A stretch of DNA of 64,000 nucleotides from Terriglobales bacterium (lineage in GTDB: Bacteria > Acidobacteriota > Terriglobia > Terriglobales > Acidobacteriaceae), in assembly GCA_049592035.1 (NCBI GenBank), contig JBAWFQ010000127.1, forward strand, positions 68 through 64,067, given 5' to 3'. Below the pieces are notes generated by a model that was given only the letters and a program-made list of their open reading frames with translations, searched no databases and had not been told where the DNA came from. How positions within the stretch are numbered: the stretch's first letter is position 1; every line of letters starts with the position of its first letter. Made by a program: the position numbers and the translations under genes. Shown in pieces: positions 1 to 64,000 of the stretch.

Positions 1-369
1 GACGGCGGCTTCTTTGCGCGCGCGGAGGATTTGCATGGGAATCAGCACCGCTATGATCACCAGCATTTCTGGCCGCTTCAGCATGAGACCTACGCCGACC
101 ACTAATAACATTCCGGAAACGTAAATTGGGTTGCGAATTCGGGAGTAGATGCCGGTGGTGACCAGTCCGGTCGCTTTCGGAACCCAGGAGAACGATTGGC
201 CGAGAGTATGGCGGGCGAGAATCGTGCCGGCCAAGCCGATCAGAGCGAGCAGGAGACCGATCCAGCGAAGCGGCCCATGCGGGGCCAGTGCGGAGCGAAA
301 TATTTCCGCGATCGCCACGAGGCCTGCGAGCGCCGGCAGGTAGACGTGCAGGATTGGTCCACGATTCAT
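1..369 (-). CDS. Isoprenylcysteine carboxyl methyltransferase / phospholipid methyltransferase family membrane protein (3' end runs off the window)
   Basis: Own minus-strand translation from ATG at 369: MNRGPILHVYLPALAGL...LVTTGIYSRIRNPIYVSGMLLVVG..., open to position 1. RNPIY motif and multi-TM character fit the family. Absent from the ORF track because it is open-ended. Confidence 0.7.
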   Translation of the reverse strand, partial: MNRGPILHVYLPALAGLVAIAEIFRSALAPHGPLRWIGLLLALIGLAGTILARHTLGQSFSWVPKATGLVTTGIYSRIRNPIYVSGMLLVVGVGLMLKRPEMLVIIAVLIPMQILRARKEAAV

Positions 370-437
370 CGCTCTTTAATGTACCTCAGGCGGCGCACGG
401 GTAGCGCCCTTTGAGCTGGCTTGCGATGTCAGGCAAA

Positions 438-538
438 CCCTTCAACGCAGAGAACGCGGAGTAAGACGCAGAGAGCGCAGAGAAACCTTAGTAAGACCGA
501 ATTTCCTCTGCGATCTCGGCGTACTCTCAGCGCGGTCT
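438..538. repeat. REP-like imperfect palindrome, family A (copy 1)
   Basis: cccttcaacgcagagaacgcggagtaagacgcagagagcgcagaga...tttcctctgcgatctcggcgtactctcagcgcgg aligns along its length with 39633-39743. Internal arms gacgcagag / ctctgcg can pair. Confidence 0.6.
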
Positions 539-613
539 AACATTGAAGGAGTTGGCCGATGTGATGAACTGCAGATCCCTCACTTCGTTCGGGATGACAA
601 AATGTGAAAATTT

Positions 614-1093
614 CTAGTCTACGAAGCCCTGGCGCACGGCGTGAATGAAATCAGTAGAGGCGGGCTCCGATCCGGAGGCGCGCATTTGTAACGCGATCTG
701 GCCGCGATGATATGCCGAGTGAAAGAGTACGTGCGTCAGGATGTCTTCTACACGGCTGGACCAGGGTTCTCCCTTGCTGTTGCGGTATTCGACTTGTTCG
801 CTGAGCGAGCCGGGGGCGAACTGATTTCCAATGCGCGCCAGATAAGTTTGCCACGCCGCCCGCATCTCGCCGGCCAGGGCTAGACAATCGCCAATCGTGG
901 AACTCGGCCATACCTTCATGCTCTGGGGCTGTTTCAGGATTCGTTCCAGCCAGAGCTTCTGGGCTGAGAGAATGTGGGCCATGCGCCCGAGCGTGTCTGG
1001 CGGAACGGACTTGGCGGTGCGCATCGCGGCCAGGCATTCGCGATTTGCCCAATCGTCGTAGGCAAACATTCTGCGGAAATCTTTGCTGTCCAT
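614..1093 (-). CDS. DinB family (DNA-damage-inducible, four-helix-bundle metal-binding) protein
   Basis: 159-aa ORF. MFAYDDWANRECLAAM...HVLFHSAYHRGQIALQMR is a typical DinB/YfiT-like signature. AAGGAG lies upstream of the ATG. Confidence 0.8.
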   Translation of the reverse strand: MDSKDFRRMFAYDDWANRECLAAMRTAKSVPPDTLGRMAHILSAQKLWLERILKQPQSMKVWPSSTIGDCLALAGEMRAAWQTYLARIGNQFAPGSLSEQVEYRNSKGEPWSSRVEDILTHVLFHSAYHRGQIALQMRASGSEPASTDFIHAVRQGFVD

Positions 1094-1206
1094 TAATACT
1101 CCTTTGACGAGATTAGGTGCGGCCGTGGCAGAGGGCTACACGAGAAACCCCTGGTGCAAAAGCATACATTGGCGCTCAAGCGCGGATATATTTTCAACGA
1201 TTTTAC

Positions 1207-1232
1207 GGCACGAGTAAACTCGTGCCCTTGCC
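1207..1232. repeat. Short hairpin repeat, family E (copy 1)
   Basis: ggcacgag-taaa-ctcgtgcc followed by cttgcc. Near-identical architecture at 62616-62640 (cacgac-tgaa-gtcgtg cccttccc). Confidence 0.5.
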
Positions 1233-1258
1233 AAACGCTATGATAGATTGTGCGTACG

Positions 1259-3202
1259 ATGAAGCGATTTGGTTTGTTTTTTTTCTCGGTGGTGCTGGTG
1301 GTTGACGCCTGGGGGCAGACTTCCGCTCCACAAAACTCGGCGCCTGACGTATACCTCATTACTATCGATACGCTGCGGGCCGATCATGTCGGTTGCTACG
1401 GATACAAGCAGGTCGAGACTCCGGCATTGGACGCGCTGGCCAGCGATGGCGTCCGCTTCACGGAGGCTTTTACTCATAGCCCGATTACGAACACTTCGCA
1501 CGCCACCATTCTCACCGGTTTACTACCCAGCGTGCATGGGGTGACTGATTTTGCAGTTCCGCTGTTGCCGCAGCATGTCACCGCAGCGGAATTGCTGAAG
1601 GCGCATGGCTACCAAACGGCGGCTTTTATCGGAGCGGTCATTCTCGACAGCAATACGCTGGCTCCCGGATTCGATCGCGGCTTCGATTTCTACGATAACT
1701 TTCCTAAGACGGATGGCCAGGATGCTGGGGGCAAGAATCCTAATAATAAGGAGCGCTGGGACCGGGTGGAGCGGCGCGGCATGGAAGTGGTGGAGCACGC
1801 CGAGGCCTGGTTCGACAAGCACCGCGATGGTCATCACTTTGTATGGGTGCATTTGTTCGACCCGCACGATCCTTATCAGCCGCCGCCGCCGTTTTTGGAG
1901 AAGTATAAAGACCATCTCTACGATGGCGAGATCGCCTATGCCGATTCGGCAGTGGCGAACTGGATTGCGTATCTGAAAAAAGCCGGTGTTTACGACAACG
2001 CGATTATCGTCGTCACGGGCGACCACGGCGAAGGGCTGGGCGAACACGGAGAAGACACGCACGGGCTGTTTCTTTATGACTCGACTCTGCATATTCCGCT
2101 CATCGTAAAAATGCCGGTGAATGGCGCGGCAGCCGCTCATCCTCCTAAAGGGAGCGGCACGGTGATTGATGCCCAGGTGCGCACCACGGACATTCTTCCG
2201 ACTATTCTTTCGGCTACGGGCGTGGCTGCACCGGCGGAACTGAACGGTGAGTCGTTGCTTCCTTTGATTGACGGGCAGACGTCGTCTTCGTCTTCCAATC
2301 GCGAACTTTTTGCCGAGACCGACTATCCGCTGCGCTGGGAGTGGGCTCCACTGCGCGCCTTGCGGGCCGACAATACCAAGTGGATCGAAGCTCCACGGCC
2401 GGAGCTCTACGACCTTCAGGCGGACCCCAAGGAGTTGAAGAATCTGTATTCTCCTCCGAGCGCTAATTCCAATTTGAAAGTCCAGGCCATGCAGGCCGAG
2501 ATAGCGAAGTGGGAGGCGAAGCTGCCACCGCGGAGCAACACGGGCAAGCCGGGAGAGAGCTTGCCGGATCCGAAAGACAAAATCGAAGTGCAGAATCTGC
2601 TGCACAATGCCATGCTGGCCAGCGACGACAATCGGGTGAGCGACGCGCGGCAGTATCTGGAAAAAGCGCTGCAGCTCGACCCTGGCGCGGCGACAACGCT
2701 CCGCCAACTCGGCGAGTTGGAACTGGGCGCGGGGGATTTCGCCAAGGCCGCGGTCCACTTGAAACGGGTGTGTGAGTTGCGTCCCTACGATTCCACAGCG
2801 GCATTGGAATGGGGCCAGGCGGCGGAGAAATTGGGCGATTGGGCGGGGGCGCGGGATGCGCTCGAAGCGAGTCTGAAGGTCGCGCCCGGTCAGACGGCTG
2901 CACGGCTGCAGCTGGGGCGCGTTTATCTCCAACTTAAAGACGGGAAGAAAGCGGAGGACGAGTTCGAGGCAGCGCTGCTGGTGGATTCGAATAACAACGA
3001 CGGGCGTTTAGGATTGGCGGAAGCGCTGATTCAGCAATCGAATTCTGCTGGAGCTTTGCCCGACCTGGAGGCGCTAACTAAGTCAGATCCGGGAAACGCC
3101 GCGGCGCTACGATTGCTGGCGCGAGCTTATCGGGGGGTGGGACGAGAGCGGGACGCCAAACGAGCTGAGGAACAGGCTGGTGCGATAGAAGGGAAGCACT
3201 AA
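1259..3202 (+). CDS. Secreted sulfatase-like (alkaline-phosphatase superfamily) enzyme fused to C-terminal TPR repeats
   Basis: Signal peptide MKRFGLFFFSVVLVVDAWGQ (ATG 1259; the ORF track starts at GTG 1250). ITIDTLRADHVGCYGY, SPITNTSHATILTG and VVTGDHGEGLGEHGE are sulfatase-fold motifs. The last ~200 aa are TPR-like (ARQYLEKALQLDP..., LGRVYLQLKDGKKAEDEFEAAL). Confidence 0.8.
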   Translation: MKRFGLFFFSVVLVVDAWGQTSAPQNSAPDVYLITIDTLRADHVGCYGYKQVETPALDALASDGVRFTEAFTHSPITNTSHATILTGLLPSVHGVTDFAVPLLPQHVTAAELLKAHGYQTAAFIGAVILDSNTLAPGFDRGFDFYDNFPKTDGQDAGGKNPNNKERWDRVERRGMEVVEHAEAWFDKHRDGHHFVWVHLFDPHDPYQPPPPFLEKYKDHLYDGEIAYADSAVANWIAYLKKAGVYDNAIIVVTGDHGEGLGEHGEDTHGLFLYDSTLHIPLIVKMPVNGAAAAHPPKGSGTVIDAQVRTTDILPTILSATGVAAPAELNGESLLPLIDGQTSSSSSNRELFAETDYPLRWEWAPLRALRADNTKWIEAPRPELYDLQADPKELKNLYSPPSANSNLKVQAMQAEIAKWEAKLPPRSNTGKPGESLPDPKDKIEVQNLLHNAMLASDDNRVSDARQYLEKALQLDPGAATTLRQLGELELGAGDFAKAAVHLKRVCELRPYDSTAALEWGQAAEKLGDWAGARDALEASLKVAPGQTAARLQLGRVYLQLKDGKKAEDEFEAALLVDSNNNDGRLGLAEALIQQSNSAGALPDLEALTKSDPGNAAALRLLARAYRGVGRERDAKRAEEQAGAIEGKH

Positions 3203-3506
3203 GTCTCTGTCAGCGAAGGGAAGACCGATCGTTGAGTGAGCGACTGCACCTTAGCTGATAGACCCCTCCTATGACGGTCTTTTGGAATCAAAGTCTTAGC
3301 GACAATTCCTTTCGCGCGGGGTTGGGGGGGGCTTTTTACTGAAAACAAACGACTTGTTGGCTTCGTTTCGCAAAATCGCTGTTTCGGCGAAAGTCAACTA
3401 TTATGAATAAACATACTTTTAATTACGACAGAACCGTGGCGCACCTCCGTCGGGCACACACAAGCACTCCTTCCTCGGCAGTTAGAGGTTGCGTAGCGCT
3501 GTCTGA

Positions 3507-4607
3507 GATGCACTCGGCTTAAAGAATCAGAAGTTGATCCTGAACGGCGTTTTTCATACCTCTTTGAAGGAGGATTCGGTCGCGGTTGCTCTAGAGAAAA
3601 GAGGACGCGAGGTACTTGCAGACATGCCGAATGGTCTAGAGAAGCTTGCCAGAATTGAAGTGCCGTTGACCGCGCAGTCGCTTATCGGAGCCGCCTCGCT
3701 ACGCCAGTTTGCGAAAGGCCACTTTGATGCGGGAAATGCTGCGCGCCACCCGCAAGCTGAAGTGAATCTTCCGCCGCCGCTTGCCACCCTGGTGCCCGAT
3801 CTGATCGCACGGGGCCAAGGCGTCATCATGACGATGGGCAAGGGTGGCGTGGGAAAGACCACGGTCGCTGCTGCGTTGGCTGTGGAACTCGCAAGCTCCG
3901 GTTATAGCGTCCATCTGACCACCACTGATCCTGCTGCCCACGTGCATCTAGCTTTGAGAGCAGCCATACCGGGTCTTCGCGTTTCGCGTATTGACCCAGT
4001 TTCTGAAACACGCGCCTACACGGAAGAAGTGATGGCGGAATCCGGGCGAGATCTCGACGAAAAAGGTCGCGCATTACTCGAAGAGGATCTGCGCTCTCCT
4101 TGCACAGAGGAGATTGCGGTATTTCGCGCTTTCGCGCGTTGCGTGGACGAGGGGAATCATGGCTTCGTGGTGATAGATACTGCCCCGACAGGACATACCT
4201 TGCTGTTGCTCGACGCGGCTGAAGCATATCACCGGGACGTTGCCCGCAACCTCAGCTGCATTCCAGACAGCGTCCGCAGGCTGCTGCTCCAATTGCGGAA
4301 CCCGGACTTTACTCGGATTGTCATTGTGACCTTGCCTGAAGCCACACCTGTACATGAGGCAGCGCGGCTTCAAGACGATCTGAATCGGGCGGGCATCACG
4401 CCCTACGCGTGGGTGATAAACCAGAGTTTTTGTGCGACCGGAACGCATGACCCTGTTCTGGCTGAACGCGGTGCGTTGGAATTGCGCTACATTGCTGAAG
4501 TGCGGGACAAACTCGCGCAAAGGCTGGCCCTGATTCCGTGGCAGTCTGAGCCGCCAGTCGGAGCGCCGGGACTGCAGCAACTCTTCATGGAGACAGTAAC
4601 CAAATGA
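3507..4607 (+). pseudogene. arsA: 5'-truncated arsA (only the tail of the A1 half, the linker and the A2 ATPase half remain)
   Basis: P-loop GKGGVGKTTVAAALA lies ~100 aa into the ORF and DTAPTGHTLLLLD follows. The preceding residues (LGLKNQKLILNGVF...EKRGREVLADMP...) resemble the end of the ArsA A1 half plus linker. An in-frame TGA at 3504-3506 and no A1 P-loop upstream. Confidence 0.6.
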
Positions 4608-4623
4608 ATCAGAGGTTCAACGA

Positions 4624-5025
4624 ATGAAGGAACTCGAACAATACTTCAAGGCTCTAGCCGATGCGAACAGGTTGCGCATCCTGAACCTTCTGCTCCACGG
4701 CGAACTGTGCGTTTGTGATATCCAGTTTGTCCTAGAGGCTCCGCAGCCGACTGTGTCGCGACATCTCGCGTACTTGAAGAACTCAGGGCTCGTGCTCGAT
4801 CGGCGAGACGGTCTCCGGATTTTCTATCGGCTCGCTCAAACGAAACAGGGCGCGACGAAGAAGCTCTTCGAGTTTTTGCGGGATGCCTACAAGAGCGAAG
4901 AACAGCTACAGGACGACACGCGCCGGTTGAAAGATGCCATTCAAGAGGGTTCCTGCACGGTGAGCGAGTGGAAGCCGTACTCGGCAGTTGGGGCAGGCAA
5001 ACCGGCGCACAGTAATCGCACCTAG
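4624..5025 (+). CDS. arsR: ArsR/SmtB family metalloregulatory repressor
   Basis: LADANRLRILNLLLHGELCVCDIQFVLEAPQPTVSRHLAYLKNSGLVLDRRDG: winged HTH with the ELCVCD metal site. GAGG lies upstream of the ATG. Confidence 0.85.
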   Translation: MKELEQYFKALADANRLRILNLLLHGELCVCDIQFVLEAPQPTVSRHLAYLKNSGLVLDRRDGLRIFYRLAQTKQGATKKLFEFLRDAYKSEEQLQDDTRRLKDAIQEGSCTVSEWKPYSAVGAGKPAHSNRT

Positions 5026-5043
5026 AACGCAAGGAATCCACGG

Positions 5044-5721
5044 ATGGCAACGACGATCCAAACACTCCCCAAGAATACGGAACGCAAACGGCTGAATCTG
5101 TTTGAGCGTTACCTGACGCTATGGGTTGGTCTCTGCATGATCACTGGCCTCGCGCTCGGCAAGTCGGCCCCTTCCGCGGTGCAAGCACTCGGGAGTATGG
5201 AGTTCGGAAAGGGCAGCCAGGTCAACGTTCCTATCGCGATTTTGATTTGGCTGATGATCATCCCGATGATGATGAAAGTGGATTTCAGTTCCATCCTGAG
5301 CATTCACCAGCGACCACGCGGGTTGCTTGTCACGCTGTTCGTGAATTGGCTGGTCAAACCATTTTCAATGGCGCTAATCGGCTGGGTATTCTTCCGTTTC
5401 GAAGTGTTTAGCGCCGGGACGCATCCGGCCGGTCTCAATCCGAATGCTGTCACGGCAATGGCTGAAATCGGAATCAACATCGCAGGAAGCCGCTCGAAGT
5501 CAGTAGACGAGTTCGCCGAACAACGGTTCGATTATGTCTTCACTGTCTGTGACAACGCGAAAGAGTCCTGCCCGATATTTCCCGGGGGTGGGAAAAGAGT
5601 GCACGAGAGCTTTAGGGACCCGGCGACTGCCCCGGCTGATCAGCAACCCGAAGTCTTCCGTAAGATACGAGATCAAATTGCGGATCGGTTGCGTGCGTTT
5701 GTGCGCAGCGAAGCTTCGTAA
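5044..5721 (+). pseudogene. In-frame chimera: N-terminal ~118 aa of ACR3 arsenite efflux permease joined to the C-terminal ~105 aa of a LMW-PTP-type arsenate reductase (ArsC)
   Basis: aa 1-118 (RLNLFERYLTLWVGLCMITG...IPMMMKVDF...LFVNWLVKPFSMALIGWVFF) are ACR3-like TM1-3. From ~aa 121 VFSAGTHPAGLNPNAVTAMAEIGINI...YVFTVCDNAKESCP...ESFRDPA matches Trx-type ArsC from about residue 33. The N-terminal CX5R P-loop is absent. Junction at ~5395-5410. Confidence 0.65.
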
Positions 5722-5859
5722 GCCTCCGTCACCGCGTTATTTAGAATATTGGCCGCAAGAAGATGTCCTCTCCAAACACCGCTGCTGCGGCAATTCCCTA
5801 ACGCGAACTCGCGGAGAACCAAAGATAGTCCGCTATAACAAGAAGAGAAGATTCCACCT

Positions 5860-6248
5860 CTATGAGCTCACGTGGGTTCGCGGTCGAGATTGTGCGGAAA
5901 CCAAGTCACGCTTCAATTCGCTTACAGTGCAGGCACCTTCCTTGATCGCAGCCTTTAACTTCTTCAGAGTCTTCGGCGAAAAGCTTGTCGCGTTCGAAGG
6001 CACCCCGCAGATATCTGAACAACAGCTTGTGATCGAGCGATGAACTGGTTGTGAGGCGATAGTACACACGATATTCATGACGACGATCGAGGACCAGTCC
6101 AGAATTCTTAAGGTAGGTCAAATGCCTCGATACGTTTGATTGTGTGGCCTCGAGGACGTACTGGATGTCACGCCCGCAAAGCTCCCATGGAACAGCAAAT
6201 TCAGAATTCGAAGCCGATTCGCGTCGGCCAGGGCCTCAAAAAAGCCAT
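5860..6248 (-). pseudogene. arsR: Inverted, frameshifted second arsR copy
   Basis: ArsR-like pieces lie in three minus-strand frames: (M)AFFEALADANRLRILNLLFHG / ELCGRDIQYVLEATQSNVSRHLTYLKNSGLVLDRRHEYRVYYRL...RGAFERDKLFAED / TLKKLKAAIKEGACTVSELK. Shifts map near the A6 run at 6238-6243, the CCC at 6184-6186 and ~5963-5976. CVCD is changed to CGRD. Confidence 0.7.
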
Positions 6249-6280
6249 TTAAGCTCGTTGAGCTTCGCGGGCCGGTTTGA

Positions 6281-8446
6281 TTACGGACAGCCGGTGCAGA
6301 GAGGAGTTCGCACGGCGTAATAGCCGAAGGACACCTGCGCCGATCCCGGACTCGGGTTCACCAAGTCGGTTTCGATGAAGAAGGCGTGACTTGGATCGAT
6401 GAAGTAGTAATCCACCGAGAATGCATAGGTGGTGGTGTTGACAACCGTGAATGCGCTGCTTTGGTTGACATTTCCGAGAGTGCCCGCGAAAGGAGCGTTG
6501 GCCGACGGGGAATTGAAGGAGCCGCCGAATTGCTGGTCTGGCAAGCTGGGAAGACCCGAGTTCGTACTACTATCGGCGAAGCCAGAAAGAGTTTGTCCGG
6601 TCGAGTCTGCATTCATCTGACCCGTGCCGTCGTTTTCGGTCCCGTTCTGCTGGGTGAAGTTTAATCCGTAGTCGCCGCTGAACGTGGGAGTCATGGTCGA
6701 TTGCGGGTAGGCGATTCCGGTTCCAATCGAGGGATAGTGGAGATTGGGCTGGGGTCCGATGTCTCCGATGCCAAGCACCAGCGCCTCACCCGCGCCGCTG
6801 GGAGTGGTGAGATAGATAAAGAGCTCGGGTTCATAGGAGGGATCAGGCGCGGGGGTGAAGCTGCTGGGAGTGATGCAGGCGCGGCCGGTCCCTGTTACTA
6901 CGGTTCCGCTCGTGGCCCCGCAGGAACTGGTTGAGGAATCGACCGCGTAGGTTGCAGTAAATTGCGCGCTGATCTGAGCCCCCGGAATTGCTCCCTTCTT
7001 GCAGGTGGATTGCACACAATTCTGCTGCAGGAAAGTGTCGGCGTAGCCGTTGCAAGAATCGTTCTGGCAACCGTTGCCATCGGCGGTGAAGAGATTTGCC
7101 GTGGTCCAGGTCGCGGGAAGGTAACTGCTGTTGACGGGAGAGAGGTCTACGCCCGTGACTCCGAAGACGTAGGGACCGTCGAAGGATGCGTTGCTAAAGT
7201 TGCCATAGCTGCCCGCGGTTTGGCCGATGGCGAGTCCGCCGGTTAGGCCTAATGAAGTAACGGTGCCGCCCGCGGCGGTGTCGGTTTCGATCATGTCTAT
7301 GTGGCTGGCGTCGACGATGTAACCGGCGAAGACGGCGGTTACAGGCTTGGGCTGGATTCCGTCGAGCAGGCCAACCAGATTGAATGTGACCTTTCCCAGG
7401 CTGTCAGGAGACGAGGATAGCTGCGAGCCGGTTAGAAACGTCGCATCGCTCAGTTTGAGATGCTCGCCAATGATTTCGTCGGTCACGCCCGAGATGGCGG
7501 TTTGGCCGGATGGGATATTAAGGACGCCGCCGAGCGCGAAGGGCGCGCTTTCGACTACGTTGGTGCCCTTCACCACGAAGGCGTAGCTTCCGGAGGGCGC
7601 GGCCACGCTAGTCCCCTGCAGATCCAAGGTTCCGACAGCGGAGGCTCCGGTCGCTGCACTGCCTAGATCCACTTGTGTGACCAGAGCCTGGGGATTCTGC
7701 GGACTACCTTGCGGATTAAGGAACACGAAAGCGAAGGTCTCGATGCCGTTGCTGCCAATGTTGGTGTCGTTGGTGTTGAGGGTTATCAGTCCCCGTCCAT
7801 CGTTGCCGAGGAAATAGGTGCCGGTGAGATTGGTGTCCGAGAGGGAACCTGAGGCGAGGTAATTCGCGGTTTGCTCGCCGTTCCTAATGTTTCCCTGTCC
7901 ATCGAGGACGAGGGCAGCCGCAATCTGGTATGGATTATTGCTGGAGTCAACTCCCTGCGCTTGGAGAACATAGGTGCCGGCTTGCAAGCTGCTGTCAAAG
8001 GTGGTGATGGTAATCGGAGCGACATAGTTGGACGACTGATATCCTTCCGCGTACGCGACAATTTCGGTGACCATGCTATTGGCGGACAGGGTTGGGGGCG
8101 CGGTAAAGGTGATAGATGCACCACTCTGGCTCGACGGACTACTAAGGGTGCCGCACGCGCTGCCTTTGGCGCTTTGACAGCTGAATTGCCAAACTACTCC
8201 GTCACTGACTATGTTCGCGGGACCCGTAATCGTGGCGGTGAGGGTTACTGTGCCGCTGACTGGGATCGAGGAGGTGCTGGTCTGAACGGTGACGGTGACG
8301 TCGGGCGGCGGTGGCGGTGGAGGATTCTGGACGTTTGCGGTGCTGCCTCCGCATCCGGCAAATAAGGAAAGCATTGCCGCCGCTAAAAGAAAGAGAATCC
8401 ATCTTTGGGTTGCCACAGCCGACCTCCTGGGATTGAGTTGCATCAT
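6281..8446 (-). CDS. Cys-rich all-beta lipoprotein C (unknown function; Ig-like domain then three repeated beta modules)
   Basis: Lipobox LSLFAGC|GG followed by a P7 tether. Ig-like segment VTVQTSTSSIPVSGTVTLTATITGP. Three modules share G(T/S)Y..., ...G.I.NG... and ...IETD (HIDMIETD, HAFFIETD). Last gene of the 17166->6281 operon. Confidence 0.75.
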   Translation of the reverse strand: MMQLNPRRSAVATQRWILFLLAAAMLSLFAGCGGSTANVQNPPPPPPPDVTVTVQTSTSSIPVSGTVTLTATITGPANIVSDGVVWQFSCQSAKGSACGTLSSPSSQSGASITFTAPPTLSANSMVTEIVAYAEGYQSSNYVAPITITTFDSSLQAGTYVLQAQGVDSSNNPYQIAAALVLDGQGNIRNGEQTANYLASGSLSDTNLTGTYFLGNDGRGLITLNTNDTNIGSNGIETFAFVFLNPQGSPQNPQALVTQVDLGSAATGASAVGTLDLQGTSVAAPSGSYAFVVKGTNVVESAPFALGGVLNIPSGQTAISGVTDEIIGEHLKLSDATFLTGSQLSSSPDSLGKVTFNLVGLLDGIQPKPVTAVFAGYIVDASHIDMIETDTAAGGTVTSLGLTGGLAIGQTAGSYGNFSNASFDGPYVFGVTGVDLSPVNSSYLPATWTTANLFTADGNGCQNDSCNGYADTFLQQNCVQSTCKKGAIPGAQISAQFTATYAVDSSTSSCGATSGTVVTGTGRACITPSSFTPAPDPSYEPELFIYLTTPSGAGEALVLGIGDIGPQPNLHYPSIGTGIAYPQSTMTPTFSGDYGLNFTQQNGTENDGTGQMNADSTGQTLSGFADSSTNSGLPSLPDQQFGGSFNSPSANAPFAGTLGNVNQSSAFTVVNTTTYAFSVDYYFIDPSHAFFIETDLVNPSPGSAQVSFGYYAVRTPLCTGCP

Positions 8447-8517
8447 CTTGCCTTCATCGCATCGAGTTCTGAAACTTCACTGCCATGCCACACAATCTTC
8501 GCCGCAGACGCGTGTGC

Positions 8518-10905
8518 TTAGTGTCCTGTGCCCCGCAGGTACACATATTGGGGATTGCCGTTGGTTACTACTCCCCCGCTTGTTTCCTGCGTGTAATCAA
8601 TGGTGAGCAGTCCGGACTCGAATCCCGTGCCGGTAGGCGTGAAGTTTACGCTGACGGTGCAACTGTCGCCCGGAGCCAGGGTTGCGGGGCAAGTGTCGCC
8701 GCCAGGCGGAATAGAGTAGTTGCCCGTCACCCCTATCGTGCCCACGAAAGTTACGGTCAGTGGGCTCGCCAGGTTAGGGTCGTTGAGAAGCGTAATGGTC
8801 GGGGAGCTGCTCGAGCCCAGAGTGCCAAAATCCAGGCCGGCGCTGGGAGACATTCGCAGCGGGCTGGGTTCATTCGCTTTCAACTCCACTGGAAAGCGTC
8901 CGCTATCGATTTCGCATGGATTGGAAGGAGACGGAGCAGTACCAACCGGCCAACACTCCAACGTGTTCAGCTCTAGGAAATAATCCAAGCCACTGTTTTG
9001 GTCGGTGTTGGGCTGCGGCACATAGGTCATCTGCAGGCTGCAACTTGCCTGAGGAGCGAGCAAGGCGCCGGTGCAGGTGTCAGACGAGATCTGAAAGTTG
9101 GGGAGTAAAGTGCCGGGATCGCTGTCGCAGCTGTACTCGATGGTATTACCGTCAGCACTGATGGAAAATGGAACGCCCGGTGAGCTGCCCAGTACCTGCA
9201 GTCCGGCAACCGGGCTGCTTTCCGTCAGCGGGCGTGGGAGCTTGAGCGGAGCCGGCTTGCCGTTTATATAGGGGTTCATGCAAGGCGCTGCGCTCAGGAT
9301 CTGCACCGGATTCGCACTGTAGTTGGTGAAGGAGAGGGACTGAGGCTGACTGGCTTCCGCGGGATTCGACTGGTTTTCGGCGCCGAAATCGAGTTCGGGA
9401 GTGGAGGGTTGGATGGCGCTCAGGCCGACGCCAGAAATGGGCGCCGCGAACGTCGTGACATGGTCCGGGTTGGTGTCGCCGGGAACGGCCACTTGCACCA
9501 AAAAGTTCCGAAGAGTTAACGGGCAAAACTCCGGCGCAGCTCCCGTGGAGGACGGCGGACTTTGGTTGGGCAGCCAAGGGCAGCTTTCTTGCGGGGAAAA
9601 GGTCACGGTGATGGCGCAAGACTGGCCAGAAGCGAGATCGAAAGGTTGTCCATTCGAAGAAGCGCCTCCTGGGCCACAGGCGTCGGTCTCGGTGAAACTG
9701 GGCAAACCGGTGAAATCGCTGGAGCCGACGAAGGAATATGAGTTGTCATCAGCAAACGTCGAGGTCAGACTGCTCAGAGTAGAGCTGGAATTGTTTGTGA
9801 GGGTGACTGTCTGCGCCGTCGAGGGCGATACCAACAGCTGAGCAGGAAAGGTGACAGTGGCCGGGGACAGCGTGATCGGTTGCTGGCAAGTGGTGGTGCT
9901 GTTCAACGCCAGACAGATGGCGCCAGCGTCTCCTGCGCCACTGGCACTACTGAGATTGCCGGGGCAGGAACTGCTGGCCACGATGTAGGAAGGCTTGGTC
10001 CCCTGCAGAATGTAACCGCCCGTTGCGGAGATGAAGGTCACGGGATTAATGCCAGTCGGCGAACCGGCCGGTTCGCCACTTTGACCGATCACTGCCCCGT
10101 TCGTCCCGATGACTTGCAGAATGACGGAGTCGCCGCTGATTTGGCCGTTCACGGACGCAGCCGAGAAACAAGGGTAATTTGAAAAGCGCAAAATGCCGGC
10201 GATGGTCGCGTTGCTGGCTCCGATGTTCTCGCCCTGTGTGAATGTGCCCGACACCAGAAAATCTTGATTGGCCAGGCCGGAGGCTCCGCCGGTGCTATGA
10301 AAGCTCCCTGTAATGGCTCCTGTTAGCGGAGGCACCAGGTTGGCCTGCCATTGCTGCGGCCCCGATTCGCTGGTTCCAATTCCGCAAACCGTACCATCGG
10401 GCGCGGTACCCTGGGTTGCCGTATAGGTGCCCGACATCGTCGAGCCATCCGAACTCACGGAACCGTTGGTAAAGGTAAAGGTCTGTGTACCGGCTACCGC
10501 AGTGAAGCTAACGGTCGAGCCGGTCATGGTTCCCGTGATCGCAGCCGACCCAGCGTTGCACACTTGTGCGACGTTTTGGCTGTTTAAGTTGGAGACAGAG
10601 TAAACGGCTTGTCCCGCGACCGAGCCGTTGGTTTGCAGCAGGAACCCGCCCTGCAGGCCGTAGAGCTGATTGGCAGGATACTTGGGATCGGGGTTTTGGA
10701 AGACCGTGAACTGCCAGTTGCCGGAAAGTGTTCCGCTCGGCTGCGAGCCGCCCGATGCGCCGCTGCCACCGCACGCGGAAAGCATCATCGCTATCGCTAT
10801 TACTGTGGCAGCGACGAGCAAAAGTCGCGGATACTTTGCGTGCTGCAGCCGAGGCACGGCGCGATGTGCGCGGCACGACATTCGATGTTTAGTTAGTCTC
10901 TGCAT
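8518..10905 (-). CDS. Lipoprotein B (paralog of lipoprotein A at its N-terminus, plus at least three choice-of-anchor-D/ASH-like beta-sandwich modules)
   Basis: Lipobox AMMLSAC|GG. SGNWQFTVFQN...GLQGGFLLQTNGS aligns with 10889-12388. C-terminal modules such as LDFGTLGSSSSPTITLLNDPN...CPATLAPGDSCTVSVNFTPTGTGFESGLLTIDY. The start overlaps the upstream stop by 17 nt (alternative start at 10881). Confidence 0.75.
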   Translation of the reverse strand: MQRLTKHRMSCRAHRAVPRLQHAKYPRLLLVAATVIAIAMMLSACGGSGASGGSQPSGTLSGNWQFTVFQNPDPKYPANQLYGLQGGFLLQTNGSVAGQAVYSVSNLNSQNVAQVCNAGSAAITGTMTGSTVSFTAVAGTQTFTFTNGSVSSDGSTMSGTYTATQGTAPDGTVCGIGTSESGPQQWQANLVPPLTGAITGSFHSTGGASGLANQDFLVSGTFTQGENIGASNATIAGILRFSNYPCFSAASVNGQISGDSVILQVIGTNGAVIGQSGEPAGSPTGINPVTFISATGGYILQGTKPSYIVASSSCPGNLSSASGAGDAGAICLALNSTTTCQQPITLSPATVTFPAQLLVSPSTAQTVTLTNNSSSTLSSLTSTFADDNSYSFVGSSDFTGLPSFTETDACGPGGASSNGQPFDLASGQSCAITVTFSPQESCPWLPNQSPPSSTGAAPEFCPLTLRNFLVQVAVPGDTNPDHVTTFAAPISGVGLSAIQPSTPELDFGAENQSNPAEASQPQSLSFTNYSANPVQILSAAPCMNPYINGKPAPLKLPRPLTESSPVAGLQVLGSSPGVPFSISADGNTIEYSCDSDPGTLLPNFQISSDTCTGALLAPQASCSLQMTYVPQPNTDQNSGLDYFLELNTLECWPVGTAPSPSNPCEIDSGRFPVELKANEPSPLRMSPSAGLDFGTLGSSSSPTITLLNDPNLASPLTVTFVGTIGVTGNYSIPPGGDTCPATLAPGDSCTVSVNFTPTGTGFESGLLTIDYTQETSGGVVTNGNPQYVYLRGTGH

Positions 10906-12388
10906 GGTGATTCGCGTCCTGAAAAATGCGATTGATGGAACTCCGCGATGCGCCCTCGCCGGTCACTGTGCCGGTGATGGGCACGGTAAAGACGTTATCG
11001 TTGTCCGCGGTCACGGGGCTGGTAACGGTCAGGGTTGCGGTCAGCGGGGATGAGCACTGCGCTCCGCATTGCGGAGCGAAGGTGATAGTGATGACGCACG
11101 AACCGCCTGATGCGAGTGAGAACGGCTCTCCCTGCGCGGGAAGTCCGCCGGAGCCACAATTATCTGTCTCGGTAAAATTGTTTGCGGTTGCGGGGATGTT
11201 GGCAAACGTGAACGTCAAACCGCTCAGCGAGCCGCCGGAGGAGTTTGCCAGGGTGACCGCCTGCGTCGAAGTGGCGGCTGGGGGCGGCGGGGGATAGGTT
11301 AAGGTTACGGCTGCCGGAACCAGAGTGATTGGTTCCTGGCACGCGTTCGCGCTTCCCAATGGAATTCCCACTGAAAGACAGATATCTCCGTAATCTCCGG
11401 CAGTAGTTATGCTGTTAGTGTTACCGGGACAGGAGTTAGTTGCAACTAAGTAAGATGGCCCGACGGAATGCAGGATGTAGCCGCCCAGCGCAGACTCATA
11501 GGTCACGGGATTCAGTCCTGTAACTCCGTAGGAACTGGCGGGTTCGCCGATCTCGCCTATGGTGGATTGGTCAGGTCCCAGCATTTCGAGCGTAACGGAG
11601 TTGCCGCTGATTTGGCCGTAGACGGACGCGGTGGCGAAACACGGGTAGTCGCTGGCGTTCGTCCCCGGCTCGGTAAAACTCAAAGTGCCGGAGACGGTGG
11701 CGTTGCTGGCTCCGGTGTTCTGCGCTTGAGTGAGAGAACCGGAGACCAGAAAATCCCGATTGGTAAGGCCCGCAGCGCCGCCCGTGCTGTGGAAACTCCC
11801 CTGAATGTTTCCGGTGATCGGCGGCACTAGAACTGCGCTCCATTGCAAGCCGGTTTGGGCGGTTCCGCACGGTGCACCGTCGCCTGACGTGCCGGCGGTC
11901 GAAGTGTAGGTACCAGCGATCGTCGAATCATCAAAACTTTCGATCCCTGTAAGAGTAAAAGTTTGCGTGCCCGCTACTGCAGTGATGGCCCACTGGCTCT
12001 GGTTGCCGTTGATTGTCGTGCTCGATCCGGTGATGACAGCGTTTCCGATGTTGCACGGGATGAGGAGCCCGGGCAAGAAAACAGCGTAGGTTGCGCCTCC
12101 CGTCAGCGAGGTGCCGTTCTGAAGTAGAAAGCCTCCTTGCAGGCCGCCGTTGAACGAACCGTCGCCGGGGGGCGCCATCGTAAACTGCCAGTTGCCCGAG
12201 AGCGAAAGCTGGATTTGGCCGCCGCCGGAAGACGAGCCTCCGCAACCGGCAAGTATCAGCGTGGCGGCCAGCAGCACCAGCACAAGACTTGTCGCGCACG
12301 GTCCGCAAAGCCCAGGCGGATTACATTGTGCTCGATCTTTGGTCAATGTCTCCATACATGCCATTTCCTGGAAGCTCGCTGGGAACAT
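10889..12388 (-). CDS. Lipoprotein A (paralog of the N-terminal ~390 aa of lipoprotein B, plus one ASH-like module)
   Basis: Lipobox TLILAGC|GG. LSGNWQFTMAPPG...GLQGGFLLQNGTS, TGNIQGSFHSTGGAAGLTNRDFLVSG and YPCFATASVYGQISGNSVTL are collinear with lipoprotein B. P5 linker. The start may be ATG 12355. Confidence 0.75.
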   Translation of the reverse strand: MFPASFQEMACMETLTKDRAQCNPPGLCGPCATSLVLVLLAATLILAGCGGSSSGGGQIQLSLSGNWQFTMAPPGDGSFNGGLQGGFLLQNGTSLTGGATYAVFLPGLLIPCNIGNAVITGSSTTINGNQSQWAITAVAGTQTFTLTGIESFDDSTIAGTYTSTAGTSGDGAPCGTAQTGLQWSAVLVPPITGNIQGSFHSTGGAAGLTNRDFLVSGSLTQAQNTGASNATVSGTLSFTEPGTNASDYPCFATASVYGQISGNSVTLEMLGPDQSTIGEIGEPASSYGVTGLNPVTYESALGGYILHSVGPSYLVATNSCPGNTNSITTAGDYGDICLSVGIPLGSANACQEPITLVPAAVTLTYPPPPPAATSTQAVTLANSSGGSLSGLTFTFANIPATANNFTETDNCGSGGLPAQGEPFSLASGGSCVITITFAPQCGAQCSSPLTATLTVTSPVTADNDNVFTVPITGTVTGEGASRSSINRIFQDANHHAETN

Positions 12389-12452
12389 TTGTTTCTCAGC
12401 GAGCCACGCAAAAGCACGTTAGCAAAACGCGATTACTAATAATCAAGCCATG

Positions 12453-12518
12453 CAAAATCAGGTTACTCAACGTCGAGTTATCTAAGATCGAGTTACCAAA
12501 ATCAAACCTCACAAAATC
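12453..12518. repeat. Cluster of short direct/inverted repeats between the barrel gene and lipoprotein A
   Basis: caaaatc three times (12453, 12497, 12512). tcgagtta twice, 15 nt apart (12474-12496), with an inverted variant ggttactc at 12461. Confidence 0.4.
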
Positions 12519-12546
12519 GATTGCAAGGGGCGCTTTCTGCAGTGCA

Positions 12547-15500
12547 CTAGAAACCTAGTTTTAGACCAAACTGTATTGTCCTGGGCCGATGGGCATCAAG
12601 CGGGTGCAAGAAAGACGCACCGGTGACGCAATCGGCTCCGCTGCCTTTGAACCCGGCGGAATATACGGGACCGGCGTAGCAACTGATAGCGTTATTTCCA
12701 GTGCTGCCTGGGTTGTCGAAATCGTAGACGCGAAACTGAGTGTGATTAAAAATGTTGAAAGCCTCAGCACGAAACTCAAGTTGGCCGGACTCGCGAATCT
12801 GGAAATGCTTGAGCAGCGCCATGTCGAAGTTGGTGCGCCGTGGATTATTGAGGAAGTTGCGTCCGGCGTCGCCGAAAGTGAGCCCGCGCGGAGCCACAAA
12901 CTCGGAAGGATTGCCGATGAGCGGGCCAAAGCTTCGGGAGTTATTGCCCGGCGAGGGCAGTATCTTCATCACGTCGGGATAGGATGCAGCTACGCCGAGG
13001 CCGCTGGAAACTCCTGCATTGTCGGTGAGGGAGATGCCGGTGTTTCCGGTGCTGTTGATCACCGTGAAGGGGATACCCGACTGAAACAGAGTTACCCCCG
13101 AAAGCTCCCAGCCGTCGAGGATCTCGTTGGATAACTTGGAGCAACAGTTTTGTTTGGGCGCGGCAGCGGGATCTTGCGGGCCGCGCTCCTCGATCACGTC
13201 GATGAAGTTGCGCGGAAAATTCTTGAGCGGCAGCTTATAGACGTAATTGATGTTGGCAAGATGACGTACGTCGAAACTGGAGCTGGCTTTGTTCTCGCGC
13301 AGATCGTACGAATCGACCAGGATGGGCTCGCTGCGGTCGGAAGCGTCGTCCAAGGAATGGCTGTAGGAGTAGGAGGCGCCGAGAGTGAGCGGCCCGCTGG
13401 TGTGCCGAACCGTGGTCTGCATGGCGTGGTAGGTGGAATCGGCCACGTTCTGCAACGAGAGAACTCTTCCCAAGCCTGGATAGGGATGCATCGGCACCCT
13501 GGAACCGTTGGGTAATAGTTGAGTCAGAGAATTGACGTTCGGAATGTTTGGATTCGTGCACGCCGCCTGCAAATATACGTATGCGGGGTCCGTAGGCGTC
13601 ACTTGCGTTCCATTCGCGAGTTGGAACGGATGAGTGCCGTCCCCGGGAGCGTCTCCGGGGGACCCTGCGATCCCGCTCGGAAGAATGGTGCAGTCGGTGA
13701 TGGTCAGCGGCTCGTTCGGTCCGAAGGGATTTTCGCTGGCTGGCAACGGATGCAACTGGTTGAGCTGACGCTCGACCGTCAAATGAGTACCTTTGCTGCC
13801 GACATAAGCGATGTTGACCACAAAGGAGTGGGACAATTCCCGCTGCACGCCGAAACTCCACTGCTGGGCGTAGGGCCAAGTCGCTTTGGTGGGGATGGAA
13901 GTTACATCGAGCGGGAAGACAGACCCTGCCGGGGGCGGGGTTCCACCCACAGAGCTCGCACACGCGGCGTTGGTCGGATCAAACGCTGACCCGTAGCCGA
14001 CGTTACCAATGCAGGGGTAACTGACGGGAAGTTGCTGGGTCATGCTGAGCACCACCGGAGCGCTCGCTTCCAGCGATCCCGTGTTGGCTTCGTTGCCGGT
14101 GCCATGCTCGAAAAAGATGCCATAGCCGCCGCGGATGGAGGTCTTGCCATCGCCCCATGGATCCCAGGCAAAACCAATTCGCGGCGCGGGATTGAAGAGA
14201 TGACCTTTCATGCAACTGGCGGGCGTGCCGTTGAAACCGCACTGCACCAGGCCCAGGGCGCTGATTACGTCAGAGGGTATCTGGAATGTGACAGGATTGA
14301 ACGCTACTGGAGCCGAGCCGGCACTTTTATCGAGGAGCTCGCCATAAATTGGGTCGACCGCAAATCGCGTGGCGTTGAATCGGGATGCTTCCCAGTTCCA
14401 CGCGTTGCGGTTCTTCTCGCTGTAAGTGCCAAACAGACTCATTCGCAAACCTAGGTTCAGAGTAAGCCGGTGAGTTATCTTCCAGTCATCCTGGAAATAG
14501 GGCTCGGCGATCTGGAAACGCTGATAGTAGCGATGGTTGGCGGAATCCTGAGTGAAGCTTTGGATGAATCCCTGGGGATTGCCTTGGGGATTGGCGTCGG
14601 ATTCAAGCAGGAAATCGGCAAAGGCGTTTCCCGTGCTGTGCGTGAGATTGCTGAAGGTCAGCAGGCCCTGCGTATCGCCCGAAGCGGCGCCGATGGCGTT
14701 GTTGTTTTGATTGCGCTGGTAGTACACGTATTGCGCGCCGAATTGCAGCGTGTGCCTGCCGAAGGCCTTCCCGATGTCGTCGCGCACGGAGTAGGTTGGA
14801 TCGCTGTGGCCCCAGGGCATGTAGGAGGGATCGGCGGCAAAGCCGCGGCCGCCGTAGGCGGCATTGGTTCCGAGGAAAGCGACTCCAGGCATCTTGCCGC
14901 CGAAACCATTGTTGAAAATGTATCCGATGGCGCATTCCGGAAAACCGGTAACCGGGCTCACGCTGATCGCGGGGTTACATTGATTTTGCTCGTTAGCGGG
15001 GAGCGACTTGTCAATGACGAGCGGCTGATCGAGAGTGGGATTGCGCTGGAACTGTGCGCCACCCGGTCCGTTTTGGTCGGTCAAAGTAATGCTGGAGTTG
15101 ACGTAGCTGATGACCACATCGTTCAACAGCGTTGACGATATGGTGTTTGTGAAGCGCGCCACCAGGCTGATGCCCGGCCCAGTGAACTGGTTCTGTATGG
15201 TGGGAAACGTCGCCGCCGAGGGTTCGTTGGTGCTCAGGTAGCTCCATTGTGGGTTCAGCACCGTCGTATTCCAGGCGTCGTGGATGTAGCGAAACGAAAG
15301 CTTGAGTTTGTCGGTTAACTGATGGTCGATGTGAAATAATTCCTCGCGCCAGTAAGTGGAGGGAGAAACGGAGGCGTTATAACAGCGGTAAGGGTCGCTC
15401 GGGTCGGGACTGGCGGGATTGTAATTAGCCAGGCTGACGTTGCAGCCAGAAGGGGCGTTCGGCAGGGGGATCAAGTTTGCGTTCAAGATTGCCTGCGCGT

Positions 15501-17166
15501 TCTTGTCGACGCTGACCGATCCCAAGGTGAAGGGGCCTTGCAAATGTATTAGCGGAGCTAGACCGCCGGTTCCCGAGGGCGACACGGACGGGCAGTCGGG
15601 GTACTGCGAACGAAGAAAAGATCCCGTGTTCAAGGGGCACACGTCGCTAAAATCGAAGTCCTGGTAAACCTGACCGTTCGGGCCGGTTTGCAGGTTCTCC
15701 TCAAGCGTTCCAGAAGGCGACAACCTGAGACCGCGCTCTTTCAAGCCGGGCACGGCCTGGTTGTACGGGGTGGGCGTTTTCTCGAGGCGAAATTCTTCGG
15801 AATAGAAAAAATAGGTTTTGTTCTTCTTGGTGTAAATGTGCGGAATGATGAGTGGGCCACCGATCGTACCGCCGAAATCCTGACGGCGATAGAGTGGAGC
15901 TTTCGTCCCAAATGTCTGGCCGGTTGTTTCGCCGGGAGCCGGCGGAATGGTGTAGACGATGTCGAAGTAGTTGCGCGAATTGAACGCTTCGTTGCGAATA
16001 AAGTCGTAGAGGTTTCCGTGCCAGTCGGGAGTTCCAGACTTGGTGGTCACCTGGACCGTACCGGATGCGGTGCGGCCGTACTGAGCGCCGTAGTTGGAAG
16101 TTAGTACCTTCACTTCCTGAATGGCATCGATGCTGGGATAGACGATAAGCGTGGTGGAGGCACCGTTCAGACCGGTATTGAGAACGTCGCTGCCATCGAC
16201 CTCGTAGGAGTTGTACTCGACGCGGCCTCCATTCACGCTGTATTTCACACTGCCCGTCACTCCCACTTTGGCTTCGTCCTGGCCGGTCTGGTTGCTGACG
16301 CCCGGAGTGAGCGCGATGAGTTGCGAGAAATTGCGGCCGTTGAGTCCGATCGACGTTACTTCTTTTTCCGTAATCGTGCCGGAAACGGTGGCGCTTTCTG
16401 TCTCTACCGTTCCCACGCCGCTCGATTCCACGTTGACTTCTTCCGCTTTGGCCTTGGCGGGGACGAGGGGGGCGTCGAGCGTCAGTTCGAGACCGGCAGA
16501 CAGCGTGATGTTGTCAAACGGGAGATCGGCGAAGTTGGGAGCGGTTACGACCAGATTGTAGGTTCCGGGGCCGAGGTTGGTGAACCTGTAGACTCCCTTG
16601 TCATTGACCGAGGTTTCAAGTTTTGCTCCGGCAGCGCTGCTGAGGACGGCTTTGGCATTGGCTACTACGGCCCCGGTCGGGTCAGTCACCGTGCCGTTGA
16701 TGGCGCCCGTGCCGCCGGCAATTTTCTGAACGAGAGGAGCGGCACCTTGTTGCGAGGGTTCGGCGGCAGCCTCCTCGACTGCGGGCTTGGCGCTTGCTGG
16801 CTCTAGAGTGGCGTCAAGCTTCAACTTCTTACCCGGCGTGAGCGTGAAGTCTTCGAAGACGACATCGGCAAAGCCGGGCGCCGAAACGGTTAACGTGTAA
16901 GTCCCCGGGTGAAGCCCGGTGATGGAATATGCGCCCTTATCATCGACGGGAATGGCAAGTCTGGCGCCCAATCTCGCAAGGACGGCTTTCGCCTCGTGCA
17001 CGACGGCGCCAGACTTATCGGTGACCGTGCCGGTAACGCTAGCCTTGGCAGGCGCGGTCTTCGGCTGCTCCTGGCCGACGGCAAGCGACAGCCCGAGAAC
17101 GACGAGCGTCAAGACGCTGAGGACGCGGCAAAAAAACCAAGGCGCAGAGGATGACACACTGATCAC
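12547..17166 (-). CDS. Giant Oar-like TonB-dependent-receptor-type outer-membrane beta-barrel with two tandem N-terminal carboxypeptidase-regulatory-like domains
   Basis: 1539 aa with a signal peptide. Two CarboxypepD_reg-like units (VTGTVTDKSGAVV...YSITGLHPGTYTLTVSAPGF and INGTVTDPTGAVV...YRFTNLGPGTYNLVVTAPNF). Plug-like GTITEKEVTSIGLNGRNFSQLIALTPGV. Long Gly/Asn/Tyr-rich barrel ending ...RPRTIQFGLKLGF. Confidence 0.85.
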   Translation of the reverse strand: MISVSSSAPWFFCRVLSVLTLVVLGLSLAVGQEQPKTAPAKASVTGTVTDKSGAVVHEAKAVLARLGARLAIPVDDKGAYSITGLHPGTYTLTVSAPGFADVVFEDFTLTPGKKLKLDATLEPASAKPAVEEAAAEPSQQGAAPLVQKIAGGTGAINGTVTDPTGAVVANAKAVLSSAAGAKLETSVNDKGVYRFTNLGPGTYNLVVTAPNFADLPFDNITLSAGLELTLDAPLVPAKAKAEEVNVESSGVGTVETESATVSGTITEKEVTSIGLNGRNFSQLIALTPGVSNQTGQDEAKVGVTGSVKYSVNGGRVEYNSYEVDGSDVLNTGLNGASTTLIVYPSIDAIQEVKVLTSNYGAQYGRTASGTVQVTTKSGTPDWHGNLYDFIRNEAFNSRNYFDIVYTIPPAPGETTGQTFGTKAPLYRRQDFGGTIGGPLIIPHIYTKKNKTYFFYSEEFRLEKTPTPYNQAVPGLKERGLRLSPSGTLEENLQTGPNGQVYQDFDFSDVCPLNTGSFLRSQYPDCPSVSPSGTGGLAPLIHLQGPFTLGSVSVDKNAQAILNANLIPLPNAPSGCNVSLANYNPASPDPSDPYRCYNASVSPSTYWREELFHIDHQLTDKLKLSFRYIHDAWNTTVLNPQWSYLSTNEPSAATFPTIQNQFTGPGISLVARFTNTISSTLLNDVVISYVNSSITLTDQNGPGGAQFQRNPTLDQPLVIDKSLPANEQNQCNPAISVSPVTGFPECAIGYIFNNGFGGKMPGVAFLGTNAAYGGRGFAADPSYMPWGHSDPTYSVRDDIGKAFGRHTLQFGAQYVYYQRNQNNNAIGAASGDTQGLLTFSNLTHSTGNAFADFLLESDANPQGNPQGFIQSFTQDSANHRYYQRFQIAEPYFQDDWKITHRLTLNLGLRMSLFGTYSEKNRNAWNWEASRFNATRFAVDPIYGELLDKSAGSAPVAFNPVTFQIPSDVISALGLVQCGFNGTPASCMKGHLFNPAPRIGFAWDPWGDGKTSIRGGYGIFFEHGTGNEANTGSLEASAPVVLSMTQQLPVSYPCIGNVGYGSAFDPTNAACASSVGGTPPPAGSVFPLDVTSIPTKATWPYAQQWSFGVQRELSHSFVVNIAYVGSKGTHLTVERQLNQLHPLPASENPFGPNEPLTITDCTILPSGIAGSPGDAPGDGTHPFQLANGTQVTPTDPAYVYLQAACTNPNIPNVNSLTQLLPNGSRVPMHPYPGLGRVLSLQNVADSTYHAMQTTVRHTSGPLTLGASYSYSHSLDDASDRSEPILVDSYDLRENKASSSFDVRHLANINYVYKLPLKNFPRNFIDVIEERGPQDPAAAPKQNCCSKLSNEILDGWELSGVTLFQSGIPFTVINSTGNTGISLTDNAGVSSGLGVAASYPDVMKILPSPGNNSRSFGPLIGNPSEFVAPRGLTFGDAGRNFLNNPRRTNFDMALLKHFQIRESGQLEFRAEAFNIFNHTQFRVYDFDNPGSTGNNAISCYAGPVYSAGFKGSGADCVTGASFLHPLDAHRPRTIQFGLKLGF

Positions 17167-17508
17167 TCCGAAGCTAAGAAGGTCTTAAGGGTGCAATGGC
17201 AAAGGGGGATTGTATATGGGGGGTCGCGGCTTAACGTTAATAGAATGTTAAATTCTGCCGGGTGTTTCTAACCCGATTTAAGCGACATCGGCATTCGTTG
17301 TTCGAGCCAAGGGCACGCTTCCAATAATGTCAAGTAACAGAATCGACTTACTACATTATTTCCCGAACTCCGCGACCGCCATCGTTTTCAGCGCGTGAGA
17401 CCCGCGACGGGGCAGACGTGGCCGACGGAAAAGTATTGCACTCCTTACGGCCGGACTCCAGCGAAACTGCTGAATTTAGGCAATTTCTTGCACTTGGCAT
17501 TCAAGGAA

Positions 17509-17526
17509 TTTTCATCAACTTGTCAC
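17509..17526 (+). promoter_or_regulatory. Pho-box-like 7+4+7 direct repeat
   Basis: ttttcatcaacttgtcac matches the E. coli Pho-box consensus CTGTCATAAATCTGTCAC at 13 of 18 positions by hand, with 11-bp half-site spacing. It lies in the divergent intergenic region. Confidence 0.3.
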
Positions 17527-17614
17527 ACAGCCTTAACATCGCCCGGCGAGCGAGCAGATAGACTTCGTGCTGCAACTCGAGTTTTGCTGTGACGGGGTGG
17601 TGTGCGCGATCGAT

Positions 17615-17634
17615 ATGTCACGCAATGTCACGCA
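17615..17634 (+). promoter_or_regulatory. Perfect tandem 10-bp direct repeat (ATGTCACGCA x2) containing TGTCAC half-sites
   Basis: atgtcacgcaatgtcacgca lies 119-138 nt upstream of the ATG at 17753. TGTCAC equals the Pho-box core, and direct repeats at about one helical turn are the binding mode of OmpR/PhoB-type regulators. A tagaaa -10-like hexamer lies 14 nt downstream. Confidence 0.4.
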
Positions 17635-17752
17635 CCTGATCCACAGCATAGAAAATGTCGCGGGCTCGGTAGGAGTTTTCTCCCTGCGTGTGGCACTACA
17701 CCACACGTGCAACAGATAGCTTCCAAAAACCATTCAGAGAGGGATCAATACT

Positions 17753-19600
17753 ATGTCGCGTATAAAATCGATTTTCCTGGTTCTGTTGTTGACAGCGGTC
17801 GTGGGCATTGTGCCTCTGGCACAGGCTCAGACGGTTGAATTAACTCTTGCAGGCTCTTCCGGCGCGTGGCAGACACTGGGCGTCGGGGCCTATTTCTATT
17901 GTGAAACTGGCGGTGTTACGTGCTATCACTGGACGAGCGCTTCCAACGCTGTAAACCTTACTGATAACCGCGTGACACCGGCGAACAATGACGGTGGCAC
18001 TCTCTGGGTGGTTTGGAGCGTCGTCAACGGAAACGTCTCCAAGGTGTGGTCTGACAATAAGGTTGACACCATCGTGGGCGACCGCTGCTTCTTCGCCCAA
18101 CCCCAGTGTAGTGTAAATGCCCCGTTGGCTACTCTCCAAGCTAGCGGTGCGCAACAAATCGCTACTACCATCTGGGGCGCGGACACAAATCTGCCCTCAT
18201 CTGTCATTTCCCTCTTCACAACCGGGACCTCAGTCACTGCCGCTGCCTCGGACGTGCGTCCCGAAGATGCAGCCTTCGAGGGCTGCCGCGTGAATTCCGC
18301 GCTCGGCGCCGGATCCTACGGCGGGTCGGGCAGCGACGGTTATGACGGTCTCGGATACAACTCAAACAACCTGCCTGGCGTTTGTCCGGGTCCGGGCCTG
18401 ACAACGGCGAACTACGTGGGAACTCCCATCCTGAGCGCCTACCCCGGGAGCACGGCTAAGGCGAACGTTCTGGCCTTCAACATCGCGGGTAATGACCCCA
18501 TCAGCGGCACGAAGATTCCCTCCTACACGGTAACGCCTTTGGGGGCTGATCCGCTCGTTGCTATCTTCGAGCGCAACGGGGGACAGCTCGCTGGTCTCCA
18601 AAATGTATCCGTAGAACAACTGCAACAGGCGTTCTCGGGAAATAACTGCGATGCCAGTGAGTTCGACGGCGCAAATGGCTATCCTCTGCCTCCCGCCAGC
18701 ATTGGCATCTTCCTGCGTGAACCCCTCTCGGGGACGATGACCGCCACGGAACTCAGTCTGCTCCGTAAGCCCGTCGTCTATCCCGCCGCTGCTGGCTTCA
18801 GCGGAGTCCTGGGCATCAGCCAGGAAGCCAACGTGAACGCTCCGGTCAATAACCCGCTCAACGGGCAACCTGGAACTTGTTTGAATGGTCTGGGTGCGCG
18901 GTATCGCGGGGTCGGCGCCGGTGAAATCATCAGCTGGGTTCAGAACTCCGACAAAAACCTGGGCACCGATGGCATCGGCTACACGTTCTATAGCTATGGC
19001 AACGTCAGTAAACTAGCCAACAGCTCGAACTACGGTTACGTCACGTTGGACAATGTCGACCCCATCTGGACGAGCTACGGGCCGCAGAATTCAACCGGAG
19101 CCGGATACGATCCCGGTCAGCCTGCCGGGGCCGGTGTGTTGCCGGCTGCGGCGAACCTGCCGGCGTCTTGCGGCTCGGCATTCCCCTGCCCGGAGAAAGA
19201 CATTTGGGCTGGCGGCTTGTCTTTCCCGCACATCCGCGACGGCAGCTACAACTGGTGGTCAATCATCCGTGTGATCAGCTACGCAGCGGGGACGAAAGAT
19301 GCCCAGGCCCTAGTCAAGGGCGCGCAGATTGCCGTTGTTGACGATGTTCCGGACTACGTGCCGGCGGTGAAAACGGTCGGCAAGACACAGACCGATCCTG
19401 GTCTGCTGGTCTGGCGTTCGCACTACCAGGAGTTCGACGGATCGGGCACCAATCTAGGCGGAGCTCCTGTTAACTGCGGCAAAACCGAGGCGGGCGGCGA
19501 CGGGGGCGGCACGATCCTTCCGTTTATCAGCGCCAAGACTTGCCCGAAGACTCCCACACAGGAAGTTCAGGGCAATCAGGGTCCGCAGGTTAGACCGTAA
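17753..19600 (+). CDS. Large secreted PstS-family (PBP_like_2, type-2 periplasmic-binding fold) protein with insertions
   Basis: Signal peptide ...VPLAQAQ. Collinear PstS-like landmarks: LAGSSGAWQT, AASDVRPEDA, VAIFERNG, VSVEQLQQAFSG, IGIFLREPLSGTMTATE, GIGYTFYSYGN, YVTLDNVDP. 615 aa is about twice a normal PstS. No pstCAB nearby. Confidence 0.5.
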   Translation: MSRIKSIFLVLLLTAVVGIVPLAQAQTVELTLAGSSGAWQTLGVGAYFYCETGGVTCYHWTSASNAVNLTDNRVTPANNDGGTLWVVWSVVNGNVSKVWSDNKVDTIVGDRCFFAQPQCSVNAPLATLQASGAQQIATTIWGADTNLPSSVISLFTTGTSVTAAASDVRPEDAAFEGCRVNSALGAGSYGGSGSDGYDGLGYNSNNLPGVCPGPGLTTANYVGTPILSAYPGSTAKANVLAFNIAGNDPISGTKIPSYTVTPLGADPLVAIFERNGGQLAGLQNVSVEQLQQAFSGNNCDASEFDGANGYPLPPASIGIFLREPLSGTMTATELSLLRKPVVYPAAAGFSGVLGISQEANVNAPVNNPLNGQPGTCLNGLGARYRGVGAGEIISWVQNSDKNLGTDGIGYTFYSYGNVSKLANSSNYGYVTLDNVDPIWTSYGPQNSTGAGYDPGQPAGAGVLPAAANLPASCGSAFPCPEKDIWAGGLSFPHIRDGSYNWWSIIRVISYAAGTKDAQALVKGAQIAVVDDVPDYVPAVKTVGKTQTDPGLLVWRSHYQEFDGSGTNLGGAPVNCGKTEAGGDGGGTILPFISAKTCPKTPTQEVQGNQGPQVRP

Positions 19601-19632
19601 CCGGACTTGGATCGGTTTCACTGAACACGATC

Positions 19633-19666
19633 AGGAAGGGCGGGCCGGTAACGGTCCGCCCTTCCT
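19633..19666 (+). terminator. Hairpin terminator candidate after the PstS-like gene
   Basis: aggaagggcgggcc-ggtaac-ggtccgcccttcct (14-bp stem, one mismatch), 33 nt after the stop. The tail aattatt is only weakly U-rich. Confidence 0.55.
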
Positions 19667-19846
19667 AATTATTGCGCTGCGCTCGGATGCGGACTTCCAA
19701 ACTTATTGCGGCGCTGTTCTACTGGCGTGGGCTCCCGTTAAACTCACAGAATATTAATGTTGAGGCGGTATTATTTTTAGGCGGCGTTGCTTTCATCTTC
19801 GTCGTTGCCTTCGCGTGACGAACAATCCAAATCTGGGAAGGTTGCG

Positions 19847-20920
19847 ATGTTTAATTTTCTGTCTTGTAAATGGATAACAGCGTTTACTCTGGGAAGCATC
19901 CTGCTACTTTTTGTACGGAGCGGAGCTGCACAACTTTTGTCGGCATCCCCGCCGTCGCCTCAGCCGACCGACACTCGTTTTCAGGGCGTGCAGGAGGATT
20001 GGACTTCGCCGGCGTTGACTGGCAGCCATCTCATGCCGGTTCGACCACTGGAGTTTATCAACGATTACCCGGGCTACACTTCGGAACTGCTCCAGGTGCA
20101 GTGGCGATCGGGCGATCCTATCGACCTTCATGTGATGAAACCCAAGGGAGTCAAGAAGCCCCCGGTCATTCTTTATCTTTACGGGTATCCAACCAGCACC
20201 GATGTTTTCAAGAACGAAGCTTTTGAAGAGCTTGTGACCAGAAACGGTTGCGCTGCAGTGGGCTTCGTGTCCGCGCTCACTGGACACCGCTACCACGACC
20301 GTCCACTGAAGCAGTGGTTCCTCAGCGAACTGCAAGAGAGTCTGGCGACCTCGGCGCACGACGTGCAGATGGTGTTGAATTATCTGGCGACGCGCGACGA
20401 TCTCGACATGAATCGCGTGGGGATTTTCGCGCAGGGATCGGGAGCCAGCATCGCCATCCTGGCGTCGGCGGTGGATCCGCGAATTAAGGTGTTCGAAGCG
20501 ATCGATCCCTGGGGCGATTGGCCGACCTGGTTCGCAACCTCTCCGTTTGTGCCGGAGAACGAACGGACGGATTACGTGAAACCGGAGTTCTTGAAGAAAG
20601 TAGCTACTCTTGAGCCATTGCAGTGGCTGCCGAAAATTCAGGCGAAGAAATTTCGCCTTGATCAGGAGCTGTTCGATACCGTGACACCCAAGGCCGTCCA
20701 GGAAAAGCTGCGGGCGGCAGCGCCAGCCGGCACCAGCGTGATGCTCTACAAGGATCTGCAAGAGTTCAAGGCAGCTTTTGCGGAGGGCAAGAACCTGCCC
20801 TGGCTTCAGCACGAGCTGCAGTCTCTTTCGGAACCGGAAGCCTCCGCCAGCAAAGCCCTGTCAGATCCCGGACGCACTGATACCTCGATCAATAACTCTA
20901 TCCAACTGGCGAAAAAATGA
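19847..20920 (+). CDS. Secreted alpha/beta hydrolase (dienelactone-hydrolase/acetyl-esterase-like)
   Basis: Signal peptide MFNFLSCKWITAFTLGSILLLFVRSGAAQ (ATG 19847 preceded by gggaagg; the ORF track starts at 19787). PPVILYLYGYP and RVGIFAQGSGASIAILA (nucleophile-elbow-like). Confidence 0.6.
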   Translation: MFNFLSCKWITAFTLGSILLLFVRSGAAQLLSASPPSPQPTDTRFQGVQEDWTSPALTGSHLMPVRPLEFINDYPGYTSELLQVQWRSGDPIDLHVMKPKGVKKPPVILYLYGYPTSTDVFKNEAFEELVTRNGCAAVGFVSALTGHRYHDRPLKQWFLSELQESLATSAHDVQMVLNYLATRDDLDMNRVGIFAQGSGASIAILASAVDPRIKVFEAIDPWGDWPTWFATSPFVPENERTDYVKPEFLKKVATLEPLQWLPKIQAKKFRLDQELFDTVTPKAVQEKLRAAAPAGTSVMLYKDLQEFKAAFAEGKNLPWLQHELQSLSEPEASASKALSDPGRTDTSINNSIQLAKK

Positions 20921-21091
20921 TTCTGCTCGGAACCGGGAAGCCAAAAATGAGGATGGGAAATCTGATTTTTTCCACAGGCAGAATAGGAAATCTTTTTATC
21001 TCGTCTTAATCACACGATAACAAATCCCAGCTAAAGTCGTCACAGCCTAGGGTTCTCTTAATTCCAAGTTCTGAGGTCCGGAGGAATTGAC

Positions 21092-21748
21092 ATGCGGCAA
21101 GTGGCAGCTTTGGCGTTACTGGCACTGGTGTTACCGATTGCGGCTTGGGCGGACGGAATTAACGTCACAAACCAAGGTGGCACAGTTGCGTTTTCGGATA
21201 TGGCGGGAACCGGAGGGCTGGGGACGATCGGCTCAACCACCATTTCTTCGAAGGGATCGCAACTGACTAGCTGGAACAATAATTCAGGGCACCTCGGCCT
21301 TGTCAATTACTCGACCGGCGCTCTGATGAGCGGCTCGGTCTCGGGTGGCGGAACGTTCGCGGCAGGCGGAATGTTTGACATCATCGGCGTCGGCAAATGG
21401 GCAAGCAGTTTAACCGGTTTGAAATGCGGCAAAGGCTGCGATCTCTTCACCGGCAGTTTCAACAAGCCCGCTATCTGGACTTTGGTTAGTTCGTCTAAGC
21501 AATCAGAATCCTTTACCCTAACCGGGTCAATCGAAGGCACGCTGTATACCGGTCGTACGGTGTATGGAACAACGACGCAGGACATCACCATCGACAATAA
21601 GGGACAGCTCGACAAGGGTATCGGCCACATCGGAACCGGCGGCACGCACCTCAACACTGCGGAGCCTGGAACTCTCGGTCTTCTGGGAACGGGGCTTGTG
21701 GCTGTCGGGGGGATGTTCTATCGCAAGATTTATAGAAAGATCGACTAG
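21092..21748 (+). CDS. PEP-CTERM-anchored secreted protein
   Basis: Signal peptide MRQVAALALLALVLPIAAWA. C-terminal sorting signal AEPGTLGLLGTGLVAVGGMFYRKIYRK (EP + TM + basic tail). GGAGG lies 8 nt upstream of the ATG. Confidence 0.75.
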   Translation: MRQVAALALLALVLPIAAWADGINVTNQGGTVAFSDMAGTGGLGTIGSTTISSKGSQLTSWNNNSGHLGLVNYSTGALMSGSVSGGGTFAAGGMFDIIGVGKWASSLTGLKCGKGCDLFTGSFNKPAIWTLVSSSKQSESFTLTGSIEGTLYTGRTVYGTTTQDITIDNKGQLDKGIGHIGTGGTHLNTAEPGTLGLLGTGLVAVGGMFYRKIYRKID

Positions 21749-21783
21749 ATTTTTTTGGTTCACCTAGAACACTCAACTCATGT

Positions 21784-21808
21784 CCCCGCCACAAGGCGGG
21801 GTTTTTTC
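21784..21808 (+). terminator. Rho-independent terminator
   Basis: ccccgcc-acaa-ggcgggg followed by tttttt, 36 nt after the PEP-CTERM gene stop. Confidence 0.8.
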
Positions 21809-21948
21809 TTGGCTGTTTCTCTTCATAGCGCCAAAGAAATCTCGTTTGTTAAGGGCTTGTTAATCGATGACCTGTCCCGTTTCCACACGGCAGAAGTCGG
21901 CTAAAATCAGCGTTTATCCAACTTCGAAGCTGGAAACTCCAATTCAAG

Positions 21949-23379
21949 ATGGGGGACGGAATGATTTCACGCACGTTCATGTTCACGTTGACAATGGCGG
22001 CGATGGCGCTCTGCTTTTCGGCGTGTGGTAGCAAGAGCAGCGCACCTGTGCCCAACAACGCCAGACAGTGGATGTGGGCGACCGGCGCGGATGTCATCAA
22101 TCAACTGGGCACGTACGGGACGCAAGGGACCGCCGCTTCCAACAACATTCCCGGGGCGCGACAGAATGCCATCACTTGGGTAGATAAGGCCGGAAATCTC
22201 TGGCTGTTCGGCGGCTATGGTTACGCCTCGACCGGAAATTCCAATCTCATGAACGACTTGTGGGAATACAGCGGGGGCCAATGGACGTGGATGAGCGGAT
22301 TAGAGGTTGGTGGGCAACCGGGGATCTATGGAACACTCGGACAAGCCGCCCTTACCAACATGCCCGGGGCGCGATGGGGATCTGTGAGTTGGGCGGATGC
22401 GTCGGGAAATCTCTGGCTATTTGGCGGCTATGGGTATGGTGCATCGCCCGCCGGGGTAGGCACTCTTAATGACCTCTGGGAATTCACGCCGGCTCAGCAA
22501 GTCGATGGTCAGCCGTTCAACCCGGGCCTGTGGACGTGGATGGGCGGATCGAACTCAACCGGCCAGCCAGGAACCTACGGAACGCAGGGGTCACCTGCTC
22601 CAAGCAACATTCCGGGGGCACGATATGGCGCGGTTAGCTGGATAGACTCAGCGGGAAATTTCTGGCTCTTTGGTGGAAACGGTGTCGCCTTGATTGGGAA
22701 CTCGGGAAATCTCAATGATCTCTGGCGATACAGCGCTGGCGAATGGACATGGATGAGTGGAACGGACTTGTCTAATCAAAAGGGAACCTACGGCACTCTC
22801 GGAGAATCTAGCGCGGCCAATATTCCCGGAGGGCGATTCGGCGCGATTAGTTGGATCGATGGGCCGGGAAATTTCTGGCTCTTCAGTGGGTCGGGTTACG
22901 ACTCCACCGACGCGAAGGGAAATCTCAACGACCTGTGGGAGTACAGCGCAGGGCAATGGACGTGGATGAGCGGGTCGAATGTGAACGGCGAATCGGGGAC
23001 ATACGGCACCGAGGGGACAGCGGCTGCCAGCAATGTTCCCGGGGCGCGGAACGGAGCTGTTAGTTGGACCGACAAGTCCGGAAACTTCTGGCTCTTCGGC
23101 GGAGCAGGGCTGGACTCTGCCGGAAACAGCGGCTGGCTCAACGACCTATGGGAGTACAGCGCAGGCCAATGGACGTGGGTCGGTGGGTCGAACGTAAACG
23201 GCCAATTGGGGTTCTACGGAACCGAGGGGATGCCCTCCCTAGGGAACGTTCCGGGGTCGCGAACGCTAGGGGGCAGTTGGACGGATGCGTACGGCAATTT
23301 CTGGCTCTTCGGTGGCACTGGCTACGACTCACTCGGGTCTAATGGATACCTCAACGACTTGTGGCTGTTCACTCCGTAA
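21949..23379 (+). CDS. Kelch-repeat beta-propeller lipoprotein (about 8 blades)
   Basis: Lipobox ALCFSAC|GS. About eight ~55-aa repeats of GTYGT.G....NIPGAR.GA.SW.D..GN.WLFGG.G......LNDLWEY..G.WTWM.G. Alternative start at ATG 21961. Confidence 0.8.
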   Translation: MGDGMISRTFMFTLTMAAMALCFSACGSKSSAPVPNNARQWMWATGADVINQLGTYGTQGTAASNNIPGARQNAITWVDKAGNLWLFGGYGYASTGNSNLMNDLWEYSGGQWTWMSGLEVGGQPGIYGTLGQAALTNMPGARWGSVSWADASGNLWLFGGYGYGASPAGVGTLNDLWEFTPAQQVDGQPFNPGLWTWMGGSNSTGQPGTYGTQGSPAPSNIPGARYGAVSWIDSAGNFWLFGGNGVALIGNSGNLNDLWRYSAGEWTWMSGTDLSNQKGTYGTLGESSAANIPGGRFGAISWIDGPGNFWLFSGSGYDSTDAKGNLNDLWEYSAGQWTWMSGSNVNGESGTYGTEGTAAASNVPGARNGAVSWTDKSGNFWLFGGAGLDSAGNSGWLNDLWEYSAGQWTWVGGSNVNGQLGFYGTEGMPSLGNVPGSRTLGGSWTDAYGNFWLFGGTGYDSLGSNGYLNDLWLFTP

Positions 23380-24020
23380 GAAACGGTCCGGGGAAACTCG
23401 AGTCATTATCGCCTTATCGGAACACATGAACGCAATCTGCATCTCCGGCGCTGGTCGGATTGATTAGCCGGGATAGTACGATCGTATGAAACTCCGTCAT
23501 CCCTTCGGGGCTCGCCACTGTGAGGCGTGTGTATGCGCTTACATGCATGAACTTTACACACAATTCACATTACGGTAACACTCTTGTAATATCTCGCGCC
23601 TAATGTGACCGATGCTTCCCGCCACGCGTCAGGCCTGTGGGGCCCTGCGAACTCGCCGCAACCTCGATCAGCATCCGATGAACGCTGAAGTGCGGACCGT
23701 CTGAACTTTTGCTTTGAACTTTGGTCTGAGTTTTGAAGGTTGCTGGACGTCTGGTCAGGGGCGGGATTTGGACTAGGGCAATCGAAATCTTTTCCGCATA
23801 GATATCTCACTGCACACGCGCATCAAGCGCTCGCTTTCTGACACGAACGACGCCACGGATGTAACGAGATGAGTAGACGGCCGACCCGCGGCAAATTAAC
23901 CCTCCTTTAACACTGGCGCAACATTGCTGCAACAGAGTCTCTCTATGGTGGACAGGGCGCTGACCAAGCAAATCTTTTTCTGAGCGCAGCTTTCGAGAGC
24001 GTGAGGCTCTCTTTCTGGCG

Positions 24021-24746
24021 ATGGAAATTTTGGAGGCGGCACACAAATCGCGTCACCCCGATCTCATCTACGTCGTGGAAGACGATCCCGACGTGTCGCA
24101 ACTGATCGAGCACAACCTGCGAACCGCAGGCTATGAGGTCTCTACTTTTTTTTCCGGAGCGCCCGTGGTTCCCATGGCCGCCCGGGTGCAACCGGCGCTG
24201 TTTCTTCTCGATATTATGTTGCCCGGTATCAGTGGGTTCGATCTCTGCCGCCAGATTCGCCAGCACGAACAACTGTCCAAAACGCCCATCATTTTTCTCT
24301 CCGCCAGAACGCAGGAACCCGACCGGCTGCAGGCCTTCGACGTCGGCGGAGACGGATACATCACCAAACCATTCAGTCCCCGCGAACTAATTGCGCGCAT
24401 TCGCAACGTTCTTCGCGTTCTTCCCGAAGCCCCCAGCGCCGAGACGATTCAGGTGGGAGATCTGGAGATTGATGTGGCGTCGATGAGCGTTCGCGTCGGC
24501 GGCAAGAATGTGCTCACCACGGTGCGCGAATTCCGGCTGCTGGAATACCTGGCGCGCCATCGGGGTCGCGTTTTTACCCGCGACCAATTGCTTGACGCGG
24601 TCTGGAAAGAAGGGTCGTTTGTAACCCCGCGGTCGATTGACGTGTTTGTGCGGCGTCTGCGGGAGAAAATCGAATCCGATCCACGGCATCCGCGCTATTT
24701 GAAGACGCTGCGAGGAATCGGCTACCGTTTCGAAGGCGGTCGCTGA
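24021..24746 (+). CDS. OmpR/PhoB-family response regulator (orphan; no kinase in the window)
   Basis: Receiver IYVVEDDPDV...LLDIMLPGISGFDLCRQIR...YITKPFSPRELIARI plus a winged helix TVREFRLLEYLARHRGRVFTRDQLLDAVW...LKTLRGIGYRF. Confidence 0.85.
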   Translation: MEILEAAHKSRHPDLIYVVEDDPDVSQLIEHNLRTAGYEVSTFFSGAPVVPMAARVQPALFLLDIMLPGISGFDLCRQIRQHEQLSKTPIIFLSARTQEPDRLQAFDVGGDGYITKPFSPRELIARIRNVLRVLPEAPSAETIQVGDLEIDVASMSVRVGGKNVLTTVREFRLLEYLARHRGRVFTRDQLLDAVWKEGSFVTPRSIDVFVRRLREKIESDPRHPRYLKTLRGIGYRFEGGR

Positions 24747-24815
24747 GCGGGTGGCGCTCACCTCAGCCGCAAAACACACTGACCTCAGCGGCCAAACAGA
24801 CTCTAAAAAACTCGC

Positions 24816-24885
24816 GTTTCGTATCAGGGCATCGCTTTAGCGATGCCACAAGTCCTTCAATTCAGATGCCCCTTTAGGGGCCGAA
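24816..24885. repeat. REP-like double-hairpin element, family C (copy 1)
   Basis: tttcgtatcagggcatcgc-ttta-gcgatgcc ... gcccc-ttta-ggggc. Same architecture and about the same length at 37456-37525. Confidence 0.65.
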
Positions 24886-24892
24886 CTGCGAT

Positions 24893-25294
24893 CTAGCGGG
24901 TTAATCCTCCCGGCGCCCGCACCGTGATGATCTCGGCAATCGTCAGGAACAGGGCGTAGCTGGCAAAGAGAAAGGCCCCGTATTTCCCCGCCGTCTCCGG
25001 ATGCATTCGCGGCATCAGACTCGCGAAGCGCGAAAGCAGCACAGCTTCTCCGAACATGCCCGGAAGCGCAATCAGGAGCGCGGCTGACGACCACTCTGCC
25101 GCCGGCACATGGCGCCATCTCAGCAGGAGGATGCAGATGGCCGCCGACAGGATGGGGGTGAGCACGAAGTTGATCCAATAGCGTTGACTGGTGCTTTCAA
25201 AGACGTGAGGGCCGCGCAGTTCATACCAGATCGTTCCGATGATTCAGAAGGCGGCGCCGAACAGGGCGAAGAGCAATTTGTCAGGCATTCTCAT
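24893..25294 (-). pseudogene. Small 4-TM membrane protein gene interrupted by an in-frame TGA at codon 17
   Basis: AGGAG-N6-ATG at 25294. MRMPDKLLFALFGAAF-TGA(25244-25246)-IIGTIWYELRGPHVFESTSQRYWINFVLTPILSAAICILLL... continues in frame into the 24893-25165 ORF. Divergent from the TetR gene. Confidence 0.55.
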
Positions 25295-25318
25295 GGTGTG
25301 CTCCTACGCGGTGAGGTG

Positions 25319-25336
25319 ATGTACCACATGGTACAT
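25319..25336. promoter_or_regulatory. Palindromic operator O1 (ATGTACC-N4-GGTACAT)
   Basis: atgtaccacatggtacat has 7-bp perfect inverted arms and lies 25-42 nt upstream of the membrane-gene ATG. Confidence 0.6.
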
Positions 25337-25343
25337 CGCTACT

Positions 25344-25359
25344 TGTACCATATGGTACA
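25344..25359. promoter_or_regulatory. Palindromic operator O2 (perfect 16-bp palindrome TGTACCATATGGTACA)
   Basis: Perfectly self-complementary. It shares TGTACC/GGTACA arms with O1, centres are 24 bp apart, and it lies 13-28 nt upstream of the TetR ATG. Confidence 0.65.
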
Positions 25360-25371
25360 GTTCAAGGCAAG

Positions 25372-25923
25372 ATGGCCCGCAAGAAAAAGCAGCGCCTCGA
25401 CCCGGAACAATTGTTGCAAGGGTGCCTGGCGGCTTTCATCCGCGCCGGAACGCTTGACCTTAGTCTGGACAACCTGGCGAAGGCCGTTGGAAGCAGCAAG
25501 CGGATGCTGATCCACTATTTCGGCGGGCGCGATGCCATCGAGGAGATGGCGATGGCACTTCTGGAAGAACGGCTGCGGGCTAGGCTCCGAGCGAGCGCTT
25601 TTCCGGCGGGCGCGTCCCTGCAGTCTGTGGTTGCGGCGTTGTGGGAACAGACGACCAGCGCGGAGTCTCGGGGGGTTGTGCGTTTGGCGATGGACCTGAC
25701 GCGCCGAAGCTGGAGCGGGTCAAAGCGGGCCCGGAGATTCTTTGAGGAACAACAGCGCTTGTGGGCCGATATGCTGCGGGAATTCCTGCTGGATGCGGAG
25801 GCGGTCGAGGTCCTGCTGCAACTGTATCAGGGCGCCATGCTCGTCTATCTGGTTACGGGAGACCGGGAACGCGGGCGGCGCGCGCTCGATCGGATGGTCT
25901 CGGGGGAAAGCGATGATCGCTAG
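25372..25923 (+). CDS. TetR/AcrR family transcriptional regulator
   Basis: N-terminal HTH LLQGCLAAFIRAGTLDLSLDNLAKAVGSSKRMLIHYFGGRDAI and an all-helical C-terminal domain. Confidence 0.8.
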   Translation: MARKKKQRLDPEQLLQGCLAAFIRAGTLDLSLDNLAKAVGSSKRMLIHYFGGRDAIEEMAMALLEERLRARLRASAFPAGASLQSVVAALWEQTTSAESRGVVRLAMDLTRRSWSGSKRARRFFEEQQRLWADMLREFLLDAEAVEVLLQLYQGAMLVYLVTGDRERGRRALDRMVSGESDDR

Positions 25924-25947
25924 ATCCCCAGATCGCTGAAATTTATT

Positions 25948-26024
25948 TGGTCGGGGCGCGCGGATTTGAACCGCGGACCCCCTGCGCCCAAGGCAGGTGC
26001 GCTACCAGGCTGCGCTACGCCCCG
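25948..26024 (-). tRNA. tRNA-Pro (anticodon UGG), CCA encoded
   Basis: Hand-folded cloverleaf: cggggcg-ta-gcgc-agcctggta-gcgc-a-cctgc-cuUGGgc-gcagg-gggtc-cgcgg-ttcaaat-ccgcg-cgccccg-a-cca. Confidence 0.9.
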
Positions 26025-26168
26025 ACATGATTTACAGAATTGATTCTAAAGCACGCTCTGACTTTATTACCACTCCAACGCTCGCCTTCTAGCATCGACC
26101 GGTGCACAAACCGTGCCGCAGTTCTGAGAATGTCACAGAGGAGTGGGATCTGGCCAAGCGGGACAACG

Positions 26169-27350
26169 TCAGAGAACTACGTTCTCAATCGGCCGCCGCG
26201 GGCTCGCATGGGCGATCCACTTCGGATAACCCATATAGAAAACGAACGTTGGCTGCCACGAGGCGTCACCGAGAAGTTCAGCTAGCAAGTTGGCTGAGTG
26301 CGGAGGCTTGGCGAGCGCCTTGTCATGGTCGATCATTTCTACGGACTCGTTGCAGGGCCGTCCGGCCACGCCGCGAGCCGTTGCCAGCAAATGCGCCCTT
26401 TGCCAGATTCGTCCAGCGCGCAAACAATCTTCGCGGTCGTAACGGTCATGCACGGCGATGATGCCCATGAGCGGAGCGGTCAGCATCAGCTTCGCGTAGC
26501 CATCCTTTTCGCCGCGCGACAAAACCCGCCGCAGCATCCACAATGGCATCGTCTTGGCAATGGCAGTCGCGATGGGCGGTTGGCCGAAGGCATCGACCGT
26601 GAGGCCATCGCGGAATTTCTGGACATCGCTCCATTTCGTCCGAATCCATGGATGGCTGCCACGATTGACTGCCGGGTCGGCATAGATTTCGTCATTCGCT
26701 GCCGCGGTGATTTCGACGAGCTCTCTTCGGTCGGCCTCTTTCGTCAGAAGAAAAAGTTTGACTTCGGGCTCGTCGCTGGGCAGGCGGTTTAGAGTGTCGA
26801 TGAAATCGACGGGCAGCGGTTTCTCGGGGATGTACTTGCCGCGATTGGTGTGGCGTCGCGGGATGGCATCGTACAGCTCGCTGGGCTCCGGCTTGCCCGC
26901 GGCTAGATCTATGCGCGCCAGGAGTTCAGGTTGGGGATCGGTGGGAATCGGGCCCAGCTTGGCGGGAAGCAGCGTCACCGTTGCCTGGTAGCCGTTCGCG
27001 GCGGCGGCCAGCATCAGGTTCTCGAGAGCGCAGCCCATTCCGATGTGTTCTTCCCGTAGGAAGGGATCCAGGGCGCCGACATTTCTCTTGGTGTCGATGT
27101 ACAACTCAATCGACGAATTCGTCAGCTTGAACAGCCAGGGCTGCGTATTGTGCGGACTCGCAGCTAAAATCGCGGCGCGCACCAGTGCCAGCGTTCCGCC
27201 GCTCGAATCTTTGCGCCAGTCCTTCCATGGTTCGTAAGCCGGTCCTTCGCCGACGCTGAACACGCCCTGATCGTAGGCGCGCCAGACTCCACCGCCGATG
27301 ACGGCGATGGTGATTGCTCCTGCGCCTTTCAGGAATGATCTGCGTTGCAT
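26169..27350 (-). CDS. Tat-signal nitroreductase-superfamily (Acg-like, double nitroreductase fold) FMN oxidoreductase
   Basis: Start taken at MQRRSFLKGAGAITIAVIGGG (twin-arginine motif, ATG 27350; the ORF track extends to 27563). ASPHNTQPWLF and HIGMGCALENLMLAAAANG are nitroreductase-like. Confidence 0.65.
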   Translation of the reverse strand: MQRRSFLKGAGAITIAVIGGGVWRAYDQGVFSVGEGPAYEPWKDWRKDSSGGTLALVRAAILAASPHNTQPWLFKLTNSSIELYIDTKRNVGALDPFLREEHIGMGCALENLMLAAAANGYQATVTLLPAKLGPIPTDPQPELLARIDLAAGKPEPSELYDAIPRRHTNRGKYIPEKPLPVDFIDTLNRLPSDEPEVKLFLLTKEADRRELVEITAAANDEIYADPAVNRGSHPWIRTKWSDVQKFRDGLTVDAFGQPPIATAIAKTMPLWMLRRVLSRGEKDGYAKLMLTAPLMGIIAVHDRYDREDCLRAGRIWQRAHLLATARGVAGRPCNESVEMIDHDKALAKPPHSANLLAELLGDASWQPTFVFYMGYPKWIAHASPRRPIENVVL

Positions 27351-27549
27351 GACCTGTCTCCGTGCGGCTCTGTGCGCAGTTTCATGATAGGCCACGGGAT
27401 GAGTTGCATCAACGCGACGCGCGATAGCCGGGAATTCCAATGAAGGCCGCGTGTCGTAGCAACCTGACGGGAGGATTGCGAATCGACCTCTCTCCGCCTG
27501 TGCTCGACTATAATTCTTGAACAATTTGGCGCCGGAAAAGGAGATCCGA

Positions 27550-28818
27550 TTGACCGCTGACACCCAGGAGCATCGTCCCCTTGATCCTAGTCAACCACTC
27601 CCGGCGGATGGGTCCACATCTCACCGGCGCAAAGTATGGTGGATCGTCGTATTGATTCTGCTGTTGCTCGCCGCAGGGCTGGCCGTCGTGCTGGTACGGC
27701 GCCATGACGAGAATGCAAAGAAAGAGAAGCCCGCGCCTCCGAAGATTCCGATTACGACTGCAACGGCTAAGCAGGGTGACATCGGCGTTTACCTTGACTC
27801 GATCGGGACGGTGACTCCGGTCTATACCAATTCGATTACCAGCGAGGTGAATGGCTTGGTTGTGGCCGTGCACTTTAAGGAAGGGCAGTTGGTAAGTAAA
27901 GGCGATTCGCTGATTGATATCGATGCGCGGCCCTACCGCGCGAATCTTTTGCAGGCGCAAGGTGCGCTCGAGCGCGACCAGAACGTGCTCGCAGAGGCCG
28001 AGATGGATCTGCAGCGCTACCAGGACGCGTGGGCGAAAAATTCGATTGCCAAGCAGCAATTAGATGATCAGGAAAAAATTGTATTGCAGGACAAGGGAAC
28101 GGTTAAAAACGACGAAGGCACGGTGCAATATGACCAGGTGCAGGTCGATTTCTGCCACATCACTGCGCCGATTTCCGGCCGCGTGGGATTACGGCTGGTC
28201 GATCCGGGGAACGTGGTGCAGTCGGCGGGAACCGTGATTCTGGCGGTGATCACACAGTTGACGCCGATCACCGTTATTTTCACAATTCCGGAAGACAACC
28301 TGGGCGCGGTTGTGGCGCAACTCCATAAGAAAGCTAAGCTCACCGTCGCTGCCTACGATCGTGCGGCGCAGAAGAAAATCGCCAGCGGAACGCTGCTGAC
28401 GATCGATAACCAGATTGACACTACGACCGGGACCGTCAAAGGACGAGCCCTCTTTGAGAACAAGAATGATGCGCTTTTCCCCAACCAGTTTGTGAATACT
28501 CGCCTGCTGGTGAACACATTGCAGGGAGTGACTTTGATTCCTGCATCCGCGATTCAGCAAAACGGACAGGCATCGTTCGTGTATGTGATTCAGAACGATA
28601 AGGCTGAGATGCGCACGGTAAAGCCGGGAGTCACCGACGGCGGGATGACACAGGTTGACGGCATTAATCCTGGAGATGTGGTCGCTAACAGCAGCTTCGA
28701 TAAGTTGCAGAACAACACGGCGGTCGTGGTTTCAAATCAGAACTCGAGCCAAAGTTCGAGTCCGAGTCCGAATTCGACCAAGCCCGCCCCAGCCAGCAAC
28801 GGGAGCAGCGCCCCGTGA
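27550..28818 (+). CDS. mdtA: RND efflux periplasmic adaptor (MdtA-like membrane fusion protein)
   Basis: TM anchor [20 protein letters not shown], then [26 protein letters not shown]...[18 protein letters not shown]. Start chosen at TTG 27550 with AAGGAG 6 nt upstream (the ORF track uses 27517). The stop overlaps the next start (GTGA). Confidence 0.8.
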
Positions 28819-31800
28819 GTCCTTCTCGCCCGTTTATTTTGCGGCCGGTTGCCACCTCTTTGCTGATGGCGGCCATTCTTCTGGTCGGGATTGTCGGTTA
28901 TTTCCAACTGCCGGTGTCCGCCTTGCCAGAAGTTGATTATCCGACCATTCAGGTACTCACGTTCTATCCCGGAGCGAGCCCAACCGTGATGGCGACTACG
29001 GTGACAGCGCCACTGGAGCGGCAATTCGGCGAGCTCCAGGGGTTGAGCCAGATGACTTCCACCAGTTCTGGCGGAACCTCCGTGATCGTTTTGCAGTTCA
29101 CCCTCTCTTTGAATATTGATGTAGCGGAAGAAGAGGTGCAGTCGGCAATCAATGCTGCGCAAAGTCTGTTGCCATCAATTCTGCCGGCGCCGCCGGTCTA
29201 CAGTAAGACGAATCCCGCCGATGCTCCCGTGCTTACGCTGGCGATTACGTCAAATTCGATACCGCTTTCTCAGGTCGAGGACTTGGTCGACACCCGGCTT
29301 GCGCCCAAGATTTCGCAGCTCAACGGGGTCGGCCTGGTCACGATCAGCGGTGGCCAAAAGCCCGCCGTCCGCATTCAAGCCAATCCCACCGCACTGTCCT
29401 CGTACGGCATCAACCTGGAGGACCTGCGCACGGCGCTGGCCAGCGCCAGTGTGAACGCCGCCAAAGGCAACTTCGATGGGCCGCGCCAGGATTACCAGAT
29501 CGACGCCAACGATCAGCTGATCACCAGCGTCGATTATGGGAAGGTCGTGGTTGCCTACCGCAACGGCGCGCCGGTGATGCTGACCGATGTAGCGCGGATT
29601 GTGAACGGCGTCGAGAACAATAAACAGGCGGCGTGGATGAACCAGACCCCGGCAGTCATCCTGAACGTGCAACGCCAGCCGGGAGCCAACACGATCGCGG
29701 TGGTCAAGAGCATCAAGCAACTGATGCCGCAGCTTCAGGCTAACTTGCCCGTTGGCATACAGGTAACCACGCTTACCGATCTTACGACCTCTATTGAAGC
29801 ATCGGTTGCCGACGTTGAGTTCGAATTGATGTTGACGGTCGGACTTGTGGTGCTCGTCATCTTCCTCTTCTTGCGCAGTCTTTACGCGACCATTATTCCG
29901 AGCGTGGCGGTGCCGCTGTCACTGATCGGCACTTTCGCGGCGATGTACATCCTCGGTTACAGCCTGGATAACCTGTCGCTGATGGCGCTAACCATCTCCA
30001 CCGGCTTCGTGGTGGATGATGCCATCGTGATGATCGAAAACATCTCGCGCTACATCGAAGCAGGCGATCCGCCGATGGAAGCGGCACTCAAGGGAGCGGA
30101 ACAAATTGGATTCACCATTTTGTCGCTGACCGTATCGCTCATCGCTGTGCTGATTCCGCTCTTGTTTATGGGCGACGTGGTGGGACGGCTGTTCCGCGAG
30201 TTTGCCGTCACCCTGGCAGTCACCATCATTGTTTCGGCAGTGGTCTCGCTTACGCTGACTCCGATGATGAGCGCGCGAATTTTGCGGCATAACCCAAAGG
30301 AGAAGCAGGGGCGCGTTTATCGATTCACCGAGCGTGCGTTCGAGGGAATGATCGCCTTCTATGGCCGTACCCTGAAGGTTGTACTTCGTCACCAAACCAT
30401 CACTCTGTTCGTCGCTTTGACCACGCTGGTGCTCACGGTTGTTCTTTACATCATCATCCCCAAGGGATTTTTTCCGGTGCAGGATACGGGCGTCATTCAG
30501 GGGATATCGCAGGCGCCGCCGACGATTGGCTACAAGGCGATGGCTGAAAAGCAGCAGGAGCTTACCAAGGCAGTTCTGGATGACCCGGCGGTGGAAAGCG
30601 TTTCGTCATTTATTGGCGCCGACGGAACGAATACGACTACCAACAGCGGCCGGATGTCGATCAACTTGAAGCCGCTCGATCAGCGCAAGATCAGCGCATC
30701 CGATCTGATCCGCAGGCTTACTTCGCGCGTGAACCAGGTGCAGGGGATCACGCTGTTTATGGAGCCGGTGCAGAACATCACCGTGGATGACCGGGTGAGC
30801 CGCACGCAATACCAGTACACGCTCGAAGATCCCAATGCCGATGAGCTGAACGATTGGACCAATCGATTCGTCGAGCGGCTGAAGCAGTTGCCGGAACTAG
30901 AAGACGTGGCTACCGATCAACAGCTAGGCGGATCGGCGGTTTCGCTGGTGATCGACCGCGTTACCGCGTCGCGACTGGGGATTGCGCCGACGACCATCGA
31001 TAACACTCTGTATGACGCTTTTGGTCAGCGGCAGATCAGCACCATGTATACGCAGGTGAATCAATACCACGTGGTGCTGGAAACGGATCCGAAATTTCAG
31101 AAGGATCCGAACAATCTGAACCGGCTCTATATCCAGGCAAATGCTTCGGCGGGTGCATCCGGCGCCGGAGCCGCTTCGTCGTTCGCGTCCTCGGGATCAT
31201 CTTCGGCAGGATCGAATGCGCTGACCAGTTCGGCGCTGTACACTCCGGCGGCGAATACCTTGACTCCGCCCGCGAATGCGCTTTCTCCCATTGCCTCGTC
31301 GACACCGAGCACGGGAGCAAACTCAGCTGGCGCCACTAGTTCGTCTACGAGCAATGCAGTGCCGTTGAGCGCTTTTTCGCATTTCGAAAACACAACCGAG
31401 GCGCTCTCCATCAGCCACCAGGGGCAATTTCCGGCCATCACGGTGTCGTTCAATCTGGCGCCGAATGCGGCATTGGGCGAGGCGATTACAGCCGTCGACA
31501 AAGCAGAGAAAGACATGCATATGCCTGCCAGCCTGCAGGCCGGGTTTCAAGGCACTGCCGCATCATTCACAGCTTCGCTGGCCAATGAGCCATTGCTGAT
31601 TCTGGCCGCGCTGGTTACGGTCTACATCGTGCTTGGAGTTTTGTATGAAAGCTTTATTCATCCGATCACGATTCTGTCGACGCTCCCGTCCGCGGGCGTG
31701 GGCGCTTTTCTGGCGCTGCTTATTTTTCGTCAGGCTTTAAGCGTGGTGGCGATCATCGGTATTGTGTTGCTGATCGGCATCGTGAAAAAGAACGGCATCA

Positions 31801-32135
31801 TGATGGTCGACTTCGCGCTGGAAGGCGAGCGGAAGCATGGGAAGAACGCGACCGACGCAATCTACGACGCCTGTCTGCTCCGCTTCCGTCCCATTATGAT
31901 GACCACTATGGCGGCGCTGCTGGCGGGGCTGCCGCTGGCGCTGGGAACGGGTTTCGGTTCTGAATTGCGGCGGCCGCTGGGCATCTCCATGGTGGGCGGA
32001 TTGCTCCTGAGCCAGGTGCTCACGCTTTACACGACGCCTGTCATCTATGTTTTCTTCGACAATCTGGCGCACCGCTTTGCGAAAAAATCGAATCGTGCCG
32101 AGACCGAAGGCGGAGAACTGGCAGGGCCGGCATGA
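28815..32135 (+). CDS. mdtB: RND multidrug efflux permease (MdtB-like) with a Ser/Ala-rich periplasmic insertion
   Basis: [19 protein letters not shown], 12-TM RND organisation, [12 protein letters not shown] motif, 1106 aa. ATGA overlap with the next gene. Confidence 0.85.
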
Positions 32136-35100
32136 ACATTTCCGCACCCTTCATCTACCGCCCGGTGGCCACGACGCTCCTTACAGTGGCGGTTGCTATT
32201 GCGGGGGCGATTGCGTTTGAAGTGCTGCCCGTGGCGCCTTTGCCAGAGGTCGACTTCCCGACGATCTCGGTCGGCGCCGGTTTGCCGGGAGCCAGCGCCG
32301 ACATCATGGCGTCGTCCGTTGCTACTCCGCTCGAGCGGCAGCTCGGCCATATTGCGGGCGTCACGGAAATGACTTCCGCGAGTTCGCTGGGCAGCACGTC
32401 GATCACGATTCAGTTCGACCTCAGCCGCGACATCGACGGCGCGGCGCGCGACGTGGAAGCTGCTATCAACGCGGCGCGAACATATCTGCCCGCTAATCTC
32501 CCGGGCAATCCGACTTATCGCAAGGTCAATCCCGCCGATTCGCCGATCATGATTCTCGGCCTCACCTCCGACAAATATGGCGCCGACAAAATGTACGACG
32601 AAGCCTCCACTGTCGTGCAACAGAAGTTGTCGCAGATTCAGGGTGTGGGGCAGGTGGTGGTTGGTGGAGGTGCGTTGCCGTCGGTGCGGGTGGACGCAAA
32701 TCCCACGCAATTGGCCAACTACGGCCTTGAGCTTAGCAATCTGCAATCGGCGCTGAGCTTGCAAAACGCAGACTTGGCCAAGGGGCAAATCTCCGATGGC
32801 GTGGTGACCGCCGACATTCTGGCCAACGATCAGATTTCGCACGCCGTCGACTACAAGCCGCTCGTGGTCGGCTATCACAACGGCGCGGCGATTCATCTAT
32901 CGGATGTCGCCGAGGTTACGGACTCGGTCGCCAACATTCGGGCTGCCGGATATCTCAACGGCAAGCGCTCGGTTACGGTCATCATCTTCCGCCAGCCGGG
33001 TGCCAACATCATTGACACCGTCGACCTGGTTCGCGCACAACTGCCGTTTATCCAGGCATCCATTCCGCTCGGCATCGATACCACCATCGTTCTGGACCGC
33101 ACCACTACGATTCGCGCCTCGGTCAGTGACGTGGAGAGGACGCTGATCATTTCCATCGCGCTGGTGATTGCCGTAGTGTTTATTTTTCTGCGCAACGGGC
33201 GCGCTACGCTTATTCCCGCGGTTGCAGTGCCGGTTTCACTGGTGGGCACGTTCGCTGTCATGTATCTGTTCGGATACACCCTGGACAACCTTTCGCTGAT
33301 GGCGATGACCATTGCCACCGGATTTGTGGTCGATGACGCCATCGTGGTGATGGAAAACATCACGCGCCATCTGGAAGACGGCATAGCGCCATTCGCCGCG
33401 GCGCTGAAGGGTGCGGAGGAAATTGGCTTCACCGTCTTTACCATCAGCATTTCGCTGATTGCCGTCTTTATTCCGCTGCTCATGATGGGTGGAATTGTCG
33501 GCCGCCTCTTCCGCGAGTTTGCGGTGACGCTTTCGACCGCTGTTTTCGTGTCGATGATTATCTCGCTGACCACGACTCCGATGATGTGCGCCTACTTGTT
33601 GAAAGCCGAGCGCAAGGAAAAACATGGCCGCATCTACATGGCCAGCGAAAAATTCTTTGACGGCATGCTCTCCTGGTATCGCACCAGCCTGCGTTGGGTG
33701 CTCGAACATCCTGCGCCGACGCTGGTGGTTCTTTTCATCACCATCGCGCTCAATGTCGTGCTGATCATCAAAATACCCAAGGGCTTTTTTCCGGTGGAGG
33801 ACACGGGAGCGATTACCGGGAGCGTGCGCGGGCCGCAGGATGCATCGTTCCCTTCGATGGACGACTCTATTCGACGGATTGGCGCGGTGATCAAGGATGA
33901 CCCGGCGGTTGCCAATGTGATTGCGTTTACCGGCGGCGGCGGGGCCACAAACACCGGGTCCCTGTACATTGCGCTGAAGCCGTTGGCGCAACGCAATGTC
34001 AGCGCCTCACAGATCATTGACCGGTTGCGTCCGAAATTGAATCGCTTGCCGGTGGCTTCCGCATTTCTGCAAGCGGCGCAAGATCTGCGCATCGGCGGAC
34101 GCTCCAGCAATGCCATGTATCAATACACGCTGCAAGCCGACAACGTGCAGGATCTCGCCACGTGGGGGCCGCGCATTTTGAGTCAGATGCAGCACCTGCC
34201 GGGTCTGCAGGACGTGAGTTCGGACCAGCAAAATGGCGGATTGGATGAGCTGCTGACCTATGATCGCGCCACTGCGGCCAAACTCGGGCTCACCGTGCAA
34301 TCGCTCGACTCGGCGTTATACGGCGCATTCGGCCAGTCGGAAGTGTCCATCATCTACACGCAATTGAATCAGTATTACGTCGTGCTGGAAGTTGCTCCGC
34401 AGTATTGGCAAAGCCCGGAGGGATTGAAAGACATTTATCTGCATACGGCGAGCGGCAGCAACGGCAGCAACAGCATTCCGCTGCTCGCGATGGCCACGGC
34501 GCATGCCAACAACACGCCACTGGCCGTCAATCATACGGGGCTGTTTCCCTCGGTGACCGTGTCTTTTAATCTCGCGGAGAATAAATCTCTAAGCGATGCC
34601 ACGCTGAGCATCGACCAGATGCAAAAGCGGCTGGGTGCTCCCTCCACGTTGCAAGGCTTTTTTGCGGGCACGCTGGAGGCCTATCAGCAATCTCTCGGCA
34701 CCGAGCCCGTGTTGATTGTGACCGCGTTGCTGGCGGTCTACATCGTTCTCGGCATCTTGTATGAAAGCCTGGTTCATCCTCTGACCATCATCTCCACGCT
34801 GCCATCGGCGAGCGTGGGCGCGATGCTGGCCCTGTTGCTCTTCAAGCAAGATCTGAACATCATCTCCATTATTGGGATTGTGCTGCTGATCGGAATCGTC
34901 AAAAAGAACGCCATCATGATGATCGATTTCGCGCTGGATGCGGAGCGCAAAGAAGGAAAAAAGCCGCTCGACTCAATCTTTGAAGCTTGCATGTTGCGCT
35001 TCCGTCCCATTCTGATGACGACGATGGCTGCGCTACTGGGCGCACTGCCATTGGCGCTTGGGACAGGCACCGGGTTTGAGCTGCGCCGCCCCCTGGGCAT

Positions 35101-35257
35101 CACGATTGTCGGTGGGCTGATTTTGAGTCAGTTGCTCACGCTCTATACCACGCCCGTTGTCTATTTGGCGTTCGACCGGCTGCGGCTGCGCATGCAGCGA
35201 CGGCACCACGACATCCCTCAATATGGAGCCGGACCCGTCCCCAGTGGTACGGATTGA
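32132..35257 (+). CDS. mdtC: RND multidrug efflux permease (MdtC-like), second pump subunit
   Basis: [19 protein letters not shown] and [13 protein letters not shown] paralog of the preceding gene; tandem RND genes after one adaptor are the MdtABC arrangement. Confidence 0.85.
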
Positions 35258-35345
35258 GATTATTGTCCTGGTGACCTTCGTGACACTACCTGAAGGTGGA
35301 ATGCCCTTGCCGGGCGCAGTCGGACTATAATCTGCTTCGGAAGAC

Positions 35346-35894
35346 ATGGCCAGTTCACGCTACGCATTGGTGACCTACGTTCGGAATCCAGTTGGTGAGT
35401 TTGTCGCCCAGCTGCGGCAGGAACTCCATCCCACAATCGCTCACATGCCGGCCCATCTCACTATTCTTCCTCCGCGGGAGCTGGCGGGAACGGAAGCGGC
35501 CGCGCTCGAATTTCTGGAGGAAGCTTGCAGCCACGTTGTCCCTTTTAGCGTGGAGCTGGGAGACGTGGAAACTTTTCTCCCAACGACTCCGACGGTGTTT
35601 ATCCAGGTAAAGCGCGCCGCTTATCGGCTACGCGAGCTGCACGATCAACTCTGTGGCAAAGGGCTGTGCTGCGATGAGAGTTGGCCTTATATTCCGCATC
35701 TGACAATTTTGAAAACAGAAACCGACGCGCAGGCGAGCGCGGCGTTAGCCCTGGCACGCGAGCGCTGGGCGGAGTTTGCGGGCAGGCGCGAGGTTCCGGT
35801 AGAAGAGTTGATGTTCGTTCGCGAGAATGGCAGTCACTGGCAGGATCTGGCGCCGGTACCCTTGGGACGCGGCCAATTGTCTTCGAAGTTGTAA
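35346..35894 (+). CDS. 2H phosphoesterase superfamily protein (LigT / 2'-5' RNA ligase-like)
   Basis: Two H-x-T-x motifs at the expected spacing: PAHLTILPP and IPHLTILKT. Confidence 0.65.
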   Translation: MASSRYALVTYVRNPVGEFVAQLRQELHPTIAHMPAHLTILPPRELAGTEAAALEFLEEACSHVVPFSVELGDVETFLPTTPTVFIQVKRAAYRLRELHDQLCGKGLCCDESWPYIPHLTILKTETDAQASAALALARERWAEFAGRREVPVEELMFVRENGSHWQDLAPVPLGRGQLSSKL

Positions 35895-36106
35895 TCCAGG
35901 AAAAAACCGAGCCGCTACCCGTCCCGAATGCAGGTTTTATACGGGGTTAGCGACCCTTCTGCAATACCCCCTGAAAACCCGCAACCAGCGGGCAGTTTCG
36001 CGGACCGAACGTACATGTACTTTCCACCCGTTGCCAAGCCCGTTGGCCGGATTACCATAGATTTAACGGGCTGCATCCCGAGCGCCGGATCCCAGGCTGC
36101 GGGCTT

Positions 36107-36134
36107 GATCGAACTTCAACTTAGAAGTTCGATC
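36107..36134. promoter_or_regulatory. Perfect 11-bp-arm palindrome immediately upstream of the dehydrogenase start
   Basis: gatcgaacttc-aactta-gaagttcgatc ends 15 nt before the ATG at 36149 and abuts the ggaagag SD-like stretch. Confidence 0.45.
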
Positions 36135-36148
36135 GGAAGAGTGCAATT

Positions 36149-37417
36149 ATGCAAATTGGGGTTTATGGATCCGGCTACCTTGCCACCGTTATTTCCGCCT
36201 GTCTCGCCGATTTTGGCACACCTGTTTGCTGCTGTCATGCCGACGGCACACGCATCATGGAAGTCGCCAAAGGCAATATTCCTTTTTTCGAAAAGAATCT
36301 TCAGGAAGTGATTCGGCGAAACGTTCGTTCCGGACGCCTCGTGTATTCGGCGGAGCCGGAAGACCTGGCGCGCAAGGCGCAGGTAATTTTTCTGGCGGAA
36401 GATTCCGCGCAGGGACTGGAAGATCTCGTACTCCGCCTGGCGAACGCCGCGGGCCGATTCCAGGTGCTGTCGATCGTGACCCCGGACCGCGTGGGTTCGA
36501 CCACAAGGATTGACAAAAGCCTGAAGCAAAAAGGGCTGAAGAGCCTGCTGGTGTGCCAGCCGATGTTTTTCACCAACGGCTGCGCAGTCGAGGATTTCAA
36601 CTGGCCGGATCGCATCATTCTCGGAACGCCTTCGAGCGAAGCCGTTTCCACTCTGAAGCAGATTTTTCATCCCCTGGTCATGCGCGGAGTTCCCGTGCTG
36701 GTCACGAATTACGAAACCGCGGAGTTGGCGCGGGAAGCGACGACGGCCTTTGTGGCCACCAAAATTTCGTTCATCAACGAAATCGCCAGTTTGTGCGAAC
36801 ACGTGAACGCCGATGCCGTCAGCTTGTCACTTGCCCTGGGGCTGGACAAGAAAATTGCGCCACGCTGCCTGCAACCGGGCGCCGGCATGGGTGGAATTTT
36901 CGCCGAGAGCGATATGGAATCGATCACCGGGCTGGCCCGCGAGAACCGGGTTGAACTCAAAGTGCTGAATGCCGCCCGGGAAGTGAACCTGCAACTGGCG
37001 GACCGGCTCATGCAAAAAGTAGCCGCCGCGCTCGACACCGTGTGCAACAAGGACGTGGGCATTCTCGGGCTTGCGTTTAAGCCGAACACCAACTCGGTGG
37101 CGGGATCGGCTTCTCTGCAACTGGCGCAAAACCTGCTTTCCGGTGGAGCGCGTGTTCGGGCTTATGATCCGGCGGCGATGCCCGATGCGCGGCTCCAACT
37201 GAATGGCATGGTGAAGTACTGCGAGTCCGCCTACGGAGTCTGCGAGGGAGCGGATGCCGTCGTGGTCGCGACCGGCTGGCCAGAATTCCGGACCCTCGAT
37301 TTCACCAAGATCCGCCACCTGGTGAAACGGCCGATCATCATCGACACCAAGAACCTGCTCGACTCGTCACGCCTGCGCGCCATGGGATTCCAATACATGG
37401 GCGTGGGGCGAGTGTAG
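36149..37417 (+). CDS. UDP-glucose/GDP-mannose dehydrogenase family protein
   Basis: N-terminal Rossmann MQIGVYGSGYLATVISACLADFG, FINEIASLCE central helix, GLAFKPNTNSVAGS C-terminal domain. Confidence 0.8.
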   Translation: MQIGVYGSGYLATVISACLADFGTPVCCCHADGTRIMEVAKGNIPFFEKNLQEVIRRNVRSGRLVYSAEPEDLARKAQVIFLAEDSAQGLEDLVLRLANAAGRFQVLSIVTPDRVGSTTRIDKSLKQKGLKSLLVCQPMFFTNGCAVEDFNWPDRIILGTPSSEAVSTLKQIFHPLVMRGVPVLVTNYETAELAREATTAFVATKISFINEIASLCEHVNADAVSLSLALGLDKKIAPRCLQPGAGMGGIFAESDMESITGLARENRVELKVLNAAREVNLQLADRLMQKVAAALDTVCNKDVGILGLAFKPNTNSVAGSASLQLAQNLLSGGARVRAYDPAAMPDARLQLNGMVKYCESAYGVCEGADAVVVATGWPEFRTLDFTKIRHLVKRPIIIDTKNLLDSSRLRAMGFQYMGVGRV

Positions 37418-37455
37418 GCGAACCGCGGCAAGCCATCGTTCCATATCAGATCAGG

Positions 37456-37525
37456 TTTTCGTATCAGGGCATCGCTTCAGCGATGCCAATAACCTCGAAA
37501 ATGGACCGCCCCTTTTAGGGGCAGT
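37456..37525. repeat. REP-like double-hairpin element, family C (copy 2)
   Basis: tttcgtatcagggcatcgc-ttca-gcgatgcc ... gcccc-tttta-ggggc. It sits between the dehydrogenase stop and tRNA-His. Confidence 0.65.
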
Positions 37526-37578
37526 ACGCCGCACTTCCGCCGCAATTGCTATAATCGTTCTCGGTACAACCACTCTAC

Positions 37579-37656
37579 GGTGGGAGTAGCTCAACTTGGT
37601 AGAGCATCGGACTGTGGCTCCGACGGTTGCGGGTTCAATTCCCGTCTCCCACCCCA
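37579..37656 (+). tRNA. tRNA-His (anticodon GUG) with encoded G-1 and CCA
   Basis: g-gtgggag-ta-gctc-aacttggta-gagc-a-tcgga-cuGUGgc-tccga-cggtt-gcggg-ttcaatt-cccgt-ctcccac-c-cca. The extra 5' G is the His identity element. Confidence 0.9.
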
Positions 37657-37741
37657 ATTCCAAAGAACTTAGCGCACACTTTTGGTCGGTAACTGACTAA
37701 TACCCGCTCAGCCCATTGCGCTGCTATCGCTGAAGTCTTCT

Positions 37742-37987
37742 TCAGGCTTTCTTCAGCAGGCGCGTAATCCCGACCAAAATTACCGCGCCCACAAATGCGA
37801 CAATGATGGCTCCTATCATGCCGCCTCCCGGCCAGATTCCCAGGAGTCCAAAGACCCAGCCGCCCAGAACGCCGCCGAGGATTCCGAGAATGATATCGAC
37901 GAGCACGCCGTAGCCGCCGCCCTTCATCACCTGACCCGCAAGCCAACCTGCGATCAGCCCGACCACAATCCAAACGATGAATCCCAT
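37742..37987 (-). CDS. GlsB/YeaQ/YmgE family (transglycosylase-associated) stress membrane protein
   Basis: MGFIVWIVVGLIAGWLAGQVMKGGGYGVLVDIILGILGGVLGGWVFG... AAGGAGG lies 6 nt upstream of ATG 37987 (the ORF track extends further 5'). Confidence 0.8.
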   Translation of the reverse strand: MGFIVWIVVGLIAGWLAGQVMKGGGYGVLVDIILGILGGVLGGWVFGLLGIWPGGGMIGAIIVAFVGAVILVGITRLLKKA

Positions 37988-38337
37988 GCCTGTCCTCCTT
38001 GCCGCCGCTGTAGGCGGGAATTTCCGATTTGCCCTCCCGGCCCGACCGAAAATACAACACTTGGCCCTCAACCATCGTGAACCCTATTGTCTCGGCCCAC
38101 CTATCGTTCTTGGCTTCAAAGGCGAGTTTCCGGGTTTGGCAATCCGCTCTGCCCGGAGCGGCAGGCGCGGACTGTGGCCTGCTGGTTGCGGTACTACACT
38201 CCGAAAAAGATCGTTCCCGAACTAGGGTCGGAAGGCATAGGCAGGAACTACGTCTGGATCATCGCGGCGGGCAATCCTGTCGCTCGTCTTCATTTTCTTG
38301 TTGGGACGCGGGATTACTCTGCATCGTTAGAAGCATC

Positions 38338-39588
38338 TCATCGGGCGCCAACTTCTTCCTTATCTTTTTCCCTGCTCGCGTAGTGTGACTCGACATAGTC
38401 GTCGAGAATTTTCATGAACTCGGCCACGATCTTGTCGCCCTTGAGCGTCGTAAAGAGTCGGCCGTCTACATAAACGGGAGCCTTTGGTTCTTCGGCGGTT
38501 CCGGGCAGAGAAATTCCCAGGCTGGCGTGCTTCGATTCTCCGGGGCCGTTGACCACGCAGCCCATCACGGCTACTTTCATTTCTTCCACGCCGGTGTGAG
38601 TCTGTTTCCAGACGGGCATCTGCTCGCGCAGGTAGGTTTGGATCTGCTCGGCCATTTCCTGGAAGAAGGTGCTGGTGGTGCGTCCGCAGCCGGGGCAGGC
38701 GGTAACTTGCGGGGTGAAGCTGCGAATCCCGAGCGACTGCAAAATTTGCTGCGACACGCGAACTTCTTCGGTGCGATCGCCTCCGGGCGCAGGCGTAAGC
38801 GAAACTCGGATGGTATCGCCGATGCCTTCTTGCAACACGACGGCCATGGCGGCGCTGGACGCCACGATGCCCTTGGCTCCCATGCCGGCTTCCGTTAATC
38901 CCAGATGCAGCGGGTATTCGCAGCGTGCGGCCAGGATGCGGTAGACGTCGATCAGGTCCTGCACTCCGCTGACTTTGGCGCTCAGGATGATCTGGTCAGG
39001 CCGCAGTCCGTGATGCTCGGCTAGCTTCGCCGAGCTTAGCGCGCTCACCACGATCGCTTCCATGGTCACTTCGCGCGCGTCTTTGGGCTCGGGGAGGCGC
39101 GAGTTCTCGTCCATCATTCGGGTCAGCAGGGCTTGATCGAGCGAACCCCAGTTCACGCCGATGCGCACCGGTTTCTGATACTTCACGGCAACCTCGACCA
39201 TGGTGCGGAAGTTGTCGTCGCCCTTGCGTCCAATGCTGGAATTGCCCGGATTAATGCGGTACTTGGCTAGGCCCTCGGCGCAGCCGGGATACTTGGTTAG
39301 CAGGAGGTGTCCGTTGTAATGGAAGTCGCCAACGATGGGCACGCGCACGCCCTGCTTCTCCAGTCCCTCAACAATGTGGGGGATGGCCTTAGCGGCATCG
39401 TCATTGTTGACGGTTACGCGGACTACTTCGCTTCCGGCCCGTGCCAGGGCGGCTACCTGCTGGATGGTGCCGGGGATGTCGGCAGTGTCGGTGTTGGTCA
39501 TGGACTGCACCATAACTGGTGCATCGCTGCCCACCCGGACTCCGCCAATCGATGCGGTAAAGGTTTTTCTGCGCTTAATTTCAGCCAT
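38338..39588 (-). CDS. ispG: 4-hydroxy-3-methylbut-2-en-1-yl diphosphate synthase (flavodoxin)
   Basis: [24 protein letters not shown]...RINPGN...ACPGCGRT...[10 protein letters not shown], the GcpE signature. Confidence 0.9.
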
Positions 39589-39632
39589 GTGTGAGGTCTA
39601 TTTTAAACCAGGGGAGGGAAAAGCGCGAGAAA

Positions 39633-39743
39633 CCCTTTACCGCAAAGGACGCTGAGTTAGACGCAGAGAGCGCGGAGAAGTTCTTGCTAAACCCGTATTT
39701 CCTCTGCGACCTCTGCGTAACCGCGGCGTACTCTGCGTTAGAG
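39633..39743. repeat. REP-like imperfect palindrome, family A (copy 2)
   Basis: ccctttaccgcaaaggacgctgagttagacgcagagagcgcggagaag...tttcctctgcgacctctgcgtaaccgcggcgtactctgcgttagagg. It lies between rseP and ispG. Confidence 0.6.
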
Positions 39744-39745
39744 GG

Positions 39746-41098
39746 TTATGGCATCCTGGTGAGCCCCGGCAAGGTCTTGACCAGGTCGTTGTAGATCACC
39801 ATCACGGCGAAGAGCACTAAGAAGACGAACGCAGCCTGGTAGATACGTTCTTTGATAGGCAGGCTGATTTCTTTCTGCATCAGGCCCTCGATGAAAAGCA
39901 GCAGGATCACTCCGCCATCGAGAATGGGAATGGGCAGCAGGTTCATGATGCCGAGATTCAGGCTGATGGCGGCGGTGATTAAGAGCAGGGGAGTCCAGCC
40001 CTTTTCGCGGGCGGCCGCGCCAACGGCGCTGCCAATGCCGATGGGACCGTCAACCTGACGCATGGAAACTTTGTGCTGCACCATTTTTTGCAGCAGTTCG
40101 AGGATCAGGAAAGAGCTCTTCTTGTTGTCGGCCAGTGAGCGCTGCAGGGCGTCCCCGAAATTGAGCTTCACGACCTTGGTGGGAAGGCTGGCGACGCCGA
40201 TCCGGTAAGCCGGTTCTTGTCCAGATTGTCCGGGGTCGAGCATCGGTTTCACGGTGAAGGTTTTTTTCTGGCCGTCGCGGAGAACCACAATTTCCAGCGG
40301 CTGATCTTTAGTGCGCTTCAGCATCTGGATGAGCGCCTGCACGACCGGAATGTCCTGGCCGTTTGCAGTGAGAAGTTGGTCTCCTACTTTGATGCCGGCG
40401 TTGGCGGCGGGCATGCCGGGTTCGACCGTGGTCAGAGTGACGCTCGGTTCTTTCGGCACCCAACCGATGTCCCCGTATTGATTCGTGCCTACCGGCTCCG
40501 GGATGAGGACTTTTTCCGTGACCTTGCCATCACGCTCGATGCCAAATTTCAAAGGTTGATTGGGGCTGAGAGCGGCTTTGACATCCACCTGCTCCCAGTT
40601 GGGATTCTCGACGCCGTCGACGCTGACAATCTTGTCACCGATCTGAATGCCCGCTTTTTGCGCGGGCGTGTCTGGATTCACCCATCCCACAACCGTTGGC
40701 TCATCGACCACGGCGGGGTATTCGTAGTGCACCATGTAGACGGCGGTGAGCACGGCGACGGCGAGAATGATGTTCATGGCCGGTCCGGCTATGGCTACGA
40801 GAAAACGCTGCCAGCGCGGGTGGGAAAGAAATTCCCCGGGATCGCCGCTGCGGGCGTCCATGGGATTTTCTCCCGACATTTTGACGTAACCGCCGAGCGG
40901 AATGGCGCTGATGCGATAGTCGGTTTCCCCTCTGCTAAAGCCCACCAGGCGCTTGCCGAAGCCGATCGAAAAGACTTCCACCTTGACGCCGAAATACTTG
41001 GCGACGGCGAAGTGGCCGAACTCGTGAATCAGGATGAGGAACCCGAGCACGATCGCCATCGTAAAAATGGTATGAAGCAGGGACAAAAGCACAGGCAT
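39746..41098 (-). CDS. rseP: RIP metalloprotease RseP (site-2 protease) with PDZ domains
   Basis: LILIHEFGHFAVAKYFGV (HExxH), two PDZ-like segments, NLLPIPILDGG. Confidence 0.9.
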   Translation of the reverse strand: MPVLLSLLHTIFTMAIVLGFLILIHEFGHFAVAKYFGVKVEVFSIGFGKRLVGFSRGETDYRISAIPLGGYVKMSGENPMDARSGDPGEFLSHPRWQRFLVAIAGPAMNIILAVAVLTAVYMVHYEYPAVVDEPTVVGWVNPDTPAQKAGIQIGDKIVSVDGVENPNWEQVDVKAALSPNQPLKFGIERDGKVTEKVLIPEPVGTNQYGDIGWVPKEPSVTLTTVEPGMPAANAGIKVGDQLLTANGQDIPVVQALIQMLKRTKDQPLEIVVLRDGQKKTFTVKPMLDPGQSGQEPAYRIGVASLPTKVVKLNFGDALQRSLADNKKSSFLILELLQKMVQHKVSMRQVDGPIGIGSAVGAAAREKGWTPLLLITAAISLNLGIMNLLPIPILDGGVILLLFIEGLMQKEISLPIKERIYQAAFVFLVLFAVMVIYNDLVKTLPGLTRMP

Positions 41099-41127
41099 AT
41101 CCTTCTCAGATTACTCCAAAATTCCTC

Positions 41128-42363
41128 TTACGAAATGGCCCTGATGGGCGATAGCTTTCGGCTGCGCTGCCGCACGATTTCGCTTGCCAAAACGCGGGCC
41201 TCTGTATCTAGGGCGAGCACCTTATGTATAGATTCCAAATGTGCGGCTGGCGTTGCAGCCATTACTTGTTCGATGACCCGGGGGATGTCCTCGAACCCGA
41301 TCTGCTCCTCCAGAAACGCGGCTACGGCGACCTCGTCGGCGGCGTTCAGGGCGATGGTCTTGGCGCCTCCAGCGCCGGCCGCTTCGTAGGCCCCGCTCTC
41401 GTAAGCCAAGCTTTCATAGGCCAAACGAAGACAAGGAAATTTACTCATATCCGGAGGGCAGAAATCGAGATGCCGCAGGTCCATGACCGAGAAGCGCAAG
41501 TCCGAGGGGATGCGATCCGGATAGGTTAGCGCGTACAGGATGGGGAGACGCATATCAGTCACGGAAATTTGGGCGAGGATGCTGCCATCCACGAACTCGA
41601 CCAGGGAATGGATCGTAGACTGAGGATGCACAATGACTTGCACGCGCTCGGGCGGGATGTTGAACAAGCGGCAAGCCTCAATCACCTCGAAACCTTTGTT
41701 CATTAATGTGGCCGAGTCTATGGTGATCCTTTTGCCCATTTTCCAGGTGGGATGATTGAGCGCCTGTTCGACGGTGATGGACGCAAATTCCGACTTGGGT
41801 GTGTGGAGGAACGGGCCGCCGGACGCGGTCAGCCAGATGCGCTCCACCTCGTTTACTTTTTCGTCTCGTCGGCCGCCGCGCAGGCATTGGTGGACGGCGT
41901 TATGTTCGCTGTCGATGGGCAGGAGCGGCTTGCCCTGTTTCCGCGCCTCGGCGGTGATCAATTCGCCCGCGACGACAAGGCACTCTTTATTGGCCAGGCC
42001 AACAGATTTGCCGCTTCGCACCGCTTCATAGGTCGCCTCCAAGCCGGAGATGCCTACGATGGCGCTGACTACGAAATCCACGTCGGGATGGGTTGCGACT
42101 CGAACCGTGCCTGGGGCGCCGTGAACGACTTCGATCTTGCCCAAACCTGCTTGCCTTAGTTTCGACTGGAGCGCTCCAGCCGCGGCTTCGTCCGCCAGCG
42201 ACACTGCAACAGGCTTCCAGCGTACGGCTTGCTCGAAGGCCAGTTCGACGTTGCTGCCGGCGGCCAGCGTCGAGACCTGAAAGCGGTCGGGATAGCTTTC
42301 GACCACGCTCAAAGTGCTGCGGCCAATCGAACCGGTCGAACCCAGGATGGCGATGCGTTTCAT
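41128..42363 (-). CDS. dxr: 1-deoxy-D-xylulose 5-phosphate reductoisomerase
   Basis: MKRIAILGSTGSIGRSTLSVV...LLPIDSEHNAVHQCL...LNHPTWKMGKRITIDSATLMNKGFEVIEA. Confidence 0.9.
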   Translation of the reverse strand: MKRIAILGSTGSIGRSTLSVVESYPDRFQVSTLAAGSNVELAFEQAVRWKPVAVSLADEAAAGALQSKLRQAGLGKIEVVHGAPGTVRVATHPDVDFVVSAIVGISGLEATYEAVRSGKSVGLANKECLVVAGELITAEARKQGKPLLPIDSEHNAVHQCLRGGRRDEKVNEVERIWLTASGGPFLHTPKSEFASITVEQALNHPTWKMGKRITIDSATLMNKGFEVIEACRLFNIPPERVQVIVHPQSTIHSLVEFVDGSILAQISVTDMRLPILYALTYPDRIPSDLRFSVMDLRHLDFCPPDMSKFPCLRLAYESLAYESGAYEAAGAGGAKTIALNAADEVAVAAFLEEQIGFEDIPRVIEQVMAATPAAHLESIHKVLALDTEARVLASEIVRQRSRKLSPIRAIS

Positions 42364-42445
42364 CTGGAGGATTCTTCTATTGTACGGGACGGGGATGCAG
42401 TCCGAACCGGCTCCGGGAGCCGCAGGGGAAATCTAGCCCTCTTTT

Positions 42446-44149
42446 CTATCCTCTTTTGCGCTCGTAGGGGACATATACCGGTTCCCAGATATTGGCCTGC
42501 AGTTCGCGCTCTAGACTGTCCTCGCCCGTAACCTGCGCCTGGCCTTCTTGAATCGCCTGCATACCCACGGCTTTCGCGATCGAACGACCGATCTGACGCG
42601 AATCCGAAATGGGGGGCAGGAGGCTGGCCTTCGTATCTTTTTGTGTGGGCGCGAGACGAAGCAATTCCTTGGTCGCGGCCATGATCATCTTGTCGGTAAC
42701 GCGTTTAGCTTTGGAGGCGATGATGCCAAGAGCGAGACCGGGAAATATGTACGAGTTATTGGTCTGGGCGATGGGAACTTTCCTGCCCCAGATTCTCACC
42801 GGTTCGTAGGGACTTCCAGTCCCGATGAGCGCCTGTCCTTCGGTCCAATCTACCAAGTCCTGCGGCGTGGCTTCGCTGCTGGGAGTGGGATTGGAAAGCG
42901 GGAAGATGACGGGTCGAGCAGTGTGCTGGGCCATCTCACGGACCGCTTCCTCGGTGAAGGTGCCGCCTTGCCCCGATACTCCGATGAGGACGGTCGGCTT
43001 GGCATGGCGGATCACGTCCAGCAAGGCGACGTCGCCATTCGGCTGTCTCCAACTCCGTACTTCTTCTTCTTTGCGGGCGTAGGGCAGTTGCTCGAGCCGC
43101 ACCTCTTTACCATTTTCCGTAATCAAACCGTAGCGATCGATGGCGTAGATGCAGCTGCGAGCTTCCGATTCCGAGACGCCTTTTTCCTGCATGAACTGCA
43201 TCAACAGTTTGGTGATGCCGATGCCCGCGGTTCCGAAGCCAAAGACAGCGATCTTCTGTTGCTCCAGGGGCACGCCGGTAACGTTGATGGCGGAGAGCAG
43301 CGTCGCGGTGGCTACCGCCGCAGTGCCTTGGATATCGTCGTTAAAAGTGCAGAGTTGGTCTTTGTAGCGAGCCAAAAGTCGAGAAGCATTCGAACCGGCA
43401 AAGTCCTCCCACTGCAAAAGAACGTGCGGCCAGCGCTTCTTCACGCTGTTGACGAAAACGTCCACGAAATCGTCGTAGGCTTCGCCGCGGACCCGATGAT
43501 GCGTCCAGCCGATGTAAATCGGACTCTTTAATCTTTCCTCATTGTCCGTTCCCACGTCGAGCAGAATCGGAAGGCAATCCTCCGGATGAATGCCGCCGAG
43601 CGCAGTGTAAAGGGCCATCTTTCCGATAGGAATACCCATGCCTCCCGCGCCTTGATCGCCGAGGCCCAGGATTCTTTCCCCATCGCTCACGACGATGCAT
43701 TTGATACCGTCGTAACGGGAATGACTCAGTATCTGTTCGATACGGTGTTTATTCGGATAGCTGAGGAACAAGCCTCGTGGCTTTCTCCAAATTTCACTGA
43801 AGCGCTGGCACCCCTCACCCACGGTTGGGGTGTAAACGATGGGGAGCATCTCTTCGATATTGCGCAGCAAGAGCGCATAGAACAGCGTCTCGTTCGAATT
43901 CTGTAGATCGCGCAGAAAACTGTATTTATGGAAAGGGTTCGGTTGTTCCCGGAAGGCTTGCATGCGGCGATCGATCTGTTCCTCAAGCGTCCCCACATGC
44001 GGTGGCAATAAACCGTGCAGCTCGAATACATCGCGTTCGTGATCGGTGAAAGCCGTTCCTTTATTAAGACGCGGAGAATTAATCAGTCCATATCCTGCAA
44101 GAGAAACCGGATAAGGCTTAAGGGCGGTGGGTTCTAATGTTTCAATCAT
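42446..44149 (-). CDS. NAD-dependent malic enzyme
   Basis: 567 aa. LNKGTAFT..ER, YTPTVGEGC, VVSDGERILGLGDQGAGGMGIPIGK, FNDDIQGTAAV, FGFGTAGIGI. Confidence 0.85.
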   Translation of the reverse strand: MIETLEPTALKPYPVSLAGYGLINSPRLNKGTAFTDHERDVFELHGLLPPHVGTLEEQIDRRMQAFREQPNPFHKYSFLRDLQNSNETLFYALLLRNIEEMLPIVYTPTVGEGCQRFSEIWRKPRGLFLSYPNKHRIEQILSHSRYDGIKCIVVSDGERILGLGDQGAGGMGIPIGKMALYTALGGIHPEDCLPILLDVGTDNEERLKSPIYIGWTHHRVRGEAYDDFVDVFVNSVKKRWPHVLLQWEDFAGSNASRLLARYKDQLCTFNDDIQGTAAVATATLLSAINVTGVPLEQQKIAVFGFGTAGIGITKLLMQFMQEKGVSESEARSCIYAIDRYGLITENGKEVRLEQLPYARKEEEVRSWRQPNGDVALLDVIRHAKPTVLIGVSGQGGTFTEEAVREMAQHTARPVIFPLSNPTPSSEATPQDLVDWTEGQALIGTGSPYEPVRIWGRKVPIAQTNNSYIFPGLALGIIASKAKRVTDKMIMAATKELLRLAPTQKDTKASLLPPISDSRQIGRSIAKAVGMQAIQEGQAQVTGEDSLERELQANIWEPVYVPYERKRG

Positions 44150-44219
44150 TATGTTTTTTATTCTATTCTTTTTGGCAGCCTCGGGTTTGAAGGGCGTGTG
44201 AAAATGAGCACGAAGGGAT

Positions 44220-44378
44220 TTACTTCCTACTCTTCAGAATTGCGCCCATGATGCTGGGGTTGCGCCGTCCGTGCATTACAGCGCTTTGTCATCCTGAGCG
44301 AAGCGAAGGACCTGCTGTTCGGCGCAGAAAGCAGGTCCTTCGCTTCGCTCAGGATGTCAACCAACGAGCGCGGCTCAT
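44220..44378 (-). pseudogene. ParE-like toxin remnant with its middle replaced by a REP-like palindrome
   Basis: GAGGAG-N2-ATG lies 6 nt after the antitoxin stop and gives MSRARWL before running into repeat B1. Beyond the repeat, ...AVMHGRRNPSIMGAILKSRK* resembles a ParE/RelE C-terminus (HGxRd). Total length is far short of a ~95-aa toxin. Confidence 0.4.
44284..44359. repeat. REP/MITE-like long palindrome, family B (copy 1)
   Basis: ctttgtcatcctgagcgaagcgaaggacctgct-gttcggcgcagaa-agcaggtccttcgcttcgctcaggatgtcaa. About 30-bp near-perfect arms. Second copy at 45942-46020. Confidence 0.8.
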
Positions 44379-44384
44379 TTCTCC

Positions 44385-44633
44385 TCAGGATTGGCGGTTG
44401 CGCAGGGCTTCAGTATTCGCCTTCAGGCGGGTGAAGGCTTCCTCTCCGTCGATGGGCTTCGCTCTCCCGCTTTTCAGTTCGTCATAGCGGTTGTCGAGCA
44501 TGTCCCGCGTTTGTGCGAGTTCGTCGAAATATGCGGCCAACGCATCGTGCAAAAGCTCATCGGTCCCGCGTCCGCTCTGCGCCGCGAGGTCATTGAGCTT
44601 CTTTTCAACGTCGGGAGTGAAATGGACTTCCAT
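44385..44633 (-). CDS. ParD-like ribbon-helix-helix antitoxin (orphan)
   Basis: MEVHFTPDVEKKLNDLAAQSGRGTDELLHDALAAYFDE...YDELKSGRAKPIDGEEAFTRLKA: an RHH N-terminus plus a ParD-type C-terminal region. Start taken at ATG 44633. Confidence 0.6.
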   Translation of the reverse strand: MEVHFTPDVEKKLNDLAAQSGRGTDELLHDALAAYFDELAQTRDMLDNRYDELKSGRAKPIDGEEAFTRLKANTEALRNRQS

Positions 44634-44677
44634 GGGCTTCAATATAGGGAAAAGAGTTGGTCGTGGCAAGCTGCCGT

Positions 44678-45064
44678 TCAGTCGCGGCTTTTCCCACGAA
44701 AAGGATTCCAGGGGCTAAGCAAGAACGCGGATGCTATTGCAATCCAAATTACACCTGATATACCCGTTTCTGCCTTAGTGATCATCGCGATGACATTTCC
44801 GATAATAGAGAGCGCCGCCATTACCGCTATTGCTTTCCGGTATCGGTCTTGCCAGCGTTCGGTTCGCTGATTGATGAAGGCCTCTCTTTCCTCTTCCGAC
44901 GCCTCTTTAGGCAGAGTCCACTTATCGACAAGCGAAAGGACAAGTGCCGCCAACCCGACGATCACGGCCATGAAAGCAATTATCGTGAGAATTTGGAATG
45001 CAGTGTCCACACTCGGTCTCTTATTTTGTCTTACTGCATCAGCCGCCACGCGCCGTAAGCCCAT
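44678..45064 (-). CDS. Hypothetical 3-TM membrane protein
   Basis: 128-aa ORF with hydrophobic spans (FQILTIIAFMAVIVGLAALVLSLV, AIAVMAALSIIGNVIAMI, GVIWIAIASAFLL). Its 5' end overlaps the cdsA 3' end, so the start is uncertain. Confidence 0.45.
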   Translation of the reverse strand: MGLRRVAADAVRQNKRPSVDTAFQILTIIAFMAVIVGLAALVLSLVDKWTLPKEASEEEREAFINQRTERWQDRYRKAIAVMAALSIIGNVIAMITKAETGISGVIWIAIASAFLLSPWNPFRGKSRD

Positions 45065-45927
45065 ACCACGGGCACGGCAAAGAGCATGGCGTCGATGCGG
45101 TCGAGCATACCTCCATGGCCGGGGAGGATGGTGCCGGAATCCTTTACTCCGGCGCCGCGCTTGATCAGGGATTCAACCAAGTCACCTAACTGCGCCGCGA
45201 TGTTGACTAGCGCTGACAGCAGAAGGATGGGCCAGAGTTGCGGCTGCTCCAGGCCGAACATGCCATCGCGGCGATCGATCAATCCGATGCGCAGCAGCGT
45301 CGAGCTAATTGCGGGCGCATGCTGCATCCACAGCGCGCCGACGATCACGCTGGCCAGGATCGACGCTACCGCCCCTTCCCAGGTTTTTTTCGGGCTGATC
45401 TCGGGCGACATGCGGTGACGGCCCAGCGACTTGCCTACGAAGTAGGCGAAGATGTCTCCTGCCCAGACGGCTAGCAGTGTGTAGATAGTCCAGATCGCGC
45501 CCGCGGGTTGCTCGCGGATCGCGACCAGAAGCGCCATCGGAATTGCGATGTAAGCGAAAGCGAAGGAAGAAGCGGCGGCGGCGGGATATCCAGTGGCCAG
45601 ATCGGCTCGTTGCATGGCAACCGTGAGAAATACAAACGGAGCCAGCGCCGCGCCCACCGCGAGCCCGTAGAGCATGGCTGTGGTCTCAACCAACGGCGTG
45701 CGATTGGCGGACGCGAGAATCACAAATAGAAAGAAGATGGCGACGAAGGCATAAGTCGCTGGCGCCAGCGGCTGGACTGCATAGTGCGTCGCCAGCTTAA
45801 GGAACTCGGCGATCGCGAGCAAAGCTACCGCTCCGGCTACCAGGGCTAGCACATAAAGCGGGGCTTTCAATACCAGCAACAAGACCAGAGGGATGAGAAC
45901 TACGGCGGTCGCCACGCGCTTGATCAT
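45031..45927 (-). CDS. cdsA: Phosphatidate cytidylyltransferase
   Basis: Multi-TM protein with C-terminal SLIKRGAGVKDSGTILPGHGGMLDRIDAMLFAVP (CdsA signature). Confidence 0.85.
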   Translation of the reverse strand: MIKRVATAVVLIPLVLLLVLKAPLYVLALVAGAVALLAIAEFLKLATHYAVQPLAPATYAFVAIFFLFVILASANRTPLVETTAMLYGLAVGAALAPFVFLTVAMQRADLATGYPAAAASSFAFAYIAIPMALLVAIREQPAGAIWTIYTLLAVWAGDIFAYFVGKSLGRHRMSPEISPKKTWEGAVASILASVIVGALWMQHAPAISSTLLRIGLIDRRDGMFGLEQPQLWPILLLSALVNIAAQLGDLVESLIKRGAGVKDSGTILPGHGGMLDRIDAMLFAVPVVWAYGAWRLMQ

Positions 45928-45936
45928 GAGAGGGGG

Positions 45937-46818
45937 TTACGCTTTGTCATCCTGAGCGAAGCGAAGGACCTGCTTTTTGCCGCGAACAGCAGGTCCTTCG
46001 CTGCGCTCAGGATGACAAAGGTTGGGCAGCGGTGCATGCCCGTTTGGGCCCAGGCCGCCGTAGCGGCGCTCGCGTTTCTGATACTCTTCGATGCCCTCGA
46101 GCAGTTGCACGCCCCGGAAATCGGGCCACAGGGTTTGGGTTACATAGATCTCCGCATACGCCAGTTGCCAGAGCAGAAAGTTGCTCAGCCGCATCTCGCC
46201 GCTGGTGCGAATTACCAAGTCGGGATCGGGGAGGCCGCGGGTGTAGAGATGTTCGCTAATGGCCTGCTCATCGACTTCTATGTGATCGAGGCCGCCGTTG
46301 CGGGCGGCAGCTTCAGCCAGGGAACGGAACGCGTCCACGATCTCGCTGCGCGCGCTGTAATTCAGCGCCAGCGTCAGAAACATGCCAGTGTTCTTCGAGG
46401 TTGCGTCGCTCGCTTCCGCCATTTCGCGCTGCACCGATTCGGGTAACTCATGCTTGCGGCCGATGTATTGCAAACGGATATTGTTTTGATTGAGCGTCTT
46501 AATTTCCGCTTTGAGATAGTGGCAGAGCAGGCGCATCAGGAAATCGACTTCCGTCTTCGGACGTTTCTTCCAGTTTTCCTCGGAGAAGGCGTAGAGCGTG
46601 AGTGCGGGAATCCCGACGCGCGCCGCGGTTTCGACCGTCGAACGCACAGCCGCAACACCGGCGCGATGACCGGCCACGCGCGGCATGTGGCGACGCCGGG
46701 CCCAGCGCCCGTTTCCGTCCATGATGATCGCGATATGCCGGGGAAGACTCGCCGAATCGAGCCGCAGATAAACATCAGTTTCCTTGCGGTCCATCCCAGC
46801 AGGAACCGTGTGTCGCAA
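45937..46818 (-). CDS. uppS: Isoprenyl transferase (undecaprenyl-diphosphate synthase family); last 28 codons come from a REP palindrome
   Basis: HIAIIMDGNGRWA, AFSEENWKRP, RTSGEMRLSNFLLWQLAYAE, YQKRERRYGG. The C-terminal LCHPERSEGPAVRGKKQVLRFAQDDKA is encoded by repeat B2. The start may be ATG 46794. Confidence 0.85.
   Translation of the reverse strand: MRHTVPAGMDRKETDVYLRLDSASLPRHIAIIMDGNGRWARRRHMPRVAGHRAGVAAVRSTVETAARVGIPALTLYAFSEENWKKRPKTEVDFLMRLLCHYLKAEIKTLNQNNIRLQYIGRKHELPESVQREMAEASDATSKNTGMFLTLALNYSARSEIVDAFRSLAEAAARNGGLDHIEVDEQAISEHLYTRGLPDPDLVIRTSGEMRLSNFLLWQLAYAEIYVTQTLWPDFRGVQLLEGIEEYQKRERRYGGLGPNGHAPLPNLCHPERSEGPAVRGKKQVLRFAQDDKA
45942..46020. repeat. REP/MITE-like long palindrome, family B (copy 2)
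   Basis: ctttgtcatcctgagcgaagcgaaggacctgct-ttttgccgcgaac-agcaggtccttcgctgcgctcaggatgacaaag. It fills the uppS 3' end up to 10 nt before the cdsA start. Confidence 0.8.
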
Positions 46819-46930
46819 GCGGAACTCTCCGAGTCGAAGCTAACACACGAAATCCAGTGTGTGCAATGCGATAGGAAGGTGGACTCCGTGTGGCGGCAGC
46901 AAGCACGCACGGGACGCGATCCCCACCGTC

Positions 46931-46972
46931 AAAAAAGAGAAAGCTGGCCAGATCTGAGGATCGTGGCCAGCT
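46931..46972 (-). terminator. Rho-independent terminator (minus strand)
   Basis: Minus strand: agctggcca-cgatcctcagatc-tggccagct followed by ttctctttttt, 24 nt after the stop of the 46996-47703 gene. Confidence 0.7.
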
Positions 46973-46995
46973 CACCCTGTCCCTGCCAGCAGAAT

Positions 46996-47703
46996 CTAGT
47001 TCCCGAGCACTTGGAATGCATTCTGCGTGTACTGGTACGGAACCCATACTCCGCTGTCGCTGCCGCAGTAGGTGGATGACCCCTGGCAGAACTCAGCCGC
47101 CGGCTCCGCCGACATATTGGTCGTGTTGAAGTTCCAGCCATAGATATCAATTTCCTTTGGCGTGGTGCTGACGACCACCCAATATTGAGTTCCGGCGGTG
47201 ACCGCTACTCCGCCGCCCTTGAGTTTAGCGCTGGTCACGCCGCAGCATTCCCCGTAAGGCTGCACGCGCTTAGCGGTGCCGGTTGCGAGCGCGGTTCCGG
47301 GTACGCCGTTGTTGTCGTCATAGAGACTTAACTCGATCGAGCCGTACCCGCTGTCCAGATCTCCAAGCCCCACTTGAAGCTCTTTGACGGTGGCGTCTGC
47401 CGTGGGAGTGAAGGCATTACCTTGCCAAATGAGAAAGGGAAAGCCATTAACTCCCTGGTCGATGGTATTGCCAAAGATGCTGAAGTAGGTTGCGGCTTGA
47501 TAGCTACTGAAGTTGCCCGCGATGACGGTAAGCTTTTCGTCGACGGCCGGTGCGGGTGTGACATGGGCCGCGGCGTTATTGGCCTTCACCGTTCTGAGGT
47601 CAGGGCTGAAAGCAAACTTGTTCGTGCCGGACGCGACCAGAGCCATGCTCGCGACCAGAACGATGACCAAACAAGATAGCGAAATTGCGATTTTCTTCTT
47701 CAC
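46996..47703 (-). CDS. Secreted hypothetical beta-rich protein
   Basis: Signal peptide MKKKIAISLSCLVIVLVASMALVASG. No recognisable catalytic motif. Followed by its own terminator. Confidence 0.6.
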   Translation of the reverse strand: MKKKIAISLSCLVIVLVASMALVASGTNKFAFSPDLRTVKANNAAAHVTPAPAVDEKLTVIAGNFSSYQAATYFSIFGNTIDQGVNGFPFLIWQGNAFTPTADATVKELQVGLGDLDSGYGSIELSLYDDNNGVPGTALATGTAKRVQPYGECCGVTSAKLKGGGVAVTAGTQYWVVVSTTPKEIDIYGWNFNTTNMSAEPAAEFCQGSSTYCGSDSGVWVPYQYTQNAFQVLGN

Positions 47704-48040
47704 GGCAGTTCCCTCCCTGGGAAGTGGGTTTTGCTGATTCGAAACTGTTGTCTGGGCCGCTCGATCACTGTTGCGCGTGTAGCATGAACACTGTCTATGC
47801 GGTCGAGCGAATCATCACACCCGCAAAAAACAATGTCAAGGAGAATGGAATTGGAGACAAGAATTTGACAAGTCTTCGACAATTCTTTACATAGCGCAGA
47901 GCAGAAAACCCAAGAGTCGTCAGTGGAAATGCAAAAAGTTGCAGCGAAGGATCAATTCAAGTTCGTTGCGGTCCGAGCAAGAACGGCGCTCGTCGGAGGC
48001 AGAAATCACGCAGGAATTGCAGACCCACGATGCCGGCGAA

Positions 48041-49138
48041 TTAACGGGCTTCCTCCGGAAAAATTGGCAGCACCAAGCGCTCAGTGTATCGGATGATGGT
48101 AAGCGCGCACCGCGCACCGACTTGAGCGTCGGTCAGCAAGCGATGGAGGTCATCGACGCCGGCCACTGGTTTGTCATCGAGCGCGACAATCACGTCGCCC
48201 TCACGCAGACCCGCTGCGCGCGCGGGGCTGCGGCCGTCGCCGTCCTCGATGCCAGCGACCACTACGCCGGTTTCCTGCGTCAAGCCATAGAAGCGCACCA
48301 CGCGGCGATGGATGGAAACGGTTTGCGCCGAGATTCCGATGAAACTGCGCCGGATTCTCCCTTCGCGCAGCAAGCGGCTGGCAACAAATTTTGCCGTGTT
48401 GATTCCAATTGCGAAACAGATTCCCTGTGCGGGCAGAATGGTCGCGGTGTTGACTCCGATCACGTGGCCGCGCGAGTCGACGAGCGGACCGCCGGAATTT
48501 CCGGGATTCAAGGCGGCATCGGTCTGAATGACGTCCTCAATCAGCCGGCCCGAGTTGGAACGGAGCGATCGACCGAGAGCGCTGATCACACCCGCGGTTA
48601 CCGTCGATTGAAATCCGTACGGATTGCCAATCGCAATCGCGATCTGGCCCGGGCGCAGGTGCTGCGAATCTCCGAGGGCCACGGTTTGCAATCCGAAAAC
48701 ATCAACCCGAATCACGGCGAGATCGGTTGCGGGATCGTCGCCGATGATATGAGCCGGAGCACGCCTTGCGTCGGCGAGCGTTACCTCGATCCGCGTCGCG
48801 TTGTGCACTACGTGGCTGTTGGTGAGAATCAATCCATCGGGAGTGAAGACGAAGCCGGAGCCGCCTCCGCGACGTTCTCGCGGCGCATCGGGTCGCTCCC
48901 CTCGTTCACTGGCGCGTTCCTCGGGACGACCGCGACGCCCTGCCTGTTGATGTACTTCGACGTTGACTACCGACGGACTGACTCGATCAACTGCGACCGT
49001 GACTGCCCGCGAGTAGGAATCCAGCAGTTCGCCGTCTGCGGATTGAGCAGCGGAGGCTCGCTGCGGATCCTCCGGCAACATCCCCGCGAGCGGTTGCCGG
49101 GACGAGAGAGGTCCTACGAAAACTTCTTCCAAGTTCAT
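48041..49138 (-). CDS. HtrA/DegP-family trypsin-like serine protease with C-terminal PDZ
   Basis: ILTNSHVV (His), DLAVIRV (Asp), TDAALNPGNSGGPLVDSRGHVIGVNTA (Ser), PDZ-like GLREGDVIVALDDKPV. Confidence 0.85.
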   Translation of the reverse strand: MNLEEVFVGPLSSRQPLAGMLPEDPQRASAAQSADGELLDSYSRAVTVAVDRVSPSVVNVEVHQQAGRRGRPEERASERGERPDAPRERRGGGSGFVFTPDGLILTNSHVVHNATRIEVTLADARRAPAHIIGDDPATDLAVIRVDVFGLQTVALGDSQHLRPGQIAIAIGNPYGFQSTVTAGVISALGRSLRSNSGRLIEDVIQTDAALNPGNSGGPLVDSRGHVIGVNTATILPAQGICFAIGINTAKFVASRLLREGRIRRSFIGISAQTVSIHRRVVRFYGLTQETGVVVAGIEDGDGRSPARAAGLREGDVIVALDDKPVAGVDDLHRLLTDAQVGARCALTIIRYTERLVLPIFPEEAR

Positions 49139-49206
49139 GCTGCATCAGATGAATTTCGATCCGATTTGGATTCTGCGACCAAGCATGGGCGGCGGGAAAG
49201 GTCCAC

Positions 49207-50961
49207 TCAGGCGCGGTTTACGCCGTAGGCATTCAAAACATCTTGTAGGGTTACGATGCCTTCCAGCTTGTGCACATTTCCGCGGTTGACCACCGGCAGG
49301 ATTTCGACCTGGTTTGCGCCCATGCGCTCCAGCGCCAGATCGAGGCCCTGATCGGCGTGGACGTGCGGAAAAACCAGCGCATCGACCACTTCGCCGAGCT
49401 TCTTATCCGCCGCTTCGGCCAACTCGCGCTCGAGCTGTGCCAAGTTGACCACTCCAACGACGCCTCGTGGATCCGATACCAGCCAGGTTCGCACGCCGCT
49501 TGATCGAACCTGTTCCAACGCTTCCTTAACCGTAATCTCCGCGGGCAGCGACTGGCCGGCGGTTTGCATAACTCTTACTATTTGGTATTGAGCATAGCGC
49601 TGGCGTGACTCCGCCGACGGCAGGTGGATGCCGTCCTGTACCGCCAAGCCTTCGTAAATGGGCTCGTGTTGCAATTGCGAAGCGATGAAGAGGCTCACCA
49701 GATTGGCGATCATCAAGGGGACGATGACGGCATAGTCCTGGGTCATCTCGAAGATCATCAGCACCGAGGTCATCGGCGTTCGCACCACGCCCGCAAAGAC
49801 CGCGCCCATCCCGACCAGCGCGTAGGCGCCGGACGTCGCCGTGTAGGCCGGAAAGAAATGATGGGCGATGGTTCCCACCGTGCCTCCCAACATTGCGCCT
49901 ATGAATAAGGATGGTCCAAAGATGCCGCCGGCATTGCCTGTGGCATAACTGGTAGTTACGGCAATCAGTTTCAGAACCACCAGCAGCGCCATCAACTGGA
50001 GCGCCATGCGTCCGTTCAAGGCGTCACCGACATAGCCGTAACCGACGCCGAGGACCTGCGGCACAAACCATCCCATCAAGCCAACCAACAAACCTCCTGC
50101 TACGGGCTGAAACCATACCGTCTTCAGCGGGAGCCGCAGGAAGCGGGCGCGTATCCCAAGCAGGATTTTCGTAAAGGCTGCCGAAACCACGCCGCCGGCT
50201 ACGCCGAGCACCGCGTAGACGGCAAGCTCCACTGGATGGCCGAGTTGGTAGGGCGGAACTTTGAAGAGCGGATGATCGCCGAGGAAGACGTGCAGCACCA
50301 TCCACGCGGTTGCCGATGCGAGCACCACCGCGCCCATCACGGGCGCGTAGAGATCGCCGGTGATTTCTTCCAGCGAAAAGAGCACGGCTGCTAGCGGTGT
50401 ATTGAAGGCAGCGGCAATGGCTGCGGCTGCTCCCACCGGGATTAGTTTCTTGACTTGCTCGGTACCCAGGCCGAGGTGGCGTCCCAGCACGGAAGCAATG
50501 CCGGCGCCAACTTGCACCGAAGGGCCTTCGCGGCCCAGCGGAATTCCGCTGGCCAGGGTTGCCGAGGTGCAGAAAAACTTGCCCAGGACGGTGCGCAGGG
50601 TGATGTAGCCTCCGCGCGCGAACAGAGCGGCTTTCGTCTGCGGCACGCCGCTGCCACGCGCGTTGGGAAAATAGCGATAGAGGAGGTAGCCAATGCCGAG
50701 CGAACCCACGACCGGCAACAGCACGCGCCGCCACGCAGCACTGCCGACGGGATAAAGACGCATCCCAAGGCGTTCCGTCAGCACGATGAAGGCGACTACG
50801 GCCAAGCCCGTCAACGCGCCGATCACCACGGCCAGCACCAGAAAGATCTGGCCGTCACGCTGCCGCAGCTCGGCCAAGCGCTCGGTCAGCCACGATCTCC
50901 AGCGACTAGCGCCTGGCGTCTGAACGGTTTCAGTCATGCTTCGATTGCTACGTTCGATCAC
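49207..50961 (-). CDS. ClC family voltage-gated chloride channel/antiporter with C-terminal CBS pair
   Basis: GIPLGREGPSVQVGA, GVVRTPMTS, GNAGGIFGPSLFIGA, then two CBS-like segments. The start may be ATG 50937. Confidence 0.85.
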   Translation of the reverse strand: MIERSNRSMTETVQTPGASRWRSWLTERLAELRQRDGQIFLVLAVVIGALTGLAVVAFIVLTERLGMRLYPVGSAAWRRVLLPVVGSLGIGYLLYRYFPNARGSGVPQTKAALFARGGYITLRTVLGKFFCTSATLASGIPLGREGPSVQVGAGIASVLGRHLGLGTEQVKKLIPVGAAAAIAAAFNTPLAAVLFSLEEITGDLYAPVMGAVVLASATAWMVLHVFLGDHPLFKVPPYQLGHPVELAVYAVLGVAGGVVSAAFTKILLGIRARFLRLPLKTVWFQPVAGGLLVGLMGWFVPQVLGVGYGYVGDALNGRMALQLMALLVVLKLIAVTTSYATGNAGGIFGPSLFIGAMLGGTVGTIAHHFFPAYTATSGAYALVGMGAVFAGVVRTPMTSVLMIFEMTQDYAVIVPLMIANLVSLFIASQLQHEPIYEGLAVQDGIHLPSAESRQRYAQYQIVRVMQTAGQSLPAEITVKEALEQVRSSGVRTWLVSDPRGVVGVVNLAQLERELAEAADKKLGEVVDALVFPHVHADQGLDLALERMGANQVEILPVVNRGNVHKLEGIVTLQDVLNAYGVNRA

Positions 50962-51047
50962 TGACTTGGAGGATTACTTCCTTAAGAGAATAGCGCACTG
51001 GATTGGGAAGGCGGCCCGAAAGTGAGCCGCCCTCCTTTTACGACTGG

Positions 51048-51779
51048 TTAGCGGTCGAATGCGAAGTGATCGACCCGGTTCTGCTGCCAGCACTGTTCGT
51101 TGTCTTCGGTGCAGAACGGTCGCTCTTTGCCGTAGCTGACGGTGCGGATGCGATCGGCGGAGACTCCTTCCTGCACCAGCGTTCGCTTGACCGTTTCCGC
51201 GCGGTTGGTTCCGAGGGCAATGTTGTATTCCTCGGATCCGCGGTCGTCGCAATGGCCTTCGACTAAAACCTTGATGCTTGGATGCTGCGCGAGGAAGGCT
51301 TCGTCATTTTGCACGGTGGGCGCTTCGTCCGTACGGATCGCGTATTTGTCGTAATCGAAGAACACATCTTTGACGTTCCTGCGGAACAGGTCTTCATCTG
51401 TGGGTGAAGACGTGGCACTGGCGACCGGAGTGGTTACCGTGACGCGGGCGTTGGCTTCGTTGGTTCCTCCCGGCCCCTTGGCGACGAGGGTGTAAGTGGT
51501 GGATGCGCTGGGCGTGACCGAGCGCGAACCGGACGGCGGCAGCGTCCCTAGTCCGGCGATGGTAATTTCATTGGCGTTGCTGGTTTGCCAGGTCAGTGTG
51601 GACGATTGTCCCGCCTGAACCGCGCTGGGGTTGGCGGCGAGCGTGGCGGTGGGTGCGGGCGCGGGAGTAGGCGGAGGCGGGGGCTGAACTTTGGCAGCTT
51701 TCTTGGCGCACCCTGCTAGCGATAACACGACTGCGAAGGCTGCGAGTAATGCAAATGTCTTGAATCTTTTCTGCGTCAT
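51048..51779 (-). CDS. pal: Peptidoglycan-associated lipoprotein (Pal/OmpA family) with an inserted Ig-like module
   Basis: Lipobox VLSLAGC|AK, a Pro-rich tether, Ig-like ATLAANPSAVQAGQSSTLTWQTSNANEITI..., and OmpA_C VFFDYDKYAIR...GHCDDRGSEEYNIALGTNRAETVKRTLV...VSYGKERP. Confidence 0.8.
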   Translation of the reverse strand: MTQKRFKTFALLAAFAVVLSLAGCAKKAAKVQPPPPPTPAPAPTATLAANPSAVQAGQSSTLTWQTSNANEITIAGLGTLPPSGSRSVTPSASTTYTLVAKGPGGTNEANARVTVTTPVASATSSPTDEDLFRRNVKDVFFDYDKYAIRTDEAPTVQNDEAFLAQHPSIKVLVEGHCDDRGSEEYNIALGTNRAETVKRTLVQEGVSADRIRTVSYGKERPFCTEDNEQCWQQNRVDHFAFDR

Positions 51780-51943
51780 TATTTTGTCCTCCTCATGGAA
51801 GAAACGTTGGATTTGTTGTCAGGCACTTAGTTGCCAGACTAGCCCGTGTCGAGCCGCGCGGTAGAAATGCATGGCCAGAACAAAGCACTTCCGGCGACTG
51901 CGCGGCAGAGATTGAGTGTTCCAAGACAACAGGGTGAGAAGGA

Positions 51944-52237
51944 TTAGCAACGGAGGATTGTGTTGCACTCCGACAAGATGGCAGAGTGAAAGCCGGCCTC
52001 TGGAGGTGACATCCACGAGAGAGCGGCGAGAGGCGAAATCAGACCATTCCAGAGGGATCGAAATGCCGCCTGCATGATGAGCTTCCGCATGCGGGCAGCT
52101 GCCCGAATCGCCTGCAGGGCAGTAACTGGACCGTTAACAACGGAATAAGGACCCTGCATGGCCGGAAAGAGAAAAATCGTGAGAACGCAAAGAACTGCTA
52201 CCACGGCTAATTCGCATCCGATGCGGCCAGCAATCAT
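51944..52237 (-). CDS. Hypothetical small membrane/secreted protein
   Basis: MIAGRIGCELAVVAVLCVLTIFLFPAMQGPYSVVNGPVTAL... A perfect TATAAT (minus strand, 52250-52255) lies 12 nt upstream of ATG 52237, which suggests a near-leaderless transcript. The ORF track extends to 52345. Confidence 0.4.
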   Translation of the reverse strand: MIAGRIGCELAVVAVLCVLTIFLFPAMQGPYSVVNGPVTALQAIRAAARMRKLIMQAAFRSLWNGLISPLAALSWMSPPEAGFHSAILSECNTILRC

Positions 52238-52374
52238 GGACGTAACACCATTATAGCGCAGGGGGCGGCACTGGCGGCGGGGTTTGCTTTGCGGCAGCAA
52301 GTACGGCAGACGCGGCCCCTTAGTATCGGCAGAAGTACCAGCCAAGAGAATAAAAAGCGAACAAAGCGTTTCTG

Positions 52375-53334
52375 CTACCCCAGCAGCGAATAGTTTCCTG
52401 TGGCATCCTCAGTCTCCACCATTGCTTTCAGTTCGGGATAGTGTTTCACCAGCGTTTCCGGCGCGCGGACCTTCTTCCCGTTCAGCAGATGCCTTAGCTC
52501 CAGCGCATTCACGGCGGCCTTCGCCTGAAAGTGATTATTCGCGATCACGTAAGTTGACTCGGCGCGGCGCGCAATCGCGTCGATCTTTTCTTTCCACTTC
52601 GCCAGCTCCGCGGGCTTGTAGAGATAGTTGTAACGGTCGTCGCGATTGTCGCTGTCGGACCCGCCGTCGAACCCGGTTTCGAACCAGTGCTCATAGTTGC
52701 GGCCATGCAGCCGGACGTATCCGACGCCCGAGGTCACGTGCTCAGTGGGCGCGAGCGAGCGACCGAGCAGCGGCTGATCGATGTTGCAGAAACCCACGTT
52801 GTGACGCATGAATTCAGCGATCGTTTCCGGCTGGTTCCAGCTCTCATGCCGCACTTCGACCACCCTTGGATATTCAATGAACTGGCGCAGCAACAGCTCC
52901 AGGTATTCGCGGTTCAGGCTGGTGTTCTTAAACGAAACGGGGAACTGGATGAGCAGCGCGCCCAGCTTACCCTCCGCGGCCAGTGAGTCGAGACCCTCGC
53001 GCGCGAGGCGTTCGTCCTTGTCATTCGGACGGATGCTGGCCGCCGAAGTTGGTTCCATCATCGCTAGCGGAGAATGGGTGAATGACCGGTGCAACTTGGC
53101 GGTGAAAAGAAAATTTGGATTGACCGCTGCTGCCTTCCGCGACCAGAAACGGCCAAGCTCGGGACGGATGTGTCCGTAGAACGAAGTGTTGATTTCGATG
53201 ACGTCGAAGAATCGCGCCAGAAATTCCACGGGATGGATTTTCTTACGCGTGACCTCCGGAGGGTAGAGAATCCCGTCCCAGTCTTTGTACGACCAACCGG
53301 CAGTCCCAATGCGGATTCGTGGAGCAGTTTCCAT
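52375..53334 (-). CDS. DUF72 (UPF0759) family protein
   Basis: IRIGTAGWSYKDWDGILYP...FDVIEINTSFY...YVRLHGRN are typical DUF72 landmarks. Confidence 0.75.
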   Translation of the reverse strand: METAPRIRIGTAGWSYKDWDGILYPPEVTRKKIHPVEFLARFFDVIEINTSFYGHIRPELGRFWSRKAAAVNPNFLFTAKLHRSFTHSPLAMMEPTSAASIRPNDKDERLAREGLDSLAAEGKLGALLIQFPVSFKNTSLNREYLELLLRQFIEYPRVVEVRHESWNQPETIAEFMRHNVGFCNIDQPLLGRSLAPTEHVTSGVGYVRLHGRNYEHWFETGFDGGSDSDNRDDRYNYLYKPAELAKWKEKIDAIARRAESTYVIANNHFQAKAAVNALELRHLLNGKKVRAPETLVKHYPELKAMVETEDATGNYSLLG

Positions 53335-53435
53335 ACGGGCCGGCCAGATGATGGCAGGTTAGCACAGTGCTTTGAAACAGGTTTTGTGTGGCGCGGGCAC
53401 CCTCGCCCGCGAACGCCGCGACCATGTGGCAATTA

Positions 53436-54425
53436 TCAGTAGAGCAGAATCGCGACCCAGTACATTCCGGTCGGATACGCCGCATTACGCGCGTAGCAGG
53501 AGCCGACTGCAAACTGCCGAACCCCCGGATCACGCAGCAGGCGCAGCGCACCGGGCGGCAGTGTTTCCGGATGGCTCTCGGTATACGCGATTATCCTTCG
53601 GTTGCTATAGGCCGTCGAGATCAGGTGAGCGTTCGGACGATTCTGCGTTGCCAGCTTGCAGGCGGCTTCGTCCAGATTCGGCGGCGAGAGTTGCGCCAGC
53701 TCTGGAAGCCCTGCCTGTTGGCGGACGTCATCAACCGAGCGGGCAATTAATTTTCGACTCTGCTCGCCGGAATACGATGGAACCTCGCGCGCGAAATCCT
53801 GCACCACGTAGAGGCGCCCTTTGCTCCAGATGGCCGCAATGCCTGCGATATTGAAGCCGCGATCGAGCAGGTTTTGCCGGTGCGGCGCGGAGCGCATCAG
53901 CGCCTCGTTCGCGCCCAGAGCGCAGGTCGCGTGGGCAATATTTTCACCCGCACGATCGACTTTCAGCGCCTTTTTCAGGGAATCGTGCAGCGGGCTATCC
54001 GGCGAAGTGACTTGGGCGATCCTTTCAAGCAGCGAGGGCTCACCGGGCAACTGATGCTCCAGGCGATCGCTCGCAACCATGCGCAGAGCATGTGCCCGCG
54101 CTGCTTCGCGCAGGCTTTCGTCCATGCGCAATGGCGACGCGCCGGCGAGCCCGCGGCTCTTGTTGGCGGCTTCCAGGAGTTCGTTCTCGGCGGCGGAGTC
54201 CTCATTCGAGGCCACTCCGGCCGCCGAGTTCGAGTTGGGGGTGGGTAACTTGTCGCCAACGCCGCTGCCGGCGTCTTTGTGAATATCGGTTGTTGGGGAC
54301 TTGGTTTGCGCGGCGCACGGCCCCAGACCTACCGCCAACATCGCGAAAGAAACCACCAGGGCCCGAAGCATAATCTTTTGGTTGGCGGTGTGGCGGGGGA
54401 TCGCCGAGAAACTTCCGCTTTCCAT
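53436..54425 (-). CDS. Secreted protein with two CAP (SCP/PR-1-like) domains
   Basis: Signal peptide MLRALVVSFAMLAVGLGPCAAQ. LLEAANKSRGLAGASPLRMDESLREAARAHALRM...GENIAH and a second, more divergent repeat. The start may be ATG 54371. Confidence 0.65.
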   Translation of the reverse strand: MESGSFSAIPRHTANQKIMLRALVVSFAMLAVGLGPCAAQTKSPTTDIHKDAGSGVGDKLPTPNSNSAAGVASNEDSAAENELLEAANKSRGLAGASPLRMDESLREAARAHALRMVASDRLEHQLPGEPSLLERIAQVTSPDSPLHDSLKKALKVDRAGENIAHATCALGANEALMRSAPHRQNLLDRGFNIAGIAAIWSKGRLYVVQDFAREVPSYSGEQSRKLIARSVDDVRQQAGLPELAQLSPPNLDEAACKLATQNRPNAHLISTAYSNRRIIAYTESHPETLPPGALRLLRDPGVRQFAVGSCYARNAAYPTGMYWVAILLY

Positions 54426-54465
54426 CTTTCACGCTAGCTTCTAGAATTCAGCTCAGCTACTTACT

Positions 54466-55803
54466 ATGGAGACCATACTGCTGGTTACCGTGCTCGCCGG
54501 AACCCTTGTCCTGCTTGGGTTCTCGGCCGTTTTGCTGCGGCGCATTTCGACGGCTGCGCAAGTGGATGTAAAGGCAGAAGTTGCAAGTCAGCTCGAGAGG
54601 TTCAATACGGCCCTTGGCCAGAAGATCAGTATCAGCACTGCCGATATGGCCAGTCGTTTGGAGCAGACCAAAGGTGATCTCCGCCAACAGGTCACAGACC
54701 GCATCCAGCAAGGGTTTTCAGAGATTCGGAACTCGGTCGAGCAACAGCTTGCCGCGGGAAGGGAAGAGCAAAACCGGAGTCTGAGCGATGGCCGCAGCGA
54801 GATGACGAGTTCTCTTCTGCTGACGACGCAGCAACTCAAGAGCGAATTTCAGAGTCTGAATCAGCAGACGGCGCAAAGCCTCGACTCAATTCGCGACCGC
54901 GTGGATTCGAAGCTGATGGCCATTACCGAGCAAGTGCAGGTCAAGCTCGATCAGAACATCAAGGAAGGATTTGCGCAGTTCGAAAAAGTTCAGCAACACT
55001 TGAAGGCGGCGGAAGAGCAGCTTCGCGAAGTGGGCGCGCTCGGCCACTCGATCAACGATTTGAATAATCTGCTTAAGCTTCCGCACCTGCGCGGGCAGTT
55101 TGGCGAGGCGAGTCTGGAGCGCCTGCTGGCCGACTTTTTGCCCGCCCACATGTTCGCGTTGCAATCATCGCCCGGCGAGGGCGGAGGACGCGCCGACGCC
55201 GTCATTTATTTTCCCGACCGCACGCTGCCGATCGACGCCAAGTTTCCGCGCGAGCAGGTGATCGCTTTATTTGAGAGCAATGACAAGGCTGAGATTGAAG
55301 CGGCTCGCATCGCGCTGGTGCGCGTGATGAAGGCGGAGGCCAAGCGCATTCAGCAGTACATCCAGCCGGAGAATGGCACAACGGAAATCGCGCTCATGTA
55401 TCTGCCGAGCGAAACCTTGTATATGGAGGTCATTCGCAACCGCGAACTGGGCGACTGGATGAACGAGCAGCACGTGTTTCCCGTCTCGCCCAACACTTTG
55501 CTGATGACGCTGCACACGATCTCTCTCGTTCACAAGTGGTACGAAGTCGCGACTAGATTCGAGAAGAGCCGCGCCGAACTGGCCAAAGCCCAGAAGTCGT
55601 TCGACTTCTTCCAGAACCAGTTTGAAAACGTCGGCAAGAATCTGAACAAGGCGCAGGAAGCGTTTGAGACCGCGCAGCGGCATTTGAAAAATTATCGGGG
55701 GAAAGTTACCGCGCTCAGCGGCCAGGAGCAGTTGGAATTGGACACGGCGTCGTCTGCGTCAATCGAGAAGCCCCTGCCGCTGCTGGATAAAGCCAGCGCA
55801 TAA
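54466..55803 (+). CDS. rmuC: DNA recombination protein RmuC
   Basis: N-terminal TM, long coiled coil, then LKLPHLRGQFGEASLERLLADFLP...ADAVIYFPDRTLPIDAKFP...MYLPSETLY (RmuC nuclease-like core). Confidence 0.85.
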   Translation: METILLVTVLAGTLVLLGFSAVLLRRISTAAQVDVKAEVASQLERFNTALGQKISISTADMASRLEQTKGDLRQQVTDRIQQGFSEIRNSVEQQLAAGREEQNRSLSDGRSEMTSSLLLTTQQLKSEFQSLNQQTAQSLDSIRDRVDSKLMAITEQVQVKLDQNIKEGFAQFEKVQQHLKAAEEQLREVGALGHSINDLNNLLKLPHLRGQFGEASLERLLADFLPAHMFALQSSPGEGGGRADAVIYFPDRTLPIDAKFPREQVIALFESNDKAEIEAARIALVRVMKAEAKRIQQYIQPENGTTEIALMYLPSETLYMEVIRNRELGDWMNEQHVFPVSPNTLLMTLHTISLVHKWYEVATRFEKSRAELAKAQKSFDFFQNQFENVGKNLNKAQEAFETAQRHLKNYRGKVTALSGQEQLELDTASSASIEKPLPLLDKASA

Positions 55804-55825
55804 ACTGCTGCGATGTACATACAAA

Positions 55826-56020
55826 ATGGTAAAGGCGAAGGTCCCGGTAGAGCAAAATACGCGTATCCATGTTGGTGGAGGCAGTGTCCCACGTTTCCTC
55901 GGCGCTGATTGCGACGAGTGGTTTGCCGCGCTGGATGCGCTCAGGAGGCAGCCCTTATTCGGCAACAAGGGGCGTAACCAGCCGGTGACCCCGCGTCGTG
56001 TGGTCTTCAAATTAAAATAG
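55826..56020 (+). pseudogene. VapB-like (AbrB/SpoVT-type) antitoxin remnant without a cognate toxin gene
   Basis: The 64-aa ORF starts MVKAKV and ends ...DEWFAALDALRRQPLFGNKGRNQPVTPRRVVF. This has the VapB C-terminal pattern (W-DEFF-ALD...R.QP....R..F). The swapped-hairpin region (..SQAVRLPKEF..) appears deleted or degenerate. No SD, and only 31 nt separate it from the convergent RES gene. Confidence 0.35.
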
Positions 56021-56051
56021 CGATTCAATAATGCAAACTTGGCGGATCCAC

Positions 56052-56510
56052 TCACCGAAACATTCTCAGATCGAACTCGAAGCGCTTGGGTCTTTCGATC
56101 TTCAACTTGTGAAAGTCGGAATGCGCCGGATTCAGCAATACGTTCCATTCGCCGCGAATGGCCGCCGATGGTACATGCAACGCGACCGTCTTGCCCGCAC
56201 GAATCCAATGATCGCCGAATGTCGCGAGCGATTCATCGCGCAGCTCATGCCATTTGCGGGGAAGGGAATTCAGATCGAGACGATCAATGGCGAGATTGTC
56301 GGGAAGCTCCGCTTCAATCGAAACCAAGTCATCGGGCCGCAGATTTGGTTCGAGGTGAACAAAAGTCTCAATCGCAGCCAAAGCCAGAGACGGAGAAGCA
56401 TAAACCACCCGCACGCCCTGACGATTCCAACGGCCGCCATATACCCGGGCGCCCTCGCCCGAGAAAGCGCCAGCAGCATGGACCTCGCGGCAAATCCTCC
56501 ACAGGCGCAT
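56052..56510 (-). CDS. RES-domain toxin (NAD+-degrading/ADP-ribosylating family)
   Basis: MRLWRICREVHAAGAFSGEGARVYGGRWNRQGVRVVYASPSLALAAIETFVHL: the R...E...S landmarks of RES toxins. The start overlaps the antitoxin stop (TGATG). Confidence 0.8.
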   Translation of the reverse strand: MRLWRICREVHAAGAFSGEGARVYGGRWNRQGVRVVYASPSLALAAIETFVHLEPNLRPDDLVSIEAELPDNLAIDRLDLNSLPRKWHELRDESLATFGDHWIRAGKTVALHVPSAAIRGEWNVLLNPAHSDFHKLKIERPKRFEFDLRMFR

Positions 56511-56944
56511 CAGCTATAGACGCCGTAGGCAATGCGCCCGAGAATGTTTTCCACTTCCCTGACCCCCAAGTCGGTGTCAAGTTGATCGATGGGAACCTGG
56601 CCTCCGAGCGCGCGATTGGGGGTTCGAAGCCATTCCGCAGCCTTGCCGGTGTTGCCGATCATTTCAACCGCAGTGGCGTAAACCCGCGCCAGGCGCACGG
56701 TGCGGTCGGACTCGGCGGCGGTGAGGCGGGAGTGCCGGCTCAGGCGTCGAGTCAAAGTTCGCTGCGGGATGCCGAGCTTTTTGGAAAGCGCGGCGCTCTT
56801 GAGATCGAGCTTCGCTCCCAGTACGAGGAGAGAGCTCGAGGGTAACCCTTTGCGGATCAACTCCGCCAGTTCGGCGAAATTCTTAATCGAGCGTCCCAGG
56901 ACTTTTCTGCCTCCTAGTACCTCGGCGATTCCCGCTGAAGTCAT
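56510..56944 (-). CDS. Xre/MbcA/ParS-type antitoxin (HTH + DUF2384-like C-terminal domain)
   Basis: Start taken at ATG 56944. LSKKLGIPQRTLTRRLSRHSRLTAAESDRTVRLARVYATAVEMIGNTGKAAEWLRTPNRALGGQVPIDQLDTDLGVREVENILGRIAYGVYS is the canonical partner of RES toxins. Confidence 0.8.
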   Translation of the reverse strand: MTSAGIAEVLGGRKVLGRSIKNFAELAELIRKGLPSSSLLVLGAKLDLKSAALSKKLGIPQRTLTRRLSRHSRLTAAESDRTVRLARVYATAVEMIGNTGKAAEWLRTPNRALGGQVPIDQLDTDLGVREVENILGRIAYGVYS

Positions 56945-57005
56945 ACTAGCCTCTTGGCTATTTAGAATACGCCAATTGGCCTGACAATACAAGCCCGTGC
57001 CTGAG

Positions 57006-57228
57006 CAGGCTGCTGAAAAATTTAACTTTTGACGTTGTTTCGAAAACGATGGGTGCCCCATCCTTGCGCGTTTTTTTGCGCAAGGGTGGGATTCCACGGC
57101 AGTGTCCGCCTAGGTTTTTGCATTTTCCGCTTGATTTTGCATTTGCTTTTGCTTCTGCTTTTGGGTGGCGCAGCGGTTTACCGCTGCGATAACTGGCCGG
57201 TTTGCATCGACGGCTTTAGCCGCTGAGG
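57006..57228. repeat. Composite REP-like region, family D (copy 1)
   Basis: ggctgctgaaaaattt; 12-bp hairpin ccatccttgcgc-gttttttt-gcgcaagggtgg (57058-57089); core cttttgggtggcgcagcgg-ttta-ccgctgcgataac...ggctttagccgctg (57157-57228), shared with 62494-62565. Confidence 0.65.
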
Positions 57229-57237
57229 GCGCCATCG

Positions 57238-57738
57238 CTACGCGCTTTCGCGGATGGGACCCGACGCTGTTGGCGAAGCTGATTTCAGGTGATCCGCGCC
57301 TCGTACTTCCCAGACTCCGTCGAACTTTACGAAATAGGGTTCGACCGAAACGCCGGGGAAGTTGGAGGTGAGAAGTTCGCCAGCCCGTAAGAGTTCGGTG
57401 CGGTGATGGTCGGCTTCAGCTACCTGGTCGCCTTTGAAATGCGCCAGTCCTCCATAAGTGGCGCAATCGGAGTGGCTCATTACCAGAACGCGCTTCGTCT
57501 GGTGCAGGCGGATGGACATGCGGACCTGCTCGAGAATGAAGTCTTGCTCGAAGTCGTTGCGCGGAGAAGCCAGGGTCTTGGCGCCTCCGGCTACTACGAT
57601 CATGTCGGCGCGCTCGATGGCTTGCTTCTTCAGGAACTTTCGCACGGCGGTGCTGATGCGGTGATCGAAGCAGCAGAGCACGGCAGCGTCGGCCACGTAC
57701 GGGTCGGCGGGAGAGTCGAAATGGAAGATTTTGCGCAT
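57238..57738 (-). CDS. Small beta-class carbonic-anhydrase-like protein (Cab-type size)
   Basis: Start taken at ATG 57738 (166 aa). CCFDHRIS (C-x-D-x-R) and LVMSHSDCATYGG (H-x-x-C) match the beta-CA zinc-ligand pattern and spacing. Confidence 0.4.
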   Translation of the reverse strand: MRKIFHFDSPADPYVADAAVLCCFDHRISTAVRKFLKKQAIERADMIVVAGGAKTLASPRNDFEQDFILEQVRMSIRLHQTKRVLVMSHSDCATYGGLAHFKGDQVAEADHHRTELLRAGELLTSNFPGVSVEPYFVKFDGVWEVRGADHLKSASPTASGPIRESA

Positions 57739-57764
57739 GAGAGCCTTTTCGATTCTAGCTACGG

Positions 57765-59474
57765 TCAGGCGGATTTGTGCGGGAGGTTCAAGATCCAACC
57801 CGCAATTTTTTCCATCGCTACGGGCGACATGGTTTCCTCGATCTCGGAGTACTCGCTGAGCGCGCTGGTCTTGGCCGTCTGGAACAGGTGATTCAGGCCG
57901 GGCAGTTCGTCGACTTCGAAGTTCTTGTTGCCGGCTTCGGCGAGGGTTTTGCGAATGACGGGAAGGTTCTGTTTTGGCGGCACCTGCAAATCTTTTTCGC
58001 CAATCAGGGCCAGCACGGGGCAAGTCACCTTTCGCAGCGCGGTCGCGGGATCGTAGGTGAGGAAGTAACGGAACCAAGGCGAAGTTAGGGTTTTGATTTG
58101 CGCCCCAAGCTGCGCTTCCGTAAGTTTCCCATCTAGCTTCTCGTGTAACTCTTTTTCCAGCACGGCGTCATCTTTTTCGTGCTCCACCAGCGCCAGCACC
58201 TCGCGCTCCTCGGCGGCGTTCTTTTCCGCTTCTTCGGAGCTGGTGCCGGCGGCTTCGGAAATCAGGATTCCCTGGGCCACCACAATCTCGTCTCCCGGCA
58301 CGCCAGAACCCGCCATCATCACGACGAAGGCGACATCAGGATTTTGCGCGGCGGCCATGGGCGCGACGATTCCGCCTTCGCTGTGGCCGATAAGGCCAAT
58401 GCGATGGGGATCAACCTCGGGACGCATTTTCAGGTAGGCCACGCCGGCGTCAGCGTCAGCCGCAAAGTCCACCATGGTCGCAGCGGCATAGTTTCCGTTG
58501 GACTTGGCGCAACCACGTTTGTCGGTTCGCAATACGACAATGCCCTTGCGGGTCAGAAAATCGGCCAACACGAGAAATGGTTTGTGACCCATGATGCTTT
58601 CGTCGCGGTCGTGGGGCCCGGAGCCGGTGATCAAGAGCACGGCGGGGAACGGTCCCTTGCCTGGAGGCGCGGTTAGTGTTGCCGCTAGCGTGATACCCGC
58701 GGCTTTGTTGTCGAACGAGACTTCTTCCTCTTTGTATGGATAGGGCTTTACCGGGTTCTGCGGACGCCGGCGCTCGAGTTCACTGGTGTCTTTTATGCGC
58801 TTGAGGGTCAGGGGCAGCGAGTTTCCCATCTGGGTCCACGTGCCATCGACGATGCTCAGGTCGCTGCTGATCTTGCCTTCGAAATTACCGGCGATGGATT
58901 TCACTTCCAATTTTATAGACGCGCCCTCGCGCGTCGCGGCGGTTACCGGGATTCCATTTTTGCCTTGATCCAGGCTGTCGAGCGTGGCCACTAGACCGTC
59001 TTCGGTGTTGGTGATGTGGAAGACCACGCGGAGTTTCACCGCGCCAGTGTCGAGCGTGCCCAGCCATGCGCCATCGATGTCGGACGGTTTGGCGGCCTTG
59101 TGCTCGGTTTTGACGGGCGCGGCCGCGCGTTTGAAACTCAGCGCCAGGGACTGGCCTTGCGTCCATGTCCCGCTGATCTCGTTTGCGTCGGCGGAGACTT
59201 TGCCTTCGTAGGTGCCGTGGACGGCATCTACGGTAAAGTTCAACTTCGAATCTTCTAGCGATATCGAAGTTACGGGAATTCCGTTGGCCCCCTGATCGAC
59301 GCTGTCGAGCGTGGCTTTGAGGCTGCCGTCAGCGTTCTTGGCAACGTGCAGAACCAGGCGAAGCTCGGCGCCGCCTGCTTTGAGTGTGCCCTGCCAATCG
59401 CCCGCCATGTTCTGGGCCGACGACAGGCCCACCCCGCAGAAAGCAAGAACTGCACAAACCAGTACTCTTTGCAC
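57765..59474 (-). CDS. Secreted alpha/beta hydrolase (S9/dienelactone-hydrolase-like) with two N-terminal ~95-aa lipocalin-like repeats
   Basis: AAGGAG-N8-GTG at 59474 gives the signal peptide (M)QRVLVCAVLAFCGVGLSSAQN. Duplicated module GDWQGTL...LDSVDQGANGIPVT / GAWLGTL...LDSLDQGKNGIPVT. Nucleophile elbow GLIGHSEGG. Confidence 0.75.
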   Translation of the reverse strand: MQRVLVCAVLAFCGVGLSSAQNMAGDWQGTLKAGGAELRLVLHVAKNADGSLKATLDSVDQGANGIPVTSISLEDSKLNFTVDAVHGTYEGKVSADANEISGTWTQGQSLALSFKRAAAPVKTEHKAAKPSDIDGAWLGTLDTGAVKLRVVFHITNTEDGLVATLDSLDQGKNGIPVTAATREGASIKLEVKSIAGNFEGKISSDLSIVDGTWTQMGNSLPLTLKRIKDTSELERRRPQNPVKPYPYKEEEVSFDNKAAGITLAATLTAPPGKGPFPAVLLITGSGPHDRDESIMGHKPFLVLADFLTRKGIVVLRTDKRGCAKSNGNYAAATMVDFAADADAGVAYLKMRPEVDPHRIGLIGHSEGGIVAPMAAAQNPDVAFVVMMAGSGVPGDEIVVAQGILISEAAGTSSEEAEKNAAEEREVLALVEHEKDDAVLEKELHEKLDGKLTEAQLGAQIKTLTSPWFRYFLTYDPATALRKVTCPVLALIGEKDLQVPPKQNLPVIRKTLAEAGNKNFEVDELPGLNHLFQTAKTSALSEYSEIEETMSPVAMEKIAGWILNLPHKSA

Positions 59475-59661
59475 GTCAGATGCTCCTTTCAGAAATAATT
59501 CGTTCGATGGGACCGGCCCCATCGCCATTACGGATGAGCCGACCATTTAGTTGCAGGGCGCTTTCAGCACTTCGATTCTCTGGTGGCTCTCTGACGACAT
59601 CTCCCGATCAAGCACCTGGGCGGACGTCTTCCCCGCTCCGGTATCGGGCCTAACTTCGGGC

Positions 59662-59754
59662 CTAACTAAGGCGCTTCCATAGCAAAGCCACGATGAGCGC
59701 GGCGATGCCGATGAGCATCCCAATCAAACGGGCGTTGTTCGCTTTTTCCGACAT
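59662..59754 (-). CDS. Candidate 30-aa single-TM peptide directly downstream of pspA
   Basis: Own translation: MSEKANNARLIGMLIGIAALIVALLWKRLS*. The ATG lies 8 nt after the pspA stop (tGAGGcaaatcATG gives a GAGG SD). Below the 60-aa cutoff of the ORF track. Confidence 0.4.
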   Translation of the reverse strand: MSEKANNARLIGMLIGIAALIVALLWKRLS

Positions 59755-59762
59755 GATTTGCC

Positions 59763-60422
59763 TCAAGCTCCGCGCTTGGTTTTCAGTTCGGTCAACAGCT
59801 GCTCGATGCGGTCTTCCTTTTCGAGGGCGGCGAGGCGGTTCTCCACGTCGTCGGCCAGGAGTTGGACTTTGGCCTCCCCGATGGCTTCTTCGCGAGCTAC
59901 TTTTTTCTTCATGCGATCGAAGGTGGCGGATTTGCTGTTGGCGTCCATGCCCGACTGCGCGTCGGTGGCGCGATGGGCGACGCGGGCGCGGCGGTGCTGC
60001 GCGATCAGCAGATCGGCTTTGGCGTTGGCCTCGGCTAGCTTCTGGTCGAGATTGCGCAGGGCGGATTTTAAATTTTCTACCTGGGCTTTCTGGTCTTCGA
60101 GTTGCTGCGCGAAGTTTAAGCTCAGGTCGCGATAACTTTCCACGCGGAGCAGAGCAGCGCGGGCGAGGTCATCTTGCTTCTTGTCGACGGCTAGCTCGGC
60201 CTTGCGCATCCACTCCTTAATCTTGTCATCGTTTTCTAGTTTCTTTTTTTCGAGCAGATGCTGGTCGGCGATGGCAATGGCGACCTGGGTTTTCACCTGC
60301 AAGAGTTGGTTGTTCATGTCGAGGATGACCTGCTTGATCATCTTTTCGGGCTCCTCAGCTTTGTCGATCAAGTCGTTGAGATTAGCCCGGACCAGGGTGG
60401 AAACGCGTTCGAGTAATGCCAT
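59763..60422 (-). CDS. pspA: PspA/IM30 family protein (phage shock protein A)
   Basis: MALLERVSTLVRANLNDLIDKAEEPEKMIKQVILDMNNQL... and a coiled coil throughout. 219 aa. Confidence 0.9.
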   Translation of the reverse strand: MALLERVSTLVRANLNDLIDKAEEPEKMIKQVILDMNNQLLQVKTQVAIAIADQHLLEKKKLENDDKIKEWMRKAELAVDKKQDDLARAALLRVESYRDLSLNFAQQLEDQKAQVENLKSALRNLDQKLAEANAKADLLIAQHRRARVAHRATDAQSGMDANSKSATFDRMKKKVAREEAIGEAKVQLLADDVENRLAALEKEDRIEQLLTELKTKRGA

Positions 60423-60447
60423 AAAACACCTCGTGTTGAATTGTTCG

Positions 60448-60675
60448 TTAGTTGTTAGTCGTTGGTCGATGGTCGTTCGTCGTTCGCTGTTCGTCGTTCG
60501 CGCCGGGACCCTCAGGCTTCGCGCTGAAGCCGCCGCGCGCGATGGCGGTTCCCACCAGGATTGCGCTTACCGCAATGCCTACGCTGACGTTGATATTGGC
60601 GTGCGCGAAGAGCAGTGCGATCGCAGCACCTAGGGAAACACCGACTGCGATTGAGATTCCGATGATGCGGTTCAT
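60448..60675 (-). CDS. Small glycine-zipper-type membrane protein
   Basis: Start taken at MNRIIGISIAVGVSLGAAIALLFAHANINVSVGIAVSAILVGTAIARGG... (agagg upstream). The hydrophilic tail ...NDEQRTTNDHRPTTNN is encoded by a degenerate GTTCGTC-type low-complexity tract. Confidence 0.5.
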   Translation of the reverse strand: MNRIIGISIAVGVSLGAAIALLFAHANINVSVGIAVSAILVGTAIARGGFSAKPEGPGANDEQRTTNDHRPTTNN

Positions 60676-60725
60676 ATTCAGCCTCTTTGCTCCTGAGCTC
60701 AGTTTGCGTTGCATGACGGCGACAT

Positions 60726-60905
60726 TTATTTACTGCGGTCGTCGTTCCAGGCGCCGCCGACCAGCGTGATTGCAATGTAGGCTGCGATTCCTACGGCGAC
60801 CCAGATGGCGATGTGGCCGGTAGCAGCCCCGAGAGCCGCACCCATGGCGGCTCCTAGGGCGACCGAGAGGCCTAGTGATCTTGCGTGATGAAGTTCCTGT
60901 TGCAC
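60726..60905 (-). CDS. Candidate 59-aa glycine-zipper membrane protein
   Basis: Own translation from GTG 60905 (GGAGG 5 nt upstream): (M)QQELHHARSLGLSVALGAAMGAALGAATGHIAIWVAVGIAAYIAITLVGGAWNDDRSK*. One residue below the ORF-track cutoff. Confidence 0.5.
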   Translation of the reverse strand: MQQELHHARSLGLSVALGAAMGAALGAATGHIAIWVAVGIAAYIAITLVGGAWNDDRSK

Positions 60906-60932
60906 GACTACCTCCTGAAATCGGTCGTTGTT

Positions 60933-60996
60933 GTGGAGCGCCGGGCGTCCCCGCCCGGCGGCGGTGCGGGACGGGCGCGGACGCCCGTCTCTCCAC
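60933..60996. repeat. GC-rich nested hairpin element between flotillin and the small membrane genes
   Basis: Outer arms gtggag/ctccac enclose ccgggcg-tccc-cgcccgg (60941-60958) and gacgggcg-cgga-cgcccgtc (60970-60989). Confidence 0.5.
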
Positions 60997-60999
60997 TTG

Positions 61000-62424
61000 T
61001 TACTTCTCCTCCGGCTTCGGTGCTTTGTCGCCGATGTGGCGGACTTTGTCTAAGAGCTCTCCTAACGGCATGCCGCTTAGCGTTTCGAATAGCGCCGGCA
61101 CTTGTGCCGCCATCTTTGTTATGTCGCCGGTGATCTTGTTCAGTCCGGCGGTGTCGCCGTTTCCGGTCGAAACGATGGTGATCTTATCCACGTTGGCTAG
61201 TGGCGCGGCCAGGGCTTTCACCACTTCCGGCAAGCCGGTTAGCAGCTTGTCAAGGACTGCGGCCTGGTTGTACTCCTGAAACGCCGCAGCTTTCACGTTC
61301 ATGGCTTTGGCTTCGGCTTCACCTTTTTTGAAGATGATTTCGGCCTCCGCTTCGCCCTGAGCTCGAATCGCTGAGGCGTGGCCTTCGGCTTCGGCGATCA
61401 GACGTTGCTTCTCTGCGGCGGCCAGGGTTTCGATGCGCTGACGCTCGATTTCGGCTTGCTTCAACACCGTCGCGATGAGTTCTTTTTCGCGGCGCGCGAT
61501 TTCGGCGTCCTGGACTTTAACCTGTCCTTCTTTTTCGACTTGCTGCACGCGCACGCTTTCGGTGATGACCTGCTGCTGCATCACGTTCGATTGAATGTCA
61601 TACGACTTATCCGCTTGCGCCTGCTGCTTTTTCGTCACTTCGAGGTACTGCGCTTTCTTGACCTCCAAATCGCGCTGTGACTCGGCCTGCTTCGCCTGAG
61701 ACAGAGTTTCGGCGAGCACGCGCTCCTGATCGGCTTGCGCTTTGGCAACCGCGGCCTCGCGGGTTGCCATGGCGCGCTTGATGGCGGTGTCACGCTCGGC
61801 TTCGGCGGTGGCTACGTCGGCGTCGCGCTTGATGCGGGCTACGTCGGGCTTGCCCATGTTGGTGATGTATTCGTTCTTGTCGCGGACCTCTTTGATGGTG
61901 AAAGAGATGACTTCGAGGCCCATCTTGTTCATGTCGTCGGCGCAGGTGCCACGCATGCGATCGCCAACCATCTCGGGTTGCTTCACGATTTCTTCCACCG
62001 TGAGCTGTCCAATGATGCCGCGGAGATGGCCTTCCATCACCAGGCGGATCAAGCTTTCTCGCTCCTGATCGCTTTTGGTTAAGAACTGCTCGGCTGCGGT
62101 CAGGATCGACTCCTTGTCGGACTTCACCTTGATTTGCGCGACAGCCTCAACGGTGACGGCGACGCCCTGCTTGGTGTAGAGATCCTGTTGCGGGGCTACG
62201 TCGAACGACATCAGTTCGAGCGAAAGGTCCTTGCAGTTTTCGATCATCGGAAAGATGACCGTGCCGTGTCCCTGAACTACGCGAGTCCCGCGAAAGCCGT
62301 AAACGATCAGCGCTTCATGTGGTCCAGCTTTGCGGTATAAGCGGGCCAGCATGCTCATCAGGAACAGGATGATCAGAACCATCAGTCCCGCGATGACCCA
62401 GATTTCAATTGCTATGCCGAACAT
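61000..62424 (-). CDS. Flotillin (SPFH/Band 7 domain + long flotillin coiled-coil repeats)
   Basis: N-terminal hairpin TM, SPFH core (YRKAGPHEALIVYG...VTVEAVAQIKV...HLRGIIGQLTVEEI), then EA-rich repeats (AEAEGHASAIRAQGEAEAEIIFKKGEAEAKA). 474 aa. Confidence 0.9.
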   Translation of the reverse strand: MFGIAIEIWVIAGLMVLIILFLMSMLARLYRKAGPHEALIVYGFRGTRVVQGHGTVIFPMIENCKDLSLELMSFDVAPQQDLYTKQGVAVTVEAVAQIKVKSDKESILTAAEQFLTKSDQERESLIRLVMEGHLRGIIGQLTVEEIVKQPEMVGDRMRGTCADDMNKMGLEVISFTIKEVRDKNEYITNMGKPDVARIKRDADVATAEAERDTAIKRAMATREAAVAKAQADQERVLAETLSQAKQAESQRDLEVKKAQYLEVTKKQQAQADKSYDIQSNVMQQQVITESVRVQQVEKEGQVKVQDAEIARREKELIATVLKQAEIERQRIETLAAAEKQRLIAEAEGHASAIRAQGEAEAEIIFKKGEAEAKAMNVKAAAFQEYNQAAVLDKLLTGLPEVVKALAAPLANVDKITIVSTGNGDTAGLNKITGDITKMAAQVPALFETLSGMPLGELLDKVRHIGDKAPKPEEK

Positions 62425-62431
62425 ATCGCCT

Positions 62432-62640
62432 CCTGAAAAACTCGTTGCCCTCAGCGGCTAAACAGATTGCTGAAAAACTCGATTTTGTTCTTGCTTTTGG
62501 GTGGCGCAGCGGTTTACCGCTGCGATAACCGTCGTATTTTCCGCGGCGGCTTTAGCCGCTGGGGGACGACAGCGCGGAGCCACCGAGTTTTTCAGCAAAT
62601 TGTAAAGTCACCTTCCACGACTGAAGTCGTGCCCTTCCCA
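62432..62640. repeat. Composite REP-like region, families D and E (copy 2)
   Basis: Nested palindrome: ccctcagcggctaaa...tttagccgctgggg and tgctgaaaaactcg...cgagtttttcagca around the core cttttgggtggcgcagcgg-ttta-ccgctgcgataac. Followed by cacgac-tgaa-gtcgtg cccttccc (family E). Confidence 0.7.
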
Positions 62641-62677
62641 AAAACCCGCATCCAGCGCGAGTTAAACCGCAGTTTGT

Positions 62678-63154
62678 TTAGCCACGCGTCAGAACGCCCG
62701 TTACCATGTCCAGGTCTCGCACGATGCGTTCGGGATCGCTGTGGCCCAGATAAATCTCTCCGTTAGAAGTCCGGATATGCACGACCTGGTTGCACCAAAC
62801 GTAGGCTCGCGTGCTGCCGATGCCGCGAATGCCATAACCGCGAGCAAAAGACCAGGGCTCGATGGAATAACCCACGATCGCCCCTTTCGGAATCGAGCGC
62901 AGCCGGAATCCCAACATGCGAATTTCAACACCATGCCGCAGGAAGCGATACTGGAACCCGCTCCATGCCATTGCGCTCACGCCCAGCGCGATCAGACCCA
63001 CCAGGATCGCCGTCCAGACGACCACCGGGGTCCGCCACCGTGGCTGCGACAATGAAATTGCCGGGCCGATCAGCGCCGGCACGATGAGCAGAATCCACAC
63101 TCGCCCCGTGTGCGTTTCTTCCGCCAACACATCGCTCTGGAATGCGTCGTTCAT
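62678..63154 (-). CDS. Two-TM membrane protein with a C-terminal PH-like (bPH-type) domain; unknown function
   Basis: TMs VWILLIVPALIGPAISL and VVVWTAILVGLIALGVSAMAW, then a beta-rich ~85-aa domain (GVEIRMLGFRLRSIPKGAIVGYSIEPW...VHIRTSNGEIYLGHSDPERIVRDL). The domain call is tentative. Confidence 0.45.
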   Translation of the reverse strand: MNDAFQSDVLAEETHTGRVWILLIVPALIGPAISLSQPRWRTPVVVWTAILVGLIALGVSAMAWSGFQYRFLRHGVEIRMLGFRLRSIPKGAIVGYSIEPWSFARGYGIRGIGSTRAYVWCNQVVHIRTSNGEIYLGHSDPERIVRDLDMVTGVLTRG

Positions 63155-63178
63155 AATTCAGCGCGCCGCTGTCATTCC

Positions 63179-63802
63179 TCAATTCTGTGGCGCTGGCTCT
63201 TCGCCGCTCATCTCTTCCCACAGCCGCACGTAAGCAATGCCTTTGTCGTAATGCGTGACCACAATCTCCGCGCCCTTTTCGATCGCGGCGCCGTTTTCGC
63301 TGCGGGCGCCGCAGGTTCTCCGCGTTCCGGCCTGCGAGTAAATGATTTCGCCGGTGCCGTCTTCGCGGATGGGCATTGAGATTCGCCCCAGCACGCCCAC
63401 CATCTCGTAGTCGGCCGAATCCATGTTCTCCTCGCGCGAGACGAGCACCCGGCTGAGAAACAGGAAAACGATGCCAGCACCAACCATCCCGGCAGCGATG
63501 GCGATCAGGAGTCCGAGCGCGAACCAGATGCTGGAGAAGCGCGTGATCAGAAATCCGGTGCCTCCGAACCAGGCCAGAAATGCGGTCAGCGTGACGAAGT
63601 TGTACGGCGACACGGAACCCTGGCGGGTATGCGCCGATGCTCCCCTCCCGCCATGGCCCACGGGTGCGTGCCCGGCTCCGACATGCCCGGCAGCGTTGGG
63701 GAAGTGGGGCAGGTGCCAGTGCATTCCTCCAGCGATGAACGAAACCGCGCTCAACAGAAATCCGATGGCGAAACATACCAGATAAAAATCAGCCCAATTC
63801 AT
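63179..63802 (-). CDS. NfeD family membrane protein (YuaF-like, C-terminal OB fold)
   Basis: Multi-TM N-terminus with a His/Gly-rich loop. C-terminal GVLGRISMPIREDGTGEIIYSQAGTRRTCGARSENGAAIEKGAEIVVTHYDKGIAYV is NfeD OB-domain-like. ATGA overlap with the upstream gene. Confidence 0.75.
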   Translation of the reverse strand: MNWADFYLVCFAIGFLLSAVSFIAGGMHWHLPHFPNAAGHVGAGHAPVGHGGRGASAHTRQGSVSPYNFVTLTAFLAWFGGTGFLITRFSSIWFALGLLIAIAAGMVGAGIVFLFLSRVLVSREENMDSADYEMVGVLGRISMPIREDGTGEIIYSQAGTRRTCGARSENGAAIEKGAEIVVTHYDKGIAYVRLWEEMSGEEPAPQN

Positions 63803-64000
63803 AAGCTTCGCCTCCTCGGCGCGACTCCGGTGTCGCGCCCAGCTTCCGGACGCAGCGCTTCGAATAATCGGTCGGCGAGTCCGGGTGTGTTCAGAATTTC
63901 GCCGAGCAAGAGCAGACAGCGGCGCGTGTCCTTGTCGCGCGCGACCTTGATCAGAACCTCGCTCACCTGGGGGTCGCTGGCGAAACGCTCCGAGCCTTGC
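63799..64000 (-). CDS. Hypothetical protein, C-terminal fragment (5' end outside the window)
   Basis: Own translation: ...GSERFASDPQVSEVLIKVARDKDTRRCLLLLGEILNTPGLADRLFEALRPEAGRDTGVAPRRRSL*. The stop is coupled (ATGA) to the nfeD start. Confidence 0.4.
   Translation of the reverse strand, partial: QGSERFASDPQVSEVLIKVARDKDTRRCLLLLGEILNTPGLADRLFEALRPEAGRDTGVAPRRRSL

Follow-up and report, generated by a model that had tools for sequence, protein, structure and literature searches.

A conserved barrel and lipoprotein operon with divergent partners

Analysis of a window of 64,000 nucleotides (the whole stretch of DNA considered here) from a Terriglobales bacterium identified a locus that, on balance, we favour as a Terriglobales-specific outer-membrane acquisition system controlled by phosphate starvation. 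Its core consists of four genes on the reverse strand, encoding a giant barrel protein (12547-17166; 1539 aa, GTG start) and the lipoproteins lipoA (10889-12388; 499 aa), lipoB (8518-10905; 795 aa) and lipoC (6281-8446; 721 aa). An earlier interpretation of the same DNA, made from the letters and open reading frames (the sequence-only reading), had described four same-strand genes, the first two 158 nt apart, the next two overlapping by 17 nt and the last two separated by 71 nt, and both the strand and the spacing were confirmed. The barrel and lipoB genes lie upstream of lipoC in 49 of 51 loci from species-level Terriglobales genomes with enough flanking sequence, and this comparison of neighbourhoods established the proposed barrel-plus-lipoprotein operon as a real, conserved feature of these peat-soil Acidobacteria. 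Median gaps across genomes were 15 nt between barrel and lipoA, -17 nt between lipoA and lipoB, and 57 nt for the last gap; the 17-nt overlap is thus conserved, while the 158-nt gap of the window is atypical. This long gap contains a weak terminator-like hairpin (12507..12528, reverse strand), found by sequence scan, which may possibly act as an attenuator, an assignment of low confidence. Overall, the promoter and terminator scan of the region remained at chance level, with terminator-like sites no commoner than in shuffled sequence, and an Rfam search of the whole window returned two tRNAs only.

The four genes stood as part of the module, but its proposed end at position 17166 did not, since divergent genes for a PstS-like and a hydrolase-like protein (see below) are co-conserved with them. 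In a distant, rearranged variant of the locus (L075), the barrel, two lipoC-like lipoproteins, the PstS-like and hydrolase-like proteins and a regulator were all retained. All members of the system come from uncultured metagenome-assembled genomes (MAGs). No description of it was found in the literature on Acidobacteria with TonB and lipoprotein or with CarboxypepD_reg, in agreement with the earlier impression of an undescribed gene combination, and Pfam detected no TonB, ExbB/D, ECF sigma or anti-sigma domains among the 43 window ORFs that were scanned, as had also been claimed.

An Oar-type barrel

The domain composition of the barrel marks it as a TonB-dependent barrel of the Oar subclass. 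Behind a signal peptide come two CarboxypepD_reg domains (aa 43-122 and ~157-235) and a plug (aa 264-370), along with a very large barrel whose loops carry paired Cys. Pfam matched OMP_b-brl_4 (PF25183; 6e-140) and two stretches of CarboxypepD_reg (PF13620; 2.7e-33), which bears out the duplicated N-terminus noted in the sequence-only reading. The Plug match stayed below the Pfam cut-off (22.3 vs 23.9 bits), while the plug itself is strongly conserved among homologues. Just ahead of it lies a TonB-box-like strand, E-E-V-N-V-E-S (aa 240-246; 16429..16449, reverse strand), conserved in six homologous barrels including that of L075. No match to PDB sequences was obtained for the barrel, and its NCBIfam matches included weak generic TonB-receptor models but no SusC/RagA model. 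An N-terminal CarboxypepD_reg extension is a trait of the Oar subclass (PMC6434023). Across 50 species-level genomes, barrel identity ranged from 70 to 89% (median 75%).

Two families of tethered, Cys-rich lipoproteins

LipoA and lipoB were found to be paralogs by sequence comparison (49% identity, E 1e-96), so that the three lipoprotein genes, correctly counted before, represent two families and not three separate ones. LipoA is present in about three quarters of the loci and absent from roughly a quarter. Because of its alignment to lipoB, its true start is probably Met12 (12355). Its lipobox, LAGC, leads into a Gly/Ser tether, and the protein further comprises a twin-beta head at the N-terminus and a single Ig-like domain. 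In lipoB, the lipobox LSAC precedes the same type of head (aa ~60-340), and Pfam, NCBIfam, AlphaFold and Foldseek together show a stalk built from Ig-like domains of the ASH/HYDIN (choice-of-anchor D) type (NCBIfam NF012200, 2.3e-14), domains that are typical of surface-anchored proteins. Its family yielded 919 matches, all from Terriglobales where the source gives an organism, with 18 invariant Cys in addition to that of the lipobox.

LipoC has the lipobox FAGC followed by a flexible poly-Pro anchor, GGSTANVQNPPPPPPP, an Ig-like domain and two duplicated beta-rich lobes (D1-D2 and D3-D4). The internal duplication was detected by hhalign (D1 with D3, E 1.4e-5; D2 with D4, E 2.3e-5) and would give lipoC a two-lobe layout resembling that of TbpB. 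Foldseek matched its model to TbpB (E 3.7e-4, probability 0.82), LbpB (5e-3) and hemophilins, at low TM-scores of 0.13-0.19. No Pfam family, no PDB sequence match, even with the family profile, and no sequence tie to TbpB or LbpB were found for lipoC. A kinship between the lipoA/lipoB and lipoC families was also considered and dropped, as profile-profile comparison found no relation.

The lipoboxes claimed for all three proteins were thus recovered, with Gly/Ser or poly-Pro linkers behind each of them. Likewise, the ectodomains had been described as all-beta and Cys-rich, which agrees with the AlphaFold models of lipoB (pLDDT 75.8) and lipoC (pLDDT 84.5), both all-beta, and with Cys counts of 15, 20 and 11 in lipoA, lipoB and lipoC, respectively. 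These two models, together with the lack of a SusD Pfam match, also uphold the view that the barrel has no helical SusD partner. The uncharacterised status of the lipoproteins held in part when families were searched (Pfam and NCBIfam, with Foldseek for lipoB and lipoC): lipoC had no Pfam family and lipoA a sub-threshold Pfam match only, but lipoB contains the known choice-of-anchor D/ASH domains. With their lipoboxes and tethers, anchor D domains, invariant Cys and low K+R content (1.0-2.4% vs 10.4% in the hydrolase-like protein), the lipoproteins look extracellular.

PstS-like and hydrolase-like proteins encoded divergently

Divergent from the barrel gene in 47 of 51 loci is a gene for a secreted PstS-like (PBP_like_2) protein of 615 aa (17753-19600, forward strand), which by profile searches is a relative of the PstS family. 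When its family profile was searched against the PDB (hmmsearch), all seven matches were phosphate-binding PstS proteins (E 3e-5 to 3e-3), and PBP_like_2 (PF12849) matched 10 of 50 family members (best 3.3e-8), though not the window protein itself. No alignment was obtained by hhalign with an E. coli PstS sequence; the link to PstS therefore rests on the PDB search and Pfam. Two motifs, R322-E-P-L-S-G-T and AGSS, show little or no variation: among family members of 30-55% identity, R322, S326 and G327 never differ and T328 is kept in at least 90%. The R-x3-S-G-T pattern aligns with the RExxSGT of 1twy, 9l8j and 4ecf. Large Cys-containing insertions are also present. The transporter genes pstCAB were absent from every locus examined, and a canonical pstS was seen directly upstream of the PstS-like gene in one locus only (L030). 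The leader of the gene contains a conserved hairpin (17683..17712, forward strand), which RNAalifold predicts for the sense strand alone and in which GC/GU/AU and UA/CG substitutions occur.

The PstS-like gene adjoins, in 46 of 48 metagenome loci, a gene for a secreted alpha/beta-hydrolase-like protein (19787-20920, forward strand; 377 aa), the start of which is probably at 19847. The assignment comes from weak PDB matches to a lipase and an acetyl-xylan esterase. QGSGAS is invariant in the family alignment, and no conserved catalytic His was found downstream of it in this alignment. At the thresholds used, Pfam assigned no family to either the 615-aa or the 377-aa protein of the window.

A candidate Pho box and an orphan regulator

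Upstream of the barrel operon lies a box of two half-sites with an 11-bp period, TTTAAC-ATTCT-ATTAAC (17236..17252, reverse strand), within a block conserved in 56 species and followed by a -10-like TACAAT (17209-17214, reverse strand). The PstS-like gene is preceded by a box of three half-sites, TTTTCAT-CAAC-TTGTCAC-ACAGC-CTTAACAT (17509..17539, forward strand), followed by a -10-like TAGACT (17559-17564, forward strand). In a locus where the PstS-like gene has been relocated (L008), the box travels along with it. A box search located 184 sites, compared to about 17 expected. Of the 90 barrel genes, 82 had the box in front of them, as did 16 of 25 regulator genes and all seven neighbouring PF04185 phosphoesterase genes, but none of 347 lipoprotein genes. 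Further box-bearing genes encode a PHO4/PiT transporter, a PhoU-domain protein, a TAT phosphoesterase and OlsF-like acyltransferases (lipid synthases), and phosphoesterase genes were seen right next to the cluster in three distinct layouts. The box consensus only loosely resembles the Pho boxes of E. coli or Bacillus. Ornithine lipids are free of phosphorus and are induced by low phosphate (PMC12186959, PMC12971839). The sharing of one box between the barrel operon and genes of phosphate metabolism suggests a probable physiological role for the operon, and we infer that the box is a candidate Pho box. A GTGACAT direct repeat, GCGTGACAT-T-GCGTGACAT (~17623-17643), was also considered as a regulator site and rejected, being found in the window only and not conserved.

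A box of the barrel-operon type (23895..23911, forward strand) was also found 126 nt 5' of a gene for an orphan response regulator of the OmpR/PhoB family (24021-24746, forward strand; Pfam Response_reg and Trans_reg_C). The best NCBIfam match of this regulator was PhoB, at 225 bits and below the cut-off of 296, and no PhoR was found near it. Orthologs with 84-95% identity lie directly 3' of the hydrolase-like gene in 14 loci; of 58 metagenome loci, only 11 have an ortholog next to the cluster. The regulator is a candidate controller of the boxes.

Comparison with known systems

The barrel shares with Oar of Myxococcus xanthus an N-terminal CarboxypepD_reg, a putative plug with a strand resembling a TonB box, and a large barrel of the PF25183 type. 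It differs in being about 480 aa longer, in having two CarboxypepD_reg domains and a lipoprotein operon, and in lacking linked Ton genes. As in the SusCD-type systems of Bacteroidota, a barrel gene is followed by genes for putative surface lipoproteins, with nutrient capture as the probable function, predicted here from the genes. Among these, PusCD is a phosphate-regulated complex of a TonB-dependent transporter and a surface lipoprotein (bioRxiv 10.64898/2026.09.03.749221; PMC8115612), and probable phosphate-starvation control with scavenging of organophosphorus would, by analogy, be a further likeness of the Terriglobales locus. However, the latter lacks a SusD-like helical lid and a SusC/RagA signature, and its lipoproteins are all-beta, belong to unrelated families and occur in another phylum.

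A TonB barrel paired with a lipoprotein that is tethered, all-beta and apparently bilobed as a result of internal duplication is a pattern also of TbpA/TbpB, LbpA/LbpB and the hemophilin binders of Neisseria, Pasteurellaceae and Acinetobacter, and the Foldseek matches of lipoC fall on TbpB, LbpB and HphA. Unlike these proteins, lipoC has an extra Ig domain, with low TM-scores and no sequence homology to them; no Slam translocon is encoded at the conserved locus, the lipoA/lipoB family has no counterpart and a host iron protein is unlikely as ligand. BtuG of Bacteroides is a beta-propeller that binds vitamin B12. In BtuB-BtuG, too, a beta-rich surface lipoprotein that is not SusD caps a TonB-dependent barrel (PMC10404256), while the Terriglobales lipoproteins differ in fold, family and context.

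As for the Pho regulon, the 615-aa protein, searched with its family profile, matches only PstS in the PDB and keeps R-x3-S-G-T, the repeats have an 11-bp period and PhoB is the best match of the regulator. However, the protein has roughly double the length of PstS, contains Cys-bearing insertions and lacks a pstCAB beside its gene; the regulator is an orphan below the PhoB cut-off, and the half-site is TTTCAC/TTTAAC compared to CTGTCAT in the Pho box.

Proposed function and alternative explanations

In the system that we favour, the OmpR/PhoB-type regulator would switch on the barrel-lipoA-lipoB-lipoC operon from its direct-repeat box, and the barrel would import a phosphorus-containing substrate in a TonB-driven manner. 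The lipoproteins, predicted to sit on the cell surface on flexible tethers, may capture this substrate or keep it positioned above the barrel; lipoC would act as a binder of two TbpB-like lobes, and lipoA and lipoB through a twin-beta head carried by a stalk of Ig domains. The divergent PstS-like protein would bind phosphate or a phosphoryl moiety, and the substrate might be processed by the alpha/beta-hydrolase-like protein and, in some genomes, by the PF04185 phosphoesterase. A bolder version, which we regard as rather improbable, is that the 615-aa protein is a secreted 'phosphophore' which binds phosphate or organophosphate, docks on lipoC and passes its ligand to the barrel, similar to a hemophore-style shuttle. 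As a related possibility, the barrel might also carry its own lipoproteins to the surface.

The same architecture of TonB import and surface lipoproteins could alternatively serve a substrate other than phosphorus, such as a glycan, a peptide, a metal complex or a humic compound, with the box belonging to a broader stress or envelope regulon. Acidobacteria possess large numbers of Oar-type barrels with no known substrate; moreover, lipocalin-like and Ig-like folds are uninformative on the ligand, the regulator scores under the PhoB cut-off, and a melibiase (L077) or a glycoside-hydrolase-like lipoprotein and a flippase (L075) lie near some copies. These sugar-related neighbours are not conserved, however, while the box-bearing neighbours are phosphate-specific (PiT, PhoU, PF04185, OlsF-like) and the partner conserved alongside is a PstS-family member that retains the anion-binding motif, so that we consider a non-phosphorus substrate unlikely, if worth keeping in mind. 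That the genes are adjacent only, without joint function, could be argued from the weak hairpin, resembling a terminator, that follows the barrel gene in the window, but gene order, strand and spacing are kept in ~50 species in spite of differing flanking genes and none of the 347 lipoprotein genes has a box-type promoter of its own, which makes mere adjacency highly improbable.

A different direction of transport was suggested in the sequence-only reading, with the lipoproteins as possible cargo of an Oar-like export barrel. In such a model, the barrel would move proteins outwards as Myxococcus Oar is reported to do with PopC, delivering its own lipoproteins to the cell surface or releasing the PstS-like protein or a phosphoesterase to the outside medium. 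Membership of the Oar subclass, the lack of another lipoprotein surface-export factor at the locus and the extracellular-looking composition of the lipoproteins and the PstS-like protein are consistent with this, and PMC2996285 describes an extracellular lipoprotein of Caulobacter that is induced by phosphate starvation. However, export has a single known precedent, in which PopC is not encoded beside oar, whereas the characterised operons of a barrel followed by lipoproteins (SusCD, PusCD, BtuBG, TbpAB) are all known as importers. In addition, the barrel is far more conserved (median identity 75%) than the lipoproteins (51-56%), which fits a transporter with diversifying surface binders. No support for Oar-style export was found at the locus, and we judge it quite unlikely.

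Implications for Acidobacteria

The pairing of a TonB-dependent transporter with a surface lipoprotein has been studied mainly in Bacteroidota and a few proteobacterial pathogens. If the acquisition system proposed here is correct, this principle would extend to a third lineage, the Acidobacteria, by means of an Oar-type barrel and lipoprotein families without described relatives, and would provide a concrete hypothesis for one of the many Oar-like barrels of these bacteria. It would also hint at how the Terriglobales that dominate peat and bogs obtain phosphorus in acidic, phosphorus-poor soils. Finally, MAGs of uncultured Acidobacteria could be searched with the candidate Pho box and the orphan PhoB-like regulator to chart their phosphate-starvation regulon directly.

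Gene layout and conservation of the locus

The four minus-strand genes that the sequence-only reading had joined into one operon lie as it claimed. ORF coordinates place the TonB-dependent barrel (12547-17166; 1539 aa) ahead of lipoA (10889-12388), lipoB (8518-10905) and lipoC (6281-8446), separated by a 158-nt gap, a 17-nt overlap and a 71-nt gap, and all three downstream proteins have the lipobox proposed for them and, after it, a Gly/Ser or poly-Pro tether. Across homologous loci, the median spacing is operon-like (15, -17 and 57 nt) and the 17-nt lipoA/lipoB overlap was found again in most genomes; lipoA is absent from about a quarter of loci. Pfam domains of the barrel comprised OMP_b-brl_4 (6e-140), two CarboxypepD_reg stretches and a Plug near threshold, the same set that defines the Oar subclass (PMC6434023), of which the barrel is a member by domain content. 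A conserved E-V-N-V-E strand lies just ahead of the plug.

Homologs of lipoB (919) and lipoC (333), mostly annotated as hypothetical, come only from Terriglobales MAGs or metagenomes where the source names the organism. A lipoC profile scan of species-representative genomes returned 73 loci, all from MAGs and none from cultured strains, 72 of them labelled Acidobacteriota (mostly Terriglobales or Acidobacteriaceae). The exception, L020 (CAVOSJ010000004.1), carries a Nitrospirota label that probably reflects misbinning or mislabelling; both its locus and its promoter region are close to those of L019, an Acidobacteriaceae MAG. Among the 51 loci that contain a full lipoC and 8.5 kb or more of upstream sequence, 49 had the barrel and lipoB upstream of lipoC, and 47 had a divergent gene for a 615-aa protein. 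Median identity was 75% for the barrel, 56% for lipoB and 51% for lipoC. Clustering of all ORFs showed that only the families of the locus are conserved and that the outer flanks differ. In a distant, rearranged variant (L075:487-19447), the barrel has only one CarboxypepD_reg domain and is accompanied by two lipoC-like lipoproteins with additional Ig repeats, a 444-aa lipoprotein, a 458-aa secreted protein, and flippase-like and ECF-sigma-like genes; the regulator and the PstS-like and hydrolase-like genes described below are all present in it.

Architecture of the lipoproteins

The lipoA and lipoB proteins are paralogs (49% identity over about 440 aa), to which lipoC showed no relation by BLASTP or profile comparison. 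In the AlphaFold model of lipoB (pLDDT 75.8), two antiparallel beta units form an N-terminal head (~aa 60-340) that precedes a stalk built of Ig-like domains of the ASH/HYDIN type; the protein matched the NCBIfam choice-of-anchor D family at 2.3e-14, and Foldseek matched the model to HYDIN, CEP192 SPD-2 and FimC with E values down to 1e-12. The lipoC model is all-beta (pLDDT 84.5, pTM 0.79), and its best Foldseek matches include TbpB (E 3.7e-4, prob 0.82), LbpB, hemophilins, AttH and Phm7, with low TM-scores, as expected for a multi-domain chain. Sub-alignment comparison revealed an internal duplication in lipoC, domain D1 (152-282) resembling D3 (417-566) and D2 (283-416) resembling D4 (567-721), each with E about 1e-5 to 2e-5, which gives a chain of tether, Ig domain and two homologous two-domain lobes.

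Lys and Arg together make up just 1.0-2.4% of the three lipoproteins, Gly, Ser and Thr are abundant, and conserved Cys are plentiful in lipoA and lipoB; this composition fits a presumed exposure to an acidic exterior. The signal-peptide/tether regions of lipoB (8518-8700) and lipoC (6281-6490) gave sub-threshold matches to NCBIfam NF058595, the 'lipo-invert putative C-terminal anchoring domain' (about 26 bits vs a cut-off of 37), probably a compositional effect.

Divergent PstS-like and hydrolase-like partners

The module boundary drawn from the sequence alone proved too narrow, as two divergent genes for secreted proteins are conserved with the barrel: a 615-aa PstS-like protein (17753-19600) followed by a 377-aa hydrolase-like protein (19787-20920). 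In 80 further loci, obtained by scanning metagenomes around the 377-aa gene, the 615-aa gene adjoined it in 46 of the 48 with room, and the barrel was present in all 31 whose upstream flank reached 7 kb or more. With 715 representative clusters, the 615-aa family is broad. A profile built from 50 of its members (30-55% identity) had PDB matches to phosphate-binding PstS proteins alone (1twy, 9l8j, 4ecf, 4exl, 4q8r, 4gd5 and 4n13; E 3e-5 to 3e-3), and 10 of the 50 matched PBP_like_2. The PstS-type motif R-x3-S-G-T is invariant, with AGSS and TDIRPED nearly so. The 377-aa protein has a weak likeness to alpha/beta hydrolases and may be non-catalytic, since its family alignment has no conserved His downstream of the invariant QGSGAS.

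In the PstS-like leader, a conserved hairpin (17683-17712, plus strand) lies about 45 nt before the start codon; its substitutions (G-C/G-U/A-U and U-A/C-G), together with a fold prediction confined to the sense strand, suggest an RNA element. Two plus-strand genes separate the hydrolase-like gene from the regulator, one for a Gly-rich 218-aa protein with a PEP-CTERM-like tail at its end (21092-21748) and one for a Kelch-repeat protein in which an FSAC resembles a lipobox (21949-23379); neither recurs at the locus elsewhere. Convergent with lipoC is an arsenic-resistance cluster (3534-5721, plus strand; ArsA-like ATPase, ArsR). The cluster has a 225-aa ORF in which an Acr3/SBF fragment runs into an ArsC-type low-molecular-weight phosphatase domain, perhaps through gene fusion or a frameshift.

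Shared promoter boxes and phosphate context

Two blocks within the 586 nt between the divergent genes are conserved across 56 species: TTTCAC-N5-TTTAAC on the barrel side, with a TACAAT -10 about 20 nt on, and TTTTCAC-N4-TTGTCAC-N5-CTTAACA on the PstS-like side. The latter is unique to its promoter in 1.45 Mb of loci and travels with the gene when relocated. A relaxed pattern for the direct-repeat box occurred 184 times in 2.27 Mb vs about 17 expected from base composition, and 4 times in the window vs 0.22 in shuffles. It lies upstream of 82/90 barrel genes, 16/25 OmpR/PhoB-type regulator genes and 7/7 neighbouring PF04185 phosphoesterase genes, and of none of 347 lipoA, lipoB and lipoC genes. 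At other sites it stands directly before several phosphate-related genes, encoding a PHO4/PiT phosphate transporter, a PhoU-domain protein, a TAT-signal phosphoesterase, OlsF-like acyltransferase/GNAT proteins and another CarboxypepD_reg transporter.

The regulator gene of the window (24021-24746), whose best NCBIfam match is PhoB, below cut-off, has its own box 126 nt upstream, and orthologs (84-95% identity) directly follow the 377-aa gene in 14 loci. In one homologous locus (L030), the PstS-like gene directly follows a canonical pstS and has a phosphoesterase downstream. Given these box-gene associations, the PhoB-like regulator and L030, a Pho-type regulon is the simplest reading of the sequence evidence.

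Several box occurrences merit separate mention. Matches at 364-380 (plus) and 21848-21864 (minus) have no obvious gene downstream. At 23563-23610 (plus), the box and -10 region ATTCACATTACGGTAACACTCTTGTAATATCTCGCGCC is near-identical to the promoter of a phosphoesterase gene in L007, a homologous locus; no ORF of at least 90 aa starts within 350 nt downstream, and the box may be a relic of a lost phosphoesterase gene. L074:1-10362 looks like a compact phosphate island: alongside a regulator homolog (69% identity) it encodes MFS and PHO4/PiT transporters, a TAT phosphoesterase and a 329-aa secreted protein, and the box stands before several of the genes. Box-preceded genes of about 610 aa with acyltransferase and Acetyltransf_5 domains (OlsF-like) occur at L047:12304-14169, L058:13132-14937, L069:682-2544 and L070:603-2432, directly downstream of lipoC in L047, L069 and L070. 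Ornithine lipids are phosphorus-free and induced at low phosphate (PMC12186959, PMC12971839), and the OlsF-like proteins may make phosphorus-free lipids.

Proposed function and relation to known systems

Beyond the gene-level facts, we infer each step of the following mechanism. Under phosphate limitation, the regulator would switch on both divergent promoters; the tethered lipoproteins would capture or present a phosphorus-containing substrate at the surface, and the barrel would take it in with TonB energy. The PstS-like protein would bind the phosphoryl group, either in the periplasm or extracellularly, and hydrolase-type partners would process the substrate; organophosphates and phosphate bound to metals or humic matter are among the candidates for it. 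Such a locus would work like the known pairings of TonB-dependent transporters with surface lipoproteins (SusCD/PusCD, BtuBG, TbpAB), but it belongs to none of them. It differs from SusCD in having neither SusD nor the SusC signature, and from TbpAB in having no member of the TbpB sequence family: lipoC appears to share with TbpB the plan of a tether and two homologous two-domain lobes, and sequence comparison detected no relation between them. Within the conserved locus there is no Slam translocon either. The subclass shared with Oar raises the alternative that the barrel exports, as Oar is reported to do, instead of importing; we consider this improbable and favour uptake.

The locus is real, strongly conserved and previously undescribed, and its proposed functions are computational predictions. 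It is relevant to transporter biology and to soil phosphorus cycling.

Follow-up and report, generated by a model that had tools for sequence, protein, structure and literature searches.

Do the genes between positions 59,662 and 63,802 of the window, the 64,000-nucleotide stretch of Terriglobales DNA analysed here, form one unit around flotillin and PspA, and is this unit a system that was not recognised before? All seven co-oriented ORFs that a preliminary description had proposed are present, on the minus strand. The upstream gene that was said to be joined to them by an ATGA overlap is there as well: it is the 3' end of a HTH regulator gene (63,799-64,000, minus strand, about 67 codons), the first gene of the operon, which overlaps nfeD at positions 63,799-63,802. 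The region probably makes up the main part of one autoregulated envelope-stress operon, of a kind typical of Terriglobales (Acidobacteriota). Its order would be HTH, NfeD, an optional DUF1648/PH-like protein, flotillin, one or more glycine-zipper proteins with two transmembrane (TM) segments, PspA and an optional tiny TM peptide. From the HTH gene to the peptide the intergenic gaps are -4, 24, 253, 94, 11 (or 50), 25 and 8 nt. The gaps had been described as short or filled with REP elements, and a repeat element is contained in only one of them, between the PH-like gene and the flotillin gene.

The flotillin (474 aa, 61,000-62,424, minus strand) has a hydrophobic anchor at its N-terminus, then an SPFH domain, a coiled coil rich in E and A, and the Flot domain at the C-terminus. 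Pfam Band_7 was found with 101 bits (E 1e-28, cut-off 23.6) and Flot with 33.9 bits (E 3.7e-8, cut-off 27), and the alignment with human flotillin-1/-2 (E 9e-83) covers the full length, residues 32-458. Residues 3-26 (GIAIEIWVIAGLMVLIILFLMSML), which precede RLYRK, are hydrophobic throughout and form a predicted N-terminal membrane anchor. With SPFH and Flot both above the Pfam cut-offs, the protein is classified as a true flotillin. The equivalog model of B. subtilis FloT (NF058507) gave 340.5 bits, which is under its cut-off of 700.

PspA (219 aa, 59,763-60,422, minus strand) matches PF04012 over residues 3-217 with 121.1 bits (cut-off 33.9, E 7e-35), aligns over its full length with the solved cyanobacterial PspA/Vipp1 (E about 1e-33) and is 72-97% identical across full-length matches. 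The proteobacterial PspA and LiaH equivalogs were rejected, with 126.7 bits for TIGR02977 (cut-off 242.95), 87.8 for NF007974 (cut-off 336) and 51.4 for LiaH (cut-off 380). Judged by its sequence, the protein is a member of the PspA/IM30 family and not an ortholog-level match to those equivalogs. As the preliminary description had stated, the classical PspBCDF partners are missing from the cluster: Pfam and NCBIfam detect no PspB/C/D/F-type domain in any protein of the cluster. The PADLOC defence models gave only two insignificant matches to the cluster proteins (E 0.002 and 0.007).

The NfeD-like protein (207 aa, 63,179-63,802, minus strand) is of the YuaF/YqiJ type. Three TM segments are predicted, a loop rich in His is conserved, and residues ~129-199 are a putative beta domain at the C-terminus. 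The assignment as NfeD is weak at the sequence level. The Pfam scan of the window protein gave no match, including to PF01957, and the Pfam NfeD model was found below threshold in five of 22 orthologs (best E 0.021). A profile of the 22 orthologs searched against the PDB had the C-terminal domain of YuaF (2k14) as its sole match (E 0.0017, residues 129-199). PF25842 (NfeD_TM) is precomputed on the ortholog of the more distant locus L084 (45% identical, E 2e-63), which is an annotation of the ortholog and not of the window protein, and the homologous gene at the same position in L083 is likewise annotated as NfeD_TM.

The full-length HTH protein was read from a relative (L005:8251-8757), is 168 aa long and XRE/EspR-like, and is 87% identical over the part in the window. 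Its best PDB match is the HTH of M. tuberculosis EspR (E 2e-4), and the ortholog in L084 scores above the Pfam HTH_3 cut-off. In relatives a near-invariant sigma-70-type promoter, CTTGACA-N16-TATTAT, precedes the HTH gene and is overlapped by the palindromic half-sites ATATCGCA/TGCGATAT, a putative operator; a terminator of the upstream gene comes before both. Promoter and operator are seen only in the relatives, because the window ends within the HTH gene, and no second copy of them was found within the window.

Between nfeD and the flotillin gene lies a gene for a 158-aa protein with two TM segments (62,678-63,154, minus strand), which had been called PH-like. This is borne out at the level of the fold. 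The AlphaFold2 model (pLDDT 92.9, pTM 0.83) has an N-terminal strand, a two-TM hairpin, a PH-like beta-sandwich of eight strands and a C-terminal helix. The top Foldseek matches in the PDB are all of the PH superfold (Pob3/SSRP1, ICAP1 PTB, FERM-C and GRK2 PH), with a probability of 0.99, weak E-values (7.5e-3 or worse) and a TM-score on the target of up to 0.53. At the sequence level the protein has no match in Pfam, NCBIfam or the PDB, and the Pfam bPH family matches neither the window protein nor the PH halves of 42 family members. The only Pfam match among these 42 is DUF1648, in their N-terminal halves. Most family members are about 300 aa long with an N-terminal DUF1648, distant ones adjoin ABC ATPase genes, and among 1.84 billion proteins the family has only 129 clusters at 50% identity. 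The gene between nfeD and floT is modular, with a DUF1648 and/or a PH-like domain, which is a new detail.

How far the arrangement is conserved was surveyed in 80 species-level Terriglobales genomes, which were collected via flotillin. The pspA gene is found downstream of the flotillin gene in all 80 loci, and nfeD and the HTH gene upstream of it in 79. In these 79 loci nfeD is co-oriented with the SPFH gene, 18 times directly adjacent and mostly with one inserted gene in the others, and the ATGA overlap of 4 nt between the HTH gene and nfeD is kept in 66. The gap between the small ORF and pspA has a median of 31 nt. The more distant locus L084 has the same order, with 82% identity to the window flotillin, 65% to PspA, 45% to NfeD and 36% to the PH module. 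The arrangement is far beyond chance, with a recurrence in all 80 related genomes. The linkage of two modules that were thought to be usually separate is the rule for flotillin and pspA in Terriglobales, and the architecture is not unique to one genome. A gz59-type gene is present between flotillin and pspA in about 75 of the 80 loci, the PH-like module in 42 of 79, the 30-aa peptide in nine of 77 and gz88 in about six of 80. The latter three are variable accessories and not fixed parts, and the gz59-type gene alone is near-universal.

One might instead suppose two independent modules that share a neighbourhood, a HTH-nfeD-(X)-floT microdomain module and a gz-pspA repair module that is transcribed from a separate promoter in the floT-gz59 spacer, without physical cooperation between the two. 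We consider this unlikely, although in nearly all loci floT and the small gene are set apart by a spacer of about 100 nt or longer that contains a conserved GC hairpin, and many bacteria have NfeD-flotillin pairs without PspA (Ravi et al. 2024, PMC11237479). In the window this spacer (60,906-60,999, minus strand) is GC-rich and folds with -54 kcal/mol (z -3.9) into two perfect hairpins without a U tract, after which the AGGAGG Shine-Dalgarno motif of gz59 is positioned. The hairpin at the same place in relatives has compensatory changes in its stem. The gap of 253 nt that separates the PH-like gene from flotillin folds with -101 kcal/mol (z -2.9). It has a hairpin and U run after the PH-like gene, and it contains an 83-nt REP-like dispersed repeat (62,483-62,565, unstranded) that can form a hairpin and has a second copy, 84% identical, at 57,147-57,229. 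Relatives have much shorter gaps here, and one RNA contig skips positions 62,422-62,678. Both gaps are strongly structured, internal termination or promoters are possible, and nfeD/floT and gz/pspA may therefore be expressed differentially.

Against two separate modules stands the retention of adjacency and orientation in 80 of 80 genomes while flanking and accessory genes vary, and a search of the coding strand in the cluster region gave no sigma-70-like promoter. Contigs from assembled metatranscriptomes of relatives (85-95% identity), which carry no strand information and possibly include DNA carry-over, bridge the NfeD-PH, PH-flotillin, flotillin-gz59 and gz59-pspA junctions, and in three of four runs they cross the floT-gz59 junction. 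The contigs apparently cover floT and pspA more deeply than nfeD/PH, as two modules would suggest, and this comparison is confounded by the lower sequence conservation of nfeD/PH. For its recruitment to the membrane, PspA of B. subtilis depends on YdjI, a SPFH protein, and on YdjG/H, which are membrane proteins (PMC8581546; bioRxiv 10.64898/2026.02.06.704340), and this also argues for a cooperation of the two parts. The synteny in 80 of 80 loci and the RNA contigs of relatives over every examinable junction together point to one conserved, apparently co-transcribed unit of soil Acidobacteria, which would have the membrane-scaffold pair NfeD and flotillin and the membrane-repair protein PspA under a single regulator.

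By analogy with systems studied elsewhere, the HTH protein of the single operon would bind the palindrome and keep the operon repressed as long as the membrane is not under stress. NfeD may help to assemble a membrane-anchored flotillin cage, which would mark or organise a membrane patch. PspA, an ESCRT-III-like polymer, would be recruited to this flotillin patch and seal or remodel the damaged bilayer. The gz59-type two-TM protein may serve as membrane anchor or sensor of PspA, like LiaI, PspB/C or YdjG/H elsewhere, and the DUF1648/PH-like protein, gz88 and the 30-aa peptide could be lineage-specific modulators. A more specific version, which we regard as quite speculative, is that the gz59-type protein, often with a cytoplasmic CxxC...H..H knuckle, and the DUF1648/PH-like protein are dedicated adaptors that couple the flotillin/NfeD cage physically to PspA polymerisation and relay damage by sequestering the HTH repressor at the membrane. 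If true, this route would be a form of signalling distinct from PspF-PspA, LiaFSR or sigma-W control.

The cluster might also be a stress-signalling device and not a repair machine, with the membrane proteins and flotillin controlling the HTH protein or wider transcription and PspA as a dispensable output, as proposed for SamGHI. The regulator is indeed the first gene and translationally coupled to nfeD, the operator is near-invariant, and in the SamGHI preprint loss of the SPFH protein leads to global transcriptional changes while PspA is dispensable for the phenotype (bioRxiv 10.64898/2026.02.06.704340). Such a device appears improbable for the Terriglobales cluster, in which PspA is the most strictly kept partner (80 of 80) and well conserved, and among the cluster proteins Pfam and NCBIfam find neither a kinase or anti-sigma domain nor any other domain for signalling.

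The preliminary description suggested that the cluster may be a distinct envelope-repair system, and the idea of a previously unrecognised system is not supported. Popp et al. 2022 (mSystems, PMC9239133) found PspA of Acidobacteriota associated with Band7/FloT, NfeD and a HTH regulator, with Band7_Flot as neighbour of 11 of 19 acidobacterial PspAs (58%). The window comes from the same phylum and has the same four domain types co-oriented, i.e. it is an instance of that network. The published description is computational and at the level of Pfam domains; the parts of the article considered here contain no occurrence of 'DUF1648' and no mention of a DUF1648/PH-like gene, a glycine-zipper protein before pspA, a 30-aa peptide or an operator. 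Because the arrangement was already described for the phylum in 2022, the small accessory membrane proteins are the only new detail. Related operons were reported by Ravi et al. 2024 (PMC11237479), in which PspA occurs with TM-Band7-coiled-coil-flotillin proteins and three-TM YqiJ/YuaF proteins. These CesT/Tir-PspA operons share with the window the link of PspA to such a flotillin protein and to YqiJ/YuaF. CesT/Tir (DUF2170), AAA+ ATPase and phospholipase D are not found by Pfam and NCBIfam in our cluster, which has HTH and glycine-zipper proteins instead.

As a functional model for the cluster, pspA-ydjGHI (samGHI) of B. subtilis is the best one: PspA is encoded together with a SPFH protein and small membrane proteins, as here. 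There are several differences. YdjI is soluble and has neither a flotillin domain nor a membrane anchor, whereas the flotillin of the window has both. The B. subtilis operon lacks NfeD and starts with pspA, which is the last large gene here, and it is controlled by sigma-W and not by a putative operon-encoded HTH protein. Pfam and NCBIfam detect no family match to a YdjG-type zinc ribbon or a YdjH-type TPM domain in any cluster protein. The window shares with yuaF-floT of B. subtilis and yqiJ-yqiK of E. coli a gene for a short multi-TM NfeD-like protein that precedes the gene of a membrane-anchored SPFH/flotillin protein; those two operons lack pspA and a HTH gene, and in Terriglobales an extra membrane-protein gene is often placed between nfeD and floT.

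Small integral membrane anchors or regulators are also encoded beside pspA in LiaI-LiaH, PspB/PspC and the clgR-pspA-pspM-pspN operon of M. tuberculosis, and in the mycobacterial operon a XRE-type regulator is the first gene. The window resembles these systems in its small membrane proteins beside pspA and in its HTH protein, whose nearest solved structure is the mycobacterial EspR. Ravi et al. 2024 (PMC11237479) list ClgR, PspM and PspN among the neighbours of PspA. Based on family matches in Pfam and NCBIfam, gz59, gz88 and the 30-aa peptide are not detectably related in sequence to LiaI, PspB/C or PspM/N. Haloferax volcanii encodes next to its pspA the TM protein Hvo_2637, which has a bPH_4 domain (Popp et al. 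2022, PMC9239133). It is a PH-domain membrane protein beside pspA like the 158-aa protein, a likeness by domain type across different domains of life; the window protein has no Pfam bPH match, and distant members of its family are found beside ABC ATPase genes instead.

The protein gz59 (59 aa, 60,726-60,905, minus strand) is a Gly/Ala-zipper protein with a two-TM hairpin. Homologues were detected with tblastn in 75 of the 80 loci, and 71 homologous ORFs match the motif AxGH(I/V/M)xxW. In 46 of these 71 a CxxC...H..H tail follows, which the window copy lacks. A family search found 2,286 proteins, pre-annotated with PF26273.1 and Gly-zipper_YMGG. Among 22 sequences the differences at codon positions 1/2/3 are 892/523/4,570, and 4,012 synonymous stand against 1,211 non-synonymous ones. 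A conserved glycine-zipper protein beside pspA, often with a CxxC tail, is a new detail.

The second Gly/Ala-zipper two-TM protein, gz88, has its longest ORF at 60,448-60,714 (minus strand). Its start is more likely the ATG at 60,675, giving a 75-aa form (60,448-60,675), because the homologues begin at this internal ATG. Only L010, L022, L039, L046 and L054 have homologues that share this start and carry an 'ARGRFS' motif, and RNA contigs of relatives skip the gene and join gz59 straight to pspA. The codon-position pattern is coding-like (50/23/86). A 7-nt tandem repeat was detected with Tandem Repeats Finder at 60,445-60,500 (unstranded), with eight copies of TCGTTCG on the plus strand, which read CGAACGA in the coding direction. 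It extends over the tail of gz88 and the leader of pspA. In close relatives gz59 is flanked by this motif, which codes for their 'RTTND' tails.

The single-TM peptide of 30 aa (MSEKANNARLIGMLIGIAALIVALLWKRLS, 59,662-59,754, minus strand) starts 8 nt past the pspA stop. Homologues at the same position occur in L005, L008, L009, L010, L011, L020, L024 and L063, whose PspAs are 76-95% identical to that of the window, and the codon-position differences (234/172/403) again have a third-position excess. That gz59, gz88 and the peptide are untranslated chance ORFs in GC-rich spacers, as their shortness, the lack of any curated local Pfam or NCBIfam family above threshold and the absence of gz88 and the peptide from most relatives might suggest, is extremely improbable in view of the strong third-position and synonymous excess in gz59 with the same direction in the other two, the Shine-Dalgarno motifs at proper spacing, the amino acid motifs conserved in lineages with PspAs only ~76% identical, and the many homologues that gz59 has in the databases, together with a newer Pfam accession. 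Their proposed status as genes is upheld by this coding-like evolution. The patchy 30-aa peptide is a further new detail, and in eight other loci an unrelated two-TM protein of 60-75 aa is found in its place.

The cluster consists of seven co-oriented ORFs with short gaps on the minus strand (59662-63802), an arrangement which the preliminary description had claimed and which the ORF positions confirm. It starts with a multi-TM NfeD-like protein of 207 aa (63179-63802, minus strand) and a 2-TM PH-like protein of 158 aa (62678-63154, minus strand), followed by a flotillin of 474 aa (61000-62424, minus strand). Two small hydrophobic glycine-zipper proteins, gz59 (60726-60905, minus strand) and gz88 (60448-60714 as the longest ORF, minus strand), are encoded next, and the cluster ends with PspA of 219 aa (59763-60422, minus strand) and a 30-aa peptide (59662-59754, minus strand). 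The 207-aa gene starts within an ATGA that also contains the stop codon of an upstream regulator gene (the HTH gene), and this upstream gene exits the window at 64000. From the HTH gene to the peptide the intergenic gaps are -4, 24, 253, 94, 11, 25 and 8 nt. A single autoregulated envelope-stress operon is the best-supported reading of the cluster, with support for one operon coming from the gene identities, the conserved gene order, the translational coupling, the single promoter/operator in relatives and the junction-spanning RNA contigs.

The 474-aa protein is unambiguously a flotillin, with the Pfam models Band_7 and Flot both above their cut-offs and a full-length alignment with human flotillin-1 and flotillin-2 (E 9e-83); its score against the FloT equivalog model of NCBIfam is below the cut-off. 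At the family level the identity of the 219-aa protein as PspA is unambiguous as well (Pfam: PF04012, 121 bits; full-length alignment with solved PspA/Vipp1), and it stays below the cut-offs of the NCBIfam equivalog models of LiaH and of the PspA of proteobacteria. The NfeD-like, PH-like and small proteins of the window have no above-threshold match in Pfam or NCBIfam. The 207-aa protein is probably NfeD-like, an assignment weaker than those of flotillin and PspA: a profile built from 22 orthologs matched a single PDB chain, the NfeD-like domain of YuaF (2k14, E 0.0017, residues 129-199), PF01957 was found sub-threshold in five orthologs, and an ortholog of 45% identity carries the precomputed annotation NfeD_TM (Pfam: PF25842). 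The upstream gene, which is present in full length in the close relative L005, encodes a 168-aa XRE-type HTH protein whose closest solved relative is the mycobacterial EspR, and a more distant ortholog passes the Pfam HTH_3 model.

Between TM1 and TM2 the NfeD-like protein has a His- and Gly-rich loop (residues 27-65). Two of its residues, H30 and H33, are the same in all 22 orthologs, and the remaining loop is variable in length; the loop might respond to metal or pH.

For the PH-like protein, the family profile gave no match against the PDB sequences. An AlphaFold2 model from a shallow alignment (71-95% identity) reached a pLDDT of 55.6, and one from diverse representatives a pLDDT of 92.9. 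In the latter, confident model a strand at the N-terminus precedes the two TM helices, which are followed by a beta-sandwich and a C-terminal helix. Since all of its best fold matches in the PDB belong to the PH superfold, with weak E-values, the label PH-like appears justified at the fold level. The family is tiny and amounts, at 50% identity, to 129 clusters in a set of 1.84 billion proteins. It is not exclusive to the operon, since some distant members show coupling to ABC ATPase genes and others are located next to unrelated genes. In L087-L089 (P0215) and L082 (P0231), distant proteins with DUF1648 and the PH-like module show translational coupling to a gene for an ABC-transporter ATPase, in L087-L089 followed by a Ser/Thr kinase gene, and this is therefore a second, unrelated genomic context of the family.

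To describe the conservation of the cluster we scanned for its flotillin with one genome per species and took the closest 80 loci, all of them from Terriglobales/Acidobacteriaceae MAGs with flotillins of 84-98% identity. Among these closest loci listed, PspA is encoded downstream of flotillin in 80 of 80, NfeD and the HTH gene upstream of it in 79 of 80, and a gz59-type small protein between flotillin and pspA in about 75 of 80. The 4-nt overlap of the HTH gene and nfeD is found in 66 out of 79 loci, and the median distance from the end of the small gene to pspA is 31 nt. The gene order is also kept, with one additional DUF4019 gene, in the divergent locus L084, where the identity to the window is 82% for flotillin, 65% for PspA, 45% for NfeD and 36% for the PH module. 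The flanks of the cluster are variable among the relatives.

The position between nfeD and floT is modular in the 79 loci compared. Most often (32/79) it holds a fusion of about 300 aa of DUF1648 (Pfam: PF07853, assigned with Pfam) with the PH-like module, and in 16/79 loci the DUF1648 half alone. The PH-like half alone, as in the window, is present in 9/79 loci, the two modules as separate ORFs in 1/79, and the position is empty in 18/79. The remaining 3/79 loci have other contents; in two of them (L070 and L078), alongside which L023 is also cited, a homologue of the hydrolase encoded downstream of the window cluster occupies the place usually held by the DUF1648/PH gene.

The gz59 family is well conserved; its members are 2-TM hairpins of the Gly/Ala-zipper type that share the motif AGH-x-x-W. 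A CxxC...H..H tail is present in 46 out of 71 motif-matching relatives; the window gz59 has no such tail. A profile search retrieved 2286 homologues, which were already annotated with PF26273.1 and Gly-zipper_YMGG. Homologues of gz88 were found in only five loci, and because all of them begin at an internal ATG, the window gz88 is probably a protein of 75 aa (60448-60675). The 30-aa peptide recurs in eight loci, in lineages whose PspA is 76-95% identical, and eight other loci encode an unrelated 2-TM protein of 60-75 aa in the same position. For gz59, the differences at codon positions 1, 2 and 3 number 892, 523 and 4570, with 4012 synonymous versus 1211 non-synonymous changes. Codon-position statistics of this kind reveal purifying selection on gz59, gz88 and the 30-aa peptide, most clearly on gz59. 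Immediately 5' of pspA (window 60445-60500) there is a tandem repeat with a 7-nt unit (coding strand: CGAACGA/CGACCAA), which in the close relatives L001, L003, L005, L009 and L018 flanks gz59 on both sides. The small proteins have odd 'RTTND' tails that are encoded in this repeat, which could have a translational or regulatory role or reflect simple-sequence drift.

No RNA run contains this exact genome, and transcription was followed in contigs of relatives at 85-95% identity from four metatranscriptomes of wetland and peat. Flotillin and PspA are well covered by the contigs, which bridge nfeD and the PH-like gene, the PH-like gene and flotillin (omitting the 253-nt gap), flotillin and gz59 (omitting 60930-61000), and gz59 and pspA (omitting gz88). 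The assemblies are unstranded and possibly include DNA carry-over; the bridged junctions fit one transcript.

A scan of the cluster region for consensus promoters and terminators gave no convincing site on the coding strand. In the relatives, the terminator of the preceding gene is followed by a near-invariant CTTGACA-16 nt-TATTAT promoter and then the HTH gene (for example L005:8200-8250, and L001), which corresponds to positions beyond 64000. Since the start codon of the HTH gene lies only about 16 nt past the -10 box, the mRNA would be nearly leaderless. Alternating half-sites ATATCGCA / TGCGATAT / TATCGCGA overlap this promoter in the order CTTGACA...ATATCGCA-TAT-TGCGATAT-TAT-TATCGCGA, an array that looks like a putative operator for the HTH protein. 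A motif search found no copy of the operator/promoter inside the window, which ends before the HTH promoter.

Two of the spacers are structured, and these structures may modulate the relative expression of the operon halves. The floT-gz59 spacer (60906-60999) forms strong GC hairpins (-54 kcal/mol, z -3.9). The hairpin directly 3' of the flotillin stop, without a U tract, is kept in L019, L024, L028, L034, L049, L050, L059 and L077, and its stem varies in a compensatory manner among the relatives (GGGC/GCCC, AGCC/GGCT, GGGA/TCCC); placed between the two halves, it may stabilise the mRNA or act as an attenuator. The gap between the PH-like gene and floT contains a hairpin with a U run and an 83-nt dispersed, hairpin-forming repeat with the core TCGCAGCGGTnnACCGCTGCGCC, found in the window at 62483-62565 and 57147-57229 and also at L003:7662-7684 and at L006:7645-7667 and 21031-21053. 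Its very high contig depth in the four metatranscriptomes suggests that in these Acidobacteria it is a REP-like element which is transcribed and present in multiple copies. Against Rfam, the region matched no family; two sub-threshold CRISPR-DR29 matches in the GC hairpins were judged to be chance.

How PspA, a bacterial ESCRT-III, is targeted to damaged membrane and whether SPFH/flotillin proteins have a role in this is an active question. To our knowledge the only answer so far comes from B. subtilis, where the SPFH protein is atypical and soluble. In Terriglobales, PspA is hard-wired into one regulated operon with a true flotillin anchored in the membrane and with the NfeD partner of this flotillin. 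The operon thus lends itself naturally to testing whether flotillin and PspA cooperate directly, and it also offers gz59 and the DUF1648/PH protein as candidate adaptors and a defined putative operator for experiments. By analogy with studied systems, NfeD would aid the assembly of a membrane-anchored flotillin cage, and PspA, as an ESCRT-III-like polymer, would be recruited to the flotillin site and seal or remodel the damaged membrane. The gz59-type protein beside pspA may serve as PspA anchor or sensor, and the HTH protein would keep the operon repressed until stress. The closest functional precedent is the pspA-ydjGHI operon of B. subtilis, in which PspA reaches the membrane only with the help of YdjI, an SPFH protein, and of the membrane proteins YdjG/H (PMC8581546; bioRxiv 10.64898/2026.02.06.704340). 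A reading of the cluster as a defence system found no support with PADLOC.

The preliminary description had further proposed a distinct envelope-repair system. This interpretation is supported in part: the conserved order and the RNA contigs, which fit one transcript, agree with one operon; the novelty of the system does not hold, as the flotillin-PspA linkage is already published at the domain level. Passages of Popp et al. 2022 report an acidobacterial association of PspA with Band7/FloT, NfeD and HTH for 11 of 19 PspAs, and a bPH-domain membrane protein adjoining archaeal pspA (PMC9239133). Ravi et al. 2024 describe PspA operons with a TM-Band7-coiled-coil-flotillin protein and a YqiJ/YuaF protein; in contrast to the window cluster these carry CesT/Tir and AAA+ genes (PMC11237479). 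In the literature on DUF1648 and on flotillin, PspA and Acidobacteria we found no description of the modular DUF1648/PH gene, the glycine-zipper/CxxC family beside pspA, the 30-aa peptide or the operator, which are refinements of a known arrangement.

Two neighbouring genes were considered as further operon members. The alpha/beta hydrolase (57765-59546, minus strand), which is secreted and EstD-like with S9/S15-type folds, was rejected, being near the cluster in only 5 of the 80 closest loci listed. The second gene (57238-57741, minus strand) is Pro_CA_2-like, with a putative carbonic-anhydrase fold. It shares 84% identity with the gene directly after pspA in L005, and in the window the hydrolase gene separates it from the pspA cluster; a homologue comes after pspA, in the same orientation, in only 22 of the 80 closest loci listed, mostly the closest relatives. 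Beyond these genes lies a RES-Xre (ParST-like) toxin-antitoxin pair (56052-57097, minus strand). Its 152-aa ORF (56052-56510, minus strand) matches the ParT RES toxin (E 1e-25), and the overlapping 195-aa ORF (56510-57097, minus strand) matches Xre/DUF2384 antitoxins (E 2e-12).
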